From the NCBI GenBank assembly GCA_947494155.1, contig CANLTW010000001.1, positions 151,971 to 215,970 of the forward strand: a DNA stretch of 64,000 nucleotides, read 5' to 3'. Origin of the DNA: Chlamydiota bacterium (GTDB lineage Bacteria > Chlamydiota > Chlamydiia > Chlamydiales > RGXB01). The position numbers were made by a program, and so were the translations under genes. The notes beneath the pieces are model-generated. The model did no database searches. It had not been told where the DNA came from and saw nothing but the letters and a program-made list of their open reading frames with translations. Below, piece by piece: positions 1-64,000 of this stretch; within the stretch, counting starts at the first letter, position 1; every line of letters begins with the position of its first letter.

Positions 1-2
1 AA

Positions 3-722
3 GAGCTTGCAGATTGGCTTGAGCATGTGGGATTCCACTCAGGATTCCATCCTGCGCACCAGAAAAGCTCGTGCGGTGTAAAAGAGGAGCTGGGGAAATC
101 TTTTGTAGAGTGTTTTGAACAACTCATCGATCGGATGGTATTTGCTGAAAATGGGCTCTTACCCCCTTTTCCACTCTCTTTAGGTCTATCTCTTTTAGAA
201 ACCTACGATCGGCTCGAATCTCTATACAAAGAGACTGTTTTTCTTAAGAATTTTCAAGCTCCGCTCGATGCTTGGCTTGAGCGGTTGCGAGATTTTTTTT
301 TAAACCACCTCAACGTCTCCCCTTCCCATGACTTTTTCAAAGAATGGGCAAATTATCAGCCGTTGGTGACGCAAGAAGAGTGTGATTTTTCTTTTCTTAG
401 ACAAATCTTTTATGATCTTTTTGAGTCGCTAAAAGGGCCCCTGCTTCTGAATGAGGGTGATAGGATTCGCGCAAGCAATCTCAAAGAGGGGGCGATACTT
501 CCGAATAAGATTCTTTTTGTCCTTGGAATGGGGATTGAAGATTTTCCCGGCTATAGGCACCTCTCGATGCTTTATCGACTAGAAAAGTACCCCCCGCCCC
601 AGGGAATGGTGGATCGTTACAAATTTCTAGAAGTCCTTTTAGCGGCCGAGGAGCGACTCCTCTTCAGCTACTCTACAAAAGCCCCTTCGACCCTTTTAGA
701 GGAGATCTTCCGTCCTGTATGA
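3..722 (+). CDS. recC: Exodeoxyribonuclease V gamma subunit (RecC), N-terminal/helicase-like part; 5'-truncated by the window edge
   Basis: Frame is open from base 3. RecC-like motifs ILFVLGM, DRYKFLEVLLAAEERLLFSY and PSTLLEEI; lies directly upstream of recB-recD. Confidence 0.8.
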   Translation, partial: ELADWLEHVGFHSGFHPAHQKSSCGVKEELGKSFVECFEQLIDRMVFAENGLLPPFPLSLGLSLLETYDRLESLYKETVFLKNFQAPLDAWLERLRDFFLNHLNVSPSHDFFKEWANYQPLVTQEECDFSFLRQIFYDLFESLKGPLLLNEGDRIRASNLKEGAILPNKILFVLGMGIEDFPGYRHLSMLYRLEKYPPPQGMVDRYKFLEVLLAAEERLLFSYSTKAPSTLLEEIFRPV

Positions 723-1465
723 AAAACCTTAAAGAGTTAAAAACTCTCCTTTGCGATCCTTTAAAATTTTTCTACGATGTAGGGCATAAAATTGCCGCTC
801 CTTACACAGAAGACCCTTTAAAAGAGCGCCTTAATCATCCAAAATACCTAGTACAATCCATAAAACAGTCTCTGTACTTTTTTGATCTAGACCAGCTCTC
901 TTTTTATGGGGAGTCGCTCTCAAAAATGGCTCGAGCCGAACTTTTAGCCGATCTTGAGGAGGAAGATAGGTGCATTATCCAACAGTTAAAAATGCACCAA
1001 TTGACCAAAGATGCCCTTTTCAGCATAGATATTCTAGACCATATCAAAGAGCCCTATTCCAGACAAAACGTCCGTTTTATCCCGAAAACCACTTTGACAG
1101 GACACATCGGTGTCGTTGCAGAAAAAGGGATTCTAGTGAATCAAAAAAGGGAGAAGAATTCGGAGTTTTTTAAGGCTCTTTTGCCCCCCCTTCTCCTTTT
1201 ATCCACTATAGACACGAACATCCCTTTAAAAATGCTCCTTTTTAACGGTGAAGATTTTTCTATGACAAAAAACGAAGCGTCGGAACTTTTGGACTGCTTA
1301 TTACACTTGTATCCGATTGCGCTCAAGCAACCCCTTGAGCCCCTTACAAACCTTTCCGATAAGTTTGGAGCATACAGCCCGATCGCCCCTTTTTTCGAGG
1401 AGATAGACACCCCTTTAGTAACTACCCTCAACACTCTAGTCAAGGGGCTGTATGAGAGGTTTTGA
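719..1465 (+). CDS. RecC C-terminal domain encoded as a separate ORF
   Basis: Begins LKELKTLLCDPLKFF, resembling the LxxLxxFxxxPxxFF start of the RecC C-terminal domain. ATGA overlap with the upstream ORF; overlaps the recB start. Confidence 0.6.
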   Translation: MKNLKELKTLLCDPLKFFYDVGHKIAAPYTEDPLKERLNHPKYLVQSIKQSLYFFDLDQLSFYGESLSKMARAELLADLEEEDRCIIQQLKMHQLTKDALFSIDILDHIKEPYSRQNVRFIPKTTLTGHIGVVAEKGILVNQKREKNSEFFKALLPPLLLLSTIDTNIPLKMLLFNGEDFSMTKNEASELLDCLLHLYPIALKQPLEPLTNLSDKFGAYSPIAPFFEEIDTPLVTTLNTLVKGLYERF

Positions 1466-4196
1466 CGTCTTAGATAAAAATCAATCGATTCTGGGAAGCC
1501 TCCTCATCGAGGCATCCGCGGGCACGGGGAAAACTTTTACTATCGAGCACACCGTTCTACGGCTTGTTAAAGAGGAAAAAATCCCTCTCCACAAAATACT
1601 TCTTTTAACCTTCACTGAAGCTAGCCAAAAGGATCTAATGGTGCGCGTCCTTGGCCGCCTAAAAAAAGAGAATTTTTTCGGCTTCTTAGAGGAGATGCCG
1701 ATCCTTACATTCCAAAAGTTTATCCACCGCTTTTTGAACAAACCCCAAGAGTCAACCCACTCCCCTAGTTTACATCAGGAATTGGAAACCTTTATACGCA
1801 CGCTGGATCCTTATAAAGAATTTGGTCCAAAACAGCTAAAAAAGCTCCTTTTCGCCCCCCGGTCTGATACCCATAAAGGGTTGAAAGAGCTTACCGACAA
1901 GCCCCCCTTTAGAGGGGATTTAATCCGCTTTGACGAGACTAATGAGAAGATCCACTCTATTTTAGAGCACTATGGAAAAGACCCTTTTTTTGCTCTGCTA
2001 AATAATTTTAGCCGCATCGAAAAAGAGGACTTAGAGCTTTTTACCCTCTTTTTTTCAAACCCGCAACAAGCTTTAGACCAACAGCTCAGCAAAAAAAAAT
2101 ATGGCTTCCCTAAAATTATCCCTAAACACATTAAATCTAACAAAACAGTTGTGATCCCAGTCGAAATCGCCATGATTTCCTCATTGATAGAGAAACTAGC
2201 CGATAGTGGGATGCAATGGACGTTTTTAAAACAGCTTTTTGAAGCAAAAAGAAATCAGCAAATCGGGAGTTTTTCGCTCGATTTTGATCTTTTTTTACAA
2301 AAGCTCGAAGACCCCCTTTTTGTAGAACAGGTTTCACAAAAATTTGCAGCGGTAATTGTGGACGAATTCCAAGATACCGATCCGAGGCAGTGGGAGATCC
2401 TATCGAGGCTTTTTTTCAAAAAACCCCATATCAAAACATTTATGGTCGTGGGCGATCCAAAACAGTCGATCTACAGGTTTAGAAACGCCGATTACGCCTC
2501 TTTTTATGCCGCCAAAAAAGCGTTGGGAAAAGAGGAGATTTTCCATTTGACCACCTCATACCGCTCCTCAGTTCGTCTTACAAATGCGACGAATGCCCTT
2601 TTTGAAATAGCACCACGCCCCTTTGATCCGATCGATTACACTAGTGTTTTGAATGGCCGGCATGAAGAGGGGCTTGAGGTTCCTGTTGAGCTGGTAGTTT
2701 TTGAAAACCTCCCTAAAAATAAAGAGAAAATCAATGAGATTCTCCACCCTTGGATTCTCTCGATTTTGTGCCAACAAAACATCGAGCTCGATCGCACAGC
2801 TATTTTAGTCAATCATCGCTATGAAGCTACCGCTTTGGAGCAATTTTTACGAAAGCACTCCGTCCCGGTGAAACGAGTCGACAAAACACCCCTCAAAGAT
2901 CGACTCTGTTTTCAGGAGTTTATTCAGCTTATAAAGCTACTTAAAGACCCTTTCGACAAAAGAGCTCTACGCACCTACCATTTTCTTGTGACCCAAGAGA
3001 TATTAACTGATGCTGAGGAGATCTTTTCTTCGTCTTATCATGGTACTATAAATACTTTACGAGAGATGAGGCAAAAAGCTTTTGAAAATGACTTTTCACT
3101 CTTTGTTAAGTCGTTTGAAAAAACCCCCCTGTTTCCCCTCCTATTAGAAAACCCACTCACCTCAATGGTCGATTTAGAGGAGCTTTTTGAAAAAATCTTC
3201 TATCATAGTGAAACACTCAAAGACTACGACGAAAAAATAGATGGGGTCGAAATCATCACCACTTTTTCCTCAAAAGGGCTGGAATACGACACGGTGATTG
3301 CGCTGTCTCTGGCTACCGACGAGCGCAGAGAAGAGCTCAGTGGGGAGGACATCCAGGAAAAAATGCGCCTTTTGTATGTAGGATGTACCCGTTCGAAAGA
3401 GAAATTGATCCTTCCAGTTCTTTTGTCCAGGAAAAGTACTATCTGCTATTTTTTAGAAAAAGCCTGCCCGCAGCTATCTTTAGAAAACCTGAAAAAGTTG
3501 TTTCAAAATACCTTGGTACATGTTTCTGAGCCTAGTATTCAGGGAGCTAAAAAGAGTTTTAGCCCGATTCAGCAAGAGGATTTTCCCTATCCGGAAAAAC
3601 CCAAATTTTATCCTAAAAAAGAGGCGCCCCTCTCTTTTAGCTCCATGGATTTTGAGGATTTAGCCATTGAAAAGGCGGTTCAGGGAGAATATGAGCTTCC
3701 GCTTGGGATCGAGTCGGGGGTATTCATCCACAAAATCTTAGAAAGGATTTTCTCAGACCAGAGCAAAGAACTCTCAAAAGAGGTGGTGGAACCCATAGTT
3801 GAAAAATCCCTTTTTTTAACCCCTTATGCCCCTTTTAAAGACTATATTTTGCGCAAAGTCGAGTTTGTTTTGGACTATAAAATTGAGGGAGTTTCTTTAA
3901 AGCATATCCCCCCGCAGCAACGTCTTGCTGAGTCCCCTTTTTCTTTTTTTAGACAGAGCCAGCGTGTAGAAGGGGTCTATGACCTTCTCATCTTACTTAA
4001 AGATAGGATTCACATCATCGATTACAAGTTGACCCACCCAAGGAGTTTATCCACAAAAGAGCTCATAGAGGCATTTCACTATGATGAGCAGGGCAAGCTC
4101 TATAAAGAGGCGATACAAACTTTGTACCCGCTGATGAAGGATAAAGTAGAAATGCATTTTATTTTCTTACGCAACGAGGTGCACTATGTCCTCTAA
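1452..4196 (+). CDS. recB: Exodeoxyribonuclease V beta subunit (helicase-nuclease)
   Basis: EASAGTGKT Walker A, VDEFQDT, VGDPKQSIYRFR, SKGLEY, C-terminal nuclease GVYDLL...IIDYK. Confidence 0.92.
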   Translation: MRGFDVLDKNQSILGSLLIEASAGTGKTFTIEHTVLRLVKEEKIPLHKILLLTFTEASQKDLMVRVLGRLKKENFFGFLEEMPILTFQKFIHRFLNKPQESTHSPSLHQELETFIRTLDPYKEFGPKQLKKLLFAPRSDTHKGLKELTDKPPFRGDLIRFDETNEKIHSILEHYGKDPFFALLNNFSRIEKEDLELFTLFFSNPQQALDQQLSKKKYGFPKIIPKHIKSNKTVVIPVEIAMISSLIEKLADSGMQWTFLKQLFEAKRNQQIGSFSLDFDLFLQKLEDPLFVEQVSQKFAAVIVDEFQDTDPRQWEILSRLFFKKPHIKTFMVVGDPKQSIYRFRNADYASFYAAKKALGKEEIFHLTTSYRSSVRLTNATNALFEIAPRPFDPIDYTSVLNGRHEEGLEVPVELVVFENLPKNKEKINEILHPWILSILCQQNIELDRTAILVNHRYEATALEQFLRKHSVPVKRVDKTPLKDRLCFQEFIQLIKLLKDPFDKRALRTYHFLVTQEILTDAEEIFSSSYHGTINTLREMRQKAFENDFSLFVKSFEKTPLFPLLLENPLTSMVDLEELFEKIFYHSETLKDYDEKIDGVEIITTFSSKGLEYDTVIALSLATDERREELSGEDIQEKMRLLYVGCTRSKEKLILPVLLSRKSTICYFLEKACPQLSLENLKKLFQNTLVHVSEPSIQGAKKSFSPIQQEDFPYPEKPKFYPKKEAPLSFSSMDFEDLAIEKAVQGEYELPLGIESGVFIHKILERIFSDQSKELSKEVVEPIVEKSLFLTPYAPFKDYILRKVEFVLDYKIEGVSLKHIPPQQRLAESPFSFFRQSQRVEGVYDLLILLKDRIHIIDYKLTHPRSLSTKELIEAFHYDEQGKLYKEAIQTLYPLMKDKVEMHFIFLRNEVHYVL

Positions 4197-5505
4197 ATGG
4201 AATTCTTTTAACCGCCCCCTACTGGAGTCTTTAATACGCAAAACAAGTTCCGGAGCATATGGGATGCCAGAGGATGAAAATCTTGTTTTCCCCAACCCTT
4301 CTAGGGGTTTTGTTTTAGATAAAGGCGTTCTGTATCTGGAGCGTTTTTACACTCAACAAAAACAATTGGAGCATCTCCTTCTTAAACGCATTTCCGAAAC
4401 CACCTCCTGCATACCTATTTTAGGGGAGCTGGATGATCGACTTAACGAAGGGCAAAAAGAGGCTGTCAAAGCGATTTTTGAGACACATACACTCTTGCTC
4501 CAGGGGGGGCCGGGCTCAGGGAAAACCTTTACTATCTCCCGATTGATTCCCCTTTTTTATGCCTCTTTTGAAAAGGCTATGCTGGTTAAGCCCCGTATTC
4601 TCCTTGCCTCTCAAACGGCAAAAGCGGTGCACCACTTGGCTAAACAGCTCCCCAAAGAGCTAATTGAGGTCATTCAAGTGGAGACTTTGCATAAAGTTTT
4701 ACACCTATCTAAAGAGCTTAAAGCTGTTTCCCCTACTCTCATAGATCACGATCTGGTGATTATCGATGAGTGCTCCATGATTGATGGGGCGATGATGAAT
4801 CTTTTTTTGTTATCGCTAAAACCAACGACTAGGGTCATATTTGTTGGAGATCCTCAACAGCTACCCCCTATCGAAGGTGGGGCTCCGTTTAAATGGATGC
4901 TCGCAAGCAAAAAAATTAAGACCTGCTTTCTTGAGGGATCGCATCGTGCAGAAAATAGACATCTAATTGATGAGGCGAATGCCCTATTTAGAGGAGAAAA
5001 GCCTAAAACTCAGCCTTTAGATTCTTTCAAGATTGAGGATGTGCTCCCCCGCTTTTTTCAGCCAACACAGACAAAACCTGAACCCTCTTTTTTGACAAAA
5101 TACAAGATTCTCTCCTCCTTGCGAGTTGGCCTTTACGGCTCGCTTGAGCTCTCAAATCAAATCTTTAACTCCCTAAAAGAACAAAAAGGGCGCTATCTTC
5201 TAGTCCCCATAATGATTACCCAAAATAGTGATCCGATGCGGCTGTACAATGGCCAGGAGGGGGTGCATATTTTCGATAAAAAAGAAAAGGAACAGCTCGC
5301 CTATTTTCCTCACCTGGAGAACCCTATTCCATTAGCACTCTTGCCCCCTTTCGAGATCAGTTACGCGATCTCTATCCATAAAAGCCAGGGCTCTGAGTAC
5401 GAGGAGGTGGATATTTTACTCCCCTCCTCCAAAGAACCCCTTTTAACCGAACACCTTTATACAGCTATGACCCGGGCAAAAAAAGGTTTTCGCCTTTTTG
5501 CCTAG
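4186..5505 (+). CDS. recD: Exodeoxyribonuclease V alpha subunit (SF1B helicase)
   Basis: GGPGSGKT, IIDECSMID, VGDPQQLPP, YAISIHKSQGSEY, LYTAMTRAK. Confidence 0.92.
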   Translation: MSSKWNSFNRPLLESLIRKTSSGAYGMPEDENLVFPNPSRGFVLDKGVLYLERFYTQQKQLEHLLLKRISETTSCIPILGELDDRLNEGQKEAVKAIFETHTLLLQGGPGSGKTFTISRLIPLFYASFEKAMLVKPRILLASQTAKAVHHLAKQLPKELIEVIQVETLHKVLHLSKELKAVSPTLIDHDLVIIDECSMIDGAMMNLFLLSLKPTTRVIFVGDPQQLPPIEGGAPFKWMLASKKIKTCFLEGSHRAENRHLIDEANALFRGEKPKTQPLDSFKIEDVLPRFFQPTQTKPEPSFLTKYKILSSLRVGLYGSLELSNQIFNSLKEQKGRYLLVPIMITQNSDPMRLYNGQEGVHIFDKKEKEQLAYFPHLENPIPLALLPPFEISYAISIHKSQGSEYEEVDILLPSSKEPLLTEHLYTAMTRAKKGFRLFA

Positions 5506-5695
5506 AGCTGCCTGAATCGTGAGTAGAATGTTTCACTGTTGTTTTTTTCGTTAAAAAATTTTTTGTTGCCCATGGGAGTTGCCTTTAAAGGCTTTAAAAC
5601 GACAGTTTGAAATTTTTTTAAGTTTTCAAACTTCAGAGGAGCTTTTTTGTTTTTACCCTTTTATTTTATCCGAATCTTTCCAAAAGGAGTAAACC

Positions 5696-5724
5696 TTGAG
5701 AAATTAAGCAAAAGAGCTTAATCT
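5696..5724 (+). promoter_or_regulatory. Putative sigma70/sigma66 promoter of prfC
   Basis: TTGAGA-17 nt-TAATCT, ending 7 nt before the ATG. Confidence 0.5.
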
Positions 5725-5731
5725 TATCCTC

Positions 5732-7327
5732 ATGATCACTCAAAATCACCTAGAATCAGAGATCCTGAAAAGAAGGACTTTTGCCATCATATCCCATCCG
5801 GATGCTGGAAAAACTACGCTTACCGAAAAACTCCTTCTCTATTCAGACGTACTCAACACCGCCGGAATGGTCGCTGGGAGAAAGGGGAGAAAAGGGGCCC
5901 ACTCTGACTGGATGAGCATGGAAAGGGAAAGGGGTATTTCGATCACCGCCTCGGCTATGCAATTTCACTACAAGGACAAAGTGATCAATATTCTCGATAC
6001 CCCGGGACATGAGGACTTTTCTGTCGATACGTATCGCACGCTTACCGCCGCCGATTGCGCCATCATGGTGATTGATGCAGCAAAAGGGGTCGAAAAGCAA
6101 ACGATTAAGCTTTTTGAAGCTTGCCGCCTCAGAAAAATCCCGGTGATGACTTTTGTGAATAAAATGGATATGCCCGGATTGGACCCAATCGATCTACTCA
6201 ACGAGGTGGAAAAAGTTTTAGGTATTTTAGCCACCCCGATGAATTGGCCAATTGGAGGGGGGAAAGAATTCAAGGGTGTTTTTGACCGGAAAGAAAACAA
6301 GCTCATCGTTTTTGAAAAAACCGCTGCAGGTGGCGCCAAAAAAGCTTTAATGCATAAAGCTTCGAAAGAACAGCTTGATACGCACCTGACTCCACAAGAG
6401 ATCTCTCAACTCGAATCGGACCTCGAGCTTTTGGATATGGCAGGCAACCCCTTTTCTTTAGAGCAATTCCTGCAAGCTAAACTCTCCCCCGTTTTTTTTG
6501 GGTCAGCCCTCACCAATTTTGGTGTGGAGCCTTTTTTCGATGCCTTTATCGCATTAGCTCCCTCTCCGAAACCCTACGAAGCGCTTGACAATGCAGGTGG
6601 ACCCGTGTTTATCGATCCGACTCAATCCCCTTTCAGTGCCTATTGTTTTAAATTACAAGCAAACCTGGATAAACACCACCGCGGTGTCACCGCCTTTTTC
6701 CGAATTGTATCGGGTCTTTTTGAAAAAGATATGCTTGTTTTGAATCACCGATTAAAGACATCTTCCCGTATTTCCAGACCAAGCCAACTCAGCGGAAGCG
6801 ATCAGGTAACTATAGAATCGGCTGTAGCTGGTGATATCATCGGTATTGCATCCAACGGCTCTTTTCAGATTAACGATACGATCTCGACCACAAAAGGGGG
6901 CTTTCGCTTCAAACCCCTTCCCCAGTTCCAACCCGAATTTTTTGCAAGAATTCGTCCAAAAGAGGTCTCGGGCCGTAAGTCTTTTGATAAAGGGTGCGAA
7001 CAGCTTTCGCATGAGGGGGCTATTTTACTTCTTAAAGAGGAAAACTCCCCCGATCCTATCTTTGCTGCGGTGGGTCGACTGCAATTTGAGGTGCTTGAGT
7101 GGCGTTTAAAGGATGAATACAATGTCGAAACATCCATCACTCCCCTCTCCTTCCAATGCTCTGCATGGCTTGTGGGGGATCTGAAAACTTTCAAAAAAAA
7201 TACGACGGCAATTATCGCTTTTGACCTCGAAAAACGACCTATCGTCCTCTTTCAGAGCACATGGGAAAAAGAGTATGCAATCAAACAAAATCCTCACCAT
7301 AAGCTTGTAGATATCCTAGAATCTTAG
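5732..7327 (+). CDS. prfC: Peptide chain release factor 3
   Basis: RRTFAIISHPDAGKTTLTEKLLL, SDWMSMERERGISIT, DTPGHEDFS, AVGRLQFEV. Confidence 0.96.
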   Translation: MITQNHLESEILKRRTFAIISHPDAGKTTLTEKLLLYSDVLNTAGMVAGRKGRKGAHSDWMSMERERGISITASAMQFHYKDKVINILDTPGHEDFSVDTYRTLTAADCAIMVIDAAKGVEKQTIKLFEACRLRKIPVMTFVNKMDMPGLDPIDLLNEVEKVLGILATPMNWPIGGGKEFKGVFDRKENKLIVFEKTAAGGAKKALMHKASKEQLDTHLTPQEISQLESDLELLDMAGNPFSLEQFLQAKLSPVFFGSALTNFGVEPFFDAFIALAPSPKPYEALDNAGGPVFIDPTQSPFSAYCFKLQANLDKHHRGVTAFFRIVSGLFEKDMLVLNHRLKTSSRISRPSQLSGSDQVTIESAVAGDIIGIASNGSFQINDTISTTKGGFRFKPLPQFQPEFFARIRPKEVSGRKSFDKGCEQLSHEGAILLLKEENSPDPIFAAVGRLQFEVLEWRLKDEYNVETSITPLSFQCSAWLVGDLKTFKKNTTAIIAFDLEKRPIVLFQSTWEKEYAIKQNPHHKLVDILES

Positions 7328-9099
7328 ATTCTTTGCCAAAGCCTTGGTGTTGTGTACGGTCCGCCGTATTGGAAAGGTCTTGTATATACCGTAAAGACCT
7401 CTTTTCCATCATAGAGGTGGATCCATTCCAACATCGGGAAGATGTAGGAGCCATCGATTGTGCGACGGAATACCCCTATCTCCATAGTTTTAGGATCTAG
7501 TTGGAACGCTAAATATATTGGCTTTTGATCCGCTGTTTCCCAGTTTGAATCTCCAAAAATTACAAAAGGGCATCTTGCATGGAAACGGGAAAAAAAAGCC
7601 TCATAGGCTTTCTGTAAACCAAATGTCTTCTCTAATGCAGCAAATACATGCACCTCTTTTTCTAAACTCTTTTTACTTGGCTGAATTAAATGATCCCTCA
7701 CCCAGGTGTAGCTAAACCCCGGATCCTCCCACCCCTCCCGAAATGTTTCTGCTCCCGGAATAAGGGCAAACGCATGCGTTGGAAAAAGCGCTAGAAGGCG
7801 TTTTGCCGGAGTATTTTGGAAAAGTGCTAGAGTATCTCCCGAAAGAGATTTTATGAGGTCCAAGTAAAAAACTAATAGGTCTTGTGGGTTTTCAGGGTTG
7901 GATTCCTCTTTTTGAAAAGGGCCCTTTGTTTCAAAATACCCTTCCAAAAGGGTCTCCAAAGAACCCCCGGAAGGGTATGCCCAAGGTTGTTTACTCTCTA
8001 TACGCCGACGAAAAGGGATCGATTGTAACATCTGCTGAACAATGATCCCACTTGATTCAATTAGACCCTGTAGTTGCGGATGATCCACCACCATACGCCG
8101 CTCAAAGCTTAAAAAAAACTCTTTCACCGCAAAAATATAGGTCTCTAAATCTTTTAATCGAATGTGTTGGGAAATATTTTTTAATCCGTTTTTCCAAACC
8201 AGGCGAAATCCCGCCTCGGAATCCTGGTAGTTTTCTTTTTTTTCTCCAGCGATCTCAGGATCGTATACCTCATAAAATTCCTCTAAAAGGGCCAAATCGA
8301 GCTCCTCAAAAAAAAGTTTTGACCCCTCCTGAATATCAATGAGCTTTTTTTTCACCTCCTGCGCATCCAGCTCCAACATGTCCAAACGCATATTCTCCAG
8401 CTGCATTTCGGCCTGCACACGTCGCATGTCCTCTTCTCTATAGGCACTATTTAAACGCAGCTGCGCCCCTTTTAAAGCCGATTCATGATCCCGTATATCC
8501 TGAAATTTTTTTTGATACGATTCTTTTAAAACGACAAAATTTTTTTCAAACTGCTCCCACAACGCTCTGCCAAGCCCCTCGGGTTCATTTGGGTCTAGAC
8601 CCAAAGAGGAGTGAAAATTATAACGATAGGCTTTATGGTCATAATCAGTAAGAGAGGCTATAGTGAACTCCCAAGCCTTTAATAGAGGGTATCCTGCGCC
8701 ATAAAAGGGGCTTAAAGGTGCGATGCATTCATGCCCCTCAACAACTCTTACAAGCCCTCCCCTATAAAGAATGTCTGCAAGATCCTTGATCAGTAAATCA
8801 GCCCGCTCTTTTTGGATCAAAATAGCAACGCAAGTAGCAAAACAGGACCCCACACTCTGCCTTAAGGGGAAACGTAAAGCTTTTTCTACTGATTCTTGAA
8901 CGTGAGAGGGCTCTAAAGGGGTAAAATCGTTCAACCCTAAAGATTTCCTGATCAGCATCTGCTGATAGGCCCCCTCGGGAACCTGAGCAAAACCTGAGAT
9001 ATCAAAACGCTCTTTATCCATAGTAAAATATTCTCTTAACACAATTTCTTTTTCTAGGGAAAACCCTTGATCGAACAAAACATCTCTTCTAGGTAGCAA
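7324..9099 (-). CDS. Conserved chlamydial protein (recalled as CT590-like); possible papain-fold cysteine peptidase with a coiled-coil insertion
   Basis: 591-aa ORF with GAGG before the TTG start. Motifs LRQSVGSCFAT, THAF and FGDSNW; central heptad-rich segment. Confidence 0.6.
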   Translation of the reverse strand: MLPRRDVLFDQGFSLEKEIVLREYFTMDKERFDISGFAQVPEGAYQQMLIRKSLGLNDFTPLEPSHVQESVEKALRFPLRQSVGSCFATCVAILIQKERADLLIKDLADILYRGGLVRVVEGHECIAPLSPFYGAGYPLLKAWEFTIASLTDYDHKAYRYNFHSSLGLDPNEPEGLGRALWEQFEKNFVVLKESYQKKFQDIRDHESALKGAQLRLNSAYREEDMRRVQAEMQLENMRLDMLELDAQEVKKKLIDIQEGSKLFFEELDLALLEEFYEVYDPEIAGEKKENYQDSEAGFRLVWKNGLKNISQHIRLKDLETYIFAVKEFFLSFERRMVVDHPQLQGLIESSGIIVQQMLQSIPFRRRIESKQPWAYPSGGSLETLLEGYFETKGPFQKEESNPENPQDLLVFYLDLIKSLSGDTLALFQNTPAKRLLALFPTHAFALIPGAETFREGWEDPGFSYTWVRDHLIQPSKKSLEKEVHVFAALEKTFGLQKAYEAFFSRFHARCPFVIFGDSNWETADQKPIYLAFQLDPKTMEIGVFRRTIDGSYIFPMLEWIHLYDGKEVFTVYTRPFQYGGPYTTPRLWQRI

Positions 9100-9216
9100 A
9101 ACCTCGGCTAAATTATTTCAAAAAAAACAATTCCTTAATCCTCCTTCAGAGTAGTCATTTAAGAAAATTTATGGTAATCTGGTTGGATACTTACCGTATA
9201 AAGAAAAGAGTAGATT

Positions 9217-11133
9217 ATGCGTATCATACATAAAGGAGCAGAAAAGACCCTAATTGAGATTGCCAGAGACCATCACCAAACGGCAGCTGACATGGCAATT
9301 ACCGCTACACTCAACGGAACGCAAACCGACCTTTTCACAACGGCGAAAGAGGGTGACGTGATCGAATTTTTCGATTTCTCCACCCCTCTTGGAAAAGAGA
9401 CTTTCTGGCACTCTTCTGCACACGTTTTAGCCCAAGCTATTCTGCGTTTGTATCCTGAGGCAAAACCGACCATTGGGCCTGCAATTGAGCAGGGTTTTTA
9501 TTACGATTTCTACAATCTGTCTATCTCTGAACACGATTTCAAAAAAATCGAGGAGATGGTTCAAGAGGTGGTAAACGAAAATTTCAAGCCCGAGAGGATG
9601 GAATTCAAAAATAAAAAAGAGGCTCTCGAGGCATTCAAAGAGAACCGCTTCAAATGCGAATTGATCCAAAGCTTTGAGGAGGGATCGCCTATTACTGCCT
9701 ATCGGCAAGGGGAATTTTTCGATCTTTGTCGCGGCCCACACCTGTTTAACATCGGTAAAGTGCGAGCGATGAAACTCACAAAAGTTTCAGGCGCCTACTG
9801 GAAGGGGGATGCGAATAATCCGGTTCTTACACGTGTCTACGGGATCTCTTTTCCCGATAAAAAACAGCTTAAAGCTTATTTGGATCATATTGAGGAGGCG
9901 AAAAAACGGGATCACAGGAAATTGGGTGCAGAGCTCGATCTCTACTCTTTTCACGAATTTGGACCGGGAATGCCTTTTTTCCACCCCAGAGGGATGTTGA
10001 TGCTCAACAAACTGATCGGTTATTGGAGAGATTTGCAATATAAGGCCGGTTATATCGAGATCAAAACACCTATCCTTTTGAACCAGGGCTTGTGGGAGCA
10101 ATCGGGCCATTGGGCAAATTATAGAGAAAACATGTACACCACCGAGGTGGAAAAGGCAACATTCGCTGTAAAGCCTATGAATTGCCCCGGTTGCATGCTC
10201 TATTATAGCTGCAAGCAGCACAGTTATAGAGAATTTCCTCTGAGGGTGATGGAATTTGGTCAAGTACATCGCCACGAGTTTTCTGGAGCCCTTTCGGGGC
10301 TGTTTAGAGTCCGCTCTTTTGTACAAGACGATGCCCATATTTTCATGCGCGAAGATCAGATTGAGTCAGAAATCCTCAATGTTTTGAAGCTGGTAGAAAT
10401 CCTTTACTCCACTTTTGGACTGAAGTACTCCCTAGAGCTCTCTACAAGACCTGAAAAAAGCATTGGAACCGATCAGATGTGGGATGTAGCTACGCAAGGC
10501 CTTAGGAAGGCTCTGGTTGCATCCGGTCACACTTTCAAGATCAACGAGGGGGATGGAGCTTTTTATGGCCCCAAAATCGACTTTAAGATCTTAGATGCAC
10601 TCGATCGCAAATGGCAATGCGGAACAATTCAGCTCGACATGTTCTTGCCAGAACGTTTTCATCTGAAATACACCGATGCCGATGGGCAAGAAAAGGTGCC
10701 TGTTATGATTCATAGAGCTATTTTGGGTTCGATTGAGCGCTTTTTGGGGATCATGGTGGAGCACTTTGCCGGTAAATTTCCTCTTTGGATCAGCCCAAGA
10801 CAACTTGTGATCATCCCTGTTACCGATCGTCATGTTGCCTACGGGGAGAGCATTAAAGAGGTATTTGAAACCCAAGGATTTTTTGTAGATATCGATGCGA
10901 CAAACGAGTCCGTAAGCAAAAAAATCCGCAATGCACAGCTTCTGCAATACAACTATATGCTCATTTTGGGAGACAAAGAGACCGAACAGGAGACCATCTC
11001 GATTCGCGCACGCTCTAATGAAATGTTGAACGATCTAAAGCTGCAAACCGTGTTAGATAGCCTCAAAGAAGAGGTTGCCACAAAATCCTTAAAAACCTTA
11101 TTACCTTTTGGTGAGGTTTCCACATGCAAATAA
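9217..11133 (+). CDS. thrS: Threonine--tRNA ligase
   Basis: WHSSAHVLAQA, DLCRGPH, KPMNCPG, FVQDDAHIF, GAFYGPKID, MIHRAILGSIERF. Confidence 0.98.
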   Translation: MRIIHKGAEKTLIEIARDHHQTAADMAITATLNGTQTDLFTTAKEGDVIEFFDFSTPLGKETFWHSSAHVLAQAILRLYPEAKPTIGPAIEQGFYYDFYNLSISEHDFKKIEEMVQEVVNENFKPERMEFKNKKEALEAFKENRFKCELIQSFEEGSPITAYRQGEFFDLCRGPHLFNIGKVRAMKLTKVSGAYWKGDANNPVLTRVYGISFPDKKQLKAYLDHIEEAKKRDHRKLGAELDLYSFHEFGPGMPFFHPRGMLMLNKLIGYWRDLQYKAGYIEIKTPILLNQGLWEQSGHWANYRENMYTTEVEKATFAVKPMNCPGCMLYYSCKQHSYREFPLRVMEFGQVHRHEFSGALSGLFRVRSFVQDDAHIFMREDQIESEILNVLKLVEILYSTFGLKYSLELSTRPEKSIGTDQMWDVATQGLRKALVASGHTFKINEGDGAFYGPKIDFKILDALDRKWQCGTIQLDMFLPERFHLKYTDADGQEKVPVMIHRAILGSIERFLGIMVEHFAGKFPLWISPRQLVIIPVTDRHVAYGESIKEVFETQGFFVDIDATNESVSKKIRNAQLLQYNYMLILGDKETEQETISIRARSNEMLNDLKLQTVLDSLKEEVATKSLKTLLPFGEVSTCK

Positions 11134-11936
11134 TTACCGTAGCCAGCTTCAAAGGGGGTACTGCAAAGACCTCCGTCTCTTTGAATCTCGGTGCCGTCCT
11201 GGCGAAAATTCATAAGAAAAAAGTTCTGCTTATCGATTTTGATGCGCAAAGCAACTTGACCACCGGGCTTGGTTTTGACCCCGATGCGTACGACTCTTTA
11301 GCACCCGTTTTACAAGGGGCCAAACAACTCGATGAAGTGATCTTGGAGACAGAGACAAAGAACCTTCACCTTGTTCCGGCAGATACCTGGTTGGAAAGGA
11401 TAGAGGTGACCGAACAACTGGCGCAGGATCGCTACTCTCATGAGAGGCTTAAAGGGATTCTTGGTAAAGCTGATTACGACTTTGTGATCATCGATACACC
11501 CCCCTCTTTGTGCTGGCTGACAGAGTCTGCGATGATTGCCTCCAACAAGTGTTTAATCTGCGCGACCCCAGAGTTTTACAGCGTGAAAGGGTTATATAGA
11601 TTAGGGATCTTTATCAACCAAATCAGCAAACGCCACCCTGTAGAAGTTTTGGGAGTTCTTCTCTCTTTTTGGAATGAAAGAGGCAAAAGCAACCAAGCAT
11701 TTTTAAATGTGATTGAAGAGACTTTCCCGCAAAAAATCTTGAAAACCAAAATCCGTCGCGATAAGGTCGTAGCAGATGCTTCGATTCGTGGCAGGCCAAT
11801 CGTGGAGATTTCTCGCACATCTCGTGCTCTTGAAGACTTCAAAAAATTGGCCCGAGAAGTGCTTCGTGGATGTAAAACAGATTTACATCTAAAAGAGATC
11901 GAAGAAGAGAAGGAATTGGTTCTAGAGGAAGTCTAA
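11124..11936 (+). CDS. parA: ParA/Soj-family ATPase (CT582/pGP5-like)
   Basis: Deviant Walker A KGGTAKT, IDFDAQSNLT, DTPPS; sits between thrS and a CT583-like gene. Confidence 0.9.
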   Translation: MQIITVASFKGGTAKTSVSLNLGAVLAKIHKKKVLLIDFDAQSNLTTGLGFDPDAYDSLAPVLQGAKQLDEVILETETKNLHLVPADTWLERIEVTEQLAQDRYSHERLKGILGKADYDFVIIDTPPSLCWLTESAMIASNKCLICATPEFYSVKGLYRLGIFINQISKRHPVEVLGVLLSFWNERGKSNQAFLNVIEETFPQKILKTKIRRDKVVADASIRGRPIVEISRTSRALEDFKKLAREVLRGCKTDLHLKEIEEEKELVLEEV

Positions 11937-12673
11937 TGGATGATGTGAATGCCATCTTAAAAGAGCGCTTGAAGAAAAACGAAAGCCTTTCAAAGAAAAT
12001 GGATTCTTTGGCTGAGCGCTCAAACAAAGGTCAGCTTTCTAGCTTTGCCGGTGTTTTTAAGGTGATTCCGCTTCAAGACCAAGAGGTTGCTGAAATACGC
12101 AGCCTCATCGAATTCTATAAAGGAAAAATACAAGATACCTCTTCAGACCTCGATGCACTCCTTTCTATCACTTCTGAGGTAAAGGCCATCAATTCCCAAG
12201 CAATTATTTTGCATGGAGAGCGAATCAAAAAGGCTCAAGAGCTCCTAAAAAACTATAAAGACGGAGCTTTTTCCCAATGGCTCCTTTTTGCCTATGGGAA
12301 CAGACAAACACCTTACAATTTTTTACAATACTACGAATTTTACAAATCGCTTCCGCAACCTCTCAAAGAGAGGCTTACAGATCTACCCAAGCAGGCAATT
12401 TATACTTTGGCTACACGTCAAGGAGATCTTGAAACAAAACAAGAGTTAGTGCGTACTTATCAAGGGGAATCAAAAGAGATCTTTTTAGAAAAAATACGCA
12501 ATGCCTTCCCTCTCTCATTAGAGGATAAACGCAGATCAACTCTCGCAGATCAAATCGCCCTTTCATTAGAAAGGCTCCTTGATAAGGCTTCTCTAAAGCC
12601 TCTCAAACTCTCCCAGATCGAAAAAAAGAGGTTGCATGCGCTGCTTAATGATTTAAATAAGATATTGCAATAA
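11936..12673 (+). CDS. CT583/pGP6-D family protein
   Basis: LLSITSEVKAINSQAIILHGERIKKAQELLKNYKDGAFSQWL...YGNRQTPYNFLQYYEFY; TAATG coupling to parA. Confidence 0.85.
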   Translation: MDDVNAILKERLKKNESLSKKMDSLAERSNKGQLSSFAGVFKVIPLQDQEVAEIRSLIEFYKGKIQDTSSDLDALLSITSEVKAINSQAIILHGERIKKAQELLKNYKDGAFSQWLLFAYGNRQTPYNFLQYYEFYKSLPQPLKERLTDLPKQAIYTLATRQGDLETKQELVRTYQGESKEIFLEKIRNAFPLSLEDKRRSTLADQIALSLERLLDKASLKPLKLSQIEKKRLHALLNDLNKILQ

Positions 12674-12700
12674 AGAGCCTTTTTTTCTATTTGAAGGGGT

Positions 12701-13225
12701 ATGCAACCCCTCAAAATTATCCCTTTATTGGGTCCAAATCACTCCTTCACTGAAGAGCAGATCGACTGTTTTCACCTCCATTTGAAAAGCCTGGGGGTAG
12801 CTTTTGTCCCATTTTTGGATACATGTTTTTCCTCCTTACCCCATCAAATTTTAAAAATTTTAAAAGAGGAAAAAAGTAGCGTTGTTCTTTTAGAGCCCTC
12901 TTTAAGAATTGTTACACAGACTCACCGTTTTTTTGCTCCTGTATGTGATATGGCTTGTTTTGTAAATCCAAAAAGTAGAGCAGGTAGCGAAAATTTTATT
13001 GATCGGGATTTTCTCCTTTTTCATCCTTTTGAAAATACTGTAAATCTGATCGAGGATTGGGCAAAAAAATTAGAATCAAAAGGGAAACTGAATCTCTTTT
13101 GCTGTTTATCGCTTGCCATCAAAAAAAGAGCACTCTCGACAAGGATATTTTCGTTAGATCCGCTCCTAAAAAAAGAGGCTGTCAACGACAGCCCTTTTTT
13201 TCACAGATGGTTAGTAAAAATTTAA
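12701..13225 (+). CDS. Hypothetical protein, degenerate GT-A-fold glycosyltransferase-like
   Basis: ILKILKEEKSSVVLLEPS...CDMACF...FLLFHPFENTVNLIEDW pattern resembles nucleotide-diphospho-sugar transferases, but there is no DxD. Confidence 0.4.
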   Translation: MQPLKIIPLLGPNHSFTEEQIDCFHLHLKSLGVAFVPFLDTCFSSLPHQILKILKEEKSSVVLLEPSLRIVTQTHRFFAPVCDMACFVNPKSRAGSENFIDRDFLLFHPFENTVNLIEDWAKKLESKGKLNLFCCLSLAIKKRALSTRIFSLDPLLKKEAVNDSPFFHRWLVKI

Positions 13226-13582
13226 TTACTCTTCTTCTTCAAGGTCCAAAGCCAGCTTCCAGCTTTTTGCCTCTTCCAGATATTTTTTCATGAATTGACG
13301 AAAAAGGGTATAGCGATTTGTTTTTTGAAACTCTTTAACAAATAACAGCTCTTTTTTTTCGCTTTCATTGAAACGGATACAAGGATTTTTTTGCATTCCT
13401 AAGCTTTTTAGGACTTGCATATCCTCAGTAATTTGTGGGTCTTGCGAAATAGAGGACTGCACTTTCCAGGTATCGTTATTTCCACCTAGTTTAAAAGAAA
13501 CTTCACACTCTCCCCATTGCATGCGGATCGCTTTTTTTCTGTGCAACTCTTCGGTTATGTAGACAAAATTTTGATAACTCAT
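13226..13582 (-). CDS. Small hypothetical protein, possible class I (CesT-like) type III secretion chaperone
   Basis: 118 aa; C-terminal amphipathic helix FRQFMKKYLEEAKSWKLAL and an acidic tail. Confidence 0.45.
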   Translation of the reverse strand: MSYQNFVYITEELHRKKAIRMQWGECEVSFKLGGNNDTWKVQSSISQDPQITEDMQVLKSLGMQKNPCIRFNESEKKELLFVKEFQKTNRYTLFRQFMKKYLEEAKSWKLALDLEEEE

Positions 13583-14487
13583 ACCTGGTCGTTTTTGTAA
13601 TCGTCAACGCCGGATAGTATACCTGAACTTACCATTTCTCCCCACCCCTTTTTCTTAAGAGATTTGAAGAGTTCTTTGTTGTGGGCTTTACATTCAAATA
13701 TTTTTTCCCCATCTGGAGTGCAAAGGTTTAGCCTTATACGATGTTTCTCCACTTTAGGCGTGTCCAGTATGGTAAAACAATTTTTATTTTCGGGCTTTTT
13801 TGAAGCTATGACAAAACAATATTTTTCATCTTCATAACCCAAAGTTCCCCCTTTGATTTGCCGGTGCACCCTTGAGCGCTCTACTCTGACGGAAAAATGG
13901 CACCATCCTTTCCCTTTTTTGGGGCACTCCTTTGTATGAAAACAGGGGGCATGTATAAAAAAATTGTTTTCGATCAAAAAATCTCTAGCCCTAAGTAAAG
14001 ATTCGTACCCGTGCATGGTGCCGGGCTCAAGAATCACAATGGTATCTTTTGTCGCTTCAATAGCGCGAAAAAGCGTATCGATCTGCTCTTTGTTGCTGAG
14101 CTCCCCAAGAGAATAGGAAAAAAGGACAAGATCGGATGGGGGATAGAGAAAATCGTCTAAAAAATTTCGAGTCATCCATGTCACGCCTTCCATTTCACGC
14201 CGAAAACCCTCTTCTTTTTCGATATAAACGATTTTTTCTACAAAAAGGTCTTTGAGGTGGGGGTAAGATGAACCGGGGCCACAGCCAAGCTCTAAAGCAG
14301 TTTTAAAAGTTTTTCCCTCTAGATGCGAGAAAACTTTTTTTAGCGCAGCTTCGGTCGCAGGGGTGCGAAATAGAGTGTAGGCCTCAAGCTCTTTTGTATT
14401 TTCAAATCCCTCTTTTGCCTCAAGATTGCGGTACCGTTTTTGGATCGCTAGCACATGCTCTTTAAAGGTCTTTTTTGGCTTCTCCAT
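13579..14487 (-). CDS. Rsm22/METTL17-family SAM-dependent methyltransferase
   Basis: AYTLFRTPAT, LELGCGPG, SYSLGEL, ILEPGT, APCFHTKECP...WCHF, EDEKY. Confidence 0.85.
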   Translation of the reverse strand: MEKPKKTFKEHVLAIQKRYRNLEAKEGFENTKELEAYTLFRTPATEAALKKVFSHLEGKTFKTALELGCGPGSSYPHLKDLFVEKIVYIEKEEGFRREMEGVTWMTRNFLDDFLYPPSDLVLFSYSLGELSNKEQIDTLFRAIEATKDTIVILEPGTMHGYESLLRARDFLIENNFFIHAPCFHTKECPKKGKGWCHFSVRVERSRVHRQIKGGTLGYEDEKYCFVIASKKPENKNCFTILDTPKVEKHRIRLNLCTPDGEKIFECKAHNKELFKSLKKKGWGEMVSSGILSGVDDYKNDQV

Positions 14488-15156
14488 CTAATCCCTTTCT
14501 GTCTGATGCCAGACAATTTCTTGGGTTTCTTTTTCTTTTAAAAAAGCGTTTATTTTAGAAAAAGGCCTGGAGCCAAAAAATCCCCGGTGTGCCGCCAGCG
14601 GGGAGGGGTGACTTGAAAGGAGGAGAAGATGCTCAAGTGACATTTGCTCCTTTAAGGGTGCAAAAAATTTCAGAGCCTGCTGCCCCCAGAGGCAAATCGC
14701 CAAAGGTTTTTTTTGCTTTAAAAGCTCTTCCAAATAGGTGTAGACGATCTCTTGCCAACCGAGATCTTTATGGGAAAGGGGGCAACCCTCTTCAACAGTT
14801 AAGATTGTGTTGAGTAAAATCACACCCTGTTTAGCCCAGGAGGTGAGATCCCCATTTTGGGGCATGTTGCAGCCTAGATCTTCACACATCTCTTTAAAAA
14901 TATTTTTCAGGGAGGGGGGGAGGGGTATATTTTTTTTTACACTGAAGCATAATCCATCGGCCTGGTTCTTTCCGTGGTAGGGGTCCTGGCCTAGTATAAG
15001 GACTTTCACCTCATGCATAGGTGTTAAAGTAAAAGCTCTGAGCCTCATAGAGGCCTCAGGGGCGATTTTTTTCCCTTGAGCTTCTAGTGTCTCAAGCCTT
15101 TTTTCTATCCTGGCTAGCCGCTCTATTACCTTAGTATTTGAAAAAAAAACTTCCAT
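14488..15156 (-). CDS. ung: Uracil-DNA glycosylase
   Basis: ILGQDPYH, GLCFSV, PPSLKNIF, WAKQGVILLN, SHPSPL. Confidence 0.96.
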   Translation of the reverse strand: MEVFFSNTKVIERLARIEKRLETLEAQGKKIAPEASMRLRAFTLTPMHEVKVLILGQDPYHGKNQADGLCFSVKKNIPLPPSLKNIFKEMCEDLGCNMPQNGDLTSWAKQGVILLNTILTVEEGCPLSHKDLGWQEIVYTYLEELLKQKKPLAICLWGQQALKFFAPLKEQMSLEHLLLLSSHPSPLAAHRGFFGSRPFSKINAFLKEKETQEIVWHQTERD

Positions 15157-15269
15157 TCTTCCTTTTTAGGGTCCGTCACTATTTTGCTGATGGAAAGAGT
15201 TTAAAGATTTTGTCGATTTAAATCATGAAGATTGCTATTGTTATCCAAGTTTTAACCCAATTAGTGCGT

Positions 15270-15524
15270 ATGAAAGACCTTGTGGAGAACAATCTGGTCC
15301 GTTTTAAGAACGTGACTAAAAAACCCGAGACAATCGTAGCCAATTTTCGCGTCAAAGGGATCCGCAAAGGGGTTTCATTTAGCGCCTCTATATCTGTGGA
15401 TATCGCTGCTGCCGAACTCGATGCACAAGAGCCACTAGAAAAAATTATTGAGGAGTGTGCCCGTATAGGTGTCAGAGAATTCAAGGATGCCGAATTTCAA
15501 TTTGAAGGGATTGAAAAAATTTAG
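15270..15524 (+). CDS. Small conserved hypothetical protein (84 aa)
   Basis: Clean ORF MKDLVENNLVRFKN...EFQFEG between ung and the tRNA; in-frame upstream ATG at 15225 is an alternative start. Confidence 0.7.
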   Translation: MKDLVENNLVRFKNVTKKPETIVANFRVKGIRKGVSFSASISVDIAAAELDAQEPLEKIIEECARIGVREFKDAEFQFEGIEKI

Positions 15525-15533
15525 TTTTTTTAT

Positions 15534-15608
15534 CTGGGTGTAGCGCAGCTTGGTCAGCGCGTTTGACTGGGGGTCAAAAGGTCGGAGGTTCGAATCCTCT
15601 CATCCAGA
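15534..15608 (+). tRNA. tRNA-Pro(GGG)
   Basis: Acceptor stem CTGGGTG/CATCCAG, D-arm GCGC..GCGC, anticodon stem TTTGA/TCAAA with loop CTGGGGG, T-loop GTTCGAATC; CCA is not encoded. Confidence 0.96.
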
Positions 15609-15669
15609 TACTTTCTTAAATCCCTCTTCCTTTATTTTACCCTCATCTTTTCCTATTATTATTTTTTAT

Positions 15670-15945
15670 CTTTGTTGAACCCTTTTTATTCGACCCGTAA
15701 ACTACATCCCTTTTTCAGGCTGTGGAAAAAGCTGTTCAAAGGCTGTTTAAAGATTGTTTCTCCTCTGATGACAAAAGGTCACCTGTTGATAACCCCCCCC
15801 TTTTTACACACTACTTGAACAAACTATCGACAGGTTTTTTCCCCCTTTTTTTCGATAGTGATTCTGTTTTTTTATGAACACTTCCACAGCCCCTAAAGAA
15901 GAGAATATATACGTATTAATATACTCCTCTGTTATATTCCGATCC
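15670..15945. other. Putative chromosomal replication origin (oriC)
   Basis: DnaA boxes TGTGGAAAA (15721), TGTTGATAA (15784), TTTTACACA (15802), TTATGAACA (15872) and ACTTCCACA (15880). These are followed by GCCCC and an AT-rich tract; + strand looks C-rich to the left and G-rich to the right. Confidence 0.8.
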
Positions 15946-16542
15946 ATGTTGCTACAATCCAATCAACAGTTTTTTCCACAAGGTTTCAAGGTCTCTTTTT
16001 ATGTGGACGATTTGTTTCCGTGGGATCTTTTAGACAGGATGCAAACAGCGCTTCAACAGCTTACTCCCGCTATCTTGAGCCCTATTCGTGAAGGAGTTTA
16101 TTTAGAAAATCCAGAGAGCATTCTTATCCAAGAGGGTTGTGTGATTGAACCGGGAGCGTATATTCGGGGACCCTGCTGTTTGGAAAAAGGGGTTACTGTG
16201 CGTCATGGAGCCTACATCCGAGGCAACGTGTGGGTTTGTCAAAATAGCTTGATTGGGCACGGCTCTGAAGTGAAAAATAGTTTGATAGGGGAGTCCTCTT
16301 GTCTTGCCCATTTCAATTATGTCGCCGATTCTGTGGTAGGTAAGCATGTTAACTTAGCCTCGCATGTGACTTTAGCTAACCTCAGGCTCGACGAGAAACC
16401 TGTTTTACCGATGAATCGACCTAAATTTGGTGCCGTGATAGGAGATTATGCAAAAATAGGGTGTCATGTGGTTTTAAATCCGGGAAAACAGATTTTGCCC
16501 CGAACAAAAATCCATCTGCACCAACAATTAGTAACAATTTAA
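15946..16542 (+). CDS. Hexapeptide-repeat acyl/acetyltransferase (GlmU C-terminal-like, CT629-like)
   Basis: IEPGAYIRGP, VRHGAYIRGN, GHGSEVKNS, AHFNYVADS, ANLRLD, KFGAVIGD. ATG 15946 is preferred because ATG 15874 lies inside DnaA boxes. Confidence 0.85.
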   Translation: MLLQSNQQFFPQGFKVSFYVDDLFPWDLLDRMQTALQQLTPAILSPIREGVYLENPESILIQEGCVIEPGAYIRGPCCLEKGVTVRHGAYIRGNVWVCQNSLIGHGSEVKNSLIGESSCLAHFNYVADSVVGKHVNLASHVTLANLRLDEKPVLPMNRPKFGAVIGDYAKIGCHVVLNPGKQILPRTKIHLHQQLVTI

Positions 16543-16571
16543 CAATTTTCTTTAAGTCAGGTAATTGAGCT

Positions 16572-17429
16572 ATGAAAGAGGCATTTGAAAAAGCTTTGTT
16601 TTTAGAGGTTGCGTCGTGGGAAAACTCCCGGCTTAAAGAGGCTGCCCTTTATGCTCTTGAGGGGGAAGCAAAAAGAATCCGTCCCCTTACCGCTTTTTTA
16701 ATTGCTAATACCCTTTCACCCGGATTTGATAACTACCATCCCTTGATTGCTTTGGAGCTGGCACACACTAGCTCTTTGATTTTGGATGATCTCCCTATGA
16801 TGGATGATGCCAAGCAAAGAAGAGGTAAACCTGCATTGCACATTCGCTTTAATCAGCAAGAAGCCCTTTTAACTGCCGTAGGATTGATTTCTGAAAGCTT
16901 TAGGCAGTTGCAGTTGGCCGCGACAAGAATGAACGATTCTAAAAGAGAAAAAGAGTGTTTTCACATTTTGCAAAATGCTCTAGTAACTACAACAGAAGCG
17001 GGTGGGTTGAGTGGAGCCCCTTTGGGTCAATGGATGGATTTGACCCTTTCTCATGAGATTCACCATCCTCTTTTAACCATGATGCAAAAAAAAACGGGGG
17101 TGTTTTTTTCCTCCTCTTTCATTTTAGGATGGATTTTTGGAGGGGGAGATTTAGAAAAAGTGCCGCTAGTAAAAGAAGCAGCCTATGTTTTTGGCATAAT
17201 TTTTCAGCTTATGGATGATTTCATCGATCTTGAGGAGGATAGAAAAGAGCGACCGTTTGCGAATTATGTTTTGCAAAATTCAGAAACGGCCGCCCTTGAG
17301 TTTTTAGAAGAATTGAAGCAGCGCCTTGCGGCGCTCCTTTCCAATTTAGGCTTATCTAAACTTCAGCAAGTTCTTTTGGAGCCTCTGGAGAATCTTCTGT
17401 CGCTCCACCGATCGCTTCTACGTGGCTGA
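16572..17429 (+). CDS. ispA: Polyprenyl diphosphate synthase (geranyltranstransferase)
   Basis: [17 protein letters not shown]...[24 protein letters not shown]. Confidence 0.92.
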
Positions 17430-18432
17430 GCTTTGAGGATCCGTTTTGTAGAATCATCTTTTCCAGTTCTGTTGTGAGCTCTTCATTCTTTTTAAGCTCC
17501 ACACGCATCATCTCTCGTCCCTGAAAACGGTTCCCCTTGAAGGCAAGCCATGTCCCTTTCTTTTCGACAAGCCCCATCTCGACACCGATATCGATAGCGG
17601 AGCCGTGGCGGGAGATCCCCTCATTGAAAAGAATATCAAATTCTGCAGAACGGAAAGGGGGAGCCAGTTTATTTTTTACAACCTTGGCTTTGACTCTGTT
17701 TCCGGTCTCTATGTTATCGCTCCCTTTGATCGTATTCACCTTGCGGATATCGATCCTGATGGAAGAGTAAAACTTAAGAGCGCGGCCGCCGGTAGTTGTC
17801 TCCGGATTGCCGAACATGATCCCCACTTTTTCACGCAGCTGGTTAATAAAAATAGCGCAAGTGTTGCTTTTGGCCAAAGTAGAGGTGAGCTTTCGTAGAG
17901 CTTGCGACATCAAGCGGGCTTGCAAACCCACGTGCGTATCTCCAATCTCCCCCTCAAGTTCGTTTTTCGGAACAAGAGCAGCAACCGAATCGATAACGAT
18001 CACATCTACAGCATTCGAGCGTGCTAAAATTTCGGCGATATTCAGCGCCTCTTCACCCGAATCGGGTTGCGAGATGAGAAGATCGTCCAGTTTTACTCCA
18101 ATCTTAGCGGCATAGGAGGGATCGAGCGCGTGCTCGGCATCGATATAGGCTGCTGTCCCCCCCATTTTTTGGCAGTTAGCCACAATATGGGTAGCTAAGG
18201 TAGACTTACCTGAAGATTCAGGACCGTAGATTTCAACGATACGACCTCTAGGCACACCCCCGATACCAAGGGCTATATCTAAAGCGACGGAACCTGTCGG
18301 GATGGTTTGGATTTGGCGTTGTGCCGAGTGTTTTCCAAGGGACATGATGGACCCTTCACCGAACTGTTTTTCGATGTGCTGTCTAGCTAATTCAAGCGCT
18401 TTTTTGCGCCCTTCATTTTGCGGTATAGACAT
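17356..18432 (-). CDS. recA: Recombinase RecA
   Basis: [38 protein letters not shown]. Confidence 0.99.
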
Positions 18433-18459
18433 AAATGACTCCCTATTGAATAAAGGAGA

Positions 18460-18488
18460 ATTATACGGGATTTACCTAAGGATAGCAA
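18460..18488 (-). promoter_or_regulatory. sigma66 promoter of recA
   Basis: Minus strand TTGCTA-17 nt-TATAAT, then GGGAG SD before the ATG. Confidence 0.75.
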
Positions 18489-18491
18489 GTC

Positions 18492-19331
18492 ATGCAGCCT
18501 GTTTATATAGGGATGGATATTGGAGGAACACATATTCGAGTTCTAAAAAATCAGACAAGAACAGTATTAAAAACGGCCGATTTTCAGGATTTTATGGATG
18601 TAATCGATTTATTGGTGCAGCCCTCGATCCCGACAGACATTGTCTGTGCATTAGCCGGACCTATCGATCATGAAGGGGGGGTATCTCCACCTAATATAAA
18701 AAAATGGGGAAGGGTTGATCCCAAAAAGATAGAAAAAAAGTTTCCTCAGGTGAAAATCCGATTCATCAACGATTTGGTAGCCCATGCCCATGGATTAGAG
18801 CATGCGGAGCAAAAAGATCTCCACCTTTTGAAGAAAGGCTCTATGCCCGATGGAAAAAAAATTCTCCTTATTGCGCCGGGGACAGGTCTTGGTGTTGCCT
18901 TCAAAGATCATGCGCACGTATATCCATCCGAAGCGGGACATATCGATTGCCCAGCTTATGGGCAGGAGGGGGAAAAAGTGTACCAGAATATGTTAAAAAA
19001 ATATGGGCATGTCTCTTATGAAAGGATCGTATCCGGTCCAGGTTTAGAGGAGATAAATCAGATCTTGAATACGAAAGGTGTGCAACCCCTGTTTACCCAA
19101 AATCTGGCGAGATTTATAGCAAACATGACCGTTACTTTTTTGCCCGAGACAATCTTTTTAGGCGGGGGAATACTCATGCATCGCCTTGAGGAGATCGATA
19201 GAGCCCTTTTTAATGAGGCACTTTTAGATCAAGGGCGTTTTAAAGAGCTTGTTAACCGCCCGAATATCTATGTAGTTTTAGACGAATTCACCGCTTTAAA
19301 GGGGGCGTATTCCTTGGTTCACCCCAAATAA
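18492..19331 (+). CDS. glk: Glucokinase
   Basis: MDIGGTHIR, ALAGPI, FINDLVA, APGTGLG, PSEAGH, SYERIVSGPGL, FLGGGI. Confidence 0.88.
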   Translation: MQPVYIGMDIGGTHIRVLKNQTRTVLKTADFQDFMDVIDLLVQPSIPTDIVCALAGPIDHEGGVSPPNIKKWGRVDPKKIEKKFPQVKIRFINDLVAHAHGLEHAEQKDLHLLKKGSMPDGKKILLIAPGTGLGVAFKDHAHVYPSEAGHIDCPAYGQEGEKVYQNMLKKYGHVSYERIVSGPGLEEINQILNTKGVQPLFTQNLARFIANMTVTFLPETIFLGGGILMHRLEEIDRALFNEALLDQGRFKELVNRPNIYVVLDEFTALKGAYSLVHPK

Positions 19332-19452
19332 AGCCGATTTTGAAGAGAAAAAAAGAAAGATTTTTCCTGTTTTGCTAAAAAAGGGTTTAGAAAAAAAAGG
19401 CAAAAACGTATACCTGATAATCACGATAAGTTTTTCACTCTTATAGATTTAG

Positions 19453-20571
19453 ATGGGTATAAAGATGAGTATAAAAAAATTAGGACTCCTATTTGGATTA
19501 GTAGGGGTGTTCAGTGGAGTTTTTGCTGGAGACGATAACTCCTGCAAAAAAGAGGGTAAAGACAAAAAGATGCAGGATTGCTCAAGCCTTTGTTTTGCCG
19601 GACCACATTTGGACGAGGATAATGCTATCAATGTAATGGGTGCTGCGATTTATGGAGTGGCAAATGCTCAAGCAACTGAGGTAGCCCTCTATACAACTAG
19701 CCGTACTAACGCAAATTTTCCGGAAGGTGGACAAGGGATCAACCCTTATGAAAACCCGGCTTGGGGATTCAAAGTGGGGTTAGGATACAGAGCAACCCAT
19801 GATGATTGGCAAATTCAGGGGCGTTATACCTGGTTTAAATCTACCTACAACGGATCCTATGATACCGCATATGGTGGAGGCTATTTTCCCTCTTTTTACG
19901 CAAATTCTGCTGTAGATACTAACCCGGCTAACGTATATGGGACCGTCACTTTGTATAACAACGTACAATACGGTACATATACCCTTTTACAGGCTTTGAA
20001 TGTTTACCTTTTTAGACCAACACTTGTAACAGCGCTGTTGGAAATTTCACCCTATTTTGGTGTAGATTATATCAATACAACACGTCGTCAAGTGGTCGTT
20101 TTCACTAACGATATCAACGCAAGCAGTGTCTATGCAAACGGGGGCTTTTTTAGAACGTACGATAAAAACCAAACCTGGGGCGTTGGCCCTATGGCGGGTG
20201 TAAGCTCTAATTGGTATTTAGGTTATGATGTGGGTATCTACGCTGATGGCTATTTTGGTGTAACCTACGGAAATGCCCGTTCTTTCTCTCAAAGTTTTGC
20301 GCTAAGATCAACTGGAACCAATCCGGCTTCCAATTCGCAAATCGCAAACTCACTATATCAATATGCCCCACACATGAATGTCCAATTAGGGTTTAATTGG
20401 AGTCATACATTTGACAATGAGAGGGCAGCAGCGAGCTTTAAAGCTGGTTATGAGTCTCAGTACTTTTTCCAAGTCAATAAAACGCTTTTTAACAGTGTTG
20501 GATACTTTGCAACCAATGGCGCAGGTATTGGTTTACAAAACCTCGTCCTTCAAGTGCAGGTCGATTTCTAA
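19453..20571 (+). CDS. MOMP-like outer-membrane beta-barrel protein, paralog 1 (Lpg1974-like porin)
   Basis: Signal peptide, DCSSLC motif, WGFKVGLGY, WGVGP, C-terminal GLQNLVLQVQVDF beta-signal; start may be ATG 19465. Confidence 0.8.
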   Translation: MGIKMSIKKLGLLFGLVGVFSGVFAGDDNSCKKEGKDKKMQDCSSLCFAGPHLDEDNAINVMGAAIYGVANAQATEVALYTTSRTNANFPEGGQGINPYENPAWGFKVGLGYRATHDDWQIQGRYTWFKSTYNGSYDTAYGGGYFPSFYANSAVDTNPANVYGTVTLYNNVQYGTYTLLQALNVYLFRPTLVTALLEISPYFGVDYINTTRRQVVVFTNDINASSVYANGGFFRTYDKNQTWGVGPMAGVSSNWYLGYDVGIYADGYFGVTYGNARSFSQSFALRSTGTNPASNSQIANSLYQYAPHMNVQLGFNWSHTFDNERAAASFKAGYESQYFFQVNKTLFNSVGYFATNGAGIGLQNLVLQVQVDF

Positions 20572-20596
20572 AGTTAAAGGCTAGGAAATTCTCTAG

Positions 20597-20625
20597 AAAA
20601 GCCCCTAAATCTAGGGGCTTTTTTT
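20597..20625 (+). terminator. Intrinsic terminator
   Basis: AAAAGCCCCTA-AATC-TAGGGGCTTTTTTT. Confidence 0.9.
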
Positions 20626-20799
20626 ATTTAACTACTTATTGATACGATAAAATTTCTAACTAGTTAAACAGGAATCGGTTAAATAGAAAGGGATCAGAAA
20701 AGTTTTTTAAAAAAATGTTTCAAAAAAAAGTTTTTTCCTTTAAAAAAGAAAAAACTAACAAGGTACTTTTTAGTACAACAACTCTATTCGAGGTAAAGG

Positions 20800-21942
20800 A
20801 TGAACTTACGTTATTTGAAGCAACTCCCTATATGGATAACAACTTTAGGGCTATTTGCAGGGACAAGCGATCGAAAAACAGCCATGCAAGAGTATAATCC
20901 TGCGGATTGCGCAGACCTTTGCTGGAGAGCCACGGGTCTTGAATGTGACGAATCTTGGGATATTAACGCAGGAGCTATCTATTTTCAAGCTAGAGCGCAG
21001 GGGGTAGATATTGCTGTAATAACTCAGGATCGTAACAATTCTTTGTTTCCTGTAAATGGTATCGGTGTACAACCTGAAGAATCTCTTTGGTGGGGATTCA
21101 AGATCGGGGGAGGCTATAAATTATTTAGACAAGACTGGAGATTGACTCTAGACTACACCTTTTTTAACTCGGTCACGAATTCAGAATTATCAACAAGCTA
21201 CGGTTCGGCGTTTGTCCCTTCAATATACAATAACCAGTTCATTGGGGTGGGAATTCAACAAAACTTTCAGCTTTTTAACAACTTAGAGGTGGGGACACGA
21301 AACGTCATCAACAATGTCCAGCTATGTGCAACAAGGCCCACCTATATTGACAAAAGGGTAGAGCTTTCCCCATTTTACGGACTAGATCTCTCCTTTTTAA
21401 CCAGAAGGACCGTGAGCGTTTTCTCTAACGACTTCATACCAGGGGTAACGTATCAAAGATATCCTACATCAGGTGGTGGATTTTATCAAACATACCAAAA
21501 ATGGAGCTGGTGGGGTATTGGTCCTTGTGTTGGGCTAGCCACTAAATGGTTTTTAGACTACGATATCAGCGTCTACGGAGATGTTTACGGATCGGTAAAT
21601 TATGGATCTAGCCGTTGTAGAGTCTCCTCTTTTTCTAGACCGGCATTGAGCTTGGCTTTTGCTTCACAAACACTATCTTCTGCAGGATTTTCTGTACCAC
21701 AAGAGGCGGTAATTGATAATACACTTTTTCAATTTGCTCCAGAATTTTCCTACCAATTGGGCTTTAACTGGTCTAAATTGACTGAAGAAAAAGATCTTCT
21801 TCTCCAATTTAATCTTGGGTATGAAGCCACATACTTTTTTAATATTATTAAAACTGTTTCTCCTCAATTGGGTTACAAAATTGAAGATGGGGCAGGAATA
21901 GGAATCCAGGGCTTGGTACTTCAAGCTTTCTTAGATTTTTAA
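20800..21942 (+). CDS. MOMP-like outer-membrane beta-barrel protein, paralog 2
   Basis: GAGG SD, signal peptide, DCADLC...C, WGFKIGGGY, QKWSWWGIGP, GIQGLVLQAFLDF. Confidence 0.8.
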   Translation: MNLRYLKQLPIWITTLGLFAGTSDRKTAMQEYNPADCADLCWRATGLECDESWDINAGAIYFQARAQGVDIAVITQDRNNSLFPVNGIGVQPEESLWWGFKIGGGYKLFRQDWRLTLDYTFFNSVTNSELSTSYGSAFVPSIYNNQFIGVGIQQNFQLFNNLEVGTRNVINNVQLCATRPTYIDKRVELSPFYGLDLSFLTRRTVSVFSNDFIPGVTYQRYPTSGGGFYQTYQKWSWWGIGPCVGLATKWFLDYDISVYGDVYGSVNYGSSRCRVSSFSRPALSLAFASQTLSSAGFSVPQEAVIDNTLFQFAPEFSYQLGFNWSKLTEEKDLLLQFNLGYEATYFFNIIKTVSPQLGYKIEDGAGIGIQGLVLQAFLDF

Positions 21943-21965
21943 ACACTATTAAAAATTATAAAAAT

Positions 21966-21998
21966 AAGCGGGTCATAAATAAGTGGCCCGTTTTTTTT
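21966..21998 (+). terminator. Intrinsic terminator
   Basis: AAGCGGGTCA...TGGCCCGTTTTTTTT. Confidence 0.85.
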
Positions 21999-22128
21999 AG
22001 AGAAAATGGAAAAAATAAAAGAAAAATTCGGCTTTTTTAAAAAAACAGTTTTAAAAATTCTTAATTTTTCTTATAGGGGGTTTAAAAACTAAGCCATTGC
22101 TTTACCTTTTTAACCCATGAGAGGAAAA

Positions 22129-23244
22129 ATGAAAAAATATAGCCTTAACAAAATACCGATGATCCTAGCATCATTGGGTCTTTTTGCTGGCATCCAAGCA
22201 GAAGATACAACCCTAGACAAGATACCCGCAGACTGTTCAAGTCTGTGTGCAGATAAACCCAATTTTGATTGCTCGAAAGATTTCGAGATCATGGGTGCTG
22301 CAGTCTATGAGCAGGTACGTGTCCAAGGGGGAGAGCCTGCATTTATAAGTTATGATAGAAACCAGACGTTATTTCCTGTAAACGGTTTTGGTGTCCAACA
22401 ACCAGAATTTGGTTCTTGGGGATTCAAATTGGGCGCAGCCTATAATGGGTGGTCGGATGATTGGAGAACAGGAGTGAAATATTTTTATTTCCAAGCGATC
22501 TCTGATTCTATAGTACAAAATGCGTACGGATCTGTTTTCATCCCTTCAGTGTATGCGAACCAGTTTGTTGATAACAACTTCAAGCAAACAGCTACCGGTT
22601 TTGCTAACTTGCAGCTGGGGAATAAAACAACAATAAATGATATTAAGGTTTTTCTAGGAAGACCTACCCTAATTACAGGTAGAGTATCAGTTGATACTTA
22701 CAGTACAGTTGAAGCAACGATCATCTCCAGAAGACAAATACAGTTTTATACAAATGATGTAATTGCAGGCGTTGCCCCTATTGCAGCTAACGCCCAAAGG
22801 TATTCTACAAATATTGGTGGATACTTTCAAAACTATCAAAAATATACTTGGTGGGGAGTAGGACCGGGCGTAGGTGCAAAAGCAAACTATATGCTTGGGA
22901 AGGGTGTAAGCGTTTATTGTGACGGATCAGGTTCATTGAAATATGGACTGATCTCTACAAGAACTTCAACACTATCGTCACCAAAATTGGATCCGGCAGG
23001 TAACGAAGCTTTAATGTTGAGCAACCTTTATCAGTTCTCACCAGGATTAGATTTTGAGTTAGGCTTTTCATGGTCTTATACTTTTGATGAAGATCAAACA
23101 AGAGTTAGATTCAATATTGCTTATGAAAGCGGATTTTATTTCTTCTCTATGAGAACACCGGTTCCTGATATCAATACTAGAGCTGAAAACGGTGCTGGAT
23201 TAGGCCTGCAAGGGCTAGTCTTGGAGGCAGCAATAGAATTCTAG
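22129..23244 (+). CDS. MOMP-like outer-membrane beta-barrel protein, paralog 3
   Basis: GAGG SD before ATG 22129, DCSSLC...C, FQNYQKYTWWGVGP, GLQGLVLEAAIEF. Confidence 0.8.
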   Translation: MKKYSLNKIPMILASLGLFAGIQAEDTTLDKIPADCSSLCADKPNFDCSKDFEIMGAAVYEQVRVQGGEPAFISYDRNQTLFPVNGFGVQQPEFGSWGFKLGAAYNGWSDDWRTGVKYFYFQAISDSIVQNAYGSVFIPSVYANQFVDNNFKQTATGFANLQLGNKTTINDIKVFLGRPTLITGRVSVDTYSTVEATIISRRQIQFYTNDVIAGVAPIAANAQRYSTNIGGYFQNYQKYTWWGVGPGVGAKANYMLGKGVSVYCDGSGSLKYGLISTRTSTLSSPKLDPAGNEALMLSNLYQFSPGLDFELGFSWSYTFDEDQTRVRFNIAYESGFYFFSMRTPVPDINTRAENGAGLGLQGLVLEAAIEF

Positions 23245-23265
23245 TAAACTCTTAGAAATTTTTAC

Positions 23266-23299
23266 AAAAAAATGGAGATCGTTTTGGTCTCCATTTTTT
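23266..23299 (+). terminator. Intrinsic terminator
   Basis: AAAAAAATGGAGATC-GTTTT-GGTCTCCATTTTTT. Confidence 0.88.
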
Positions 23300-23419
23300 A
23301 TTTAAATAAATTAAAAAAAATTTTTTCAAAAAAAACTATTTACAATTCTTTTTTTTTAGATTATAGGTAGATTAAAAAATAAAGCCGTAGCTTAACCATT
23401 AACCTTTTTGAGGTAAACA

Positions 23420-24526
23420 ATGAACATCCGTAGTGTTCTTCATCTGCCACTCATCGTAGCAAGTCTAGGATTGATGGCCGGAAATTACAATGAGAATAAA
23501 CAGGGGCAAGATTGCACTCCCTTATGTTATGCAGGTCCAGTACTTGATTGCGATAGCAATTTTGATGTATATGGAGGTGCAATTTATGAGGTGGTGAATG
23601 CTCAGGGATCTGAAATCGCCGCTCAAGTAGATAGATTAGGTATTACATTTCCTGCAAACGGATCTATGATCCAGCAAACAGAAACGCCCTCTTGGGGTTT
23701 CAAAGTCGGTCTAGGCTATAAAAATTGGATAGATAATTGGAGATCCTATGCACGCTACACCTGGTTTAAAGCCATTAGCAACTTGAACTACCAGGCTTCT
23801 GTTGGTCAACTATATCAGCCCTCTAGTTACGCTAACCAGTACGTAGAGAACCTGACGCTTCCACAAACGTTTGGATTTTTAAATCTACAAGCAGGTAACT
23901 ATACTCTTCTCAATAATTTGGAAGTAGCTATCGGAAGACCGACTCTGGTCACAGAAAGCCTAGAGTTGACAACATCCTATGGTGTTACAGCTACCTGGCT
24001 CACAAGAAGACAGATTGCTGTTTTTACCAATAACACCGCAGGTACCGGCGCAGTTACAGATTTATATGCTTCAGCTGGTGGCGGATTTTTTCAAAACTAC
24101 CAAAAATATACGTGGTGGGGTGTAGGACCTATGGTTAACCTCCGCTCAGTTTTTTATATTGGTAGTGGCGTGGGAATTTATGCTGACACTTATATAGCGC
24201 TCACCTATGGGGCATCAGATGTCCGTACATCTACATTTGCAAAAAGAAACATCAATACAGTTGCAGCACCTAATTATAACAATGTTGAGGCCGCACTGCA
24301 TAACAAGATGTTCCAATTTTCTCCAGAGTATAATTTTGAACTAGGATTCAATTGGTCGCAAACGTACAAAGAAGACTCGATAAAAGCCTCTTTTATGATC
24401 GGGTATGAGACATCCTATTACCAACAGGTAATCAAAACATTAACAAATGAAATCGCCTACAGAAACGAAAACTCAGCAGGATTAGGAATCCAGGGTTTAG
24501 TAATCACGGCGATGCTGGATTTCTAA
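23420..24526 (+). CDS. MOMP-like outer-membrane beta-barrel protein, paralog 4
   Basis: GAGG SD, DCTPLC...C, WGFKVGLGY, FQNYQKYTWWGVGP, GIQGLVITAMLDF. Confidence 0.8.
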   Translation: MNIRSVLHLPLIVASLGLMAGNYNENKQGQDCTPLCYAGPVLDCDSNFDVYGGAIYEVVNAQGSEIAAQVDRLGITFPANGSMIQQTETPSWGFKVGLGYKNWIDNWRSYARYTWFKAISNLNYQASVGQLYQPSSYANQYVENLTLPQTFGFLNLQAGNYTLLNNLEVAIGRPTLVTESLELTTSYGVTATWLTRRQIAVFTNNTAGTGAVTDLYASAGGGFFQNYQKYTWWGVGPMVNLRSVFYIGSGVGIYADTYIALTYGASDVRTSTFAKRNINTVAAPNYNNVEAALHNKMFQFSPEYNFELGFNWSQTYKEDSIKASFMIGYETSYYQQVIKTLTNEIAYRNENSAGLGIQGLVITAMLDF

Positions 24527-24547
24527 TACAAAGAGAAGAACACGTAG

Positions 24548-24576
24548 AAAAAAGGCCGGTAATCCCGGCCTTTTTT
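24548..24576 (+). terminator. Intrinsic terminator
   Basis: AAAAAAGGCCGG-TAATC-CCGGCCTTTTTT. Confidence 0.9.
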
Positions 24577-24794
24577 ATTTAATTGCAATAGTTGGTTCTT
24601 TAAAAAAACGTATTCAAAAAAAGCTATTGCATCTCTTTATATTACTTGCTGTAATTAAAAATTATTTGCATGAGAAAACACAAAATGAAAATATTTTTTT
24701 AATTTTCTATTTTAAAAAATTCTCCTTTCAGGTATGAGAAGAGTTAATAGGAAAAAAAGCCGTTTGATGAATGTCTAACCTTTAAGAGGAAAAG

Positions 24795-26045
24795 ATGAAA
24801 ACTTACTTTAGTCAATATCTTCCTGCAATTGTAGTTTCACTGGCGGTTGCCTCTGGAATACAAGCGGAAGAAAATAGATCTGCGGATGGAAAAAGTCCAG
24901 TTTGTGCAGATATGTGCTACGCTGGACCCGTTCTCGATTGTAACGATAACTGGAATGTTATGGGAGCCGCTGTTTACGAGCAAGTGCGCGTGCAAGGGGG
25001 CGATATTGCATTACTACAAGATGCTGGTGCAAGATCAAATCCATTATTAGGAGTACAATTCCCGCAAAATGCTACTACGATACAGTTTCCCGAAGATCTC
25101 TCTTGGGGATTTAAAATTGGTGTAGGTTATAGAGATTTGATTAGTGATTGGACAGCCCAAATTCGCTATAACTATTTTAAATCTGTAACGAACGGTTCAT
25201 TGGAGTCGGGATATAACTTTGGTTTTGCGCCCTCTTATTACGTAAATCGCGCCATATTTAGCATTTATTCACCTACTGGACCCTCTAATAGTTATACAAA
25301 TGCAGGTACAGCATCAGTTCCAATTACAGGTTTACCAGTAGGTGCTAATGCTTCGAATGCGAATATTCTTTTCCAAAATATGGAGATGGGGACATCCAGC
25401 ATAATCAACAACTTTAATGTGACTCTAGAGAGGCCTTCTTTAGTAACTCAAAACCTAGAAGTAACACCTTTTTATGGTGTGAACACAACTATTATTACCC
25501 GTCGTCAGCTTGCGGTGTTTACAAACGACTATTCTCCCACTGGAACTACACAACAAGCTTTGAACTTTTATCCTTCATCGCTTGGTGCCTTTTTCCAAAA
25601 CTACCAAAAATACACATGGTGGGGTGTGGGTCCATTAGCTGGGGTACACACAAGTTTCAAAATGGGTGATATGTTTGCCCTTTATGGCGATGCATTTGGA
25701 TCATTGACCTATGGACAGTGCTCCTCAAGAGCAAGTACCTTTTCCAAAAGGGTTTCACAACAAGGAAGTTTGTCCGGTGCTCTCGGACCTTACACTCCGG
25801 TAGAGGCTGTGATGGAGCAAAGGATGTTCCAATTCTCTCCTGAAGTAAATTTCCAAGTGGGAATCCGCTTCGAGGACAGATTTGATAACGATTCTAAACA
25901 AGTGCGAGTAAACATTGGTTACGAAGCAGCTTACTACTTCTTAGTAATGAAAACTGTAGTTAACGATACTCTTACGTATCAAACCGCAGATGGAGCAGGT
26001 TTAGGATTGCAAGGGCTTGTGCTTCAAGCACAACTCGATTTCTAA
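24795..26045 (+). CDS. MOMP-like outer-membrane beta-barrel protein, paralog 5 (long loop insertions)
   Basis: GAGG SD, CADMC...C, WGFKIGVGY, FQNYQKYTWWGVGP, GLQGLVLQAQLDF. Confidence 0.8.
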   Translation: MKTYFSQYLPAIVVSLAVASGIQAEENRSADGKSPVCADMCYAGPVLDCNDNWNVMGAAVYEQVRVQGGDIALLQDAGARSNPLLGVQFPQNATTIQFPEDLSWGFKIGVGYRDLISDWTAQIRYNYFKSVTNGSLESGYNFGFAPSYYVNRAIFSIYSPTGPSNSYTNAGTASVPITGLPVGANASNANILFQNMEMGTSSIINNFNVTLERPSLVTQNLEVTPFYGVNTTIITRRQLAVFTNDYSPTGTTQQALNFYPSSLGAFFQNYQKYTWWGVGPLAGVHTSFKMGDMFALYGDAFGSLTYGQCSSRASTFSKRVSQQGSLSGALGPYTPVEAVMEQRMFQFSPEVNFQVGIRFEDRFDNDSKQVRVNIGYEAAYYFLVMKTVVNDTLTYQTADGAGLGLQGLVLQAQLDF

Positions 26046-26072
26046 GCACTCAAGATCCAGCAGTGTTTCAAC

Positions 26073-26102
26073 AAAAAGGTGCCTACGGGCACCTTTTTTT
26101 TT
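26073..26102. terminator. Bidirectional intrinsic terminator containing the stop codon of the convergent gene
   Basis: AAAAAGGTGCC-TACG-GGCACCTTTTTTTTT. Confidence 0.85.
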
Positions 26103-27132
26103 GAAAAAAAAGATCGGTTAAATGGAACTGGCTTTTGTTGCTTAATCCGAAAAAGAAAAATTGTTTTTTCTGGGCAAATTTTAAACTATTTTTTGGGGAA
26201 ATATCCTCATCATAAAGCCACAGATTTTTAAATTTTGAGGGGTAAAGATTATCGGTATAGGGAAAATCGTTTTTATATTTCGAAAAAATGCAGGAGAGAA
26301 CATGTTCTTCCGGAAAAACACTTAAGAAAGGCAGACCGCTTTCACAACATTTATAATAGCTATTTACCACTTGAACCGTGGGAGCAAAGGAGAAATCCAA
26401 TCCAAAAATGGGGGTTGTAATACGGTATTGAATGAGGGGGTTCAAATCTGTCAATTCGGTGAGTTTCTCCAGAGCAGGGGAAAGAAAATTTGCCCTCACC
26501 ATCACTTTATCTTTTATTAAAAAGGCGTGATGCTTTTTGATCACATCAAAAATAGGATCAATCGAGCGTATCGGGATTAATCGGGAGTCAACCCAAAGAA
26601 CATGACTAAAACCCAGTTTAGACGCCTCAAGCATTAAAAATATCTTGAAGCTATAGGGAACAGCAGCATAACGGATCTCTTTGCCTGTAGGGTTGGGAAA
26701 TCCCCCTATTCTATAGAAGAAGTAACCGTTAAACCCATGCGCCTCAAGATTTTTGATGGATTGATGAATGAGCTCAGGATTCCTTAAATTTGAGCCGTCC
26801 ACAGTCGTTACAACGCAGCAAGATGAGCCTTTATTAATCTTGATGAGGCATTTTGCCAGATTGTCGGCAGAAAACTTTTGATCGACCCCTCGAAACACTC
26901 TTTTCGATAGATGAGTTTTTACCTCTTCCAACTCTTTTTGTGTTAACTCAAAATTCTTTTTTTCTTCTCTAAACAAGGATTCTATACATGTAGAAATATT
27001 TGCTTTTTGTATATTTTCCTCAAGCTGCTTATAGTACTTGTTCTCTTCAGCAAACTCATCAGGAACCTCAAAAAGAAAAGGATTTATGCTTAGGGAAAAA
27101 AATAGATACATGGGGGTGAAGTAAAAAGACAT
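26083..27132 (-). CDS. Putative exported GT-A-fold glycosyltransferase, paralog A
   Basis: Hydrophobic N-terminus; GFNGYFFYRIGGFPNP...PYSFKIFLMLEA...VLWVDS...FPEEHVLS. Confidence 0.55.
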   Translation of the reverse strand: MSFYFTPMYLFFSLSINPFLFEVPDEFAEENKYYKQLEENIQKANISTCIESLFREEKKNFELTQKELEEVKTHLSKRVFRGVDQKFSADNLAKCLIKINKGSSCCVVTTVDGSNLRNPELIHQSIKNLEAHGFNGYFFYRIGGFPNPTGKEIRYAAVPYSFKIFLMLEASKLGFSHVLWVDSRLIPIRSIDPIFDVIKKHHAFLIKDKVMVRANFLSPALEKLTELTDLNPLIQYRITTPIFGLDFSFAPTVQVVNSYYKCCESGLPFLSVFPEEHVLSCIFSKYKNDFPYTDNLYPSKFKNLWLYDEDISPKNSLKFAQKKQFFFFGLSNKSQFHLTDLFFQKKRCP

Positions 27133-27137
27133 AATAA

Positions 27138-28202
27138 TTAATCCTCTGATGGGGTAGCGCTATTAGCTCCCTCGTTCGAAATACCAAAAAAATAGTAATT
27201 TTTGCTTTTGGAAAATACCGCTAATTTTTGATCCATTTTGGCATTTGGGGAGTATAAATAGAGCTTTTTCCAAATTTCAGGGTACAACTCGTTCAAAAAG
27301 GTCGCGCGAGAAAAATGCTTTTCTAAGAGGGCTGAAAGTACTATCTCCTCTGGATAACAAGATAAAAAAGGGGTGCCCAGTTGGGATGCGGTATAAAATC
27401 CATCAATCAGATTTTCTACTTCTTTCAGCTGCATATTAAGGCCAAATACCGGCGTAGCTAATGCGCGATTTTTCTCATAAGAGGTTTTTGTAAGGGCAAG
27501 TATAGCCTTTTGGGCCTCAAGAAAAATATTGTTTTTTCCCATGGTGTGCGTGCTATTAAAAAGCCCTCCTGCGTCCCGAATGATTGAGAAAAGGGGGGTG
27601 ATATTTTTCAGTGCAACCAATCGAGCATCTACCCAAAGAATAGTTTGAAATCCTAGTTGTTTTGCCTCTTCCATTAAAAAAATTTTAAAGGCATAAGGGG
27701 TAGCACTCAAATTGAGCTCGAACCCTCTAGGGGTCGGATATCCCCCTATTCTGTAATAAAGATATCCATCAAATCCTGTTTTCTCCAAAGAGTTCTTGAG
27801 GCGTTCAAGAAGTCCTTTAGGCCTCCTTTTTCCAAAGCCTACACAACTAACAACAAGATTACTCCCCCCACGATTGATTTTGATGAGGTTTTTAGAGGGT
27901 TGTTCTAGCTTCAACGGATCGGAAAGACGCATCCTTAAAGCAATCCCCATCCTTTCAAGAACAGACTGGTAAAATAGACGGAAAAAGTCCTCCTCATGAA
28001 TTCCGCAAAGACCTCTTTCATGATTGTAAACCTCTTTAAGGCGGTTTTCCAATAGATGAGAATCAAGCATCTGATCGATATTTTGAAAATCTTCATTTGT
28101 TGGCTCTTTTTTTGGGGGATACTCTAAATAAAAAGGGGAAAGAGCGAGAAAAAATGGGGTTAGAATTTTTGTATAGGAGAATATTTCAAGAAAAAATTTC
28201 AT
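27138..28202 (-). CDS. Putative exported GT-A-fold glycosyltransferase, paralog B
   Basis: Tandem paralog of A: GFDGYLYYRIGGYPTP...PYAFKIFLMEEA...ILWVDA...YPEEIVLS. Confidence 0.55.
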   Translation of the reverse strand: MKFFLEIFSYTKILTPFFLALSPFYLEYPPKKEPTNEDFQNIDQMLDSHLLENRLKEVYNHERGLCGIHEEDFFRLFYQSVLERMGIALRMRLSDPLKLEQPSKNLIKINRGGSNLVVSCVGFGKRRPKGLLERLKNSLEKTGFDGYLYYRIGGYPTPRGFELNLSATPYAFKIFLMEEAKQLGFQTILWVDARLVALKNITPLFSIIRDAGGLFNSTHTMGKNNIFLEAQKAILALTKTSYEKNRALATPVFGLNMQLKEVENLIDGFYTASQLGTPFLSCYPEEIVLSALLEKHFSRATFLNELYPEIWKKLYLYSPNAKMDQKLAVFSKSKNYYFFGISNEGANSATPSED

Positions 28203-28238
28203 TTGTAATTTCAGGAATTTTAAGCAAAAATACTCTAC

Positions 28239-29276
28239 ATGAAAATCTTTGTGATTAGAATTGGTTTCTTTTTTTTATTTTGGACATGCAGTCTTAACGC
28301 AAAAGCACCCGATAGCTGGGGCAAAACCCATTACATTTGGAATTTAGGTTTGAGGCAAGAATGTGATGTGGGGGTAGACTGTGAGCCAAATGAGTATTTC
28401 TCAGCGAGTGAGTTTCTCTATAAAAAAGAAAACTATCAGAGGATTAAAGATGGGGATATTGTTTGGATAAGACCCCCCTTTTTAAAACCTTTCTACAACG
28501 ACTTTATAGAAAACTTAGACAAAGAAATTGTTCTTGTAATTTGTGATGGGGATGAGTCTTTTCCGAAAAATTGTGGCTTGAGCCCAACAGAGCTGGAGAA
28601 TCTTTTAGCGTCTCCTTATGTGCTGCATGTGTTTACGCAAAATTTTGACTATAAAGGTCCTTCCAAAAAAGTCTCCCCAATTCCTATAGGGATAGATTTT
28701 CATTCGGTTGCTTTCAAAGGGGGTTATTGGGGAATGACAGGCTCTCCTGCACATCAAGAGCAGGTTCTAGAAAAGATCCTCCAAACTTCATGTCCTACAA
28801 GAAATAGAAAAAAAAGAGCTTTCGTCGATTTTCAGCATAGCGAATCGATGCGTGCTAGTTTCGCAAGATATAAAGAGTTTGGGGAAGATAGAGCCAGTAT
28901 ATTTGAAAAAATTAAGAACAGCGGTGTGGTAGACAGCTCGTCAAGATACCCTCGAGAAGCGCTATGGAGAAAAAAAAGCGAGTATGCTTTTTCCATAAGT
29001 CCTTGGGGAAATGGATTGGATTGTCATAGAACATGGGAAGATCTAGTGTTAGGTTGTATCGTAATTGTTAAAACCTCCTCTTTGGATCCCCTCTACGAGG
29101 GTTTACCCGTTGTTATAGTGAATGACTGGGATGAAATTCACGAGGAAAATTTGAATAAATGGTTTCAAATCTATCAAGACGCGTCTGAAAATGGGAATTT
29201 TAGAGAAAAATTAACCCACAAATACTGGATGAAAAAAATCGTTGCAAAAACGAAATTTATAAATACCTTTTCATAA
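28239..29276 (+). CDS. Exported exostosin-like (GT47-related) glycosyltransferase
   Basis: Signal peptide ending SLNA; PIPIGID, FSISPWGNGLDCHRTWEDLVLGCIVIV, LPVVIVNDW. Confidence 0.65.
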   Translation: MKIFVIRIGFFFLFWTCSLNAKAPDSWGKTHYIWNLGLRQECDVGVDCEPNEYFSASEFLYKKENYQRIKDGDIVWIRPPFLKPFYNDFIENLDKEIVLVICDGDESFPKNCGLSPTELENLLASPYVLHVFTQNFDYKGPSKKVSPIPIGIDFHSVAFKGGYWGMTGSPAHQEQVLEKILQTSCPTRNRKKRAFVDFQHSESMRASFARYKEFGEDRASIFEKIKNSGVVDSSSRYPREALWRKKSEYAFSISPWGNGLDCHRTWEDLVLGCIVIVKTSSLDPLYEGLPVVIVNDWDEIHEENLNKWFQIYQDASENGNFREKLTHKYWMKKIVAKTKFINTFS

Positions 29277-29417
29277 AAAAGAGAAAAACAAACCTCCTGG
29301 GAGTACTATAGAAACTATTTTACCCTTTTTTTTCAAAAAATGTTTCCTCTAATTGGGATCTTTTGTAAATAGAAGTTAAGTGTAAAAAATACTGTTTTAA
29401 ATTCTATAGGATTTACC

Positions 29418-30587
29418 ATGAACAGAAAAATATCAAGTTGTTTACCGGTGCTGTTCGTGACAGCCGGTCTATTTGGGGCAGCAGGCAACAGCTCCAGTAA
29501 TACAAAGGAGGCGATCCAAGATTGCGCACCCTTATGTTACGCAAGCCCCATTTTTGAATGTGAATCGCCTTGGGAGGTTTACGGAGGGGCGATTTACCAG
29601 CAGTTTAGAACCCAATCGCAAGAAATTGCTGTTCTCACTCAAGACACAGCTCAACAACCATTCAACCAGACTAACACAAACGGTTACTACCCTGCTCCCT
29701 CCTATCCTTTGAATGGCACAGGGATAGAAAATATGGAAGATTTCGGTTGGGGTGCAAGAATAGGATTTGGTTACAGAACTTGGTACGATGACTGGAAGGT
29801 CAATCTCCGCTACACGTACTTAAAAATTACAACCAATTATCCCTCTCCAAACCTATCCTACGGGATGGGTTATAATCCCTCAGGATACGCAAACCAAATA
29901 ATAAATGGGCAAACCTTACTTCCTAGTCCCCAATTCCAACCATCTGGAGGACAGGTCTCCCAAAGATCCCTTTTTAGAAACTTGGATTATGGTGTCAGCA
30001 CGATTTTTAATGATGTGAACATCTCTATTTCTCGCCCCACAAAGATCAGTAAAGATTTGGAAATAACTACCTATTTGGGATTTGATGTTTCTTTTTTTAC
30101 TAGACGAGCAAACCCTGTATTCACAAATGCTTTTGATGGTGGTTACGCCTTATCGCAGGGACTTTTCTTTCAGAACTATCAAAAAATCTCCTGGTGGGGA
30201 GTGGGGCCGATGATTGGTCTTCATTCAAGTTGGTATCTCGCCTATGATTGGAGTTTTTATGGGGACGCTTTTACTTCTCTTGAGTATGGACTCTCTTCGT
30301 CAAGAACATCTACCTTCTCTAGGACAAGTCAGCAGACCACAACAAGAGAGGCAACGCTTCAAAACTTTCTTTATCAATACAGCCCAAACTACCATTTTGC
30401 TTTAGGGTTTTCTTGGATGAAAATTTTAGAAGAATTTGACACAAAAATCACCTTCAACATTGGTTACGAGACTACATATTTTAGTCAGGTGATCAAACCT
30501 CTTATTCCTGAATTGAACTACAAAACAACAAATGGCGCAGGTCTAGGTTTACAAGGTCTTGTGTTACAAGGTACAGTGGATTTCTAA
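29418..30587 (+). CDS. MOMP-like outer-membrane beta-barrel protein, paralog 6
   Basis: Signal peptide, DCAPLC...C, FQNYQKISWWGVGP, GLQGLVLQGTVDF. Confidence 0.8.
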   Translation: MNRKISSCLPVLFVTAGLFGAAGNSSSNTKEAIQDCAPLCYASPIFECESPWEVYGGAIYQQFRTQSQEIAVLTQDTAQQPFNQTNTNGYYPAPSYPLNGTGIENMEDFGWGARIGFGYRTWYDDWKVNLRYTYLKITTNYPSPNLSYGMGYNPSGYANQIINGQTLLPSPQFQPSGGQVSQRSLFRNLDYGVSTIFNDVNISISRPTKISKDLEITTYLGFDVSFFTRRANPVFTNAFDGGYALSQGLFFQNYQKISWWGVGPMIGLHSSWYLAYDWSFYGDAFTSLEYGLSSSRTSTFSRTSQQTTTREATLQNFLYQYSPNYHFALGFSWMKILEEFDTKITFNIGYETTYFSQVIKPLIPELNYKTTNGAGLGLQGLVLQGTVDF

Positions 30588-30611
30588 TCAACTAAAACGT
30601 TTAACAAAGAA

Positions 30612-30642
30612 GATTCCGGCTCATAAGGCCGGAATTTTTTTT
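30612..30642 (+). terminator. Intrinsic terminator
   Basis: GATTCCGGCT-CATAA-GGCCGGAATTTTTTTT. Confidence 0.88.
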
Positions 30643-30796
30643 GATAAAATATTAAAAACTAATGCTGAAGAAACGGCTGAAAGAGCATTTTGAGCAGTTT
30701 TTCAAACATAAACCTTTTTTTTAAAAAACGGTTTTTGTAAATGGAAGATAACAGATAAAGCCGTATTAAAAGCTAAAACCCTTTCAAAGGTGAGTC

Positions 30797-31906
30797 ATGA
30801 GTCTAAATAAAATTAGAATTCTTCCGATGGTTGTCGCATCAGCAGGTCTTTTTGCCGCGAGTGCGCCAAATCAAAAAAAGATCGATAAAAATGAAGCAAG
30901 AGATTGCAGTTATCTCTGTGTTCCCAGTCCTATGCAAGAGTGCGACGCGCCGTGGGATCTTACGGCAGCCGCCACCTATCAACAAGTGCGCGTGCAAGGT
31001 GCAGATCAGGCGCTAATACAAAACGATCGATTAAACTTTTTTTTCCCTTCAGGCGGGCTTGGAGTGCAGCCTTACGATGATTTTGCCTGGGGTTTTCAAG
31101 TGGGTGCGGGCTATACCGACTATGAAAGAAGCTGGAGATTTGCTGCAGATTATAACTACTTTAAAGCTATTTTCAATAAGCCTCTAGATCTGTCTTACGG
31201 TCAAGCCTTTGTCCCTTCTGCTTACGCTAACGTTGTTTTGGATAGCAACATCGGAGCTTTGGGTTTTAATAACCTCCAATTAGGAAACTATACCCTTTTC
31301 AACAATGTGGATTTGACGGTACAAAGACCTAGTATGATCACACCGAATCTAGAATTTACCACACTTTTTGGGTTTGATGTACAATTCTTACAAAGACGAC
31401 AGCTTTCTGTCTTTACAAATGGTGTGACCGATACTACCACTGTGGGATTTATCTCTTCTTTAGGCGGTTACTTTCAAAACTACCAAAAATATACCTGGTG
31501 GGGCGTAGGACCTGAGGTTGGATTCCATTCGAATTGGAACTTGGGATCGAACTTCTATTTCTTTTTCGATGGAAAAGGTTCCCTCTCTTATGGTCTATCC
31601 TGTATGAGAGCAGCGACTTTTGCTAAAAGGGTTCTCACTGCTCCACTCCTGACTTATGATCAACGTGAGGCTGCTGTGCAGAACTACATGTATCAGTGGT
31701 CACCGGCAATGAAATATCTTTTGGGTATATCCTGGTCAAAAGTACTGGATTCTAGCGAATCCAGGCTTACCATGAGACTTGCCTACTCCTCTCAGTACTT
31801 TTTCTATCTAATGAGATCGGTGAATCCAGAGGGGTACTATCGCTCTGAAAACGGTGCTGGTTTCGGATTGCAAGGGCTTATTTTGAGCGCTTCGATCGAC
31901 TTCTAA
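30797..31906 (+). CDS. MOMP-like outer-membrane beta-barrel protein, paralog 7
   Basis: Signal peptide, DCSYLC...C, FQNYQKYTWWGVGP, GLQGLILSASIDF. Confidence 0.8.
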   Translation: MSLNKIRILPMVVASAGLFAASAPNQKKIDKNEARDCSYLCVPSPMQECDAPWDLTAAATYQQVRVQGADQALIQNDRLNFFFPSGGLGVQPYDDFAWGFQVGAGYTDYERSWRFAADYNYFKAIFNKPLDLSYGQAFVPSAYANVVLDSNIGALGFNNLQLGNYTLFNNVDLTVQRPSMITPNLEFTTLFGFDVQFLQRRQLSVFTNGVTDTTTVGFISSLGGYFQNYQKYTWWGVGPEVGFHSNWNLGSNFYFFFDGKGSLSYGLSCMRAATFAKRVLTAPLLTYDQREAAVQNYMYQWSPAMKYLLGISWSKVLDSSESRLTMRLAYSSQYFFYLMRSVNPEGYYRSENGAGFGLQGLILSASIDF

Positions 31907-31937
31907 AAAGAGAAATAATCTTAAGGTTATTGAAAAC

Positions 31938-31964
31938 AAAGGACCCTTTTTTAAGGGTCTTTTT
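31938..31964 (+). terminator. Intrinsic terminator
   Basis: AAAGGACCCTT-TTTT-AAGGGTCTTTTT. Confidence 0.8.
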
Positions 31965-32063
31965 CTTTTTTAAAACGGCTTGAGAAGACTGCTTAGATTC
32001 TGTTTTTTTGTTTTTCAAATATTTTATTGAACATAAAAGGTTGAATCTCTAGAAGAGGGTGTT

Positions 32064-33236
32064 ATGGTCAAAAACACTCCCTATCTATTTGGAGGTGCCC
32101 TCACGATTAGTTCCATCGTTTGTCTCTCTTTTATAACCCCTTTAAAGGAGGTTTTTTTTAAAGATCATCATCTAATTTTAGCCCAAAACGGTTGTAAAAG
32201 CTCTTTAGAGAATCGAGATGGAATTGAACCTTGTACTGAGGGGAAATATCTAGCTTACGCAGCCCCCCTGGTAGGGTGCACCTATTCGTACGACTTGTCT
32301 TGTGCAGCTACTTATCAAATCTCCTCAGTCCAAGGAGTCGATATTGCCTGTATTACTAACGATCGCACTAACGTTTATTACCCTGTTGGTGGATTAGGTA
32401 TTCAACCCCCCGAAATTCTCGCGTGGGGATTTAAAGTGCAATTGGGGCATAAATTAGAACAAACCGACTGGGTAGTGCGTACTGAGTACAATTATTATAA
32501 AGCTGTAGCCAATTCAGGGACAAGAGTGCCTTACGGCCAGGGATTTTCCCCGTCAGCGTATGTAAATACTCAAGTGGATAAAAAACTTCCCGTATATACT
32601 ATTTTTTCAAACCTTGATATGGGGACATCTACTTTTCTGAATAATTTTCGGCTGAACATATCACGTCCCAGCAGGATCACCCCCCATTTGGAATACACAA
32701 CCCAACTAGGTTTCGAAGCGAATTTTTTCCAAAGAAGACAACTTAGTGTATTTTCCAACGCTGTCGGTGATACAACGACAGGGTATGTTTCTAATCTCGG
32801 AGGGTTTTTTCAAAATTATCAAAAATTCTCCTGGTGGGGATTGGGACCAAGTATAGGTTTAACCTCACGTTGGGATCTGGGGAGTTATTTTTATTTTCTT
32901 GCTAATGGGTATGGTGCAATCACCTACGGAAATTCTTACTCTAGAACTGCAACCTTTAGTAAAAGAGTGATAGGAACCGCTACATTTGATGCACGCGAGG
33001 CTGCTGTTCAAAATGGGATGTCCCAGTTTGCCCCCTCAATGCGCTATCAAATGGGTTTAGAATATTGCTATTTATCTCAAGGGAGCGAAAGTCAGGTTAA
33101 TTTTGAAATTGCGTATGAGACGGCCTACTACTTTAATTTAATCCGTACGATTACCCCTGAAGGGGCGTTTCGAGGGGAAAATGGGGCAGGTTATGGACTA
33201 CAGGGGTTGATTTTACAGGCCGGCATTACATTTTGA
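32064..33236 (+). CDS. MOMP-like outer-membrane beta-barrel protein, paralog 8 (atypical N-terminus)
   Basis: WGFKVQLG, FQNYQKFSWWGLGP, GLQGLILQAGITF; most similar by eye to paralog 7. Confidence 0.78.
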   Translation: MVKNTPYLFGGALTISSIVCLSFITPLKEVFFKDHHLILAQNGCKSSLENRDGIEPCTEGKYLAYAAPLVGCTYSYDLSCAATYQISSVQGVDIACITNDRTNVYYPVGGLGIQPPEILAWGFKVQLGHKLEQTDWVVRTEYNYYKAVANSGTRVPYGQGFSPSAYVNTQVDKKLPVYTIFSNLDMGTSTFLNNFRLNISRPSRITPHLEYTTQLGFEANFFQRRQLSVFSNAVGDTTTGYVSNLGGFFQNYQKFSWWGLGPSIGLTSRWDLGSYFYFLANGYGAITYGNSYSRTATFSKRVIGTATFDAREAAVQNGMSQFAPSMRYQMGLEYCYLSQGSESQVNFEIAYETAYYFNLIRTITPEGAFRGENGAGYGLQGLILQAGITF

Positions 33237-34262
33237 TTCACTCTCAAAAGAACCTATTTTTTTAGATTCCGTTTCCCCGTTTTCGAACGTGAGTGAGGAG
33301 AAATCAAAAGAGATTAGATGATGAAACATCTCTTCAAGAGTTTGTGAGCGATTCACAAGATCCCTAAGCTGTTTAGCTCCTTGTAAATCTCTTAAATACC
33401 AACAAGCGACTCGCCGTAGACTAAGTAGAGCTTTGCGCGGCGATTCGTAATGCACAATCTCTTGGTAATGCTCTAGTAGTGTATTTTTAATGAGCCACGG
33501 GGTTACCTGAAATTCTTTTTTTTCGTTCAGGGCTTCGACAATTTCTTGGTGAATCCAGGGTTTACCCATAGTCCCTCTTGCAACAAGAATCCCACTACAA
33601 CCCCTATCCAGAAGATCTTTTGCCGATAGGGGGTCGAAAATATCTCCGTTTCCGATGATATGAATAGATTTTGCATGATTAACGGCCTCTTGAATAAGAT
33701 CCCTATTAGAAAAACCTCTATAGCCCTGCTCACGGGTGCGTCCATGGATGGTCAATGCAGTTACACCTGCTGCTTCAGCAAGTTCAACCATTTTTAAATG
33801 GATTAGATTTTTTTCGTCCCATCCCACACGTATTTTCACTGTAACCGGAATCGCTACACTTTTGACCATCTCACCTAAAATTAGAAAAAGCTTATCTAAA
33901 GTCTTTAAAAGAGCCGATCCGCTACCGTCTTTGGTTACTTTGTCCACAGGACAGCCACAGTTTAAATCAACGACATCGAAACCAAGATCTTCGACGATTT
34001 TAGCCGCTGTAGGTGCTATTTTGGGATCGGAACCGCATAGTTGCGCCCCGATAGGGTGCATCGAGGGGTCAAAATCCAAAAAACGGTAAGTCGAGGACTC
34101 CTTACGGACCAAAGCCTCCATTTTACACATCTCTGTAAACATCAGTCCCGGTTTGTATTTAGCGCTCATACGTCGAAAGGGGTAGTCCGAGCAACCTGCA
34201 AGGGGTGCATACCAGACATTTGAGGGGAGATGAAGTTTTTTTAGAGTTAGGGGTTTGATCAT
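33213..34262 (-). CDS. dusB: tRNA-dihydrouridine synthase
   Basis: APLAGCSD, DLNCGCP, VTVKIRVGW, IHGRTR, IGNGDI. Confidence 0.93.
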   Translation of the reverse strand: MIKPLTLKKLHLPSNVWYAPLAGCSDYPFRRMSAKYKPGLMFTEMCKMEALVRKESSTYRFLDFDPSMHPIGAQLCGSDPKIAPTAAKIVEDLGFDVVDLNCGCPVDKVTKDGSGSALLKTLDKLFLILGEMVKSVAIPVTVKIRVGWDEKNLIHLKMVELAEAAGVTALTIHGRTREQGYRGFSNRDLIQEAVNHAKSIHIIGNGDIFDPLSAKDLLDRGCSGILVARGTMGKPWIHQEIVEALNEKKEFQVTPWLIKNTLLEHYQEIVHYESPRKALLSLRRVACWYLRDLQGAKQLRDLVNRSQTLEEMFHHLISFDFSSLTFENGETESKKIGSFESESKCNAGL

Positions 34263-34504
34263 AAAAAATGCCTCAAAAAGGTTTGCAAACCTTGTAAAAG
34301 AAAGAGGGCAAAAAGGGGCGAGAGATCAAGAATCCCTCCGATAGGTGGTATCTGTTTTTTAAAAAAAAGGAGATAAGGGTCGGTGATTTTTTCTATCCAG
34401 GAGGCCAACGTGTACTTTCTGAGTTCAGGTAGCCACGAGAGAATGATTCGAAGCATAAGACAAAACCCGTAAAGGGTTAGTAAGGGGTCAATCCAAGAAA
34501 GCAT
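34259..34504 (-). CDS. yggT: YggT family membrane protein
   Basis: RIILSWLP, TDPYL...IPPIGGILDLSP. Confidence 0.9.
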   Translation of the reverse strand: MLSWIDPLLTLYGFCLMLRIILSWLPELRKYTLASWIEKITDPYLLFFKKQIPPIGGILDLSPLFALFLLQGLQTFLRHFL

Positions 34505-34637
34505 ATTGGTCCTTATCCTTTAATTGTGCTATTCTTTTTATTAAGAGAGCGACCCCTAATCTTAAAAACGCAAGTCGACATTTTTTTAGGAAGCTTCCTC
34601 AATAAACACCATCTAGAATAACCGATTATCGAAATCT

Positions 34638-35762
34638 ATGAAAGCGATTGGGACATCTTTTTTTGGGGCAGAACCGCTGAGAGCCCTTTTGGCTAAGGAC
34701 GGCTTGAGTTTTACCGTTTATCAAAAAGAGAATTTAACAGTTCAGCAACAGCCGCTTAAAGCCCTTGCAATCGATTTTTTCGATACCAAGGTGCGTTTCT
34801 ATCCTTTACCAAAAACAAAGAGCCATACGCAAAAAAAACTTCTATTTACAAGGCTGTCGAGTGATTTGATGCTCGATCTAGACTTGTTAAAGGTTTCTTT
34901 TAAAAATGCACCATTGGGAGTCGAGGTACATTTAGTCGAAAAAAAATTGCTGGAGCCGTTAAAAAAAGAGTTTGACTTTATTACGAGCGCTGAGCAGGCC
35001 CTATTTCGCTACTTGCGCGATTTTAAAGGGGTAAAAGAATCTGTATTAGTCCTTGTGGATCGGGAAAAACAGACTTTATGTCTATACTATACCCCTAATC
35101 GTTGGGTGGCTTTTGCAACGGTGGACAACTGCCCTAAAAATCACGAGGCTATCCAAAAACATTGGGGTTTAGAAAAAGTTTTTTTTCTAGGCATAGATTC
35201 TTTAGAAAAAACAAAGGAGTGCCTGCCAAAAGAAACTCTGCCGCTAGAGGCTCTTGCGATTGGAGCTGCAATCGAAGCTTTAGATACTGAGGGGGTATTT
35301 TTTCATGAGCCTTTAGAAAATGGGGATTTTCGAAAAGAGCTTTTAAAAAAGAGCAAAAATTTCTCTCTTCTTCTAAGCTTGATATTTGCCTCTTTGTGTA
35401 TTTTTTTTGAAATTCATACGCAATTCAAAAGCAAACAGATTGAGCGGGAAATTCTTGTGTATCAGCAGCTGGAGGATTTTCCAAAACAGCCCACAAAAAA
35501 TCCGAAAAAAGTCAGCTTGCTGCTTAAAGAGCTGAGTAGTTCTTTAGAGCCGTTCGGACTTGAGCTAATCGAGTGCGAAGTACAACAGGAACTAATAGAA
35601 AAAAAACCCTATCTAGAGATGAGATTTCGTATCGATGGGGAGAGTCAACAAATGGAAAAATATGAGCAGTCGGTCAGAAAAATTTCCTCATCCATTTTTT
35701 CAAAAATGCAGCCTATACCTGAGGAAAAAAAGGGGGCTTTTAGCCTCAGAATTCCTATTTGA
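34638..35762 (+). CDS. Hypothetical bitopic membrane protein (syntenic with CT646); possibly GspL/PilM-PilN-like
   Basis: Large N-terminal domain, single TM (LLLSLIFASLCIFF), ~110-aa C-terminal domain. Confidence 0.5.
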   Translation: MKAIGTSFFGAEPLRALLAKDGLSFTVYQKENLTVQQQPLKALAIDFFDTKVRFYPLPKTKSHTQKKLLFTRLSSDLMLDLDLLKVSFKNAPLGVEVHLVEKKLLEPLKKEFDFITSAEQALFRYLRDFKGVKESVLVLVDREKQTLCLYYTPNRWVAFATVDNCPKNHEAIQKHWGLEKVFFLGIDSLEKTKECLPKETLPLEALAIGAAIEALDTEGVFFHEPLENGDFRKELLKKSKNFSLLLSLIFASLCIFFEIHTQFKSKQIEREILVYQQLEDFPKQPTKNPKKVSLLLKELSSSLEPFGLELIECEVQQELIEKKPYLEMRFRIDGESQQMEKYEQSVRKISSSIFSKMQPIPEEKKGAFSLRIPI

Positions 35763-36345
35763 GAGAAAAAATTTTTTTTGGGTCCAATTTTTTGGATTCC
35801 CTCTTATCCCTATTTTAGCGGCCGTAGTATTTGTCCTAATATCCCGGATATCCTATGCAAGGTGGGAAAAATCTTTAGAAGAGAAGAAAGAAAGGCTGTA
35901 TGGAGCTTTCTTGGAAAAGGGGCGCTACGAGGTTTTTTTCCAACAATATCCTCAAAAACAGAGCTTTGATCTAGAAAAAGCCCTCTTGTCGTTGACATTT
36001 CTTTTAAATCTAGAGAAGAAGGTAGAGGAGTTCCCCCTTTTAAAAAAAACCCCTTTTGCGGACAAAAAAATTTGGGATCAAAAAATTCTTTTCAAGAATG
36101 GTAAAACGAGAATGCAAAGCCCTTATATGTACATCGAAAAGAGTTTCGAGAAACCGGTTTTTATGGATCAAGAAGATCTGCTCGTTTTTTTAAAAAAAAT
36201 TGAAGAGACCACTCCGGAGGGATTTTCCTCAATTGGTGCGGGGGAGTTGTTTTTTCGCTATTTCCATATGAAAAAAACGAAAAATCCCCTTGGGACATTT
36301 TATCTTGTAGATGCTAAAATTACCGAGAAAAGAGGGGCTTTATGA
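35635..36345 (+). CDS. Hypothetical bitopic membrane protein (syntenic with CT647); possibly GspM/PilO-like; start uncertain
   Basis: TM FFGFPLIPILAAVVFVLI, coiled coil, C-terminal VFMDQEDLLVFLKKIE...FFRYFHMKK; ATGA overlap with the next gene. Confidence 0.55.
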   Translation: MGRVNKWKNMSSRSEKFPHPFFQKCSLYLRKKRGLLASEFLFERKNFFWVQFFGFPLIPILAAVVFVLISRISYARWEKSLEEKKERLYGAFLEKGRYEVFFQQYPQKQSFDLEKALLSLTFLLNLEKKVEEFPLLKKTPFADKKIWDQKILFKNGKTRMQSPYMYIEKSFEKPVFMDQEDLLVFLKKIEETTPEGFSSIGAGELFFRYFHMKKTKNPLGTFYLVDAKITEKRGAL

Positions 36346-37589
36346 GATTTTTTGGGTGTATTCTTCTATTTTTTTTGGTTGGTTGTGCGCAAAAAAAACT
36401 GGCAAATGAACAAGCATTAGTCTCTATCCAGCTGATGGATAGAAATGGGGTGCAAGAGACGATATCGCAACCGGAGAGGTTGAAAAAGTTTGAAAGTGTC
36501 AATTTTTTAGAACCGCAACCTTACGAAAAGGTCACCTGTCACTATAAGCACAATGGGTTTTCCTCTTCTAAAGTGCTCTCTTACCATAAAAATGGGCAGA
36601 TTATGCAATTTTTAGAGGTGGTCTCTTCCCGTGCAAAAGGGGCTTACAGAGAATTTTTTGAAAATGGAAGTTTAAAGCTAGAGGCAGAGGTCATTGAGGG
36701 GGTGGGAGACCTCTCTTACGTTGCTCAAGAGAGCTGGGTTTTTGACGGGGTATCCAAAGTCTACTACGAAAACGGAAATCTTAAGGCAACAGTATCGTAC
36801 GCAAAGGGTGTTTTGGAGGGGAAAAGCACCTATTATCGTGACGAAGGGTCTATTTGGAAAACCACTCCATTTATTTCCGGTTTGATGGAAGGGGAAGAGC
36901 TCTACTTCTCCTCAGCGGGGGAATTAGTTGGATCTGTAACTTTTGTCCAGGGGCAAAAAGAGGGAAAATCTTGGTTTGGGCCCCAACTTGATGGATTGAC
37001 AACCCATGAGGAATTTTCTAAAGGGAAGCTTTTGGAAGCAGAGTATCGAGCTATCGATGGGGAGCTTGTCTCTAGAGTGGCAGACGGGGAGGGGATAAGG
37101 ACAATTTTTGAAAAAGGGAGGCTGTTTTCCAGGGAAGAAATTTCGGGTGGCATTCCGCAGGGAAAAGTGAGTTTTTTCCACCCTAAAGGGGGGTTAGAGC
37201 ATACCATAATGCAAAAAAATGGGGTGAAAGAGGGCGAGGAGTGCTTTTTTCATCCAAACAGCAAACTGAAATTGAGAATCATTTGGGAAAACGATCAGAT
37301 TCACGGAGTTGTCCAGTCTTGGTACGAAGAGGGGATGGTTGAGAGCGAAAGGATGTATGCCGGAAATAAAAAAGAGGGGACAGCCTTTGCCTGGTATAAA
37401 GACGGCTCACGGATGTTAATTGAAGAGTATGAAAATGACATTCTTTTGTCGGGACGCTACTATAAAAAAGGGGATCAAGAGCCCGTTTCCAGGGTAAAAG
37501 AGGGTGAGGGGATAGCTACTTTGTATGACGCTAGAGGAAACTTTTTAAAAAAGATTTCCTACAAAAAAGGGCTCCCTTCCCATGAATAA
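36342..37589 (+). CDS. MORN-variant repeat lipoprotein (CT648/YwqK-like)
   Basis: Lipobox LVGC; IQLMDRNGVQETIS; repeated YYENG/G-x-x-EG units. Confidence 0.8.
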   Translation: MRFFGCILLFFLVGCAQKKLANEQALVSIQLMDRNGVQETISQPERLKKFESVNFLEPQPYEKVTCHYKHNGFSSSKVLSYHKNGQIMQFLEVVSSRAKGAYREFFENGSLKLEAEVIEGVGDLSYVAQESWVFDGVSKVYYENGNLKATVSYAKGVLEGKSTYYRDEGSIWKTTPFISGLMEGEELYFSSAGELVGSVTFVQGQKEGKSWFGPQLDGLTTHEEFSKGKLLEAEYRAIDGELVSRVADGEGIRTIFEKGRLFSREEISGGIPQGKVSFFHPKGGLEHTIMQKNGVKEGEECFFHPNSKLKLRIIWENDQIHGVVQSWYEEGMVESERMYAGNKKEGTAFAWYKDGSRMLIEEYENDILLSGRYYKKGDQEPVSRVKEGEGIATLYDARGNFLKKISYKKGLPSHE

Positions 37590-38088
37590 AGGGGAATTCA
37601 GAAAAAAAATTTTGGAGCTATTTCCTCATGATCCAAGGCTTACTGAAGATTTCGTAGAGAGAGTTTCCCCTTTTTTAATGGGGAATGTGCTGAGTTATCT
37701 TCCCCTTGAAAAGGAGTGTAATATTGCACAGCTGAATAAGATTTTATTGAGTCAAGGGCGCCTTTTTCTACCAGAAATTGATGGGGATCAGTTGCAGGTA
37801 GTAAAGGTGCTTGATCTAGAGCCTTTGAAAGAGAGTGCATGGAATACAGCCATATGTCACTCATCCATTCCAAAAACGGTAAATGAGATACAAACAGTCC
37901 TTGTCCCCTGTTTAGGGGTGGATCTCTCATTTCGTCGTCTAGGGAGAGGAAAAGGATATTATGACCGGTTTTTAAAACAGCTGAATCCTAAAGTAAGGCG
38001 CATATCGATTGTCTACAAAGAGCAGGTTTGTTTAAGTTTGCCTGAAGATGCTTGGGATGAAAAAGTCGATACGATTTTTGTCTTTTAA
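37582..38088 (+). CDS. ygfA: 5-formyltetrahydrofolate cyclo-ligase
   Basis: VLVPCLGVD...RLGRGKGYYDRFL...WDEKVD. Confidence 0.9.
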   Translation: MNKGEFRKKILELFPHDPRLTEDFVERVSPFLMGNVLSYLPLEKECNIAQLNKILLSQGRLFLPEIDGDQLQVVKVLDLEPLKESAWNTAICHSSIPKTVNEIQTVLVPCLGVDLSFRRLGRGKGYYDRFLKQLNPKVRRISIVYKEQVCLSLPEDAWDEKVDTIFVF

Positions 38089-38094
38089 ACAAAA

Positions 38095-38478
38095 TTAGTA
38101 CTCAATAAACGGCCTGGTATTTTGGTTAGGTTCTTCATTTTTGGGGTTTTGGATTTTACATCCTTTAGGACCTTGAGGGGATCCCATAGCATTAACAAAG
38201 GCGCCGCTCGGGACGTCAGGCCATGCTCCAAAAAGATCTCCGGTATCACAAAAAAAAGAGACCCGAAAAGGGGTTGTAGTCCAGCTGGGATTTTTTTCGA
38301 AGCCAGTGTACCCCAGCTCCCACACAAGCGTTACCTGTGGTCCTAGGTCTAAAGTCTCCAATCTTGTTCCATCCCAGGCATAAATGGTACAGTGTAGATC
38401 AAAAGCAGAATCATTAAAGAGTCTTAAAGTTTGGCTAAAAAGAGAAAAGCCAAAGAATAATGGGGCCCATTTCAACAT
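38095..38478 (-). CDS. Small secreted hypothetical protein
   Basis: Signal-like MLKWAPLFFGFSLFS; beta-rich mature part with three Cys. Alternative TTG start at 38514 overlaps the oppA stop. Confidence 0.65.
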   Translation of the reverse strand: MLKWAPLFFGFSLFSQTLRLFNDSAFDLHCTIYAWDGTRLETLDLGPQVTLVWELGYTGFEKNPSWTTTPFRVSFFCDTGDLFGAWPDVPSGAFVNAMGSPQGPKGCKIQNPKNEEPNQNTRPFIEY

Positions 38479-38510
38479 ATTTTGGATACTAAATCCGATT
38501 GTTTCGGTTG

Positions 38511-40019
38511 TCAATCTTCATCTGAAAAATAGGCCCCTTTTATATCAATAAGCCCAAGACTACTAATATGAATCCCTTTTAAATGGGGATTTTTTACATA
38601 TTGCATAGATATCTGATAGAGCGGGATGACAGGAGACGCCTCAAGGAGAATCTCCTCGGCAGCCTCAAGTAATTTGGTTCTTTCCTCCCCCTTTGAAAAG
38701 AGAGCTTTATCAATCAGCTCCTTGAATTGGGGATCCTCCCAAAAAGTATTGTTTGTCCCCGTATCCGAGGTTCTAAAATTTTGCAAAAAGTTCAGAGGAT
38801 CGGGTACATCTGCAATCCAGTTGCCTAGTGCAAGATCGTAGTCTTTTTTAGATACTCTCGAAAAGAAAACTTTAGGCTCCAACCGCTCGAGATGAATTTG
38901 AATTCCCACCGCTTCTAATTGGGACTGGATTGCCTGCGCGATACGATTTGATAAAGGGGAAAAGGCATAGGAGAGGGTGAATATACGGGTTTGCGGACAT
39001 CGATTAAGGAGATCTTTTGCCGCCTCTTTTCCCCCGTCTTGGTATTGAATCTTTGAAAAAGTGTTTGGACAGATTCTCAAAGCAGGGGTTTGTGAATTGA
39101 ATAAAATGTGTTCACACAGGTCTTTACGATGGATTGCAGTAGCAATCGCTTTTCTAAATAAAGGCTGGGATAACTCATCCCTGCTGGTATTTACACGTAT
39201 CCATTGGGTGGCTAAAATAGGGTGGGTGGTCAACTTTCCTAGGTGGCTAAGTGCATCTCTACTATCGGGGGGAATCGTTCCGAATGGGGACCCCTCTAAA
39301 TCCAGTTGCCCTTTTTCAAAAAGCTGTAACCCCGTCTCACAATCACACATGTTCAGCTCAACCTTATCGATAGAAACACCCCCTTTGTCCCAATAGTGCA
39401 AGTTTTTCGTTAGAGTAATTTGGTAGTTGTGAAACCAATTAAACAGACAAAAAGGGCCATTGTACACCCCCTCTGAGCTAGGCGTGGGGAAAAAAATCGG
39501 AAGAGCAAGCAACTCCAGAAAGAAGGGGATGGGGTGGACGAGTTGAAATTCTAAAATGGTATCGTCTAGCGCCTTTACCCCCAAGCTATCCATATCTTGG
39601 CGCCCTTTTTTGATCCGCTCAGCCCCTTTTATGTAGTAAAATAAAAAGGCATAGTCGCTAGGGAAATCTGCGTGGAGCAGACTCTTGTAGGCGCGAACAA
39701 AATCTTGAGCTAAGATGGGTTTACCGTTCGACCAAAAGGTTTTTTTTAACTTGAACCGGTAAAGAGTCTCCGTTTCATCTACGGTATAGTCTTCAGCGAG
39801 AGCTTTTATCAAACCCTCTTTTGTATTTCTAAAAAGCCCCTCATAGATCATATTTGCTATATTGATATCGTTAAGGGTGCGTAAACGCCGTGTATCTAAA
39901 GAGTGGGGCTCTGCTACAATATTTAAAGAGAGTTTAACCGGATCCTTTGGCCCGCTAGAGCACATGGCAAGGTAGAAAAATGCTATAAAGGAAAAAAGAG
40001 TGTGTCGATCTATACGCAT
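38511..40019 (-). CDS. oppA: Oligopeptide ABC transporter substrate-binding lipoprotein (OppA/MppA family)
   Basis: EPHSLD, IYEGL, WSNGKPILAQDF, NGPF, KNLHYWD, WIADVPDP; Cys lipobox-like LAMC. Confidence 0.88.
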   Translation of the reverse strand: MRIDRHTLFSFIAFFYLAMCSSGPKDPVKLSLNIVAEPHSLDTRRLRTLNDINIANMIYEGLFRNTKEGLIKALAEDYTVDETETLYRFKLKKTFWSNGKPILAQDFVRAYKSLLHADFPSDYAFLFYYIKGAERIKKGRQDMDSLGVKALDDTILEFQLVHPIPFFLELLALPIFFPTPSSEGVYNGPFCLFNWFHNYQITLTKNLHYWDKGGVSIDKVELNMCDCETGLQLFEKGQLDLEGSPFGTIPPDSRDALSHLGKLTTHPILATQWIRVNTSRDELSQPLFRKAIATAIHRKDLCEHILFNSQTPALRICPNTFSKIQYQDGGKEAAKDLLNRCPQTRIFTLSYAFSPLSNRIAQAIQSQLEAVGIQIHLERLEPKVFFSRVSKKDYDLALGNWIADVPDPLNFLQNFRTSDTGTNNTFWEDPQFKELIDKALFSKGEERTKLLEAAEEILLEASPVIPLYQISMQYVKNPHLKGIHISSLGLIDIKGAYFSDED

Positions 40020-40093
40020 ATAATGGTCAAATTTTTAAATACTATGTGTGTTCTTTTGACATTTTGCAAGGATTTTTTTAAAAAGGGTAAAGA

Positions 40094-40834
40094 ATGAAAG
40101 AAGTTACAAACAGCGATTTTACCCCTTTGTATGGGCAAAAAAACGTATTAAGTCTCTACCATGAATACCCGCAAAAAAATGCTAAAGGGCTCTTGGAGGG
40201 GATCGAAATGGTGCTCTATCCTGGATCGAAAATTGAGGTTGTAAAAGAGACCCCTGATAGATTTGTCCAAATCAAGACCCCACACTATAAGGTAGCACAT
40301 CCGGTTTATGTGGATCGAAGATATGTATCGGTAAGCGGCAAAAGAGATTTTTTTCTCCCCTCTTATGAGAAAGCACTTGATAATTTGAAAAGAATACCTG
40401 ACGGGGTTCGCTATATTTATGGAGCAAATTATCAGCCTGGGATTCCGCGGCTTTTAGAGGATTTCCCCCCTAGTGTCTCCTTGGATGAGGAGAAAAGAAA
40501 GGATTGGATACTGGAGGGATTAGATTGTTCAGGCCTTTTTTTTCAAATTTGCGAAGGGGCAACGTTGAGAAATTGCTCCATGCTGGATCAAGTAGGCGAA
40601 AAGATCGAAATAACAGATATAAAACAGTTAAGGCCCCTAGATTTGGTACTTACCTCCTCGCACGTGGCTATAGTCGAATCGAGCAACGTAATTGTCGAAT
40701 CGGCTTTACGATTTCAAGGGGTTAAAAGATCCCAACTAACTCAAGAATTTTTGCACTCAGAGGTCTTCAAAGGTTTTAGGATCATTCGCCCTTTTTTCAA
40801 AAATGTCGATGTATTTTGCGATTTTTTCCTTTGA
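40094..40834 (+). CDS. NlpC/P60-family cysteine peptidase with SH3-like N-terminus (YkfC-like)
   Basis: RYIYG...GLDCSG...SHVAIV...VES catalytic pattern; no signal peptide. Confidence 0.75.
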   Translation: MKEVTNSDFTPLYGQKNVLSLYHEYPQKNAKGLLEGIEMVLYPGSKIEVVKETPDRFVQIKTPHYKVAHPVYVDRRYVSVSGKRDFFLPSYEKALDNLKRIPDGVRYIYGANYQPGIPRLLEDFPPSVSLDEEKRKDWILEGLDCSGLFFQICEGATLRNCSMLDQVGEKIEITDIKQLRPLDLVLTSSHVAIVESSNVIVESALRFQGVKRSQLTQEFLHSEVFKGFRIIRPFFKNVDVFCDFFL

Positions 40835-41254
40835 ATGGGAGATAAGGGGCTTATCTGCTCTCATTCTTTTATTTTTTTTCAGTCTAAAAAGGGCCAAAAA
40901 ATCCTCTACTGTAAGAGTCGGTATCGACAGCTCTTTGACTGAGGCTAATAGATGTTTATCACTGGAGACTACAGTGAGCTCTTTTTTTCGGGCTCCGTGG
41001 CATATTTCTAGGATAAATTTATCGGCATTCAGGGGAGGAGGGGAAAAAAGGAGGTGGAATGGGGGGTCTCGGTAGTTATTAATGGAAAAAAAGTTTTTGG
41101 GATCCGCATCAAAAACTACATCGATATGATGCGTTGTCCCTTCAAAAAGATCCCATAAAAAAGGGATCACCTGTTCGCGCTGTTTTTCCAGGCTCTGATC
41201 TCTAAAATCTAAAGTGCGGAAAAGGAGGTTGTAGCCGTCAATCACGAAACGCAT
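40757..41254 (-). CDS. NYN/YacP-family (PIN-fold) RNase
   Basis: VIDGYNLLF, VVFDA, ADKFI, VVSSD. Confidence 0.85.
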   Translation of the reverse strand: MRFVIDGYNLLFRTLDFRDQSLEKQREQVIPFLWDLFEGTTHHIDVVFDADPKNFFSINNYRDPPFHLLFSPPPLNADKFILEICHGARKKELTVVSSDKHLLASVKELSIPTLTVEDFLALFRLKKNKRMRADKPLISHSKEKIAKYIDIFEKRANDPKTFEDL

Positions 41255-41856
41255 GGAGCTATATCGAGGATATGGGTTAAGATGTGATCAAGTTTATCTA
41301 GCGCTTTCCGACGATGGGAGACGCGGTTTTTAGTATCTTGATCCAACTCTCCAAAGGTTTTATTGTAATCATACTTCAAAAATAGAGAGTCATACCCAAA
41401 ACCTTGCGATCCTCTCTCCTCTAAAAGAAGCTCCCCTTCACATTGACCTAAGACAACTTTGAGACACTTTCCCGGCTGACAAAGGGCGATCGAGCAAGCA
41501 AAATAGGCGTTTCTCTCTGAGTCCTGCAGCGTTTTTAAAAGGGATTTTAATTTATTGCGGTTTTCCGCATCTGTCGCATTAATTCCAGCAAAACGTCGAC
41601 TGAGGACGCCGGGTTGCCCTTCAAGGGCTGGAACAACAAGACCAGAGTCATCAGCCAAGGTGAGAATTTCGAGCCTATCTGCAGCGTATTGCGCTTTTTT
41701 AAGGGCATTTTTTTCAAAAGTGTCCTGATCTTCCGGTGGTTCTAAATAGTGGGGAAAATCTTTAAGCGTAAAGATGTCAAACGGATATTTTTTTAACAGC
41801 TCTTTAAACTCACGCACCTTTCCCCCATTTCGAGTTGCAATCAAAAGCTTCAACAT
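41242..41856 (-). CDS. rdgB: dITP/XTP pyrophosphatase
   Basis: ATRNGGKVRE, TFEKNALKKA, ADDSGL, GFGYDSLF, KNRVSHR. Confidence 0.95.
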   Translation of the reverse strand: MLKLLIATRNGGKVREFKELLKKYPFDIFTLKDFPHYLEPPEDQDTFEKNALKKAQYAADRLEILTLADDSGLVVPALEGQPGVLSRRFAGINATDAENRNKLKSLLKTLQDSERNAYFACSIALCQPGKCLKVVLGQCEGELLLEERGSQGFGYDSLFLKYDYNKTFGELDQDTKNRVSHRRKALDKLDHILTHILDIAPCVS

Positions 41857-41963
41857 TTTCGTCCTCTTATTAAGAACACTTTAAAAAAGCCCCAGGGGAT
41901 TTCTCCCCTTTTTAAGAGACTCTGTTCTATATTTACCACAAACTAAAAAGCGCCACGCTCAAA

Positions 41964-44120
41964 TTACCCCTTCTTTTGGTGGTAGCAGCTTTGGATATTT
42001 TGAATAGTAAAAGTTTTTCCGTTCATTTCAAAGGTGTCCCCATTCCGTCGACCCTCAAGATCCTTGGCAAATTTCGATTTATAGGAGAGTATGTGGTGGT
42101 CTGCATCCGCATCATGGGGGCCAAGAATTTTGAAGTGGATTTTTTCGTGGTTGGGTCCGACTGCATCGAATTGTGTTCCGACACCAACGCGAGAGGTATC
42201 GATATCCTCGTCGGTGAGGATGCGCAAGTGGTTAAGCTCTTTGGAAAGGCTTCTCAACTCATGTTGCAAACGATCCCGCTTTTCCAAAGCAAACTTGAAT
42301 TCGGAGTTTTCCCTTAAATCTCCATAGGAGCGGGCAACCTCAATCTCTTTTGCATTTTCCAAAGTATCCACCTGAACAATTTGCTCAATCCGCTTTTTGA
42401 TTTTGTGGTACCCCACTTCGGTTGTCCATACAACCGTCTCCTCATCCACTGTCTCTTGTGTTGCAAGGGAAGGGTGGACAACCTCTGCAAGAGAGCGAAG
42501 AGTTTTTAATTCGTGCGAGCTTAGCGATTGGCATTTTGTTGATAAAAGCAAAAGCTCCTTAAGTTCCGCTACAGAACAGTTCTGGAAAAGGTTACGAATG
42601 AGTTGAAACCTTTGTCCGGTGATAAATCCATGGATTTTTTTTGTGATGTCTCTTGCCATCGCAAAATTTTCCACTTTACTTAACAGGGTAAAAAGGGCTT
42701 CAAAAAGTTTTTGGTTTCCTACGTTATCTGAGAAGGGGAGGGTATCAGATTTTAGAATATTTTCAAAAAACCAGAGAAAGGCTTCCGCATGCTTATCGGG
42801 AGAGTGAACGAGTTTTTCGATCACCTCGGTGATTTGGGGGATAGCCTTTTTTTTCACTAGAGAATTGAGAAGAAAATCTCTTAGCTGCGAAAGATCAACT
42901 TTAAGAAGGAGCTCCTTAAAAAGCTCTACAGCGTCATCGCGATATTTTTCTAAAGAAAGCAGATATCTTTTCTTAAAGGAGATAATGTGAATGCGCTCTA
43001 AGATTTCGACGGCTTCCAGATTTTTTTTCACTAGAGCCTCGATACTTTTTGCCTCAGTATCTCCATAGAGGTCCTCTAAAATGAAAAATATAGAGAGCTC
43101 TTGCCCGTCGGTTAAATCCTGCTTTACAAGGGCATCTGTGAGGTGGGCACGGATTTTTTCTTTGAACTCCTGATTCTTTGTAGCCTGCGGGAAATCGCGT
43201 AAAAATGAGTACGTCATCTCGATCAAAGTATCGGCATCAGGGCGTTCTTCTAGCTGGTTGATCAGCCGCTCTTCAAAAGATACAGTCACGGTTGAAAGCA
43301 TAAAGGGCTCGTGAAGCGAGGAGGGGAGTGTGATTTGTGGATCTTTTTTGAGTTTATTTCTCGTTAATTGCCACCATTTTTGCCACTCCTCTTCAGGGAT
43401 AACAAGATCGGCCATCTCTTCTTTGATCTCCTGAGCATTTTTTGGCCCAAGGTCTTTTAAAAGTTTTTTGATCACCTCGACCGGCTCTTTTCTGGCCATC
43501 GCCTCCAATTTATCGGGAGTGCCGAATCGCATCGAGAGGAAATGGGTTTTGGGGAGGGGAATGAGGCAATTGAGCGCATTGACAAAAGAGAGGTCTTTTT
43601 TTTGCGCCACGAAATCAAACTCGCAGGTGACTTGCTCGCGAACGTAGGAGACATCAAGCACCTCTCCAACGCCCCAGCCTTTTGTGTGAAAGCAAAAATT
43701 TCCCGGTTTAAGGTGGGTGAGAAGCTCTAAATGAGAAAGGATTCCTTGAAAAGTGGGGCGATCTTTTCCTCCAAGAATTTTTAACAGTTTGGAGAAGTTC
43801 GGGTCTTTTTGATAATGGGTGGAAATGTCTTCTTCGACTATAGCTTTGAGGGTTTCGGAATTAGTTGTCTGTAAATCCACAAGATGTCTGAGGATCGAGC
43901 GTTTTTCCTCTCCTTCAGGGATTTTTTCCCACAAGGGGAAAATGTCCTCGGCGTACTTTCCGAAAGAGACAGCAAATGGGCTTTGGGATAGGGAATTAAG
44001 GATGGCTTTGAGTTCATTGGGATCGACTTCATCACAAAAACTATACTCTTGCCAGAGAGAAACAAGGGGGGCTAGCTGATTGTCAAAAATATGTTTTTGA
44101 AACTGCTTGAGATATTCCAT
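41964..44120 (-). CDS. greA: Chlamydial-type long transcription elongation factor GreA
   Basis: C-terminal GreA domain (ARSYGDLRENSEF, ILGPHDAD) fused to a long N-terminal region. Start placed at MEYLKQF because a promoter lies just upstream. Confidence 0.9.
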   Translation of the reverse strand: MEYLKQFQKHIFDNQLAPLVSLWQEYSFCDEVDPNELKAILNSLSQSPFAVSFGKYAEDIFPLWEKIPEGEEKRSILRHLVDLQTTNSETLKAIVEEDISTHYQKDPNFSKLLKILGGKDRPTFQGILSHLELLTHLKPGNFCFHTKGWGVGEVLDVSYVREQVTCEFDFVAQKKDLSFVNALNCLIPLPKTHFLSMRFGTPDKLEAMARKEPVEVIKKLLKDLGPKNAQEIKEEMADLVIPEEEWQKWWQLTRNKLKKDPQITLPSSLHEPFMLSTVTVSFEERLINQLEERPDADTLIEMTYSFLRDFPQATKNQEFKEKIRAHLTDALVKQDLTDGQELSIFFILEDLYGDTEAKSIEALVKKNLEAVEILERIHIISFKKRYLLSLEKYRDDAVELFKELLLKVDLSQLRDFLLNSLVKKKAIPQITEVIEKLVHSPDKHAEAFLWFFENILKSDTLPFSDNVGNQKLFEALFTLLSKVENFAMARDITKKIHGFITGQRFQLIRNLFQNCSVAELKELLLLSTKCQSLSSHELKTLRSLAEVVHPSLATQETVDEETVVWTTEVGYHKIKKRIEQIVQVDTLENAKEIEVARSYGDLRENSEFKFALEKRDRLQHELRSLSKELNHLRILTDEDIDTSRVGVGTQFDAVGPNHEKIHFKILGPHDADADHHILSYKSKFAKDLEGRRNGDTFEMNGKTFTIQNIQSCYHQKKG

Positions 44121-44152
44121 TTTAGAAACCTTCAATACTGAGTGTAGCGAGC

Positions 44153-44182
44153 AGTATAAACTGAAGAAATTAATAAATGCAA
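44153..44182 (-). promoter_or_regulatory. sigma66 promoter of greA
   Basis: Minus strand TTGCAT-18 nt-TATACT. Confidence 0.6.
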
Positions 44183-44341
44183 ACGTTGTCGCTGTCGGGT
44201 TGCTCAAGAATCCCAAGGTGGGTTAGACTGCACAGGATAGCCCCCTATTTTTTCGCGCATTCTTTTTTTTCATCAGGCGCGTTTAAGGAAAATAAGGGGG
44301 GAGTATTTTAAGAAAATTTTTCCTTTAAAGATTAGGTGTGT

Positions 44342-45928
44342 ATGCAAGATCCTAAAAAATTTTTAACCCCTTTTGTTTCCAATACCGAGGAAAATATTTT
44401 TGTTTTGCAAAATTTACCTGAGGTAATTAAGGGGGCTCTTTTTTCCCGCTATTCCCGATCCAAGCTAGGTCTTAGAGAATTGCTCCAAAAAGAATTTTTA
44501 CAAAATCAAGAGGCAGGTTTTGAAGGGGGTGGGGGCGATTTTTCTTCACTCAACATTAAAAAGGCTGTCGATTTTTACGACCGCATTCTAGATGGCTACG
44601 GAGATGATTCTGTGGCAGAGCTGGGGGGTGCTCATTTAGCTTTTGAGAGCGTCTCCATGCTGGCTACTAAAATTTTAGAAGATGCCAGAATTGGGGGATC
44701 TCCCTTGGAAAAATCGACAAGATACATTCCGTTTGATGATAAACTGGATGGAAAATACCGCTACTACAGAGATAAAACCGTTCTGGAGTCTTTACTGGGG
44801 CAGGAGTACGAAAAGCAGATGGATGCTCTATTTGCCACCTACTCCTCTCTCATACCCCCAATGACCGAAAGGATCGAAAAGTACTACCCTTTGCAAGAGG
44901 GAACCTCTGAGGCGGCATGGCGCACTTCAGTACGCGCTCTAGTTTTTGATTGCCTCAGGGGGCTTCTGCCTGCGGCAACACTCACCAATTTGGGTTTTTA
45001 TGGAAACGGCAGATTTTTTGAGTCTCTTTTGATGAAGATGCGTTTACACCCTTTCGAAGAGGTGCAGTCGATCGCAGAGAAGGGATTTGTAGAATTGAGC
45101 AAAGTGATCCCCTCTTTTGTAAAAAGGGCAGAAAAGGAGCATCGGCACTTCAAAGCTTTTGAAGGGTATATGGGAGATCTTAAAGAGTTTATAGAAAAGC
45201 TTGAAAAACCCCAATTTTCACCAAGATCCGAGGGGTTTAAAGTGCAGCTTGTGCATGCTCCTGCACAAGAAGAGATCGACCAGCTTCTGGCTGCGCTCCT
45301 TTATGAGGAGACAGATCAGGGGTATCTTGAAATACTCTCTTTTATCCGAAAAATGCCGAAAGAAAAGAAGAAGGGGATTCTTTCCTCCTTAGGAGCTTTG
45401 CGAAAAAATCGTCGGCATAAGTCTCCAAGGGCTTTAGAGCACCTAGATTTTACTTTTGAAGTGGTAGCCGATTTTGGTTGTTATAGAGATTTACATCGAC
45501 ACCGTATTTTGACGCAGCAAAGGCAAAAATTGGATTGCTCTCTCGGCTATTTTGTCCCCGAGGAGATTCTAGGGACCGAAATGGAGCCTGTTTATAGAAA
45601 TGCCCTGGATCAAGCGAAGCTTTTTTTTGATCAACTCCAAAAGGTGTGTCCTCTTCAAGCGCAGTATGCTGTTCCGATGGCTTATAATATTCGCTGGTAC
45701 ATGAAAATCAATTTACGAGCATTGCAGTGGATGGCCGAATTGCGCTCCACCCCCCAGGGGCACCCGGAATACAGGAAAGTAGCGCAAGAAATGACAAGAC
45801 TTGTGATAGAAAATTTTGAAGAGCTCAGCGGGCTTTTGAGTTTTGTCGATTTTAGCGAGCATGCGATCGGAAGGCTTGCACAAGAGGAGAGAAACCTCAA
45901 GAAAAAGGGTGCTCATCATGGAAGCTAA
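44342..45928 (+). CDS. thyX: FAD-dependent thymidylate synthase, tandem-domain chlamydial type
   Basis: GALFSRYSRS, GYGDDSVAELGG, SPLEKSTRY, YRDLHRHR, ELRSTPQGHPEYR; GTG 44336 is an alternative start. Confidence 0.93.
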   Translation: MQDPKKFLTPFVSNTEENIFVLQNLPEVIKGALFSRYSRSKLGLRELLQKEFLQNQEAGFEGGGGDFSSLNIKKAVDFYDRILDGYGDDSVAELGGAHLAFESVSMLATKILEDARIGGSPLEKSTRYIPFDDKLDGKYRYYRDKTVLESLLGQEYEKQMDALFATYSSLIPPMTERIEKYYPLQEGTSEAAWRTSVRALVFDCLRGLLPAATLTNLGFYGNGRFFESLLMKMRLHPFEEVQSIAEKGFVELSKVIPSFVKRAEKEHRHFKAFEGYMGDLKEFIEKLEKPQFSPRSEGFKVQLVHAPAQEEIDQLLAALLYEETDQGYLEILSFIRKMPKEKKKGILSSLGALRKNRRHKSPRALEHLDFTFEVVADFGCYRDLHRHRILTQQRQKLDCSLGYFVPEEILGTEMEPVYRNALDQAKLFFDQLQKVCPLQAQYAVPMAYNIRWYMKINLRALQWMAELRSTPQGHPEYRKVAQEMTRLVIENFEELSGLLSFVDFSEHAIGRLAQEERNLKKKGAHHGS

Positions 45929-47141
45929 ATCTTCTCCAAGTATTTTTGGCGGGGCGCTTCTGGTAACGGGAAGCTGCGTAGGTGCAGGGATGTTGGGTTT
46001 GCCGATTATGACGGGACTTGTGGGGTTTTTTCCCTCGCTGATACTTTTCGTCGTAGCCGCTTTTTTTATGACCTTCACCGCCCTTTTATTAGTCGAGGTG
46101 CAACAGGAGTTTTCCCATCCTGTGAACTTAAGCACTATGTGTGGCTTTTCTCTAGGAAAGGTGGGAAGGTTTTTGTGCTGGGTTACCTACCTTTTTTTAT
46201 TTTACGCGCTCCTGGTCGCTTATACGGCCCTCTCGGGACACCATACCTCGCTCCTTTTAGAGCATTTTTTGGGTGTGAATATTCCGGAATGGGTGGGAAG
46301 CCTTTTTTTTGTGATTCTTTTTGGCACGGTTGTCTATCGTGGAACTACCCCTGTCGATATGCTGAATCGATTTTTTATGGTGTTCAAAATTTTAGCCTAT
46401 TTCGGATTGATTTTTTTAGGGGCAAAATATATCGAACCGGCCCTTTACTCAAGAGTAAGCTGGATTTTTTTGCTTCCGGCTGTCCCTATTATGATCATCT
46501 CTTTTGGGTTTCACAATATGGTACCCTCGTTGGTCAAACACTTTAACAATGACACCAAAAAAGTGGTCCTCTCTATTCTTTTTGGAGTTTTGATTACGCT
46601 GATTGTGAATCTTGTCTGGCAGTGGGTTGCTCTTGGTACGATTCCGGTTGGCGGAAAAGACGGATTGATGCAGAGCTACAAAGAGGGTATTGATGCAGCA
46701 CAGTCGATGTCTTTGGTTCTATCCAATCCAACGGTTTCTATTTTTAGTAACGCTTTGGCTTTTTTTGCCATAATGACCTCCTTTTTAGCGCAGTCGATGA
46801 GCCTTGTCCATTTTCTACAAGATGCAACACAGGTAAAACTCAAGGAGGGGCAGGAGAGTTTTCCGATTACGTGTCTTGCTCTACTTCCCCCGCTGATCGT
46901 TGCAATTTTAGGGCCAAATCTCTTTTTTAGCGCTCTTAATTTCGCAGGGGGTGTTTGTGCCATGCTCCTTTTTGGGGTCTTCCCCGTTTGGATGTGTTGG
47001 GTCAAGCGCTATAAAAGGGGCCATACTTCGGGATTTATGGTTCCTGGGGGAAAAGGGGTCTTTGTCTTTTTGTTTTTGTTTGCTTTGTTTGTAATGGCCT
47101 ACCAACTCGCCTCTATGATGGGAGTGTTAGGTGACAGTTGA
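45918..47141 (+). CDS. tyrP: Aromatic amino acid permease (TyrP/Mtr family)
   Basis: GGALLVTGSCVGAGMLGLP, LFYALLVAY, SFGFHNMVPSL, FAIMTSFL. Confidence 0.85.
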   Translation: MEAKSSPSIFGGALLVTGSCVGAGMLGLPIMTGLVGFFPSLILFVVAAFFMTFTALLLVEVQQEFSHPVNLSTMCGFSLGKVGRFLCWVTYLFLFYALLVAYTALSGHHTSLLLEHFLGVNIPEWVGSLFFVILFGTVVYRGTTPVDMLNRFFMVFKILAYFGLIFLGAKYIEPALYSRVSWIFLLPAVPIMIISFGFHNMVPSLVKHFNNDTKKVVLSILFGVLITLIVNLVWQWVALGTIPVGGKDGLMQSYKEGIDAAQSMSLVLSNPTVSIFSNALAFFAIMTSFLAQSMSLVHFLQDATQVKLKEGQESFPITCLALLPPLIVAILGPNLFFSALNFAGGVCAMLLFGVFPVWMCWVKRYKRGHTSGFMVPGGKGVFVFLFLFALFVMAYQLASMMGVLGDS

Positions 47142-49137
47142 TCAATTCCTTTTAAGAAGTGTATATGAGCCGAAGGGAGACCAGCCCCATGCTATTAAAT
47201 ATCTTACTCAGGGGATAAAAGAGGGGGTAGATGCTCAAGTTCTTTTAGGGATCACCGGATCGGGGAAGACGTTTACGATGGCGAATGTGATCCAGAATGT
47301 CCAAAAACCGACATTAGTTTTGGCACATAACAAGACTCTTGCTGCCCAGCTCTACCAGGAATTTAAAACCTTTTTTCCTCACAATGCCGTGGAGTATTTT
47401 GTCTCTTATTATGACTATTACCAGCCAGAAGCGTATATTGCTAGAACCGATACGTATATTGAAAAGGATTTAGCTATCAATGACCGGATCGAGCGGATGC
47501 GCCTGTCGGCAACCAAGTCCCTGATTGAAAGAAAAGATGTCATTATAGTCTCATCGGTGTCTTGTATATACGGTATTGGCGCTCCCGATTATTTTGCCCG
47601 CATGCAGCTCAAGCTTCAGGTAGGGATGAAAATCGAAAGGGATGATCTGTTACTGAAATTGGTGGAGATTCACTATAAAAGGAACGATCTGGAGCTGACC
47701 CGATCCAAATTTAGGGTTCGTGGAGACGTTGTTGAAGTAGCTCTTGCTTATGAAGAGAATATTGCTGTTAGGGTGGAGTTATTTGGGGATGAGATTGAGA
47801 GGCTGAGCCTGATCGATCCGTTGACAGCCCGTATAATAAAAAGAGAAGAGAAGGTTACTATCTTTCCTGGATCTCACTATGTGATGCCCGAGGAGGTGAA
47901 AGAGGATGCGATTGAATTGATTAAAAAAGAGCTTGAAGAGAGGAGAGTTTTTTACTTAGAAAATCAGCGCCCGCTTGAGGAGCACCGCATACGGGAAAGG
48001 ACTTTATACGATCTGGAACTCATAAGGGAAATCGGTTTTTGCAAAGGAATTGAAAACTACTCTAGAGCTTTTTCAAATCGCAAACCGGGAGATCCCCCCT
48101 CATGTCTTTTAGACTATTTTCCTGCAGATTTCTTGTTATTTGTCGACGAATCGCATCAGACAGTTCCCCAGATTGGTGCTATGCGCAACGGGGATAAAGC
48201 AAGAAAGGTTCCCTTGATTGAGTTTGGGTTTCGTCTCCCTTCAGCGTTTGATAATCGCCCCCTCTCTTTCGACGAGTTTCGGGAAAAAGTGCAAAATATC
48301 ATCTACGTCTCCGCAACCCCGGGCCCCTATGAGCTAGAGGATGCTGAAGGGAGAGTCGCAGAGCAAATTATCCGCCCAACGGGTCTTTTAGATCCTGTAA
48401 TCGAGGTGAAGCCGGCGATGTATCAAGTGGATGATGCAATCGGTGAGATCCAAAAAGAGATCGAAAAGGGGAATAGGATCCTTGTGACAACTCTTACAAA
48501 AAAATTGGCTGAAGATCTCACGAAATACATGAAAGAGATCGGGATCAAAACCCAGTATCTACATTCGGATATAGATACTCTTGAAAGAGTGAAAATCATT
48601 AAACAGCTAAGGGTGAAAGAAATCGATGTCCTAGTGGGGATCAATCTACTTAGGGAGGGGTTAGATATTCCTGAAGTCTCCTTAGTATTGATTTTGGATG
48701 CTGATAAAGAGGGCTTTTTAAGATCTAAAACCTCGTTGATTCAGACCTGCGGTCGAGCTGCCCGTAATAAAGAAGGGCGGGTGGTCATGTATGCAGACAC
48801 CATGACTAAATCGATACAAGAGACCATCGAAATCACTCAGAATCGTCGTAAGCTCCAAGAAAATTACAACCTTGAACATGGTATTGAGCCTCAATCGGTA
48901 CTACGCGAAACAACACAGACTTTGAAAGAGACCTTCTTTCAAGAGTTAGAGACCGAAATCGAGGAGGTGGAAAAAGAGGTTTCTTTGTCTCCAAAAGAGC
49001 TTGAGCGCAAAATCAAGCTTGTGGAAAAAGAGATGTTGCTTAAAGCTAAAGCACTCGATTTTGCCGCTGCCATCCTTTTAAGAGATGAACTCGAACGTTT
49101 GAAGAATATAGCGATGCAACAAAACGGCTTCGATTAG
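47131..49137 (+). CDS. uvrB: Excinuclease ABC subunit B
   Basis: GITGSGKT, FVSYYDYYQPEAY, DESH, GINLLREGLDIPEV, GRAARN. Confidence 0.98.
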   Translation: MTVDQFLLRSVYEPKGDQPHAIKYLTQGIKEGVDAQVLLGITGSGKTFTMANVIQNVQKPTLVLAHNKTLAAQLYQEFKTFFPHNAVEYFVSYYDYYQPEAYIARTDTYIEKDLAINDRIERMRLSATKSLIERKDVIIVSSVSCIYGIGAPDYFARMQLKLQVGMKIERDDLLLKLVEIHYKRNDLELTRSKFRVRGDVVEVALAYEENIAVRVELFGDEIERLSLIDPLTARIIKREEKVTIFPGSHYVMPEEVKEDAIELIKKELEERRVFYLENQRPLEEHRIRERTLYDLELIREIGFCKGIENYSRAFSNRKPGDPPSCLLDYFPADFLLFVDESHQTVPQIGAMRNGDKARKVPLIEFGFRLPSAFDNRPLSFDEFREKVQNIIYVSATPGPYELEDAEGRVAEQIIRPTGLLDPVIEVKPAMYQVDDAIGEIQKEIEKGNRILVTTLTKKLAEDLTKYMKEIGIKTQYLHSDIDTLERVKIIKQLRVKEIDVLVGINLLREGLDIPEVSLVLILDADKEGFLRSKTSLIQTCGRAARNKEGRVVMYADTMTKSIQETIEITQNRRKLQENYNLEHGIEPQSVLRETTQTLKETFFQELETEIEEVEKEVSLSPKELERKIKLVEKEMLLKAKALDFAAAILLRDELERLKNIAMQQNGFD

Positions 49138-49265
49138 AACTTTATGTCTAAAAAAACAATAGCCTCGCTCTAAAGGTTTTTTAGATTTTCCCCCTTGCTC
49201 TCTTTGAGGTCTTTTTTTCGGATATATTTCTTGCAGTTCTCATTTCTTAAGGGCATCATAAAGGG

Positions 49266-49931
49266 ATGATGAAATACTTGCTTTTGCGGCTGCCTGGGGC
49301 GCTATTGGTTTTTGGTTTTTTAATCATCGTCCATTACATGCAGTTTAGCTTCGTTCCCGTTAAGAATAGGTTCGGTGCATTATTTAGCCGAATCGAAGCC
49401 GAAAATTTTGATGTTTTTATCATCTCGACGGAGGAAAAACCGGTCTCAAAGGAGCTTGTTGACTCATTACTAGGGCAAAAAGATGCAGAGGTTAAAGTGC
49501 ACCTGCTGGATCTCAGACAGGCAAAAGGGGAATTTCATGAGAAAGAAAAATTTGAGTACAAACGTTGTGCCCCCGTTGAGCTCCTCGATTTTTTTCATAA
49601 AGAGGTTTCCAAAATCAACCCTAAACATATTCTTGTATTTATAGACCCTCTAGAAAAAAAGGTGCACCCCTTTCTTATGAGAAAAATCAGGCATCTCTTC
49701 CATAGCCGCGAGGTGAAAGCTGTTTATACCGATAGAAAAGTAAAGCCTACGCAGAAGCATCCGGGATGGGAGCAGGCAAAAATAAAAGCCTACCATGTTG
49801 AGCTTATCAAGCAACTTGATATAGAGAAAATCCGGACTTTGGAAGAGTATCATCAAGGAATTTTTTTCTTAACCGATGAGAATTTTCTTTTTTCAACAAA
49901 ACTTCTGGATCCTGACCCCGAAAATATTTGA
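49266..49931 (+). CDS. Membrane-anchored, degenerate GT2-like protein
   Basis: N-terminal TM; FDVFIIS...SLLGQ...VHLLD...ILVFIDP pattern resembles GT2 but the acidic motifs are eroded. Confidence 0.45.
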   Translation: MMKYLLLRLPGALLVFGFLIIVHYMQFSFVPVKNRFGALFSRIEAENFDVFIISTEEKPVSKELVDSLLGQKDAEVKVHLLDLRQAKGEFHEKEKFEYKRCAPVELLDFFHKEVSKINPKHILVFIDPLEKKVHPFLMRKIRHLFHSREVKAVYTDRKVKPTQKHPGWEQAKIKAYHVELIKQLDIEKIRTLEEYHQGIFFLTDENFLFSTKLLDPDPENI

Positions 49932-49969
49932 AAAGTTCAATTGAAAGTTTTTTCTTAAGAGATTTCCCC

Positions 49970-51040
49970 ATGCGCTTACCCCTTTTTCTTCTATTTGTCA
50001 CCCCCTTCTTTCTTATTGCCAAAGAGAGCTACGAGACGATTCACGAAAAATTTTCTCACCCTGGCTGCTATGAGCAAAATAGAGATTTTTGTCAGAAAGT
50101 GCACCGTATTGTACTAAACGAGTTTCCCCGTGCCTACAACCCCTCCTTAATTTACACCGAGCATGGATATACCCTTTTTTTCCGTTTTGATGAGTTTTCT
50201 CCGCATCAACAAAAAAACAGTCGATTTTCGTGCATGACCTATGTGGGTTGTGTGGAGTTGAACAGATCCTTCATGCCTATTTCCAACATAAAAGTGCTGG
50301 ATTTGAAAAGTTCTTACGCTGAGGATCCCCGGTGTATCCTTTTTGAAAACCAGCTCTATTTATTTTATAACGACATCGATATCAAAGAGCCTTCAATCAG
50401 AAAAATGAAAATGGCGATTTTGGAGCCTAAGACCAAAAGAGTTTTGGAAATTGTGGATCTCCCGGGTGGAAAAAAGAGAGTAGAGAAAAATTGGACCCCA
50501 TTTGTGTACCAAAAAGAGGGGGAAAAAGGGCTCTATTTTGTGTACGATCTCTCCTTATTTCACGTATATAAGCTGGAAAAACACCAGGAGCAGTGGAAAA
50601 TAGAGCCCCTTTCTCCCCCCTCAATTAAGTCCACTCAAAAAGAGTTTTGGGAGAAGGAGTTTGGCTCTTTGCGCGGAGGGGCCCCTTTAATCCAAGTAGA
50701 TGGGGAGTTATTTTGTTTTTACCACTCCTCTTTTTATGAAAAGAAACCCTTTTGGCAGAAAATCTCAAAAACCTGTTTCTATCATATGGGTCTTATAACT
50801 TTTTGCGAAAAAACTTTAGAACCAAAAGGGATGCTCCCCTTTCCTATCTTTTATTCGGATGCGTTTGCGACACCCAGAGGGGAACGTTTCAATAAGTGGG
50901 TGATTTATCCCTCAGGCGCAGTCTATAATAAAGAAGAAGGGAAAGTCTTAGTTTCTTTAGGGGAAAATGACCGGGGTATGCTTATTTTGGAATTTGATAA
51001 AGAGATATTTTCAAAAAAACTAGTTCCAATAGAAAAATAA
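49970..51040 (+). CDS. Exported five-bladed beta-propeller glyco-enzyme (GH130/GT91/GT108-like), paralog 1
   Basis: Signal MRLPLFLLFVTPFFLIA; YNPS, EDPR, EKNWTPF, LRGGAP, VIYPSG, GEND. TTG 49928 is an alternative start. Confidence 0.65.
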   Translation: MRLPLFLLFVTPFFLIAKESYETIHEKFSHPGCYEQNRDFCQKVHRIVLNEFPRAYNPSLIYTEHGYTLFFRFDEFSPHQQKNSRFSCMTYVGCVELNRSFMPISNIKVLDLKSSYAEDPRCILFENQLYLFYNDIDIKEPSIRKMKMAILEPKTKRVLEIVDLPGGKKRVEKNWTPFVYQKEGEKGLYFVYDLSLFHVYKLEKHQEQWKIEPLSPPSIKSTQKEFWEKEFGSLRGGAPLIQVDGELFCFYHSSFYEKKPFWQKISKTCFYHMGLITFCEKTLEPKGMLPFPIFYSDAFATPRGERFNKWVIYPSGAVYNKEEGKVLVSLGENDRGMLILEFDKEIFSKKLVPIEK

Positions 51041-51053
51041 ACGGACTTTAAGT

Positions 51054-52172
51054 ATGTGGACCCCCTTTATTTCAACGCTTTTGACACTTTCGATCTCTAT
51101 AGCTGGAACAATCAATAAAAGAGATGGGATCGGGAGGCAATCGATCGAATTGGGGACCGCATTAAAAAACACCTATAACATTCAGGTGGTCCCTTTTGGA
51201 GAATGTGGAGAGCTATCTAAAGAGGAGATGGAACTTGTAGAGACCGATTTGAGGAATCTTCACCCGATTGTGCTTCTCAATACATCGCTTCCCGAAATTC
51301 CCCACATGGTGGAAATCTTAAAAAGATATAAAAAGCCTGGGCAAAGATTTTTGGCGTATACCATGATTGAATCGGATTTTGTGGATCCAAGATTTGTCGA
51401 ATATCTTAATTTTTTCGAGGCCATTCTTGTTCCCGACCCATTCCTGGTGGAGGTATTCCAAAAAAGCGGCGTTAAGCCCCCTATTGAGGTGATACCTCTC
51501 GCGGTCGATTTGAGTAAATTTCTCTCAAAACCATTAAAAAAAACGCTCCATAAACCTTTTGTGTTTGGAAATTTTTCCGGTTGTATTTTTAGAAAAGACC
51601 AAAAAATTCTCCTGGAGGCTTTTCATGAGGAGTTTGGATCCTCAGAAGAGGTTTTATTGTATCTGTTTTTTAGGGGAGGAGATACAGCGTGTATCAAGGA
51701 AATACGGAAGTATATTCAATCTCACGGGTTAAAAAATGTGAAAATAGAATCGGGCCCTAAGCCCCCAAGGGCGTATATTGAGGCCTTCGAGTCGCTGGAT
51801 TGTTACGTCTCGCCCTCATGGGGTGAGGGGTTTAGTATTCAGCCTCGGGAGGCGATGGCTTTAGGAATACCCACCATAGTTTCTAGAAATACCGGGCAAA
51901 TCACTATAGCCGATTCGGGTTTGGCGTTTGTCCTTTGTAAACAAGAGAATATTAAAGCTGTGTATTCTTTAGGTTATAATATTTTTAATATGGGCAATAT
52001 GCAGCGCTCTAATAAAGAGGAGCTAAAGGAGCTTCTGAAAAAAATCTTTATCCAAAAAAATATGATTCTAGATGGAAATGAAAAATTGCGCGATTGGGCG
52101 ACCCGATACGATATTGAGCGGGGCCCTTTTGTGGAGGAATTTATCCAATTTTTTGAAAAAACTTTTGGGTGA
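51054..52172 (+). CDS. GT4-family (GT-B) glycosyltransferase
   Basis: DGIGRQS, YTMIES, IPLAVD, RKDQ..LLEAF, DCYVSPSWGEGFSIQPREAMALGIP. Confidence 0.85.
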   Translation: MWTPFISTLLTLSISIAGTINKRDGIGRQSIELGTALKNTYNIQVVPFGECGELSKEEMELVETDLRNLHPIVLLNTSLPEIPHMVEILKRYKKPGQRFLAYTMIESDFVDPRFVEYLNFFEAILVPDPFLVEVFQKSGVKPPIEVIPLAVDLSKFLSKPLKKTLHKPFVFGNFSGCIFRKDQKILLEAFHEEFGSSEEVLLYLFFRGGDTACIKEIRKYIQSHGLKNVKIESGPKPPRAYIEAFESLDCYVSPSWGEGFSIQPREAMALGIPTIVSRNTGQITIADSGLAFVLCKQENIKAVYSLGYNIFNMGNMQRSNKEELKELLKKIFIQKNMILDGNEKLRDWATRYDIERGPFVEEFIQFFEKTFG

Positions 52173-52179
52173 GAGTACG

Positions 52180-53250
52180 ATGATTATGTTATTTATGAAT
52201 ATTTGGCTTGGTTCAGCTCTTTTTGCGATGACAATTGCAATCGATAGCCCAATTTTACAACAAAAAGAGTGTCTTGAAGCAAATGAGGGGATTTTTTTTT
52301 CTGTAAAGAAGATCGATATCCCCCGACATAAAAATACATATAACCCCTCTATTGTCACTTCAAAAGGGGGCTACACCCTTTTTTTTCGTTATGACGAGAA
52401 AGAAGAACATTTTTTTCACGAAAAAAAGTTTGGTGGTTGTACTTACATAGGGTATTGCCAACTTTCAAAAGAGCTTGAGGTGATATCTAAGCCGAGGTTT
52501 TTAGACCTTAAAAGCTCCTATGCGGAGGATCCTCGAGCGGTCTCTTATGGGGGGAAAATTTACGTTTTTTATAACGACATTGATTTCCAAGATTCTCTCA
52601 AAAGGAAAATGAAATTAGCCGTTTTGGATGAAGAAAGCCTAAAAGTGGAAACCCTCTATTTTATCCCGGGAGGAAAAAGGAGAGTCGAAAAGAACTGGAC
52701 TCCGATTGTATTTGATGAGGGAGAGAAACAGAGACTTGGATTTATCTACAGTTTCGATGATCTTTCTCTATTTACGATCGATTTTATCGACCAAAAAATT
52801 GTTGTAGAACCCTATGGAACCGAAAAAATGGGGGGGAATTATCCCTTTGCGTGGCTTAAAAAATATGGGTTTCTAAGAGGCGGTGCCCCCGTATTTTACG
52901 CTGATGACCGCTTCTGGGCTTTTTTTCACTCCTATTTTAAAATTAAAACTCCGGTGAACAATTATGAAGATCGGAAAAGTTTTTTCTATGTGGGGGGTTT
53001 AGTGACATTTGCAGTAAAACCCTCGCTCCATTTTGATAAAATAAGCCGTTTTCCACTTCTCTATGAGGGGGCGTTTTCTACTAAAAGAGTCCGCTGTTTT
53101 GATAAAATGGTGATCTATCCCTCTGGCTGCGTCTACGATAAAGAGACTCGAGTGGTGCTTTTAGCAGTTGGAGAAAACGACAGCGGCATCAAACTTTTGA
53201 AAGCCGATTTGGATTCTTTAAAAAATTCGATGGAAAAGGTCAATCCATGA
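52180..53250 (+). CDS. Exported five-bladed beta-propeller glyco-enzyme, paralog 2
   Basis: Hydrophobic N-terminus; YNPS, DLKSSYAEDPR, GGKRRVEKNWTP, LRGGAP, VIYPSG, GEND. Confidence 0.65.
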   Translation: MIMLFMNIWLGSALFAMTIAIDSPILQQKECLEANEGIFFSVKKIDIPRHKNTYNPSIVTSKGGYTLFFRYDEKEEHFFHEKKFGGCTYIGYCQLSKELEVISKPRFLDLKSSYAEDPRAVSYGGKIYVFYNDIDFQDSLKRKMKLAVLDEESLKVETLYFIPGGKRRVEKNWTPIVFDEGEKQRLGFIYSFDDLSLFTIDFIDQKIVVEPYGTEKMGGNYPFAWLKKYGFLRGGAPVFYADDRFWAFFHSYFKIKTPVNNYEDRKSFFYVGGLVTFAVKPSLHFDKISRFPLLYEGAFSTKRVRCFDKMVIYPSGCVYDKETRVVLLAVGENDSGIKLLKADLDSLKNSMEKVNP

Positions 53251-53867
53251 GCTTTTTTTTTAACATTTTAGTTCTATTCCCTCTTTTTTATTTGAATATA
53301 GAGGCAAACCCCAAAGTCGAGAGAATCATCGGATTTACCCCATATTTCAGGGTTTTAGAGCGTTTTATGGAGAAAGAATCAGATACATTTCTGCATACGG
53401 AAGCACTGGTATTTGCAGATCTTATGAAGCTGTTTGTACCAAAAAATATCGTGGTTTTGGGAAATTCCAACACAATGTATCCCTTTATGTGTGCCTACTT
53501 TTTGCGCTATTTTGGTGAGGGGAAAGTCTACCACTTCACTGCTTTGGAAAACAAAAAAGAGGCTTATTTGCAAAAAAAATTGCAAAAGTGTTTGAACCGA
53601 TTCCATTTGAATTCGTTTTATCTGGAAACAACCAAAATAAAAGAACTCCCGGAAAAAATCGATATCCTTATTTTAGATTTCAATAGCGGCAGAGAGCCTT
53701 TTATGGAAAGACTTCAAGATTTAAAGGGGAGATTAGCTAAAAATAGTCTGGTTTGGGTGCAAAGCAAAAATAGGGAGATCCCCCCTTCAAACATACCTTT
53801 AACCCCCCTTTCGATCGATCTTTTAGAGGAAGATTCTTTAGTTAGGGTCTATCAAGCACGCGTGTAA
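53247..53867 (+). CDS. Exported class I methyltransferase-fold protein with a degenerate SAM motif
   Basis: Signal ending NIEA; PKNIVVLG...GEGKVY...IDILILD...LAKNSLVWV. Confidence 0.45.
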   Translation: MSFFFNILVLFPLFYLNIEANPKVERIIGFTPYFRVLERFMEKESDTFLHTEALVFADLMKLFVPKNIVVLGNSNTMYPFMCAYFLRYFGEGKVYHFTALENKKEAYLQKKLQKCLNRFHLNSFYLETTKIKELPEKIDILILDFNSGREPFMERLQDLKGRLAKNSLVWVQSKNREIPPSNIPLTPLSIDLLEEDSLVRVYQARV

Positions 53868-53952
53868 TCGAGAGTGTTTTTGCACCATTCTGCTTGAGTA
53901 ACACTTCATCTTTTTATAAAAGTTGCTAAAGGGGCCTTTTGATAAAAAAGAC

Positions 53953-54903
53953 CTACGAGGGAGCTTGATAGGGTTTGAAACTCAAGACGTAGCCCTGTTT
54001 TACCTCGATACGGTAGACAATCAATAGCCCAAATGAGACCACAGCTGTACTCAGTAAAATGATAGGGTGAAACGGTTCGCTGTGGAAAAGGTAGGCGTTT
54101 ATAGAGGCAAATAGGGGGCTTAATAGGTCAAAAAAGGAGATCAAGGTCTCAGAAAACCTTTTCAAAAGATATCCATAAAGATTAGAGCAGAGGATATTCG
54201 ATACTAAAATGATTAAGATCATCCATCCAAAGTAAGGTTTACAATCAAGATTTGCCCACTGTTGAAGGGGGCCTTGCTCAATAAAAAAAGAGGTTATTAG
54301 CGCAAGTAGGCCCCCAAAAAGCATGCTGTAACCATTTATTTTTACCAGGCACATATGTTGAGCTTTGAGAAGCAATCTCATTAAAATCCAGCCGTAAACT
54401 CCGCAAAAAGAGCCCGCGACGGCTGCAATCGAGGGCCAAGAGAAGAGCGCGTCGATTTTGAAAGGGGCCTCTTGGCCGTTTTGAATCATCAATACAGGTA
54501 AAAAACCGACAATAGCAACCCCCACGCCGAACCATTTGATTATCGTCAACTTCTCTTTTAAAAAGATAAAGGACAATAAGCAGGATATAAGAACGCATAC
54601 GCAGGGTGACATGCTGTAGAAAAAGCAGGTTTTAGCCGTGGAGAGGTACTTTAGGCTTAAGTGCTCACAAAGATTGTTAAAATAGATGCTAAACAAAGAA
54701 AGAATGAAAAGGGATATCGCCTCCGTTGAGGAAATTTTGATCGATTGGAATCCCTTTAGCAAAAGCCCTCCCAAAAGGAGAAGCCCAGCTAAAAGCATTC
54801 TTACCCCTACAGTAAAAATCGGATCTGCATAAGCCACAAGCTGTTTTCCGATAGGAAAAGTCAGATGCCCAAGACCATGTAAAAGGGGAATAAGCCAAAT
54901 CAT
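53953..54903 (-). CDS. DMT/EamA-family transporter (similar to the chlamydial SAM/SAH transporter family)
   Basis: About 10 TM helices; PIFTVGVRMLLAG, LKYLSTAKTCFFY, LYGYLLKRFS. Confidence 0.85.
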   Translation of the reverse strand: MIWLIPLLHGLGHLTFPIGKQLVAYADPIFTVGVRMLLAGLLLLGGLLLKGFQSIKISSTEAISLFILSLFSIYFNNLCEHLSLKYLSTAKTCFFYSMSPCVCVLISCLLSFIFLKEKLTIIKWFGVGVAIVGFLPVLMIQNGQEAPFKIDALFSWPSIAAVAGSFCGVYGWILMRLLLKAQHMCLVKINGYSMLFGGLLALITSFFIEQGPLQQWANLDCKPYFGWMILIILVSNILCSNLYGYLLKRFSETLISFFDLLSPLFASINAYLFHSEPFHPIILLSTAVVSFGLLIVYRIEVKQGYVLSFKPYQAPS

Positions 54904-54967
54904 TAAACTCCACGAGTATAGGCTCTATGGATTAGAAAGGAAGTTTAAAAAAGGGCTTGATGAGCTT

Positions 54968-56362
54968 TTATCCCCTTTTACCTATTCCGATGTAGAAAAA
55001 TCCCGCTTGTTCTATCTCTTTGCGATCAAGGATATTTCTGGTATCAAAGACAACCGAAGCCTTAGACACCTCTTTTACCTTTTTCCAGTCGATTTGGGTA
55101 AAAAGGCTCCAGGGGGTAGCAATTACAATAGCGTCGCACTCTCTAAAAACTTCATATAGGGTGGATGCAATAGCTAGATTGGGAAAAAACTTAAGGGCAT
55201 TTGTTGAGGCTATAGGATCAAAACTGGTTACAAAAGCTTTTTTCTCATGGAGTTTCTCGATCATCTTTAAAGAGGGAGATTCTCTAACGTCATCGGTTAA
55301 CTCTTTAAAAGCAAGACCTAGTAGAGCGATTTTTTTACCCTCAAGAGAGCCTAGGGCACTTTCGAGCCGCAAAAGAATTTTGTCGCAACGGCGGTTGTTG
55401 GAACCCACTGCCGCCTCAATGATACTTAGATCCACACCATTTTTCTGGGCAGTTTTTAGAAATGCTAGTGTGTCCTTTGGAAAGCACGATCCACCATAGC
55501 CAGGACCAGGTTTAAGAAAACTCTGCCCTATTCTTTTATCTAATCCTATCCCTAAAGCTACCTCCTCCACATCGGCCCCTATTTCTTCACAGAAATTTGC
55601 AATCTCATTTATGAAGGAAATTTTTACCGCTAAAAAAGAGTTAGAGGCATATTTGATCATTTCTGCAGAGGCTATGGAGGTGGTGCAAATTTTGGCTCCA
55701 TCGTCCAAAATTGGTTGGACGATTTCGGTAAAAAGTTGTGAGGTTTGTGGATCCTCAGCTCCAATCACCACACGATCGGGGTGCATAAAATCGTGCACCG
55801 AGGAGCCCTCACGTAGAAATTCAGGGGCATAACCAATAGAAAATGGGGTCTTTGCTGTGTTGTGTTCCCCAATCACCTCTTTTATTTTTAGCACTGTACC
55901 CATCGGGACAGTGCTTTTTACAAAAACGGTCTTAAAAGTACGAAGATTTTCCCCTATCATCTTTGCTACAGCAAACACATATTCAAGGTTAGCTTCCCCG
56001 CTCAAAGTTTCGGGAGTTCCCACAGTAATAAAAATGACGTTGCTTTCGCGAACGGCATTTTCTAAAGAGGTGGTAAAAAAAAGGCGATTCTGGGCGAAAT
56101 TTTTCTTCACAAGCTCTTCTAGCCCTATTTCATAAATAGGGATTTGACCCTGTTGCAAAGAGGAAATTTTTTGGAAATCTACATCACAGCAGGTCACCTT
56201 GTGCCCAATTTCTGCAAGACAAGTCCCCAAAACCAAACCCACGTATCCCGTCCCAACCACGGTGATTTCTTGAGGGTTTTTTACCGAGTTCAAAGCATAG
56301 ATAGAGGGTTTTAAACAGAAGAAACTTATAAAAAAAAGAATCCTTAGCGAAAAGAGACCCAT
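54968..56362 (-). CDS. ugd: UDP-glucose 6-dehydrogenase with an N-terminal signal-peptide-like extension
   Basis: VVGTGYVGL, VGTP, KSTVP, PEFLREG, EMIKYASN, GYGGSCFPKD, DDVRESP; GAGG SD before ATG 56362. Confidence 0.92.
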   Translation of the reverse strand: MGLFSLRILFFISFFCLKPSIYALNSVKNPQEITVVGTGYVGLVLGTCLAEIGHKVTCCDVDFQKISSLQQGQIPIYEIGLEELVKKNFAQNRLFFTTSLENAVRESNVIFITVGTPETLSGEANLEYVFAVAKMIGENLRTFKTVFVKSTVPMGTVLKIKEVIGEHNTAKTPFSIGYAPEFLREGSSVHDFMHPDRVVIGAEDPQTSQLFTEIVQPILDDGAKICTTSIASAEMIKYASNSFLAVKISFINEIANFCEEIGADVEEVALGIGLDKRIGQSFLKPGPGYGGSCFPKDTLAFLKTAQKNGVDLSIIEAAVGSNNRRCDKILLRLESALGSLEGKKIALLGLAFKELTDDVRESPSLKMIEKLHEKKAFVTSFDPIASTNALKFFPNLAIASTLYEVFRECDAIVIATPWSLFTQIDWKKVKEVSKASVVFDTRNILDRKEIEQAGFFYIGIGKRG

Positions 56363-56448
56363 AAAAAAACCCTCGAAGAAACAGAAATTGAATGTTAATA
56401 TTCAATAATGTTAATTTTTAAACTATTTAGCAATCTTTTGTTTTAAAT

Positions 56449-57252
56449 TTGAATTTGTTTTATGCGATTTTTTTAGGTATTTTCTTAAGTTCTCTTTTTC
56501 CTTTAGAGGCACAACAGCAGGACAAAAGAAAAGCGCTAATCCTAGTAATTTCTAGCGATAATGAGAAAGTTTATCGCTCCCATAAAACCTCCTGGAGAAG
56601 GTATATGCATGCTTTTTCGGAGGATTTTGAAAGCTACTTTATAGAATTTAATCCCCAGTTAACTACCTCTTACAAAGTAGAAGGGGATGTTTTGCAAATA
56701 CAAGGGGAGGAGTCCTATATACCAGGAATATTTGATAAAACACTCCTTGCGTTGAAATATTTTGAAGATCGTTTTGATGCATTTGACTTTGTGATACGGC
56801 CCAATCTTTCGAGTTTTCTCGTTCTTAGCAGGTTGAAAAACTATTTATCAAAACAAAAAAAAGAGAATTTTTATGCAGGACACCCTCTTTTTTACCAAGA
56901 TTATGAGGCGATCAGAGGAAACCACCTCCTCTATGCCAGTGGTGCTTGCCCTATATTTTCCATCGATATGGCAAAGCACTTGATCAAAACAGGAGAAAAC
57001 TTGATGGGCAAGCCCTACGGGGTGTACTACGCAGATGACCTACTTCTGGGCAAAGTTTGTAAAGAAAAGGGTGTGGGGTTAACACCATTCTATAGTTTTT
57101 ATTTCGAACGATTTGTTTCCCCCTATAAGGTTCTGGGCTCTATTTCTCAAGAGACATTCCATTTTCGCATCAAGCTCAATCAGGAGACAAGACACATTTT
57201 TGAAAGGACAATCCATAGAGAGCTCTATGAAATTTTTTATTACCAATCTTAA
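56449..57252 (+). CDS. Exported GT31/Fringe-like glycosyltransferase, paralog 1
   Basis: Signal ending PLEA; LILVISS, ESYIPGIFDKT, FDFVIRPNLSSF, YASGA, ADDLLLG. Confidence 0.6.
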   Translation: MNLFYAIFLGIFLSSLFPLEAQQQDKRKALILVISSDNEKVYRSHKTSWRRYMHAFSEDFESYFIEFNPQLTTSYKVEGDVLQIQGEESYIPGIFDKTLLALKYFEDRFDAFDFVIRPNLSSFLVLSRLKNYLSKQKKENFYAGHPLFYQDYEAIRGNHLLYASGACPIFSIDMAKHLIKTGENLMGKPYGVYYADDLLLGKVCKEKGVGLTPFYSFYFERFVSPYKVLGSISQETFHFRIKLNQETRHIFERTIHRELYEIFYYQS

Positions 57253-58018
57253 GCTGTTTTTTTGGATCTTATGCGTCACTAGTGAGGGAAATGCCGTTTC
57301 AAAGACAAAGAAGGGGCTAGTTCTCCTCTTTTGTTCGGAAGATACACACAGAGATCGAATACATAAAAAAATTTGGCAAAAGTCCTTGGAGGAGCATAAA
57401 GAGGATTTTGAGATCTACTATGTTCATCGCAAGTGCGATCTTACAGCTATCTACGCCATCGAGGAAGAGAGCCTATTTCTTAAGAGACCTAAAGAGGCTT
57501 TATGGCAGACGAGTTGGGGATGGATCGAATCCCTACATATTTTGCAAAATAGGTTAGAGGCTTTTGATTATGTTATTCAGGCAGATATCCGCTCTTTTCT
57601 AGTGATGCCAAAGCTGAAAAATATCCTTGAAAAATACGACGATCCCACACTGTATTTGGGAAACGTTCTCCACTATGAAAACGGGAGATGCAATGGGGAT
57701 TTTGTGGACCACTCTTTTTGTCTTTTAGGAAAACAGTCGGCAAAATTTCTTGCAAACTCGCCCTCATTTGTTGAGGCTTTAAGAACAAATAAATATCTGG
57801 ACGAGGAGATATTGGTCGGCGCAATACTAAGAAAAAAAGGGATTACCCCGGTCCATATCCCCTCTTTTCCATTGAATCGATTTGTACGACCCTACAAAAT
57901 CAAAGACAGGGTAGAGAGTGCAACTTTTGTATTTCCAGTAGATTTAAAGCAATCGACAAAAAGTTACTATTATAAGGAACAGATTCTTTTAGAAGAGCTT
58001 TTTGAAATTTTTACCTAA
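57227..58018 (+). CDS. Exported GT31/Fringe-like glycosyltransferase, paralog 2
   Basis: Signal ending EGNA; aligns by eye to paralog 1 (FDYVIQADIRSFLV, DEEILVG, RFVRPYK). Confidence 0.55.
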   Translation: MKFFITNLKLFFWILCVTSEGNAVSKTKKGLVLLFCSEDTHRDRIHKKIWQKSLEEHKEDFEIYYVHRKCDLTAIYAIEEESLFLKRPKEALWQTSWGWIESLHILQNRLEAFDYVIQADIRSFLVMPKLKNILEKYDDPTLYLGNVLHYENGRCNGDFVDHSFCLLGKQSAKFLANSPSFVEALRTNKYLDEEILVGAILRKKGITPVHIPSFPLNRFVRPYKIKDRVESATFVFPVDLKQSTKSYYYKEQILLEELFEIFT

Positions 58019-58055
58019 GGGGTTTTTCATCTATCGATCTTTAAAAAATCTCATC

Positions 58056-59951
58056 TCAAAAGTACGCTCTAGGCTTAGCTAATACCTGAAGATGCTCTAA
58101 AGGGAGCTCTTCAAGAAAGCGACTTTTTTTCATGGGTCTGGAGGTTCCCCAAAGAAAACGGAAGGCGGTGCTTGTGAGAGTCAACCTTCGTTCAGCCCGC
58201 GTCATCCCTACATAAAAAAGCCTTCGCTCCTCTTCAAGATCGGGTAATTCCATTTTAGAATTGATATGTGGCAGGATATCCTCCTCAACGCCCGGAATAA
58301 AACAGGTGTGAAATTCCAGCCCTTTGGAGTTATGAAGAGTCATTAAAAAGATCTTAGGGTCCATGGAGTGGGCTTCATCAAATTTTTGCTTTAAAGAGAG
58401 CTCCTCCAAAAAATCGATTAGGCTTAAATCCGAATTTTCTTTCTCCCACTCGATAGCTTTGGCGATTAAAGCCTCGACGTTTTCTTTACGGTCTTGATAG
58501 GTCTCTTTGTCCTCTTTGAGGAACTCCAAATAGCCGGTATCGTGCAGGATTTTTGTTATTTTTTGAGAGATGGAGGGGATTGTATGCACTGATTGTAAAA
58601 GAAAATAGAACTTGTCCAGCTCCTGTTTTTGTTTAGCCGAAAGGGGGAGATTCTGGCTATTTTGCAATAGATCAATCAGGGTCGTTAAAGTCTGCTGCTG
58701 CATCTCTTTAATTTTTTCCAAAGCTGCATTTCCTATTCCTCTTTTGGGGACATTGATTACCCTTTGAAAAGCTACAAAGTCATTTTTGGATACGGTGAGC
58801 CTAAGATAAGCTAAAAGATCTTTGATCTCTTTTCTTTCATAAAAGGATAAACCTCCAACAATCGTATAAGGGATGCGTAGACGTAAAAGAGCATCTTCAA
58901 GGCTGCGCGACTGAGCATTTGTGCGATACAAAAGGGCGATGCTACCCGGGTCTTGCCCTTGATCGATGAGGGCATCTACCTCTCTAGCGATATACTGCGC
59001 CTCCTCCCTTTCATCAAAAAAAGAGCGCACCTGGATTTTTTCCCCATCTCCCACAGCGCTCCAAAGATTTTTTTCATAACGCCCTTTATTGTGGGCAATC
59101 AGAGCATTAGCCGCTTTAAGAATATGACCGGTAGAGCGGTAGTTTTGTTCCAGCTTGATCACTTTAGCGTTGGGAAAATCCTCTTCAAAGCCTAAAATGT
59201 TTTGGATGCTTGCCCCTCTCCAGGAGTAGATCGATTGGTCCGGGTCTCCAACTACAAAAAGGTTAGAGTGCTTATCCACTAGAAGTTTTGTTAGTGAGTA
59301 TTGGGCATGATTGGTATCTTGGTACTCATCAATCAGAATGTATTTAAATCGATTTTGAATCTCCTCCTTGAGACTCGTCTTATCTCTTAAAAGAAAAACA
59401 GGTAGCAATAAAAGATCATCAAAATCCACGGCGCTACACTCTTTCAAACGATTTTGATACTGAGAGTAGACTTGGTAAAAGTGGTCCTTTCCCCGTTGAT
59501 GCTGAAAATCGAGCGGTAGTAAAAGGGCGTTTTTTGCATCTGAGATCGCTTGGCGCATGTCTTTGAGATGCCCCTTTTCGGGCTTCATATCCAATTCTTT
59601 GAAGCACTCCTTTAATAAGGAGTTCGTATCGTCCTCGTCGTAAATGGAAAAACTTGAGGGGAACCCCAGATGCTCAATGGATTCTCTTAAAAACCGCGCA
59701 CCAAAGGAGTGGAATGTTGTGATTAAAGGGGGTCTTGAGGAGATAGCTAAAATTCTTTGACGCATCTCTTCAGCCGCTTTGTTTGTAAAGGTAACTGCGA
59801 GGATCTCACTAGAGGTAACTCCAGATTGCAAAAGGGCGATGATACGCTCAATAACCACTCGTGTTTTTCCTGAGCCTGCTCCTGCAAGAACAAGAAGGGG
59901 CCCCTCTCTGTGGGAAATCGCAATTTTTTGCTGTGGATTTAGCTCGGGCAT
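58056..59951 (-). CDS. uvrD: ATP-dependent DNA helicase UvrD/PcrA
   Basis: LNPQQ, AGAGSGKT, DEYQDTN, GDPDQSIYSWRGA, QNYRS, TLHNSKGLEF, EERRLFYVGMTRA. Confidence 0.95.
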   Translation of the reverse strand: MPELNPQQKIAISHREGPLLVLAGAGSGKTRVVIERIIALLQSGVTSSEILAVTFTNKAAEEMRQRILAISSRPPLITTFHSFGARFLRESIEHLGFPSSFSIYDEDDTNSLLKECFKELDMKPEKGHLKDMRQAISDAKNALLLPLDFQHQRGKDHFYQVYSQYQNRLKECSAVDFDDLLLLPVFLLRDKTSLKEEIQNRFKYILIDEYQDTNHAQYSLTKLLVDKHSNLFVVGDPDQSIYSWRGASIQNILGFEEDFPNAKVIKLEQNYRSTGHILKAANALIAHNKGRYEKNLWSAVGDGEKIQVRSFFDEREEAQYIAREVDALIDQGQDPGSIALLYRTNAQSRSLEDALLRLRIPYTIVGGLSFYERKEIKDLLAYLRLTVSKNDFVAFQRVINVPKRGIGNAALEKIKEMQQQTLTTLIDLLQNSQNLPLSAKQKQELDKFYFLLQSVHTIPSISQKITKILHDTGYLEFLKEDKETYQDRKENVEALIAKAIEWEKENSDLSLIDFLEELSLKQKFDEAHSMDPKIFLMTLHNSKGLEFHTCFIPGVEEDILPHINSKMELPDLEEERRLFYVGMTRAERRLTLTSTAFRFLWGTSRPMKKSRFLEELPLEHLQVLAKPRAYF

Positions 59952-60286
59952 ATGTGTAAAGAATTCTAGCATAGCCTTAAGAAGTTTGAAAGCCAAACAT
60001 GTGAAAATAGGGCTTGGCCACACAACGGCTGGTTTGTTCCCTTAAAATTCTTTCACATCCAAAGGTATTCAGAGCGACAAAACTTAAGACTAAATTCTTT
60101 TGGTCAAAAAACAGACCTGAATTCTCTTCTTGCACAACAGCTCTTTTTTGATTTTTCTCTAAAACGAAAAAAGGTTGTTTAGAAAAACTATTTAAGGGTC
60201 AAAAGGAATTTTTTTTGAAAATGATTTACCCAGAAACCCCCTTTTCCTTAGTATGGTACCCATTAGTAAAAAAAAATCGGTGTTGA

Positions 60287-61540
60287 GTGAAATTATTTAG
60301 GGTTTACAGCCTCTTTTTCTTTTTTTCCTTTACCCTATTGATGGCAAAAGTCGAAGTCGGGCTTGATCGGGTTTTTCTAGGGGGTGCCCACTCCTCGATT
60401 CAAGGAAAGCGCATCGGTCTTTTAACCAATCACACCGCAGTAGACAGGAACGGCGTTACCGCCATTGATCGGTTCCTTGCAAGAAAAGATTGTAAACTTG
60501 TGGCGTTATTTGCTCCAGAACATGGACTCTACGGTCAACAGCACGCTAGTGAGAAAATCAAGGATTCCAAGAAAGGGGAGGTCCCGATCCACAGTCTTTA
60601 TGGCGCTAATAGAAGACCCACAGATGCTCAGCTTAAAGGGATTGATGTTGTCGTCATAGACATTCAGGATATCGGAGTTCGCTCCTATACCTATGCCTCC
60701 TCGCTATTTTACATGATGGAAGAGGCGGTTAAAAGGAACATTGAGGTTGTGGTTCTCGATCGGCCAAATCCGATTAATGGGCTGACGGTCGATGGCCCGA
60801 TGTTGCACCCTAAGTGGCGCTCTTTTATCGGATATATCAACGTCCCCTATATTCACGGTATGACCCTGGGTGAGCTTGCAGAATTTTTTAATGCCGAGTA
60901 TAAGGTGGCGGCAAAATTGACAGTGATTCCCATGAGGGGATGGAAAAGAGGGATGGATTTTAAGGAGACGGGGATGCAATGGATTCCCACCAGCCCAAAT
61001 ATTCCGGAGTCGGATACCCCTCTATTTTATGCAACAACCGGCCTTTTAGGAGAGCTTCGTCTATGTAACATCGGGGTAGGATACACCCTCCCATTCAAGC
61101 TTATAGGGGCCCCATGGATGAATGCAGAGCAGTTGTCGAGGCACTTAAATAGTCAAGGGCTTAGCGGGGTGAGATTTACCCCGCTTTATTTCAAGCCCTT
61201 CTCTGGTTCCATGGCCCAGCTCGATTGCCAAGGGGTCTTGATACAGGTAATAGATAAAAAAACTTACAAGCCTTTTGCTGTGCAAGGGGTGCTGATAGGT
61301 GCCATAAAATCGCTTTATCCTCAAAAATTCAAAGAGGTGATGTCGCATATAGGAAAATCAGAAAAAGATCTTTTCTGTAAGGCGGTCGGTTCCGAAGAGC
61401 CTTTGCAATTCCTTAAGGAAGAGAAGCTTGTGGGCTGGCAAATAGCAGAATTTCAGCGTGCCGAACGGGAGCTGTTTTTGGAAAAAAGAAAAAATTATTT
61501 GCGTCCCGAATACGCAGAAGACTATAGACCAAATTTATGA
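60287..61540 (+). CDS. DUF1343/NamZ (YbbC)-family exo-beta-N-acetylmuramidase-like protein
   Basis: Signal peptide; GLLTNHT, FAPEHG, SLYG, DIQDIGVRSYTY, LDRPNP, WIPTSPNIP. Confidence 0.88.
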   Translation: MKLFRVYSLFFFFSFTLLMAKVEVGLDRVFLGGAHSSIQGKRIGLLTNHTAVDRNGVTAIDRFLARKDCKLVALFAPEHGLYGQQHASEKIKDSKKGEVPIHSLYGANRRPTDAQLKGIDVVVIDIQDIGVRSYTYASSLFYMMEEAVKRNIEVVVLDRPNPINGLTVDGPMLHPKWRSFIGYINVPYIHGMTLGELAEFFNAEYKVAAKLTVIPMRGWKRGMDFKETGMQWIPTSPNIPESDTPLFYATTGLLGELRLCNIGVGYTLPFKLIGAPWMNAEQLSRHLNSQGLSGVRFTPLYFKPFSGSMAQLDCQGVLIQVIDKKTYKPFAVQGVLIGAIKSLYPQKFKEVMSHIGKSEKDLFCKAVGSEEPLQFLKEEKLVGWQIAEFQRAERELFLEKRKNYLRPEYAEDYRPNL

Positions 61541-63966
61541 AGAAAACTCTAATCATTGTAGAATCCCCCACTAAAGTCAAAACTCTTGAAAAGTTTCTCG
61601 GGAAAGAATTCGTAGTGGATTCCTCTGTCGGGCACATTATCGATTTGCCCCAGAAGGGATTAAATATTGATGTTGAGAACGATTTTGAACCCAACTACGT
61701 CCCTTTGCCGGCCAAAAAAGAGGTAATTGAAAGGCTGAAGAGAGAGGCCAAAAAAGTCGAACAGGTCCTTTTAGCCACCGACCCTGACCGGGAAGGAGAG
61801 GCTATCGCCTGGCATATTGCCTCAATTCTACCCAAGGTTCCCTACAAAAGAGTCACTTTCAATGAAATTACAAAAGGGGCTGTGCTTGAGGCTCTCAAGC
61901 ACCCTAGAAAAATTAATGACGACTTAGTGAGTGCGCAACAGGCTCGACGCATTTTGGATCGGCTTGTGGGGTATAAAATCTCTCCTATTTTGATTCGAAA
62001 GGTGAAGGGGGCTAAAAGTCTATCAGCCGGGAGGGTGCAATCGGTTGCTCTTAAACTTATTGTCGAAAGAGAGGAGGCGATCGAAGCCTTCAAGCCCGAG
62101 GAATACTGGAATTTAGGCGCTATTTTTGAGGGAAAAAAAGAGTTTAAGGCTTTTTTATTTACCATCGATAAAAAAAAGGTGGAAAGATCCATCACTAATG
62201 AAACTGATGCCACTAAAATAGAAAAAGATCTCTCAAGCTGTAAATACCATGTTGCTAAAGTAGACAGAAAAGAGCGTCATCGCAACCCCTCTCCGCCCTT
62301 TACCACATCGACTTTACAGCAAGAGGCTTCTCGGCACTACGGTTTTTCCTCCACCCGAACCATGCAAGTAGCCCAAGCTCTGTATGAAGGGGTCGACTGT
62401 GGAAAAGAGGGGGCGGTGGGTCTTATTACGTACATGAGAACCGATTCTCCCAGAAGCTCACCCGAGGCGATTAAAGAGGCCAGGGATTGGATCAAAAAGA
62501 AATATGGAGACGAGTTTCTCCCTAAAGTTGCCAACCAGTACCAGGGGAAGAGGGCAGCTCAAGATGCGCATGAGGGGATTCGCCCCACAAGCGTGGCGCG
62601 GCAACCGGAAGATATCAAGTCCTTTTTATCTATTGACGAGTACAAACTGTACCAGCTTATTTATAAAAGGTTTTTGGCATCACAAATGGAGCCAGCGGTT
62701 TACGACACAGTAACAGCGCACATAGAAACGGATAAGAAATATGAATTAAAGGCTACCGGTTCTATTATTAAATTTCCCGGCTATTTGACCCTTTATGAGG
62801 AGAAAGAGGACGAGGAGAAAGAGGAAGAACGCACTTTGCCACCTCTTGAAGAGGGGCAAAAACTCAAGCTTATTCAGGTAACAAAAGATCAAGCCTTCAC
62901 TAAACCTCTTCCCCGTTTTACTGAGGCCTCATTGGTAAAGGAGCTGGAAAAGCAGGGAATCGGGCGCCCTTCTACCTATGCTGCAATCATGAATAAAATC
63001 CAGTCTCGCGATTACACAACAAAAGAGAAAGCAACCCTGAGACCAACGGAGCTCGGACGGATCATTTCGCGTATGTTGAGCGATAATTTTACCCAAATCA
63101 TCGATGTGGGCTTCACCGCACACATGGAAGAGGACTTAGATGCAATAGCAGAGGGTAAGCTCGATTATAAACGGTTTTTGAAAGAGTTCTGGGATGTTTT
63201 CTTGCCGATCGTAGAGGTGGCCGAGAAAGAGGCTCACGTCCCCAAGGAGCTTACAGATAAAATCTGTCCCGAATGTGGAAAACAGCTCCAAAAAATTTGG
63301 GCAAGAAATAAGTACTTTTTAGGTTGCAGCGGTTATCCCGATTGTAAATATACCACGGCTCTGGAAGAGCTTGTGATCCACAAAGAGGAATACGACCCCT
63401 CTTTTAACTGGGATCAGGATTGCCCTAACTGTGGAAAAAAAATGTCCATCCGTAAAGGGCGATTTGGGATATTTTTGGGATGCAGTGGCTATCCCGATTG
63501 CAAAACAATCATCAATATCCCCAAAAAGGGTACTGAAGGGGTTGATACAGGGGCAAAATGTCCCGCGAAAGGGTGTAGCGGGAAACTCAAGCAGAGAGTT
63601 TCGCGTTATGGCAAACCATTCTTTTCCTGCTCTACTTACCCCGAGTGTGATGTGATAGGAAATTCCGTTGAGGAGATTCAAGAGAATTATAAAGACCATC
63701 CGCGCACGAAGGCGGCGCCCAAATCCTCAGGTGGGGCTAGGGGAAAGCAGAAGCTTTCCAAAGAGCTGCTTGCCCTGACAAAAGAGGATGGGCTGACTCG
63801 CGGAGAGGTTACAAAACGAATTTGGGCTTACATAAAAGACCACAATTTGCAGGATCCTCAAAATAAAAAAATGATTGTACCAGATAAAGTGTTAGAGCCG
63901 ATCCTCGGGAGCCAGCCTGTGCATATGCTTAAGCTTGCCTCCGCTCTGAGTCGCCACTTCAAATAA
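61537..63966 (+). CDS. topA: DNA topoisomerase I with zinc ribbons and a C-terminal SWIB domain
   Basis: IVESPTK, ATDPDREGE, SAGRVQS, ITYMRTDS, GIGRPSTY, three C4 ribbons, SWIB RGEVTKRIWAYIKDHNLQDP. Confidence 0.97.
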   Translation: MKKTLIIVESPTKVKTLEKFLGKEFVVDSSVGHIIDLPQKGLNIDVENDFEPNYVPLPAKKEVIERLKREAKKVEQVLLATDPDREGEAIAWHIASILPKVPYKRVTFNEITKGAVLEALKHPRKINDDLVSAQQARRILDRLVGYKISPILIRKVKGAKSLSAGRVQSVALKLIVEREEAIEAFKPEEYWNLGAIFEGKKEFKAFLFTIDKKKVERSITNETDATKIEKDLSSCKYHVAKVDRKERHRNPSPPFTTSTLQQEASRHYGFSSTRTMQVAQALYEGVDCGKEGAVGLITYMRTDSPRSSPEAIKEARDWIKKKYGDEFLPKVANQYQGKRAAQDAHEGIRPTSVARQPEDIKSFLSIDEYKLYQLIYKRFLASQMEPAVYDTVTAHIETDKKYELKATGSIIKFPGYLTLYEEKEDEEKEEERTLPPLEEGQKLKLIQVTKDQAFTKPLPRFTEASLVKELEKQGIGRPSTYAAIMNKIQSRDYTTKEKATLRPTELGRIISRMLSDNFTQIIDVGFTAHMEEDLDAIAEGKLDYKRFLKEFWDVFLPIVEVAEKEAHVPKELTDKICPECGKQLQKIWARNKYFLGCSGYPDCKYTTALEELVIHKEEYDPSFNWDQDCPNCGKKMSIRKGRFGIFLGCSGYPDCKTIINIPKKGTEGVDTGAKCPAKGCSGKLKQRVSRYGKPFFSCSTYPECDVIGNSVEEIQENYKDHPRTKAAPKSSGGARGKQKLSKELLALTKEDGLTRGEVTKRIWAYIKDHNLQDPQNKKMIVPDKVLEPILGSQPVHMLKLASALSRHFK

Positions 63967-64000
63967 ATTATTTTTTAAATCTTTATGATTGATGGGATAT

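Follow-up and report, generated by a model that had tools for sequence, protein, structure and literature searches.

The window analysed here, a 64,000-nucleotide stretch of a chlamydial contig, carries nine genes between positions 49,266 and 58,018, all nine of which were found where the first-pass annotation had placed them. Seven lie on the forward strand in two runs, with a reverse-strand pair between the first five genes and the last two. The first run encodes a short protein of the GT2 fold (GT-A) whose N-terminal membrane anchor is conserved (49266..49931), a five-bladed beta-propeller of the GH130/GT108/GT91 type (propeller 1, 49970..51040), a GT4 glycosyltransferase (51054..52172), a second propeller (52180..53250) and a protein with a Methyltransf_24-like fold (53247..53867). 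The reverse-strand genes encode an EamA/DMT transporter (PF00892, 53953..54903) and a UDP-glucose 6-dehydrogenase (Ugd, 54968..56362), and two GT31-fold proteins follow on the forward strand (56449..57252 and 57227..58018). The best starts are 49266, 49970, 51054, 52180, 53247, 54903(-), 56362(-), 56449 and 57227. Neighborhood conservation, which had been proposed as a check, held within the genus: the core cluster is syntenic in 6/6 same-genus genomes. The earlier family calls were borne out at the level of fold for the GH130/GT108/GT91-type propellers, the GT31 proteins and the GT2-like protein, and the locus lacks Wzx/Wzy, Wzm/Wzt and a priming transferase, as had been claimed. A promoter scan gave results at chance (13 versus 17.3 ± 4.3), and terminator-like sites numbered 19 versus 10.9 ± 4.0. 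RNA-labelled sequencing runs were considered as a source of expression evidence and dismissed: 6–25% of words were present, but the contigs listed for X1 matched those of a probable DNA run, and read coverage in these runs was equally patchy over uvrB and uvrD.

Propeller 1, which bears a signal-peptide-like leader, matched the Pfam families BMT (3.2e-7) and GH130 (1.4e-5). Its structural model (pLDDT 90) retrieved 7fip (TM 0.60) and Leishmania MTP-2 (6q4x, TM 0.59) in Foldseek, and EDPR, EKNW, RGG and H252 are conserved. Propeller 2, its leader-bearing paralogue (39% identity; BMT 0.0094), has a leader in 7/7 genomes. The family propeller and the conserved acid motif of GH130/GT108/GT91 are both present, as in the GH130 mannoside phosphorylases and the Leishmania GT108 MTPs, families in which the accessible text of PMC12814180 describes dual transferase/phosphorylase chemistry. 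The cluster propellers differ from those enzymes in showing only 10–15% identity, equal Pfam support for GT91 (17/27 for each of GH130 and GT91) and an export leader. Propeller 1 is predicted to be a beta-mannoside enzyme, and it may act in the transferase direction rather than as a phosphorylase or hydrolase; in these families a His/Arg switch and loop L2 distinguish transferases from phosphorylases. The propeller family occurs in 79/200 genomes of the phylum, indicating that the trait is not a one-off, and a leader or anchor was found in 131 of its 150 best representatives (94/104 and 37/46).

The first GT31-fold protein (GT31-like 1) gave a profile match to human B3GalT5 (3.1e-8), and its model (pLDDT 89) retrieved the same enzyme in Foldseek (1e-10, TM 0.61). 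The catalytic-base motif is retained (ADD) and the DxD is replaced by R-P-N-L-S; in the alignment with B3GalT5, EDV pairs with DDv and KTDSD with R-T/P-N-L-S. Having the fold and the base motif but not the metal-binding DxD, the protein is classed as GT31-like and not as a member of GT31. Its divergent, leader-bearing paralogue GT31-like 2 (26% identity) has more degenerate motifs and a single start codon in its first 50 codons. Viral homologues, missed by a single-protein scan and recovered by an alignment scan, include proteins from giant-virus MAGs; they belong to the same family and share the R-T/P-N-L-S-S motif, but they are leaderless and begin at the catalytic domain. Inspection by eye found a leader in 19/19 intact chlamydial copies (one broken copy excluded), compared with 0/54 viral copies, 10 of them from named giant-virus MAGs. 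In L315, the leader is joined directly onto an intact virus-type start. In a quick, unrooted tree of 80 rows, which carries no donor direction, chlamydial and viral rows were mostly separate, with two changes.

Three products of the cluster look catalytically degenerate in their motifs: the second GT31-like protein, the GT2-like protein and the methyltransferase-like protein. The GT2-like protein matched no Pfam family, PF00535 included, and was assigned through Atlas structure matches to GT2 (TM by query 0.63–0.69), which show a GT-A fold. D-P/T-x-E occupies the DxD position in place of the GT2 motif, and the protein is possibly a non-catalytic or scaffold subunit. Its anchor is uncleaved and 81% conserved across seven genomes. 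The methyltransferase-like protein, whose start overlaps the upstream stop (ATGA) and which carries a leader, matched PF13578 at E 0.035 and Methyltransf_24 clusters in the Atlas at 0.93, a likeness at the level of fold only. Its acidic/glycine-rich SAM motif I is degenerate in the alignment, so that it too is possibly inactive. The GT4 protein scored above the PF00534 cut-off (4.4e-11) and has a GT-B C-terminal domain with E-x7-E, the second Glu being Gln in 2/7 genomes. The first-pass annotation had called its leader the weakest, rightly, as the segment is mostly the first beta-strand. We rejected it as a clear signal-peptide protein: LSISI leads directly to the conserved G..NKRDGIGRQS loop and only ~11 residues precede the domain, making export of this protein doubtful. 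A GT4 homologue in another family (L028:7985-9265) has a genuine anchor.

Ugd, identified by Pfam and NCBIfam and the sole Ugd in the genome (one match), provides a clean comparison. All three domains and GxGxxG are intact, as are the catalytic Lys and Cys motifs. The protein begins with a signal-peptide-like leader of ~23 residues, and such a leader is present in 6/6 copies from the genus compared with 0/80 non-chlamydial Ugd and 0/27 Ugd of other chlamydial families (0/107 controls). In 6/6 genus copies the ancestral Met, which lay six residues upstream of GxGxxG, is gone, and these copies have no common downstream start; a TTG at codon 24 of the present gene could start a leaderless form. 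In one relative (G005) a leader-bearing Uxs, matching human UXS1 at E 9e-106, adjoins Ugd; in other families 4/18 readable Uxs copies have a leader.

All eight non-transporter products had been claimed to begin with a hydrophobic segment. Leaders were scored here by a hydropathy heuristic, the best uncharged 8-residue window with a mean Kyte-Doolittle value of at least 2.2, which flagged 8/8 cluster enzymes. It also flagged 17 of 20 exported proteins chosen by hand as controls, compared with 2 of 20 cytoplasmic proteins of the same genome. Seven of the eight enzymes are convincing by this heuristic as a leader or anchor of the Sec/SPase I pattern (short n-region, hydrophobic h-region, small-residue cleavage site); the claim does not hold for GT4. 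The genome background was 148/765 soluble proteins when one start was used and 196/765 when any early start was allowed, giving a probability of 7e-5 to 4.5e-4 that at least seven of the eight would be flagged, for genes that are not independent of one another. Most leaders are short, with small-residue end sites, and score like the porins, BamA and Skp of this genome; several have no positive n-region. For six genes the leader is 23–42% identical among orthologues, the mature part 35–65%, and the leader is still hydrophobic, as signal peptides predict.

The leaders are also Phe-rich, with a median of 4 Phe per 22 residues compared with 2 in the exported controls, as might be expected if T-rich upstream DNA were being read in frame and the real starts lay downstream. 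That reading is hardly credible: open hydrophobic leaders persist in all orthologues despite their low identity, several genes have no alternative start codon in the first 40–50 codons, and starts abut or overlap upstream stops. The check on leader conservation therefore went against the downstream-start objection. Taken together, these comparisons show the predicted leaders to be a lineage-specific gain on enzymes whose outside homologues begin at the catalytic domain.

The transporter had been linked to the Golgi nucleotide-sugar transporters, and this link was not supported. Two small chlamydial genomes each have one homologue of the DMT protein, with 32% identity to it, which we take to be the orthologue of CTL843. 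The accessible text of PMC3104491 describes CTL843 as a SAM/SAH antiporter (SAMHT) and gives 32–40% identity for Chlamydia-like homologues; the present protein shares this identity range, the two EamA domains and the phylum-wide distribution, and differs in being duplicated in the genus. Because of this homology to a published family and the lack of a detectable MetK in the genome, the DMT is most likely a homologue of the chlamydial SAM/SAH antiporter. Compared with the NST, TPT and UAA families, only EamA matched at E ≤ 0.1. Its linkage is also unstable: it lies inside the cluster in only 2/7 genus genomes (G000, which carries the window, and G006), adjoining ugd in both, and in G006 it is split across two frames. 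A nucleotide-sugar exporter was accordingly dropped as the leading reading of this gene. A self-contained bacterial Golgi, in which the DMT sends bacterial nucleotide sugars to the periplasm, could still draw on that adjacency, on a UDPGP-family gene as a source of donor, and on the two or more DMT copies in all seven genus genomes (mostly one elsewhere), one of which could have switched substrate. We consider it very improbable, given the antiporter homology, the gene's position outside the cluster in 5/7 genomes and the fact that export of Ugd would be needless if donors were made inside.

The wider gene content of the genome, which is 97.6% complete, bears on where the donors come from. No match was found in the whole genome to Wzx (PF01943), the priming transferase (PF02397) or the PMT_2-type GT-C family (PF13231), and GalU, RmlA and ManC were not found. 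PF00483 is represented by one gene only, GlgC-like, as in 4/5 relatives; GlgC and one leaderless UDPGP-family gene (G000:C1:61925-62710) are the only donor-activating enzymes. Together with the missing MetK, these absences favor host-derived donors. Leaders are missing from the UDPGP-family gene, from one dehydratase/reductase pair and from two GT25 genes, which points to some cytoplasmic sugar chemistry, and a host origin of the donors is accordingly not proven. Leaders were also detected on GT17, GT47-like, GT2 and GT28-like proteins and on a 4,6-dehydratase/reductase pair of this genome. Furthermore, the genus's only copy of PEPCK has a leader in 7/7 genus genomes, compared with 0/8 others, and leaders are present on Adk, a choline-kinase-like protein, CMAS, GNAT and three AvrB-family proteins. 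The trait thus extends beyond glycosylation and may have another explanation.

The central proposal of the first-pass annotation, glycan synthesis outside the cytoplasm, is therefore supported indirectly, by the lineage-specific leaders, the lack of lipid-carrier machinery and the paucity of donor-activating enzymes; the leaders are not confined to glycan enzymes, as PEPCK illustrates. We regard it as reasonably probable that Sec exports the enzymes, which then build glycans without a lipid carrier in the periplasm or inclusion lumen from host-derived donors, probably decorating the bacterium's own envelope. Most cluster enzymes would be cleaved on export and the GT2-like protein would retain its anchor. 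Host UDP-glucose, GDP-mannose, NAD+ and SAM would reach the compartment beyond the inner membrane, because it must be the source for the importers of nucleotides and SAM encoded in the genome, among them three full-length nucleotide translocases and a DMT probably acting as SAM importer rather than nucleotide-sugar exporter. There, exported Ugd would convert UDP-glucose to UDP-glucuronate, and the donor set may be widened by Uxs, in one relative, and by the rhamnose pair elsewhere in the genome. The propellers would transfer beta-mannose, and the GT31-like enzyme would attach a beta-1,3-type sugar. The GT2, methyltransferase and second GT31 products, which are degenerate, may be their partners or scaffolds. 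The MOMP-like porins, or some other component of the envelope, may be the acceptor; GT-like genes are inserted in a MOMP-like array, and a collagen-like repeat, sought as acceptor, was not found in the genome. Uncleaved anchors, on the GT2-like protein and several homologues, favor an inner-membrane, periplasm-facing site. On a bolder reading, which we hold only tentatively, the periplasm and inclusion lumen form a host-fed, Golgi-like compartment in which host nucleotide sugars are converted and a heteroglycan coat is built without lipid carrier or flippase. Enzymes common to giant viruses and other bacteria would have been retargeted to it by an added signal peptide, and in this genus central enzymes such as the sole PEPCK would also lie inside it.

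The same leaders would serve for Sec export followed by type II secretion, in which case the substrates of the enzymes would belong to the host or the inclusion membrane (effectors or an inclusion matrix) and not to the bacterial envelope. A type II secretion operon is present in the genome, with a third GT31-like paralogue immediately behind its pseudopilin genes in 3/3 genus genomes seen. In C. trachomatis, Sec and type II secretion deliver proteins to the inclusion lumen and cytosol, according to the accessible text of PMC6717882. The viral homologues would presumably act in the host cytoplasm, and leader-bearing PEPCK, Adk and AvrB-family proteins would suit a cofactor-rich destination. 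We nevertheless judge this route unlikely, as the uncleaved anchors of the GT2-like protein, of the propellers of G010, G033 and G039 and of the G031 GT4 cannot be type II cargo, and the stable synteny and the GT-like genes in the MOMP-like array suggest the bacterium's own envelope. Less probable still is that the leaders are tethers or poorly used signals, with the catalytic domains in the cytoplasm and an ordinary pathway served by an unrecognized exporter. NAD+, SAM and nucleotide sugars ordinarily occur in the cytoplasm, a leader on the only PEPCK is hard to square with export, GT4 looks cytoplasmic and several leaders have no positive n-region; but the resemblance of most leaders to those of genuine envelope proteins argues against it, as do the missing GalU, RmlA and ManC and the lack of any Wzx, priming transferase or PMT_2-type enzyme to move the product out.

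Bacterial nucleotide-sugar chemistry is, by the textbook rule, cytoplasmic, and periplasmic glycosylation proceeds from lipid-linked donors; to our knowledge, bacteria are not known to build sugar chains outside the cytoplasm from host-supplied building blocks. If extracytoplasmic synthesis is confirmed, a line of Sec-exported Ugd and glycosyltransferases would break this rule, intracellular bacteria could operate pathways that depend on cofactors in a space beyond the inner membrane that the host supplies, and the route to a surface glycan would be distinct from all those described in bacteria. The cluster is a testable source for the surface glycans of environmental chlamydiae. Our literature search, which took in mostly non-subscription journals and not supplementary tables, found no published account of chlamydial clusters of Sec-exported glycosyltransferases, and the accessible parts of the PaGT6 (PMC3516806) and Babela genome (PMC4378268) papers make no mention of signals on glycosyltransferases.

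The proposed system resembles the eukaryotic Golgi (GT31 B3GalT5/B3GNT2, yeast GT91 Bmt, UXS1, SLC35) in its folds, its N-terminal signal or anchor topology and its independence of a lipid carrier. It differs in that no dedicated nucleotide-sugar exporter is supported, the GT31-like enzyme lacks DxD, most leaders look cleavable and Ugd, which is cytosolic in eukaryotes, bears a leader. With the Wzx/Wzy, ABC and GT-C (oligosaccharyltransferase, PMT) pathways it would share a probable end product, a surface glycan. In those pathways Leloir enzymes act in the cytoplasm and the periplasmic steps draw on lipid-linked donors; the marker genes sought in this genome (Wzx, priming transferase, PMT_2-type GT-C) were not found. 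The closest precedent for the predicted use of nucleotide sugars by chlamydial enzymes outside the bacterial cytoplasm is lumenal glycogen synthesis in C. trachomatis, for which host UDP-glucose enters the inclusion lumen (Gehre et al. 2016, PMC4829429, accessible text). As described there, the glycogen enzymes lack a signal peptide and use type III secretion, the product is a storage homopolymer and the donor-activating enzyme is not exported, whereas the present cluster combines Sec-type signals, heteroglycan families and a donor-converting dehydrogenase.

The source genome (1.41 Mb, 97.6% complete; window, C1:151971-215970) bears the marks of an environmental chlamydia, because it encodes a long GreA-like protein, MOMP-like porins, three full-length nucleotide translocases and a topoisomerase whose C-terminal tail is SWIB-like. 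All nine ORFs proposed by the first-pass annotation at 49266..58018 were found, flanked by uvrB and uvrD and similar to these flanks in G+C. The neighbourhood proved to be conserved: the five-gene core (49266 through 53247) is syntenic in 6/6 same-genus genomes, and ugd adjoins it in all six (partial in relative G006). The GT31-like pair (56449/57227) lies at the cluster in relatives G001 and G003 and as a single copy in G005; the contigs of the remaining relatives stop before it.

N-terminal leaders were scored by hydropathy (best uncharged 8-residue window, mean Kyte-Doolittle >= 2.2), a rule that was positive for 8/8 cluster enzymes, 17/20 exported and 2/20 cytoplasmic controls, both hand-picked from the source genome. 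Leaders had been claimed for all eight non-transporter products; the claim stood for seven and failed for the GT4 enzyme (51054), and we count 7/8 because most of the GT4 segment belongs to the domain's first strand. Since only 148/765 or 196/765 soluble proteins of the genome satisfy the rule, this count would rarely arise by chance (7e-5 to 4.5e-4, for genes that are not independent). The first 24 alignment columns of six genes keep their hydrophobicity although they show lower conservation than the mature part does (28 vs 50, 31 vs 56, 23 vs 35, 34 vs 65, 42 vs 65 and 32 vs 38%), and the N-terminal anchor of 49266 is strongly conserved (81%).

Ugd provides the cleanest leader contrast among the cluster families. 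Non-chlamydial Ugd starts 6-7 residues ahead of the GxGxxG motif in 80/80 fetched homologues, none of which (0/80) has a leader; within the phylum, where Ugd was found in 165/201 genomes, a leader was seen in 0/27 of the best 27 copies from outside the genus. By contrast, the complete same-genus copies have a leader in 6/6 and have lost the ancestral Met in 6/6. No downstream start is common to the six complete copies; the window's Ugd does have a TTG at codon 24. That the leaders are an artefact is hardly credible.

Members of the GT31-like family were found on 54 viral contigs (10 of them named giant-virus MAGs), and 0/54 viral copies have a leader: 53 begin at or near the domain and one is a fusion. 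It is present in 16/200 phylum genomes, and 19/19 intact chlamydial copies have a leader, as judged by eye with one broken copy set aside; at locus L315 the leader is joined to an intact virus-type start. The GT31-like call was upheld for the fold of 56449 (match to B3GalT5, 1e-10, TM 0.61), in which R-P-N-L-S stands in place of DxD; the paralogue 57227 is more degenerate still. A third paralogue (L127:16997-17803; G000:C1:129383-130189) immediately follows a pair of pseudopilin genes that belong to the type II secretion operon, as in G001 and G003. The beta-propeller family (49970, 52180), found in 79/200 phylum genomes and 0/28 of small-genome family f35, has a leader or anchor in 131 of 150 best representatives. 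Its Pfam support is equal for yeast GT91 BMT and GH130 (17/27 each), and GH130/GT108/GT91-type families comprise transferases, phosphorylases and hydrolases, according to PMC12814180. A GT2-like fold without DxD was found in 49266; 53247 resembles Methyltransf_24 in fold, its SAM motif being degenerate. Ugd and GT4 look intact.

Leaders extend beyond the cluster. In a survey of 126 proteins (103 source-genome leader candidates, hand-picked from the longer output of the rule, and 23 proteins encoded at relatives' loci), source-genome matches with a leader included GT17, two GT47/RXYLT1-like, GT2, GT28-like and GT4-like proteins and a 4,6-dehydratase/reductase pair (L149:11187-13269; G000:C4:49154-51236) also present in G002 and G003; relatives' loci added leader-bearing GT11, GT25, GT34, GT92, methyltransferases and sulfotransferases. 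Uxs has a leader in 4/18 readable copies (30 loci). Still leaderless in the source genome are GlgA, GlgC, MurG, two GT25 and a second dehydratase/reductase pair (L172:6448-8649). Leaders on Adk, a choline-kinase-like protein, CMAS, GNAT and the sole PEPCK speak against a glycan-only story. The adenylate kinase and choline-kinase-like genes are adjacent (L172:549-2209; G000:C10). The PEPCK (GTP; L185:9080-10978; G000:C15:28759-30657) has a leader in 7/7 genus genomes and 0/8 other-family copies examined; in some relatives an internal start is retained, from which a cytoplasmic form could arise. The CMAS-type methyltransferase, the GNAT acetyltransferase and two leader-bearing 2OG-Fe(II) oxygenases (L136:17593-18759; L173:8108-8914; L124:17345-18031; L185:11921-13042) all require cofactors that are normally cytoplasmic. 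Three tandem leader-bearing genes match the AvrB/AvrC effector family PF05394 (L136:13206-15817; G000:C2:148053-150664); AvrB is a UDP-rhamnose-using transferase, an activity that would match the rhamnose pair with leaders. Additional stretches of GT-like genes with leaders, most of them Pfam-negative, lie at L155:17667-L156:6427 (G000:C5:75728-80728), L190:1342-5714 and L173:12471-17836.

The DMT had been likened to Golgi nucleotide-sugar transporters. This reading is weak, because the DMT lies within the cluster only in the source genome and G006, is homologous to the SAM/SAH antiporter family, and MetK was not found in the source genome. Homologues occur in 19/21 genomes searched, with at least two copies in every genus genome, and the DMT is 32% identical to the sole homologue in two small chlamydial genomes; the C. 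trachomatis DMT CTL843, a SAM/SAH antiporter, has 34-38% identity to Chlamydia-like homologues (PMC3104491). In G005 a leader-bearing UDP-xylose synthase occupies the DMT's position, and the G006 copy (L026:5630-6594; G006:C57) is broken across two frames, either genuinely or through a fault of the assembly. A self-contained Golgi fed by the DMT is very improbable. As a probable SAM importer the DMT matters in a different way: host cofactors would have to cross the periplasm to reach it and the nucleotide translocases. GalU, RmlA and ManC were not found in the source genome, since its only PF00483 gene is GlgC-like (likewise in 4/5 relatives; G005 has two further weak matches); one leaderless UDPGP-family gene could supply some UDP-sugar. 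A genome search for a priming transferase, Wzx and a PMT_2-type enzyme found none. In other chlamydial families the leaderless Ugd (L206, L219) is close to a gene that, judged by eye, resembles a priming transferase; because that family was not found in the source genome, it seems that one glycan system has been exchanged for another in this genus. The genome carries a type II secretion operon, and in C. trachomatis Sec/T2S substrates reach the inclusion lumen and cytosol (PMC6717882), so that secretion of the enzymes onward to host or inclusion substrates is conceivable, if unlikely. Because some family members have uncleaved anchors, a site at the inner membrane, facing outward, is favoured; that the leaders are tethers for enzymes facing the cytoplasm is distinctly less likely again.

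On balance we favour Sec export, with the glycan assembled in the periplasm or the lumen next to it, host donors and the bacterium's own envelope as target, as the somewhat more probable account. The enzymes are predicted to cross the inner membrane by Sec, and the glycan would be built from host donors and attached to the envelope. MOMP-like porins are candidate acceptors: in the PF05150 array (19453-33236) eight porin genes are interleaved with three leader-bearing, Pfam-negative GT-like genes (26083-27132, 27138-28202 and 28239-29276). No description of this system was found in the literature covered, mostly open-access journals with their main texts. In the nearest known system, host UDP-glucose enters the C. 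trachomatis inclusion lumen, where it serves glycogen enzymes that have no signal peptide and are delivered by type III secretion (PMC4829429). The principle is common to both, but the present cluster would differ in route, enzyme set and product.

Follow-up and report, generated by a model that had tools for sequence, protein, structure and literature searches.

The window analysed here, a 64-kb stretch of DNA, is chlamydial. Its reverse strand carries an open reading frame of 464 codons plus stop (54968..56362), which encodes a UDP-glucose/GDP-mannose dehydrogenase, hereafter Ugd; both the frame and its translation agree with a preliminary description made from the sequence. Profile searches matched the N-terminal (UDPG_MGDP_dh_N, PF03721; E 2.8e-63, 213.3 bits), central (PF00984; E 7.2e-39, 132.2 bits) and C-terminal (PF03720; E 3e-31, 108.3 bits) Pfam domains, each far above its cutoff. 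Judged by these profiles, the product is a complete UDP-glucose/GDP-mannose dehydrogenase with all three domains. It also scored 476.9 bits against NCBIfam TIGR03026 (cutoff 189.8) and fell below every NCBIfam equivalog cutoff (520.3 against 700 for TuaD; 377.7 against 670 for AglM). In a PDB sequence search its nearest solved relatives were UDP-glucose dehydrogenases, the closest being 4a7p (E 4.7e-117), and an ESM Atlas look-up returned ordinary Ugd clusters only (Bacteroidota and Pseudomonadota). The catalytic body comprises residues 32–464 (54968..56269, reverse strand), with GxGxxG at residues 37–42 and a catalytic-type Cys293 (codon 55486..55484) within GGSCFPKD. From residue 32 it aligns end to end with the canonical Ugd/TuaD type (PDB 4a7p, 3gg2 and 2y0c), with which it shares the three domains and both of these motifs. 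Across 27 sequences with an N-terminal leader like that described below, spanning 44%–90% identity, residues G37, G39, G42, D60, T151, E181, E185, K237, N241, C293, and D297 are invariant; we take the catalytic roles of the Cys and of its Lys, Asn, Asp, Thr, and Glu partners to be those of the Streptococcus pyogenes enzyme. Given that the NAD motif and all catalytic-type residues examined are invariant, the comparison argues for an intact enzyme body that is predicted to retain catalysis.

Unlike canonical Ugd, the protein is extended at its N-terminus by about 30 residues that have the anatomy of a signal peptide and are covered by none of 29 solved homologs. GxGxxG opens with Gly37, against a Gly at residue 7 or 8 in 192 of 193 non-extended relatives, which sets the extension at about 29–30 residues; the Pfam NAD-binding domain begins at residue 32. 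All 29 solved Ugd-family sequences at E ≤ 1e-30 align from query residue 29–33 onward, and residues 1–28 thus lack a counterpart in solved Ugds. The preliminary description had correctly noted some 30 n/h/c-like residues ahead of the Rossmann motif, as well as the usual start of Ugd a few residues before it. The well-spaced Shine-Dalgarno-like GAGG that it reported lies at 56371..56374 (reverse strand), 8 nt upstream of the ATG at 56362..56360. The in-frame TTG that it named as a competing start (Leu24, 56293..56291) is real, with no Shine-Dalgarno-like purine run in the preceding 22 nt, and the in-frame GTG (Val35, 56260) has no Shine-Dalgarno-like motif in front of it. Upstream of ugd, no sigma-70-like promoter emerged from a promoter scan, whose counts were at shuffle level.

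The signal-peptide-like leader occupies codons 1–23 (56294..56362, reverse strand) and was assigned by our own heuristics. Its n-region extends to Arg7, its hydrophobic core spans residues 8–17, and its c-region runs from Lys18 to Ala23, with Pro19 at −5, Ile21 at −3, Tyr22, and Ala23 at −1. The ten-residue core is within the norm for signal-peptide h-regions of roughly 7–15. A linker of codons 24–31 (56270..56293, reverse strand), beginning with the in-frame TTG, connects the predicted cleavage site to Rossmann strand β1. In the AlphaFold2 model, a leader helix at residues 2–16 (pLDDT about 58–71) stands apart from the fold, and residues 17–31 have no secondary structure, with pLDDT below 50 at residues 17–23. 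The leader is thus placed outside the enzyme fold by the model, and likewise by the alignments of solved homologs. Its best 10-residue hydrophobicity ranks third among the 52 window open reading frames of at least 150 residues, above all ten MOMP-like porins, RecA, ThrRS, TopA, and UvrB, and similar to or above NamZ and a solute-binding protein of the window. The leader thus exceeds what would be expected by chance. A Tat signal was ruled out by the absence of RR, and a lipoprotein signal by the absence of a lipobox, Cys16 following Phe-Phe. A lipobox-like L-L-S-C occurs in the leader of one relative, P0017.

Two word-index searches revealed hydrophobic leaders in 17 of the 120 best matches and 12 of 102 further matches; these 29 relatives and the window Ugd form the set of 30 leaders referred to below. 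Ten more were found among 150 representatives at 50% identity, bringing the leader-bearing relatives to 39. Orthologs, whose alignment the preliminary description had proposed as a check, do carry the hydrophobic extension. The n-region has a net positive charge (+1 to +4) in 30 of 30, and core length varies from 5 to 21 residues around a median of 13, which is typical of signal peptides rather than of membrane spans. Several leaders terminate in A-x-A-type sites; permissive residues at −3 and −1 occur in 30 of 37 leaders against 24.2 expected from shuffling, a weak excess. Many leaders have Pro inside the core, and several relatives have just 3–6 residues between core and strand β1. In some, Lys or Arg directly follows the putative cleavage site, a feature that disfavours Sec export in E. 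coli. Leader identity was lower than body identity in all eight pairs compared, and the leader diverges faster than the enzyme body, its pattern being conserved as its sequence drifts. With the leader columns excluded, a 121-row tree groups the leader-bearing rows as one side of a branch with support 99; in a 371-row tree with 359 labelled rows, the leader state requires 2 changes against a shuffled mean of 38. On these trees the trait maps to a whole Ugd lineage and would have arisen once or twice. Only two of the 39 leader-bearing relatives carry taxon labels (Simkaniaceae and Dependentiae), and the tie between this lineage and an intracellular lifestyle is therefore thin. In the literature searched we found no published account of a Ugd with a signal peptide, and the Rhabdochlamydia papers among it did not mention UDP-glucose or glycosyltransferases.

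These comparisons bear on the possibility that the start has been miscalled. Translation would then begin at the TTG of Leu24 or beyond it, and the hydrophobic residues would correspond to a T-rich leader that is open but untranslated. The region is indeed T-rich, T-rich DNA encodes Phe, Leu, and Ile, and gene callers favour long open reading frames. However, GAGG precedes the ATG, the TTG and GTG have no such site, and 39 relatives possess an open hydrophobic n/h/c leader. Met at the canonical start, 6 or 7 residues ahead of the motif, occurs in one of the 30 leader-bearing sequences and is lacking in the other 29; of 193 canonical relatives, 192 begin at this position. As negative controls, a genome-contig protein scan gave 80 Ugd loci at 43%–49% identity, from Bacteroidota, Patescibacteria, and others, none of them chlamydial. 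Of 79 loci from other phyla, 67 have fewer than 20 in-frame residues back to the preceding stop; where there are more than 12 (n = 33), Met lies 6–7 residues ahead of the motif in 31; and no leader like that of the window Ugd was found in any of the 79. A trait explained by one or two changes on the tree likewise speaks against an artefact. We consider a miscalled start most improbable; the comparisons support a real leader, translated from ATG 56362.

The surrounding genes place ugd in a wider context. On the same strand, 64 nt downstream, lies a gene for an EamA/DMT-family transporter (53953..54903; Pfam EamA E 8.5e-28, in two stretches), with GGAG 5 nt ahead of its ATG. No terminator-like hairpin was found between ugd and eamA, and one lies past eamA at 53786..53772; the two genes are probably co-transcribed. 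The EamA protein had no match in the PDB sequence search. Divergent from ugd, a forward-strand gene (56449..57252) encodes a 267-residue protein in which a hydrophobic leader precedes a GT-A fold. It matched Pfam Galactosyl_T (PF01762) at E 0.0016 and 18.7 bits, under the 23-bit cutoff, and had no match in the PDB sequence search. Its AlphaFold2 model (pLDDT 79.9) gave 77 Foldseek matches at E ≤ 0.001, the top PDB matches being human B3GalT5 (E 6.4e-9, TM 0.58), the GT31 domain of CHSY3, and B3GNT2. In the alignment with its paralog, the sequence differs at what we take to be the position of the GT31 DDD (DxD metal-binding) motif. Given this difference and the sub-threshold Pfam score, we call the protein GT31-like on the strength of its modelled fold and do not call it a GT31 member. 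The paralog (57227..58018, forward strand; 29% identity over 239 residues, E 5e-31) likely starts at Met39 of the open reading frame 57113..58018, which would give it a hydrophobic leader as well.

On the other side of eamA, five further forward-strand genes were identified. The protein encoded at 49266..49931 (221 residues) exceeds all others in the window in N-terminal hydrophobicity, and no family was found for it. A BMT/GH130-like protein (49928..51040) with a hydrophobic N-terminal segment scored 29.7 bits against Pfam BMT (cutoff 28.3) and E 1.6e-5 against GH130, and had chance-level matches only in the PDB sequence search. Its paralog (52072..53250; 39% identity over 313 residues, E 6e-76) has a hydrophobic segment after an internal Met37. 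Between them lies a GT4 glycosyltransferase (51054..52172; Glycos_transf_1 E 4.4e-11), whose hydrophobic N-terminus was rejected as a leader and is best read as the first Rossmann strand. A 206-residue protein with a signal-peptide-like N-terminus (53247..53867) matched Methyltransf_24 weakly (E 0.035, under cutoff) and had chance-level matches only in the PDB sequence search. Similar leaders are present on five neighbouring sugar-active or family-less proteins. The leaders on the neighbouring sugar-active genes were absent from the preliminary description. They shift the picture, in that ugd appears to sit in a leader-bearing glycan locus rather than to encode a lone effector.

Enzymes of comparable build or location are known from other systems. 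Golgi type II enzymes, such as the GT31 members B3GalT5, B3GNT2, and CHSY3 and the membrane-bound UDP-xylose synthases, join a short N-terminal hydrophobic segment to a catalytic domain and work in a non-cytosolic compartment fed by DMT-type nucleotide-sugar transporters. The window locus resembles this arrangement in the GT31-like fold encoded at 56449..57252 and in the DMT transporter adjoining ugd; in contrast, the window Ugd is of bacterial type and has no stem region, and eukaryotic UGDH is cytosolic. The glucose-fructose oxidoreductase of Zymomonas mobilis is a periplasmic Rossmann-fold enzyme with a nicotinamide cofactor and an export signal. Its cofactor is tightly bound and recycled within the reaction and its route is twin-arginine, whereas Ugd consumes free NAD+ and its leader has no twin-arginine motif. 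The Neisseria gonorrhoeae sialyltransferase Lst is located at the gonococcal surface, outside the cytoplasm; it is a transferase of an unrelated family without a redox cofactor, whereas the window Ugd is a nucleotide-sugar-converting dehydrogenase. The likeness lies in a bacterial enzyme acting on a host-made nucleotide sugar, host CMP-Neu5Ac in the case of Lst (PMC4668040). Closer to the present lineage, Gehre et al. 2016 (PMC4829429) describe the import of host UDP-glucose into the C. trachomatis vacuole, where secreted bacterial glycogen enzymes use it. These are likewise cytoplasmic-type nucleotide-sugar enzymes with host UDP-glucose outside the bacterial cytoplasm, which for the window Ugd is a prediction; unlike it, they are reported to leave by type 3 secretion rather than by a Sec leader (PMC4829429), and they need no NAD+. 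Furthermore, a chlamydial symbiont is described as importing NAD+ and possessing an NAD+/ADP exchanger (PMC1951785).

Taken together, these observations enable us to propose that the gene encodes an intact NAD-dependent Ugd with a genuine Sec-type signal peptide, exported to the periplasm or beyond, a reading to which we assign a probability of about 0.5. In this model, the first 23 or so residues would act as a Sec-type signal peptide, probably cleaved after Ala23. Ugd would cross the inner membrane unfolded and work in the periplasm or further out, in the inclusion lumen or on the host side. Its task there would be the oxidation of UDP-glucose to UDP-glucuronate, with NAD+ drawn, as we infer, from the host of an obligate intracellular bacterium. 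Its partners would be the DMT transporter, probably co-transcribed with it, and the glycosyltransferase-like enzymes nearby that bear leaders. Each product costs two free NAD+, and the bacterial periplasm is not known to contain NAD+ or UDP-glucose; no mechanism for removing periplasmic NADH is evident, which counts against export. A broader and rather speculative version, which we hold to be unlikely, is a Golgi-like extracytoplasmic nucleotide-sugar pathway in an obligate intracellular bacterium. Sec-exported Ugd, the two GT31-like, the two BMT/GH130-like and the methyltransferase-like proteins would then work in the periplasm or inclusion lumen on host-derived or DMT-exported UDP-glucose, NAD+ and other donors, building or remodelling a glucuronic acid-containing surface or vacuolar glycan, and the leader-bearing lineage, found in both Chlamydiota and Dependentiae, would mark this lifestyle. 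The preliminary description had proposed export or anchoring of Ugd and a part as a metabolic effector. It is supported in part: the leader is real, is translated from ATG 56362 and keeps its n/h/c pattern throughout the lineage, and we find the enzyme body intact; the effector role is hypothetical, plausible by analogy with two precedents (PMC4829429, PMC1951785).

The main rival to Sec export is an uncleaved membrane tether, namely a monotopic, re-entrant or N-out helix that would keep Ugd on the cytoplasmic face of the inner membrane beside membrane-bound glycan-assembly enzymes, with NAD+ and UDP-glucose supplied by the bacterial cytoplasm. Such a tether is possible, but we favour it clearly less than export. 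It suits the physiology, free NAD+ and UDP-glucose being cytoplasmic in bacteria, and a shared membrane assembly line would simply explain the similar N-termini of the neighbouring glycosyltransferase-like and methyltransferase-like proteins, the latter of which would require other cytoplasmic cofactors. The Pro in many cores, as in the re-entrant helices of PglC-type enzymes, and the weak enrichment of cleavage sites point the same way. By contrast, the positive n-regions in all 30 sequences predict, by the positive-inside rule, an N-terminus inside and a body outside; the window protein and many relatives have cores of 10–13 residues, a length insufficient for spanning the bilayer or re-entering it; and the short distance from core to β1 in several relatives fits cleavage better. 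Another explanation accepts export and dispenses with turnover, the enzyme serving outside the cell in UDP-sugar or NAD binding or in a moonlighting role. A periplasmic NAD+/NADH cycle would then be unnecessary, but invariance of the NAD motif and of T151, E181, E185, K237, N241, C293, and D297 in the 27 sequences makes this improbable.

In summary, a conserved export-type leader on an otherwise ordinary sugar-nucleotide enzyme suggests work outside the bacterial cytoplasm, perhaps on host substrates, although bacterial nucleotide-sugar interconversion is textbook cytoplasmic chemistry. If the leader proves to be only a cytoplasmic-face tether, it would still represent a new conserved way to organise a glycan assembly line, a modest finding. 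If this Ugd lineage does work outside the inner membrane, chlamydia-like and Dependentiae-like symbionts must have NAD+ and UDP-glucose available in their periplasm or vacuole. The idea of the vacuole as a pathogen-controlled metabolic compartment would then reach past glycogen, and the finding would suggest that a glucuronate-containing glycan at the host interface has gone unrecognised.

The product of ugd (54968..56362, minus strand; 464 residues) carries a signal-peptide-like leader of about 23 residues ahead of an ordinary enzyme body. By Pfam, Ugd has the full three-domain set of UDP-glucose/GDP-mannose dehydrogenases, and its NAD-binding domain begins at residue 32. Against the NCBIfam nucleotide-sugar dehydrogenase model it scores 476.9 bits (cutoff 189.8), and no equivalog-level NCBIfam model, including TuaD, exceeded its own cutoff. 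The top solved relative is the bacterial UDP-glucose dehydrogenase 4a7p (E 4.7e-117). Judged by these matches, Ugd belongs among the nucleotide-sugar 6-dehydrogenases, with UDP-glucose dehydrogenases as its closest solved relatives. At E ≤ 1e-30 there are 29 solved sequences, each aligning only from residues 29–33 of Ugd onwards; thus residues 1–28 are without a solved counterpart. In the AlphaFold2 model, computed from an alignment of 27 leader-bearing sequences, the body is confident (mean pLDDT 87), residues 2–16 form a detached helix (block pLDDT 71 and 58), and residues 17–31 ahead of strand β1 (32–36) are unstructured, with pLDDT below 50 at 17–23. The leader is thus no additional element of the Ugd fold.

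Translation from the ATG at 56362 yields the N-terminal residues quoted in the preliminary description, which had proposed a Sec-type signal peptide with an in-frame TTG at Leu24 as the alternative start. The leader comprises Met1–Arg7, an uncharged hydrophobic core of 10 residues (8–17) and the segment Lys18-Pro19-Ser20-Ile21-Tyr22-Ala23, followed by Leu24; on inspection it contains neither a twin arginine nor a lipobox. A GAGG (56374..56371) precedes the ATG with a spacing of 8 nt, and no Shine–Dalgarno-like run was found in the 22 nt 5′ of the TTG (Leu24, 56293) or of a GTG (Val35, 56260). Given that eamA downstream of ugd has a GGAG 5 nt 5′ of its own ATG, Shine–Dalgarno sites are in use in this organism. 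The start at ATG 56362 is thus preferred over the TTG, since only the ATG is preceded by a GAGG, and a start-codon artefact, in which translation would begin further inside, is very improbable.

The top 10-residue Kyte–Doolittle mean of the leader is 2.95, ranking third among the 52 window ORFs of at least 150 aa. It exceeds those of all ten MOMP-like porins, the NamZ muramidase and the family-5 solute-binding protein of the window, for which export is expected, and far exceeds those of RecA, ThrRS, TopA and UvrB. As a control, a genome scan with the Ugd protein provided 80 Ugd loci of other phyla, and the motif pair was located in 79. The in-frame stretch to the preceding stop is shorter than 20 residues in 67 of these 79. 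Where this stretch exceeds 12 residues (33 loci), a Met lies 6–7 residues ahead of the Rossmann GxGxxG motif in 31, and in no locus does a comparable leader take the place of the canonical start.

Hydrophobic leaders recur among the relatives. Of the best 120 database matches, 17 have more than 20 residues ahead of the motif, hydrophobic in every case; 101 have 6–7 residues there, one has 11, and one was not caught by the motif pattern. A profile of the leader-bearing set retrieved 102 new proteins, 12 with a leader and 90 without. The best 150 representatives at 50% identity, out of 1.84 billion proteins, include 121 canonical sequences and 10 with a leader by our criterion; a further relative, P0236, is leader-like in appearance and falls below this criterion, the others are fusions or odd starts, and two lack the motif pair. 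The extension claimed in the preliminary description is thus kept in orthologs. Eight high-scoring relatives (P0234, P0241, P0242, P0250, P0263, P0266, P0330 and P0353) are long fusions (630–4246 aa) in which the Ugd domain lies inside the chain or is duplicated, and have no bearing on the leader question. In the first 30 leader-bearing sequences, window Ugd included, the n-region net charge is invariably +1 to +4, and the hydrophobic core has a median length of 13 residues (range 5–21). Only one of the 30 (P0163) has a Met at the canonical position −6/−7, versus a start there in 192 of 193 leaderless relatives. In eight out of eight pairs of relatives, identity is lower in the leader than in the enzyme body (for example, 60% versus 92% and 30% versus 78%; narrowest, 75% versus 78%). 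Signal peptides typically behave in this way, keeping their pattern as the individual residues diverge.

For a FastTree tree of 121 proteins, each sequence was trimmed to begin six residues ahead of the motif; a single branch, with an SH-like support of 99, separates the 18 leader-bearing rows from all others. In a 371-row tree, with 12 rows uncounted and two dropped, the leader state over 40 leader-bearing and 319 canonical rows needs two changes, versus a shuffled mean of 38. As FastTree warned of long branches, we read from these trees only that the leader probably arose once or a very few times. Two of 39 leader-bearing relatives carry taxon labels, namely Simkaniaceae and Candidatus Dependentiae.

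The anatomy of the leader favours a cleavable Sec signal peptide, given that the n-regions are all positive, a Pro lies close to the core end and a small residue occupies −1 (usually also −3). The cores are moreover too short to span a bilayer. In several relatives the core ends just a few residues ahead of strand β1, so that cleavage would give an N-terminus like that of an ordinary Ugd. Permissive (−3,−1) sites are in only weak excess (30 of 37 versus 24.2 expected). On this reading Ugd would be exported via its leader, and might stop in the periplasm or pass onward, for example by type 2 secretion. Against export counts that Ugd uses two free NAD+ per product, and that NAD+ and UDP-glucose are not known from the periplasm of free-living bacteria. 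Export in a non-catalytic role would escape this demand; across the 27 leader-bearing sequences (44%–90% identity to window Ugd), the GxGxxG glycines, Asp60, Thr151, Glu181, Glu185, Lys237, Asn241, Cys293 and Asp297 are invariant, and we consider such a role unlikely. The catalytic roles of these residues are presumably those of the Streptococcus pyogenes enzyme.

The physiological objection is softer for an obligate intracellular bacterium. A passage on C. trachomatis reports that host UDP-glucose is brought into the vacuole and used there by secreted enzymes (PMC4829429). Another describes NAD+ import in exchange for ADP by a chlamydial symbiont (PMC1951785), and on this account NAD+ must reach the periplasm of that symbiont; gonococci, according to a passage in PMC4668040, use host CMP-Neu5Ac. 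Weighing leader anatomy, physiology and these intracellular precedents together, we assign export of Ugd a probability of about 0.5, and regard a tether holding Ugd at the cytoplasmic face of the membrane as a tentative, less probable reading.

The EamA/DMT transporter gene eamA lies on the same strand 64 nt downstream of ugd, with no terminator-like hairpin between the two and one past the transporter gene. Upstream and divergent, 56449..57252 (plus strand) encodes a protein with a hydrophobic N-terminus from a tiny family of ten database relatives. Its predicted fold (pLDDT 79.9) is of GT-A type, and its closest structural matches are the eukaryotic Golgi GT31 enzymes B3GalT5 (E 6.4e-9), CHSY3 chondroitin synthase and B3GNT2. 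Because its Pfam Galactosyl_T match is under the cutoff, we name it GT31-like only. A paralog of 29% identity (~57227..58018, plus strand) also has a hydrophobic N-terminus; its ORF as listed (57113–58018) overlaps that of the neighbour, and translation more likely begins at Met39 (57227). What we take to be the position of the GT31 DDD motif reads differently in this pair. The genes converging on ugd from the other side include one for a 221-aa protein, whose N-terminus is the most hydrophobic in the window. They also include those for two BMT/GH130-like paralogs (39% identical) with a GT4 transferase between them (49928–53250, plus strand). Each paralog has a hydrophobic segment at or close to its start; the listed start of the second overlaps the GT4 gene by ~100 nt, and the internal Met37, followed by the hydrophobic segment, is likelier. 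The last of the converging genes encodes a 206-aa protein (53247–53867, plus strand) that begins like a signal peptide and weakly matches Methyltransf_24 (E 0.035), a match that, if real, would make it another cofactor-dependent leader-bearing enzyme in the ugd locus. Given the hydrophobic N-termini of these neighbours, the Ugd leader appears as one among several in a sugar-active locus.

At the window end, a topoisomerase I–SWIB fusion scores above the cutoff of the chlamydial equivalog model (1166.6 bits versus 868). In an array of ten MOMP-like porin paralogs of ~370–416 aa (19453–33236, plus strand), every member begins with a signal peptide and ends in a conserved Phe, and the first porin matches Pfam Legionella_OMP (E 2.9e-19); 37 MOMP and MOMP-like proteins are attributed to Simkania negevensis in a passage of PMC6490308 citing earlier work, with which a Simkania-like origin of the window would agree. 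The array is interrupted by three genes with hydrophobic N-termini (26083–27132 and 27138–28202, minus strand; 28239–29276, plus strand), for which no Pfam family was found. The first two are paralogs (31% identity), and all three may encode further leader-bearing enzymes. A ParA-type ATPase gene and, behind it, a UPF0137 gene of the chlamydial plasmid pGP6-D type (11124–12673, plus strand) sit in otherwise chromosomal-housekeeping-looking DNA, and the sole tRNA gene of the window is tRNA-Pro (GGG; 15533–15609, plus strand). The leader-bearing NamZ-type exo-beta-N-acetylmuramidase (60287–61540, plus strand) points to peptidoglycan turnover in this chlamydial genome. For the PcrA/UvrD helicase (58056–60023, minus strand), the listed GTG start adds ~24 residues ahead of a Pfam match beginning at residue 28, and the internal Met25 is the likelier start.

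In a full-text search of open-access articles, no account of a Ugd bearing a signal peptide turned up. The novelty lies in the Ugd leader and its conservation across a lineage. With its putative extracytoplasmic topology, the leader is of real interest for the metabolism of chlamydiae and symbionts.
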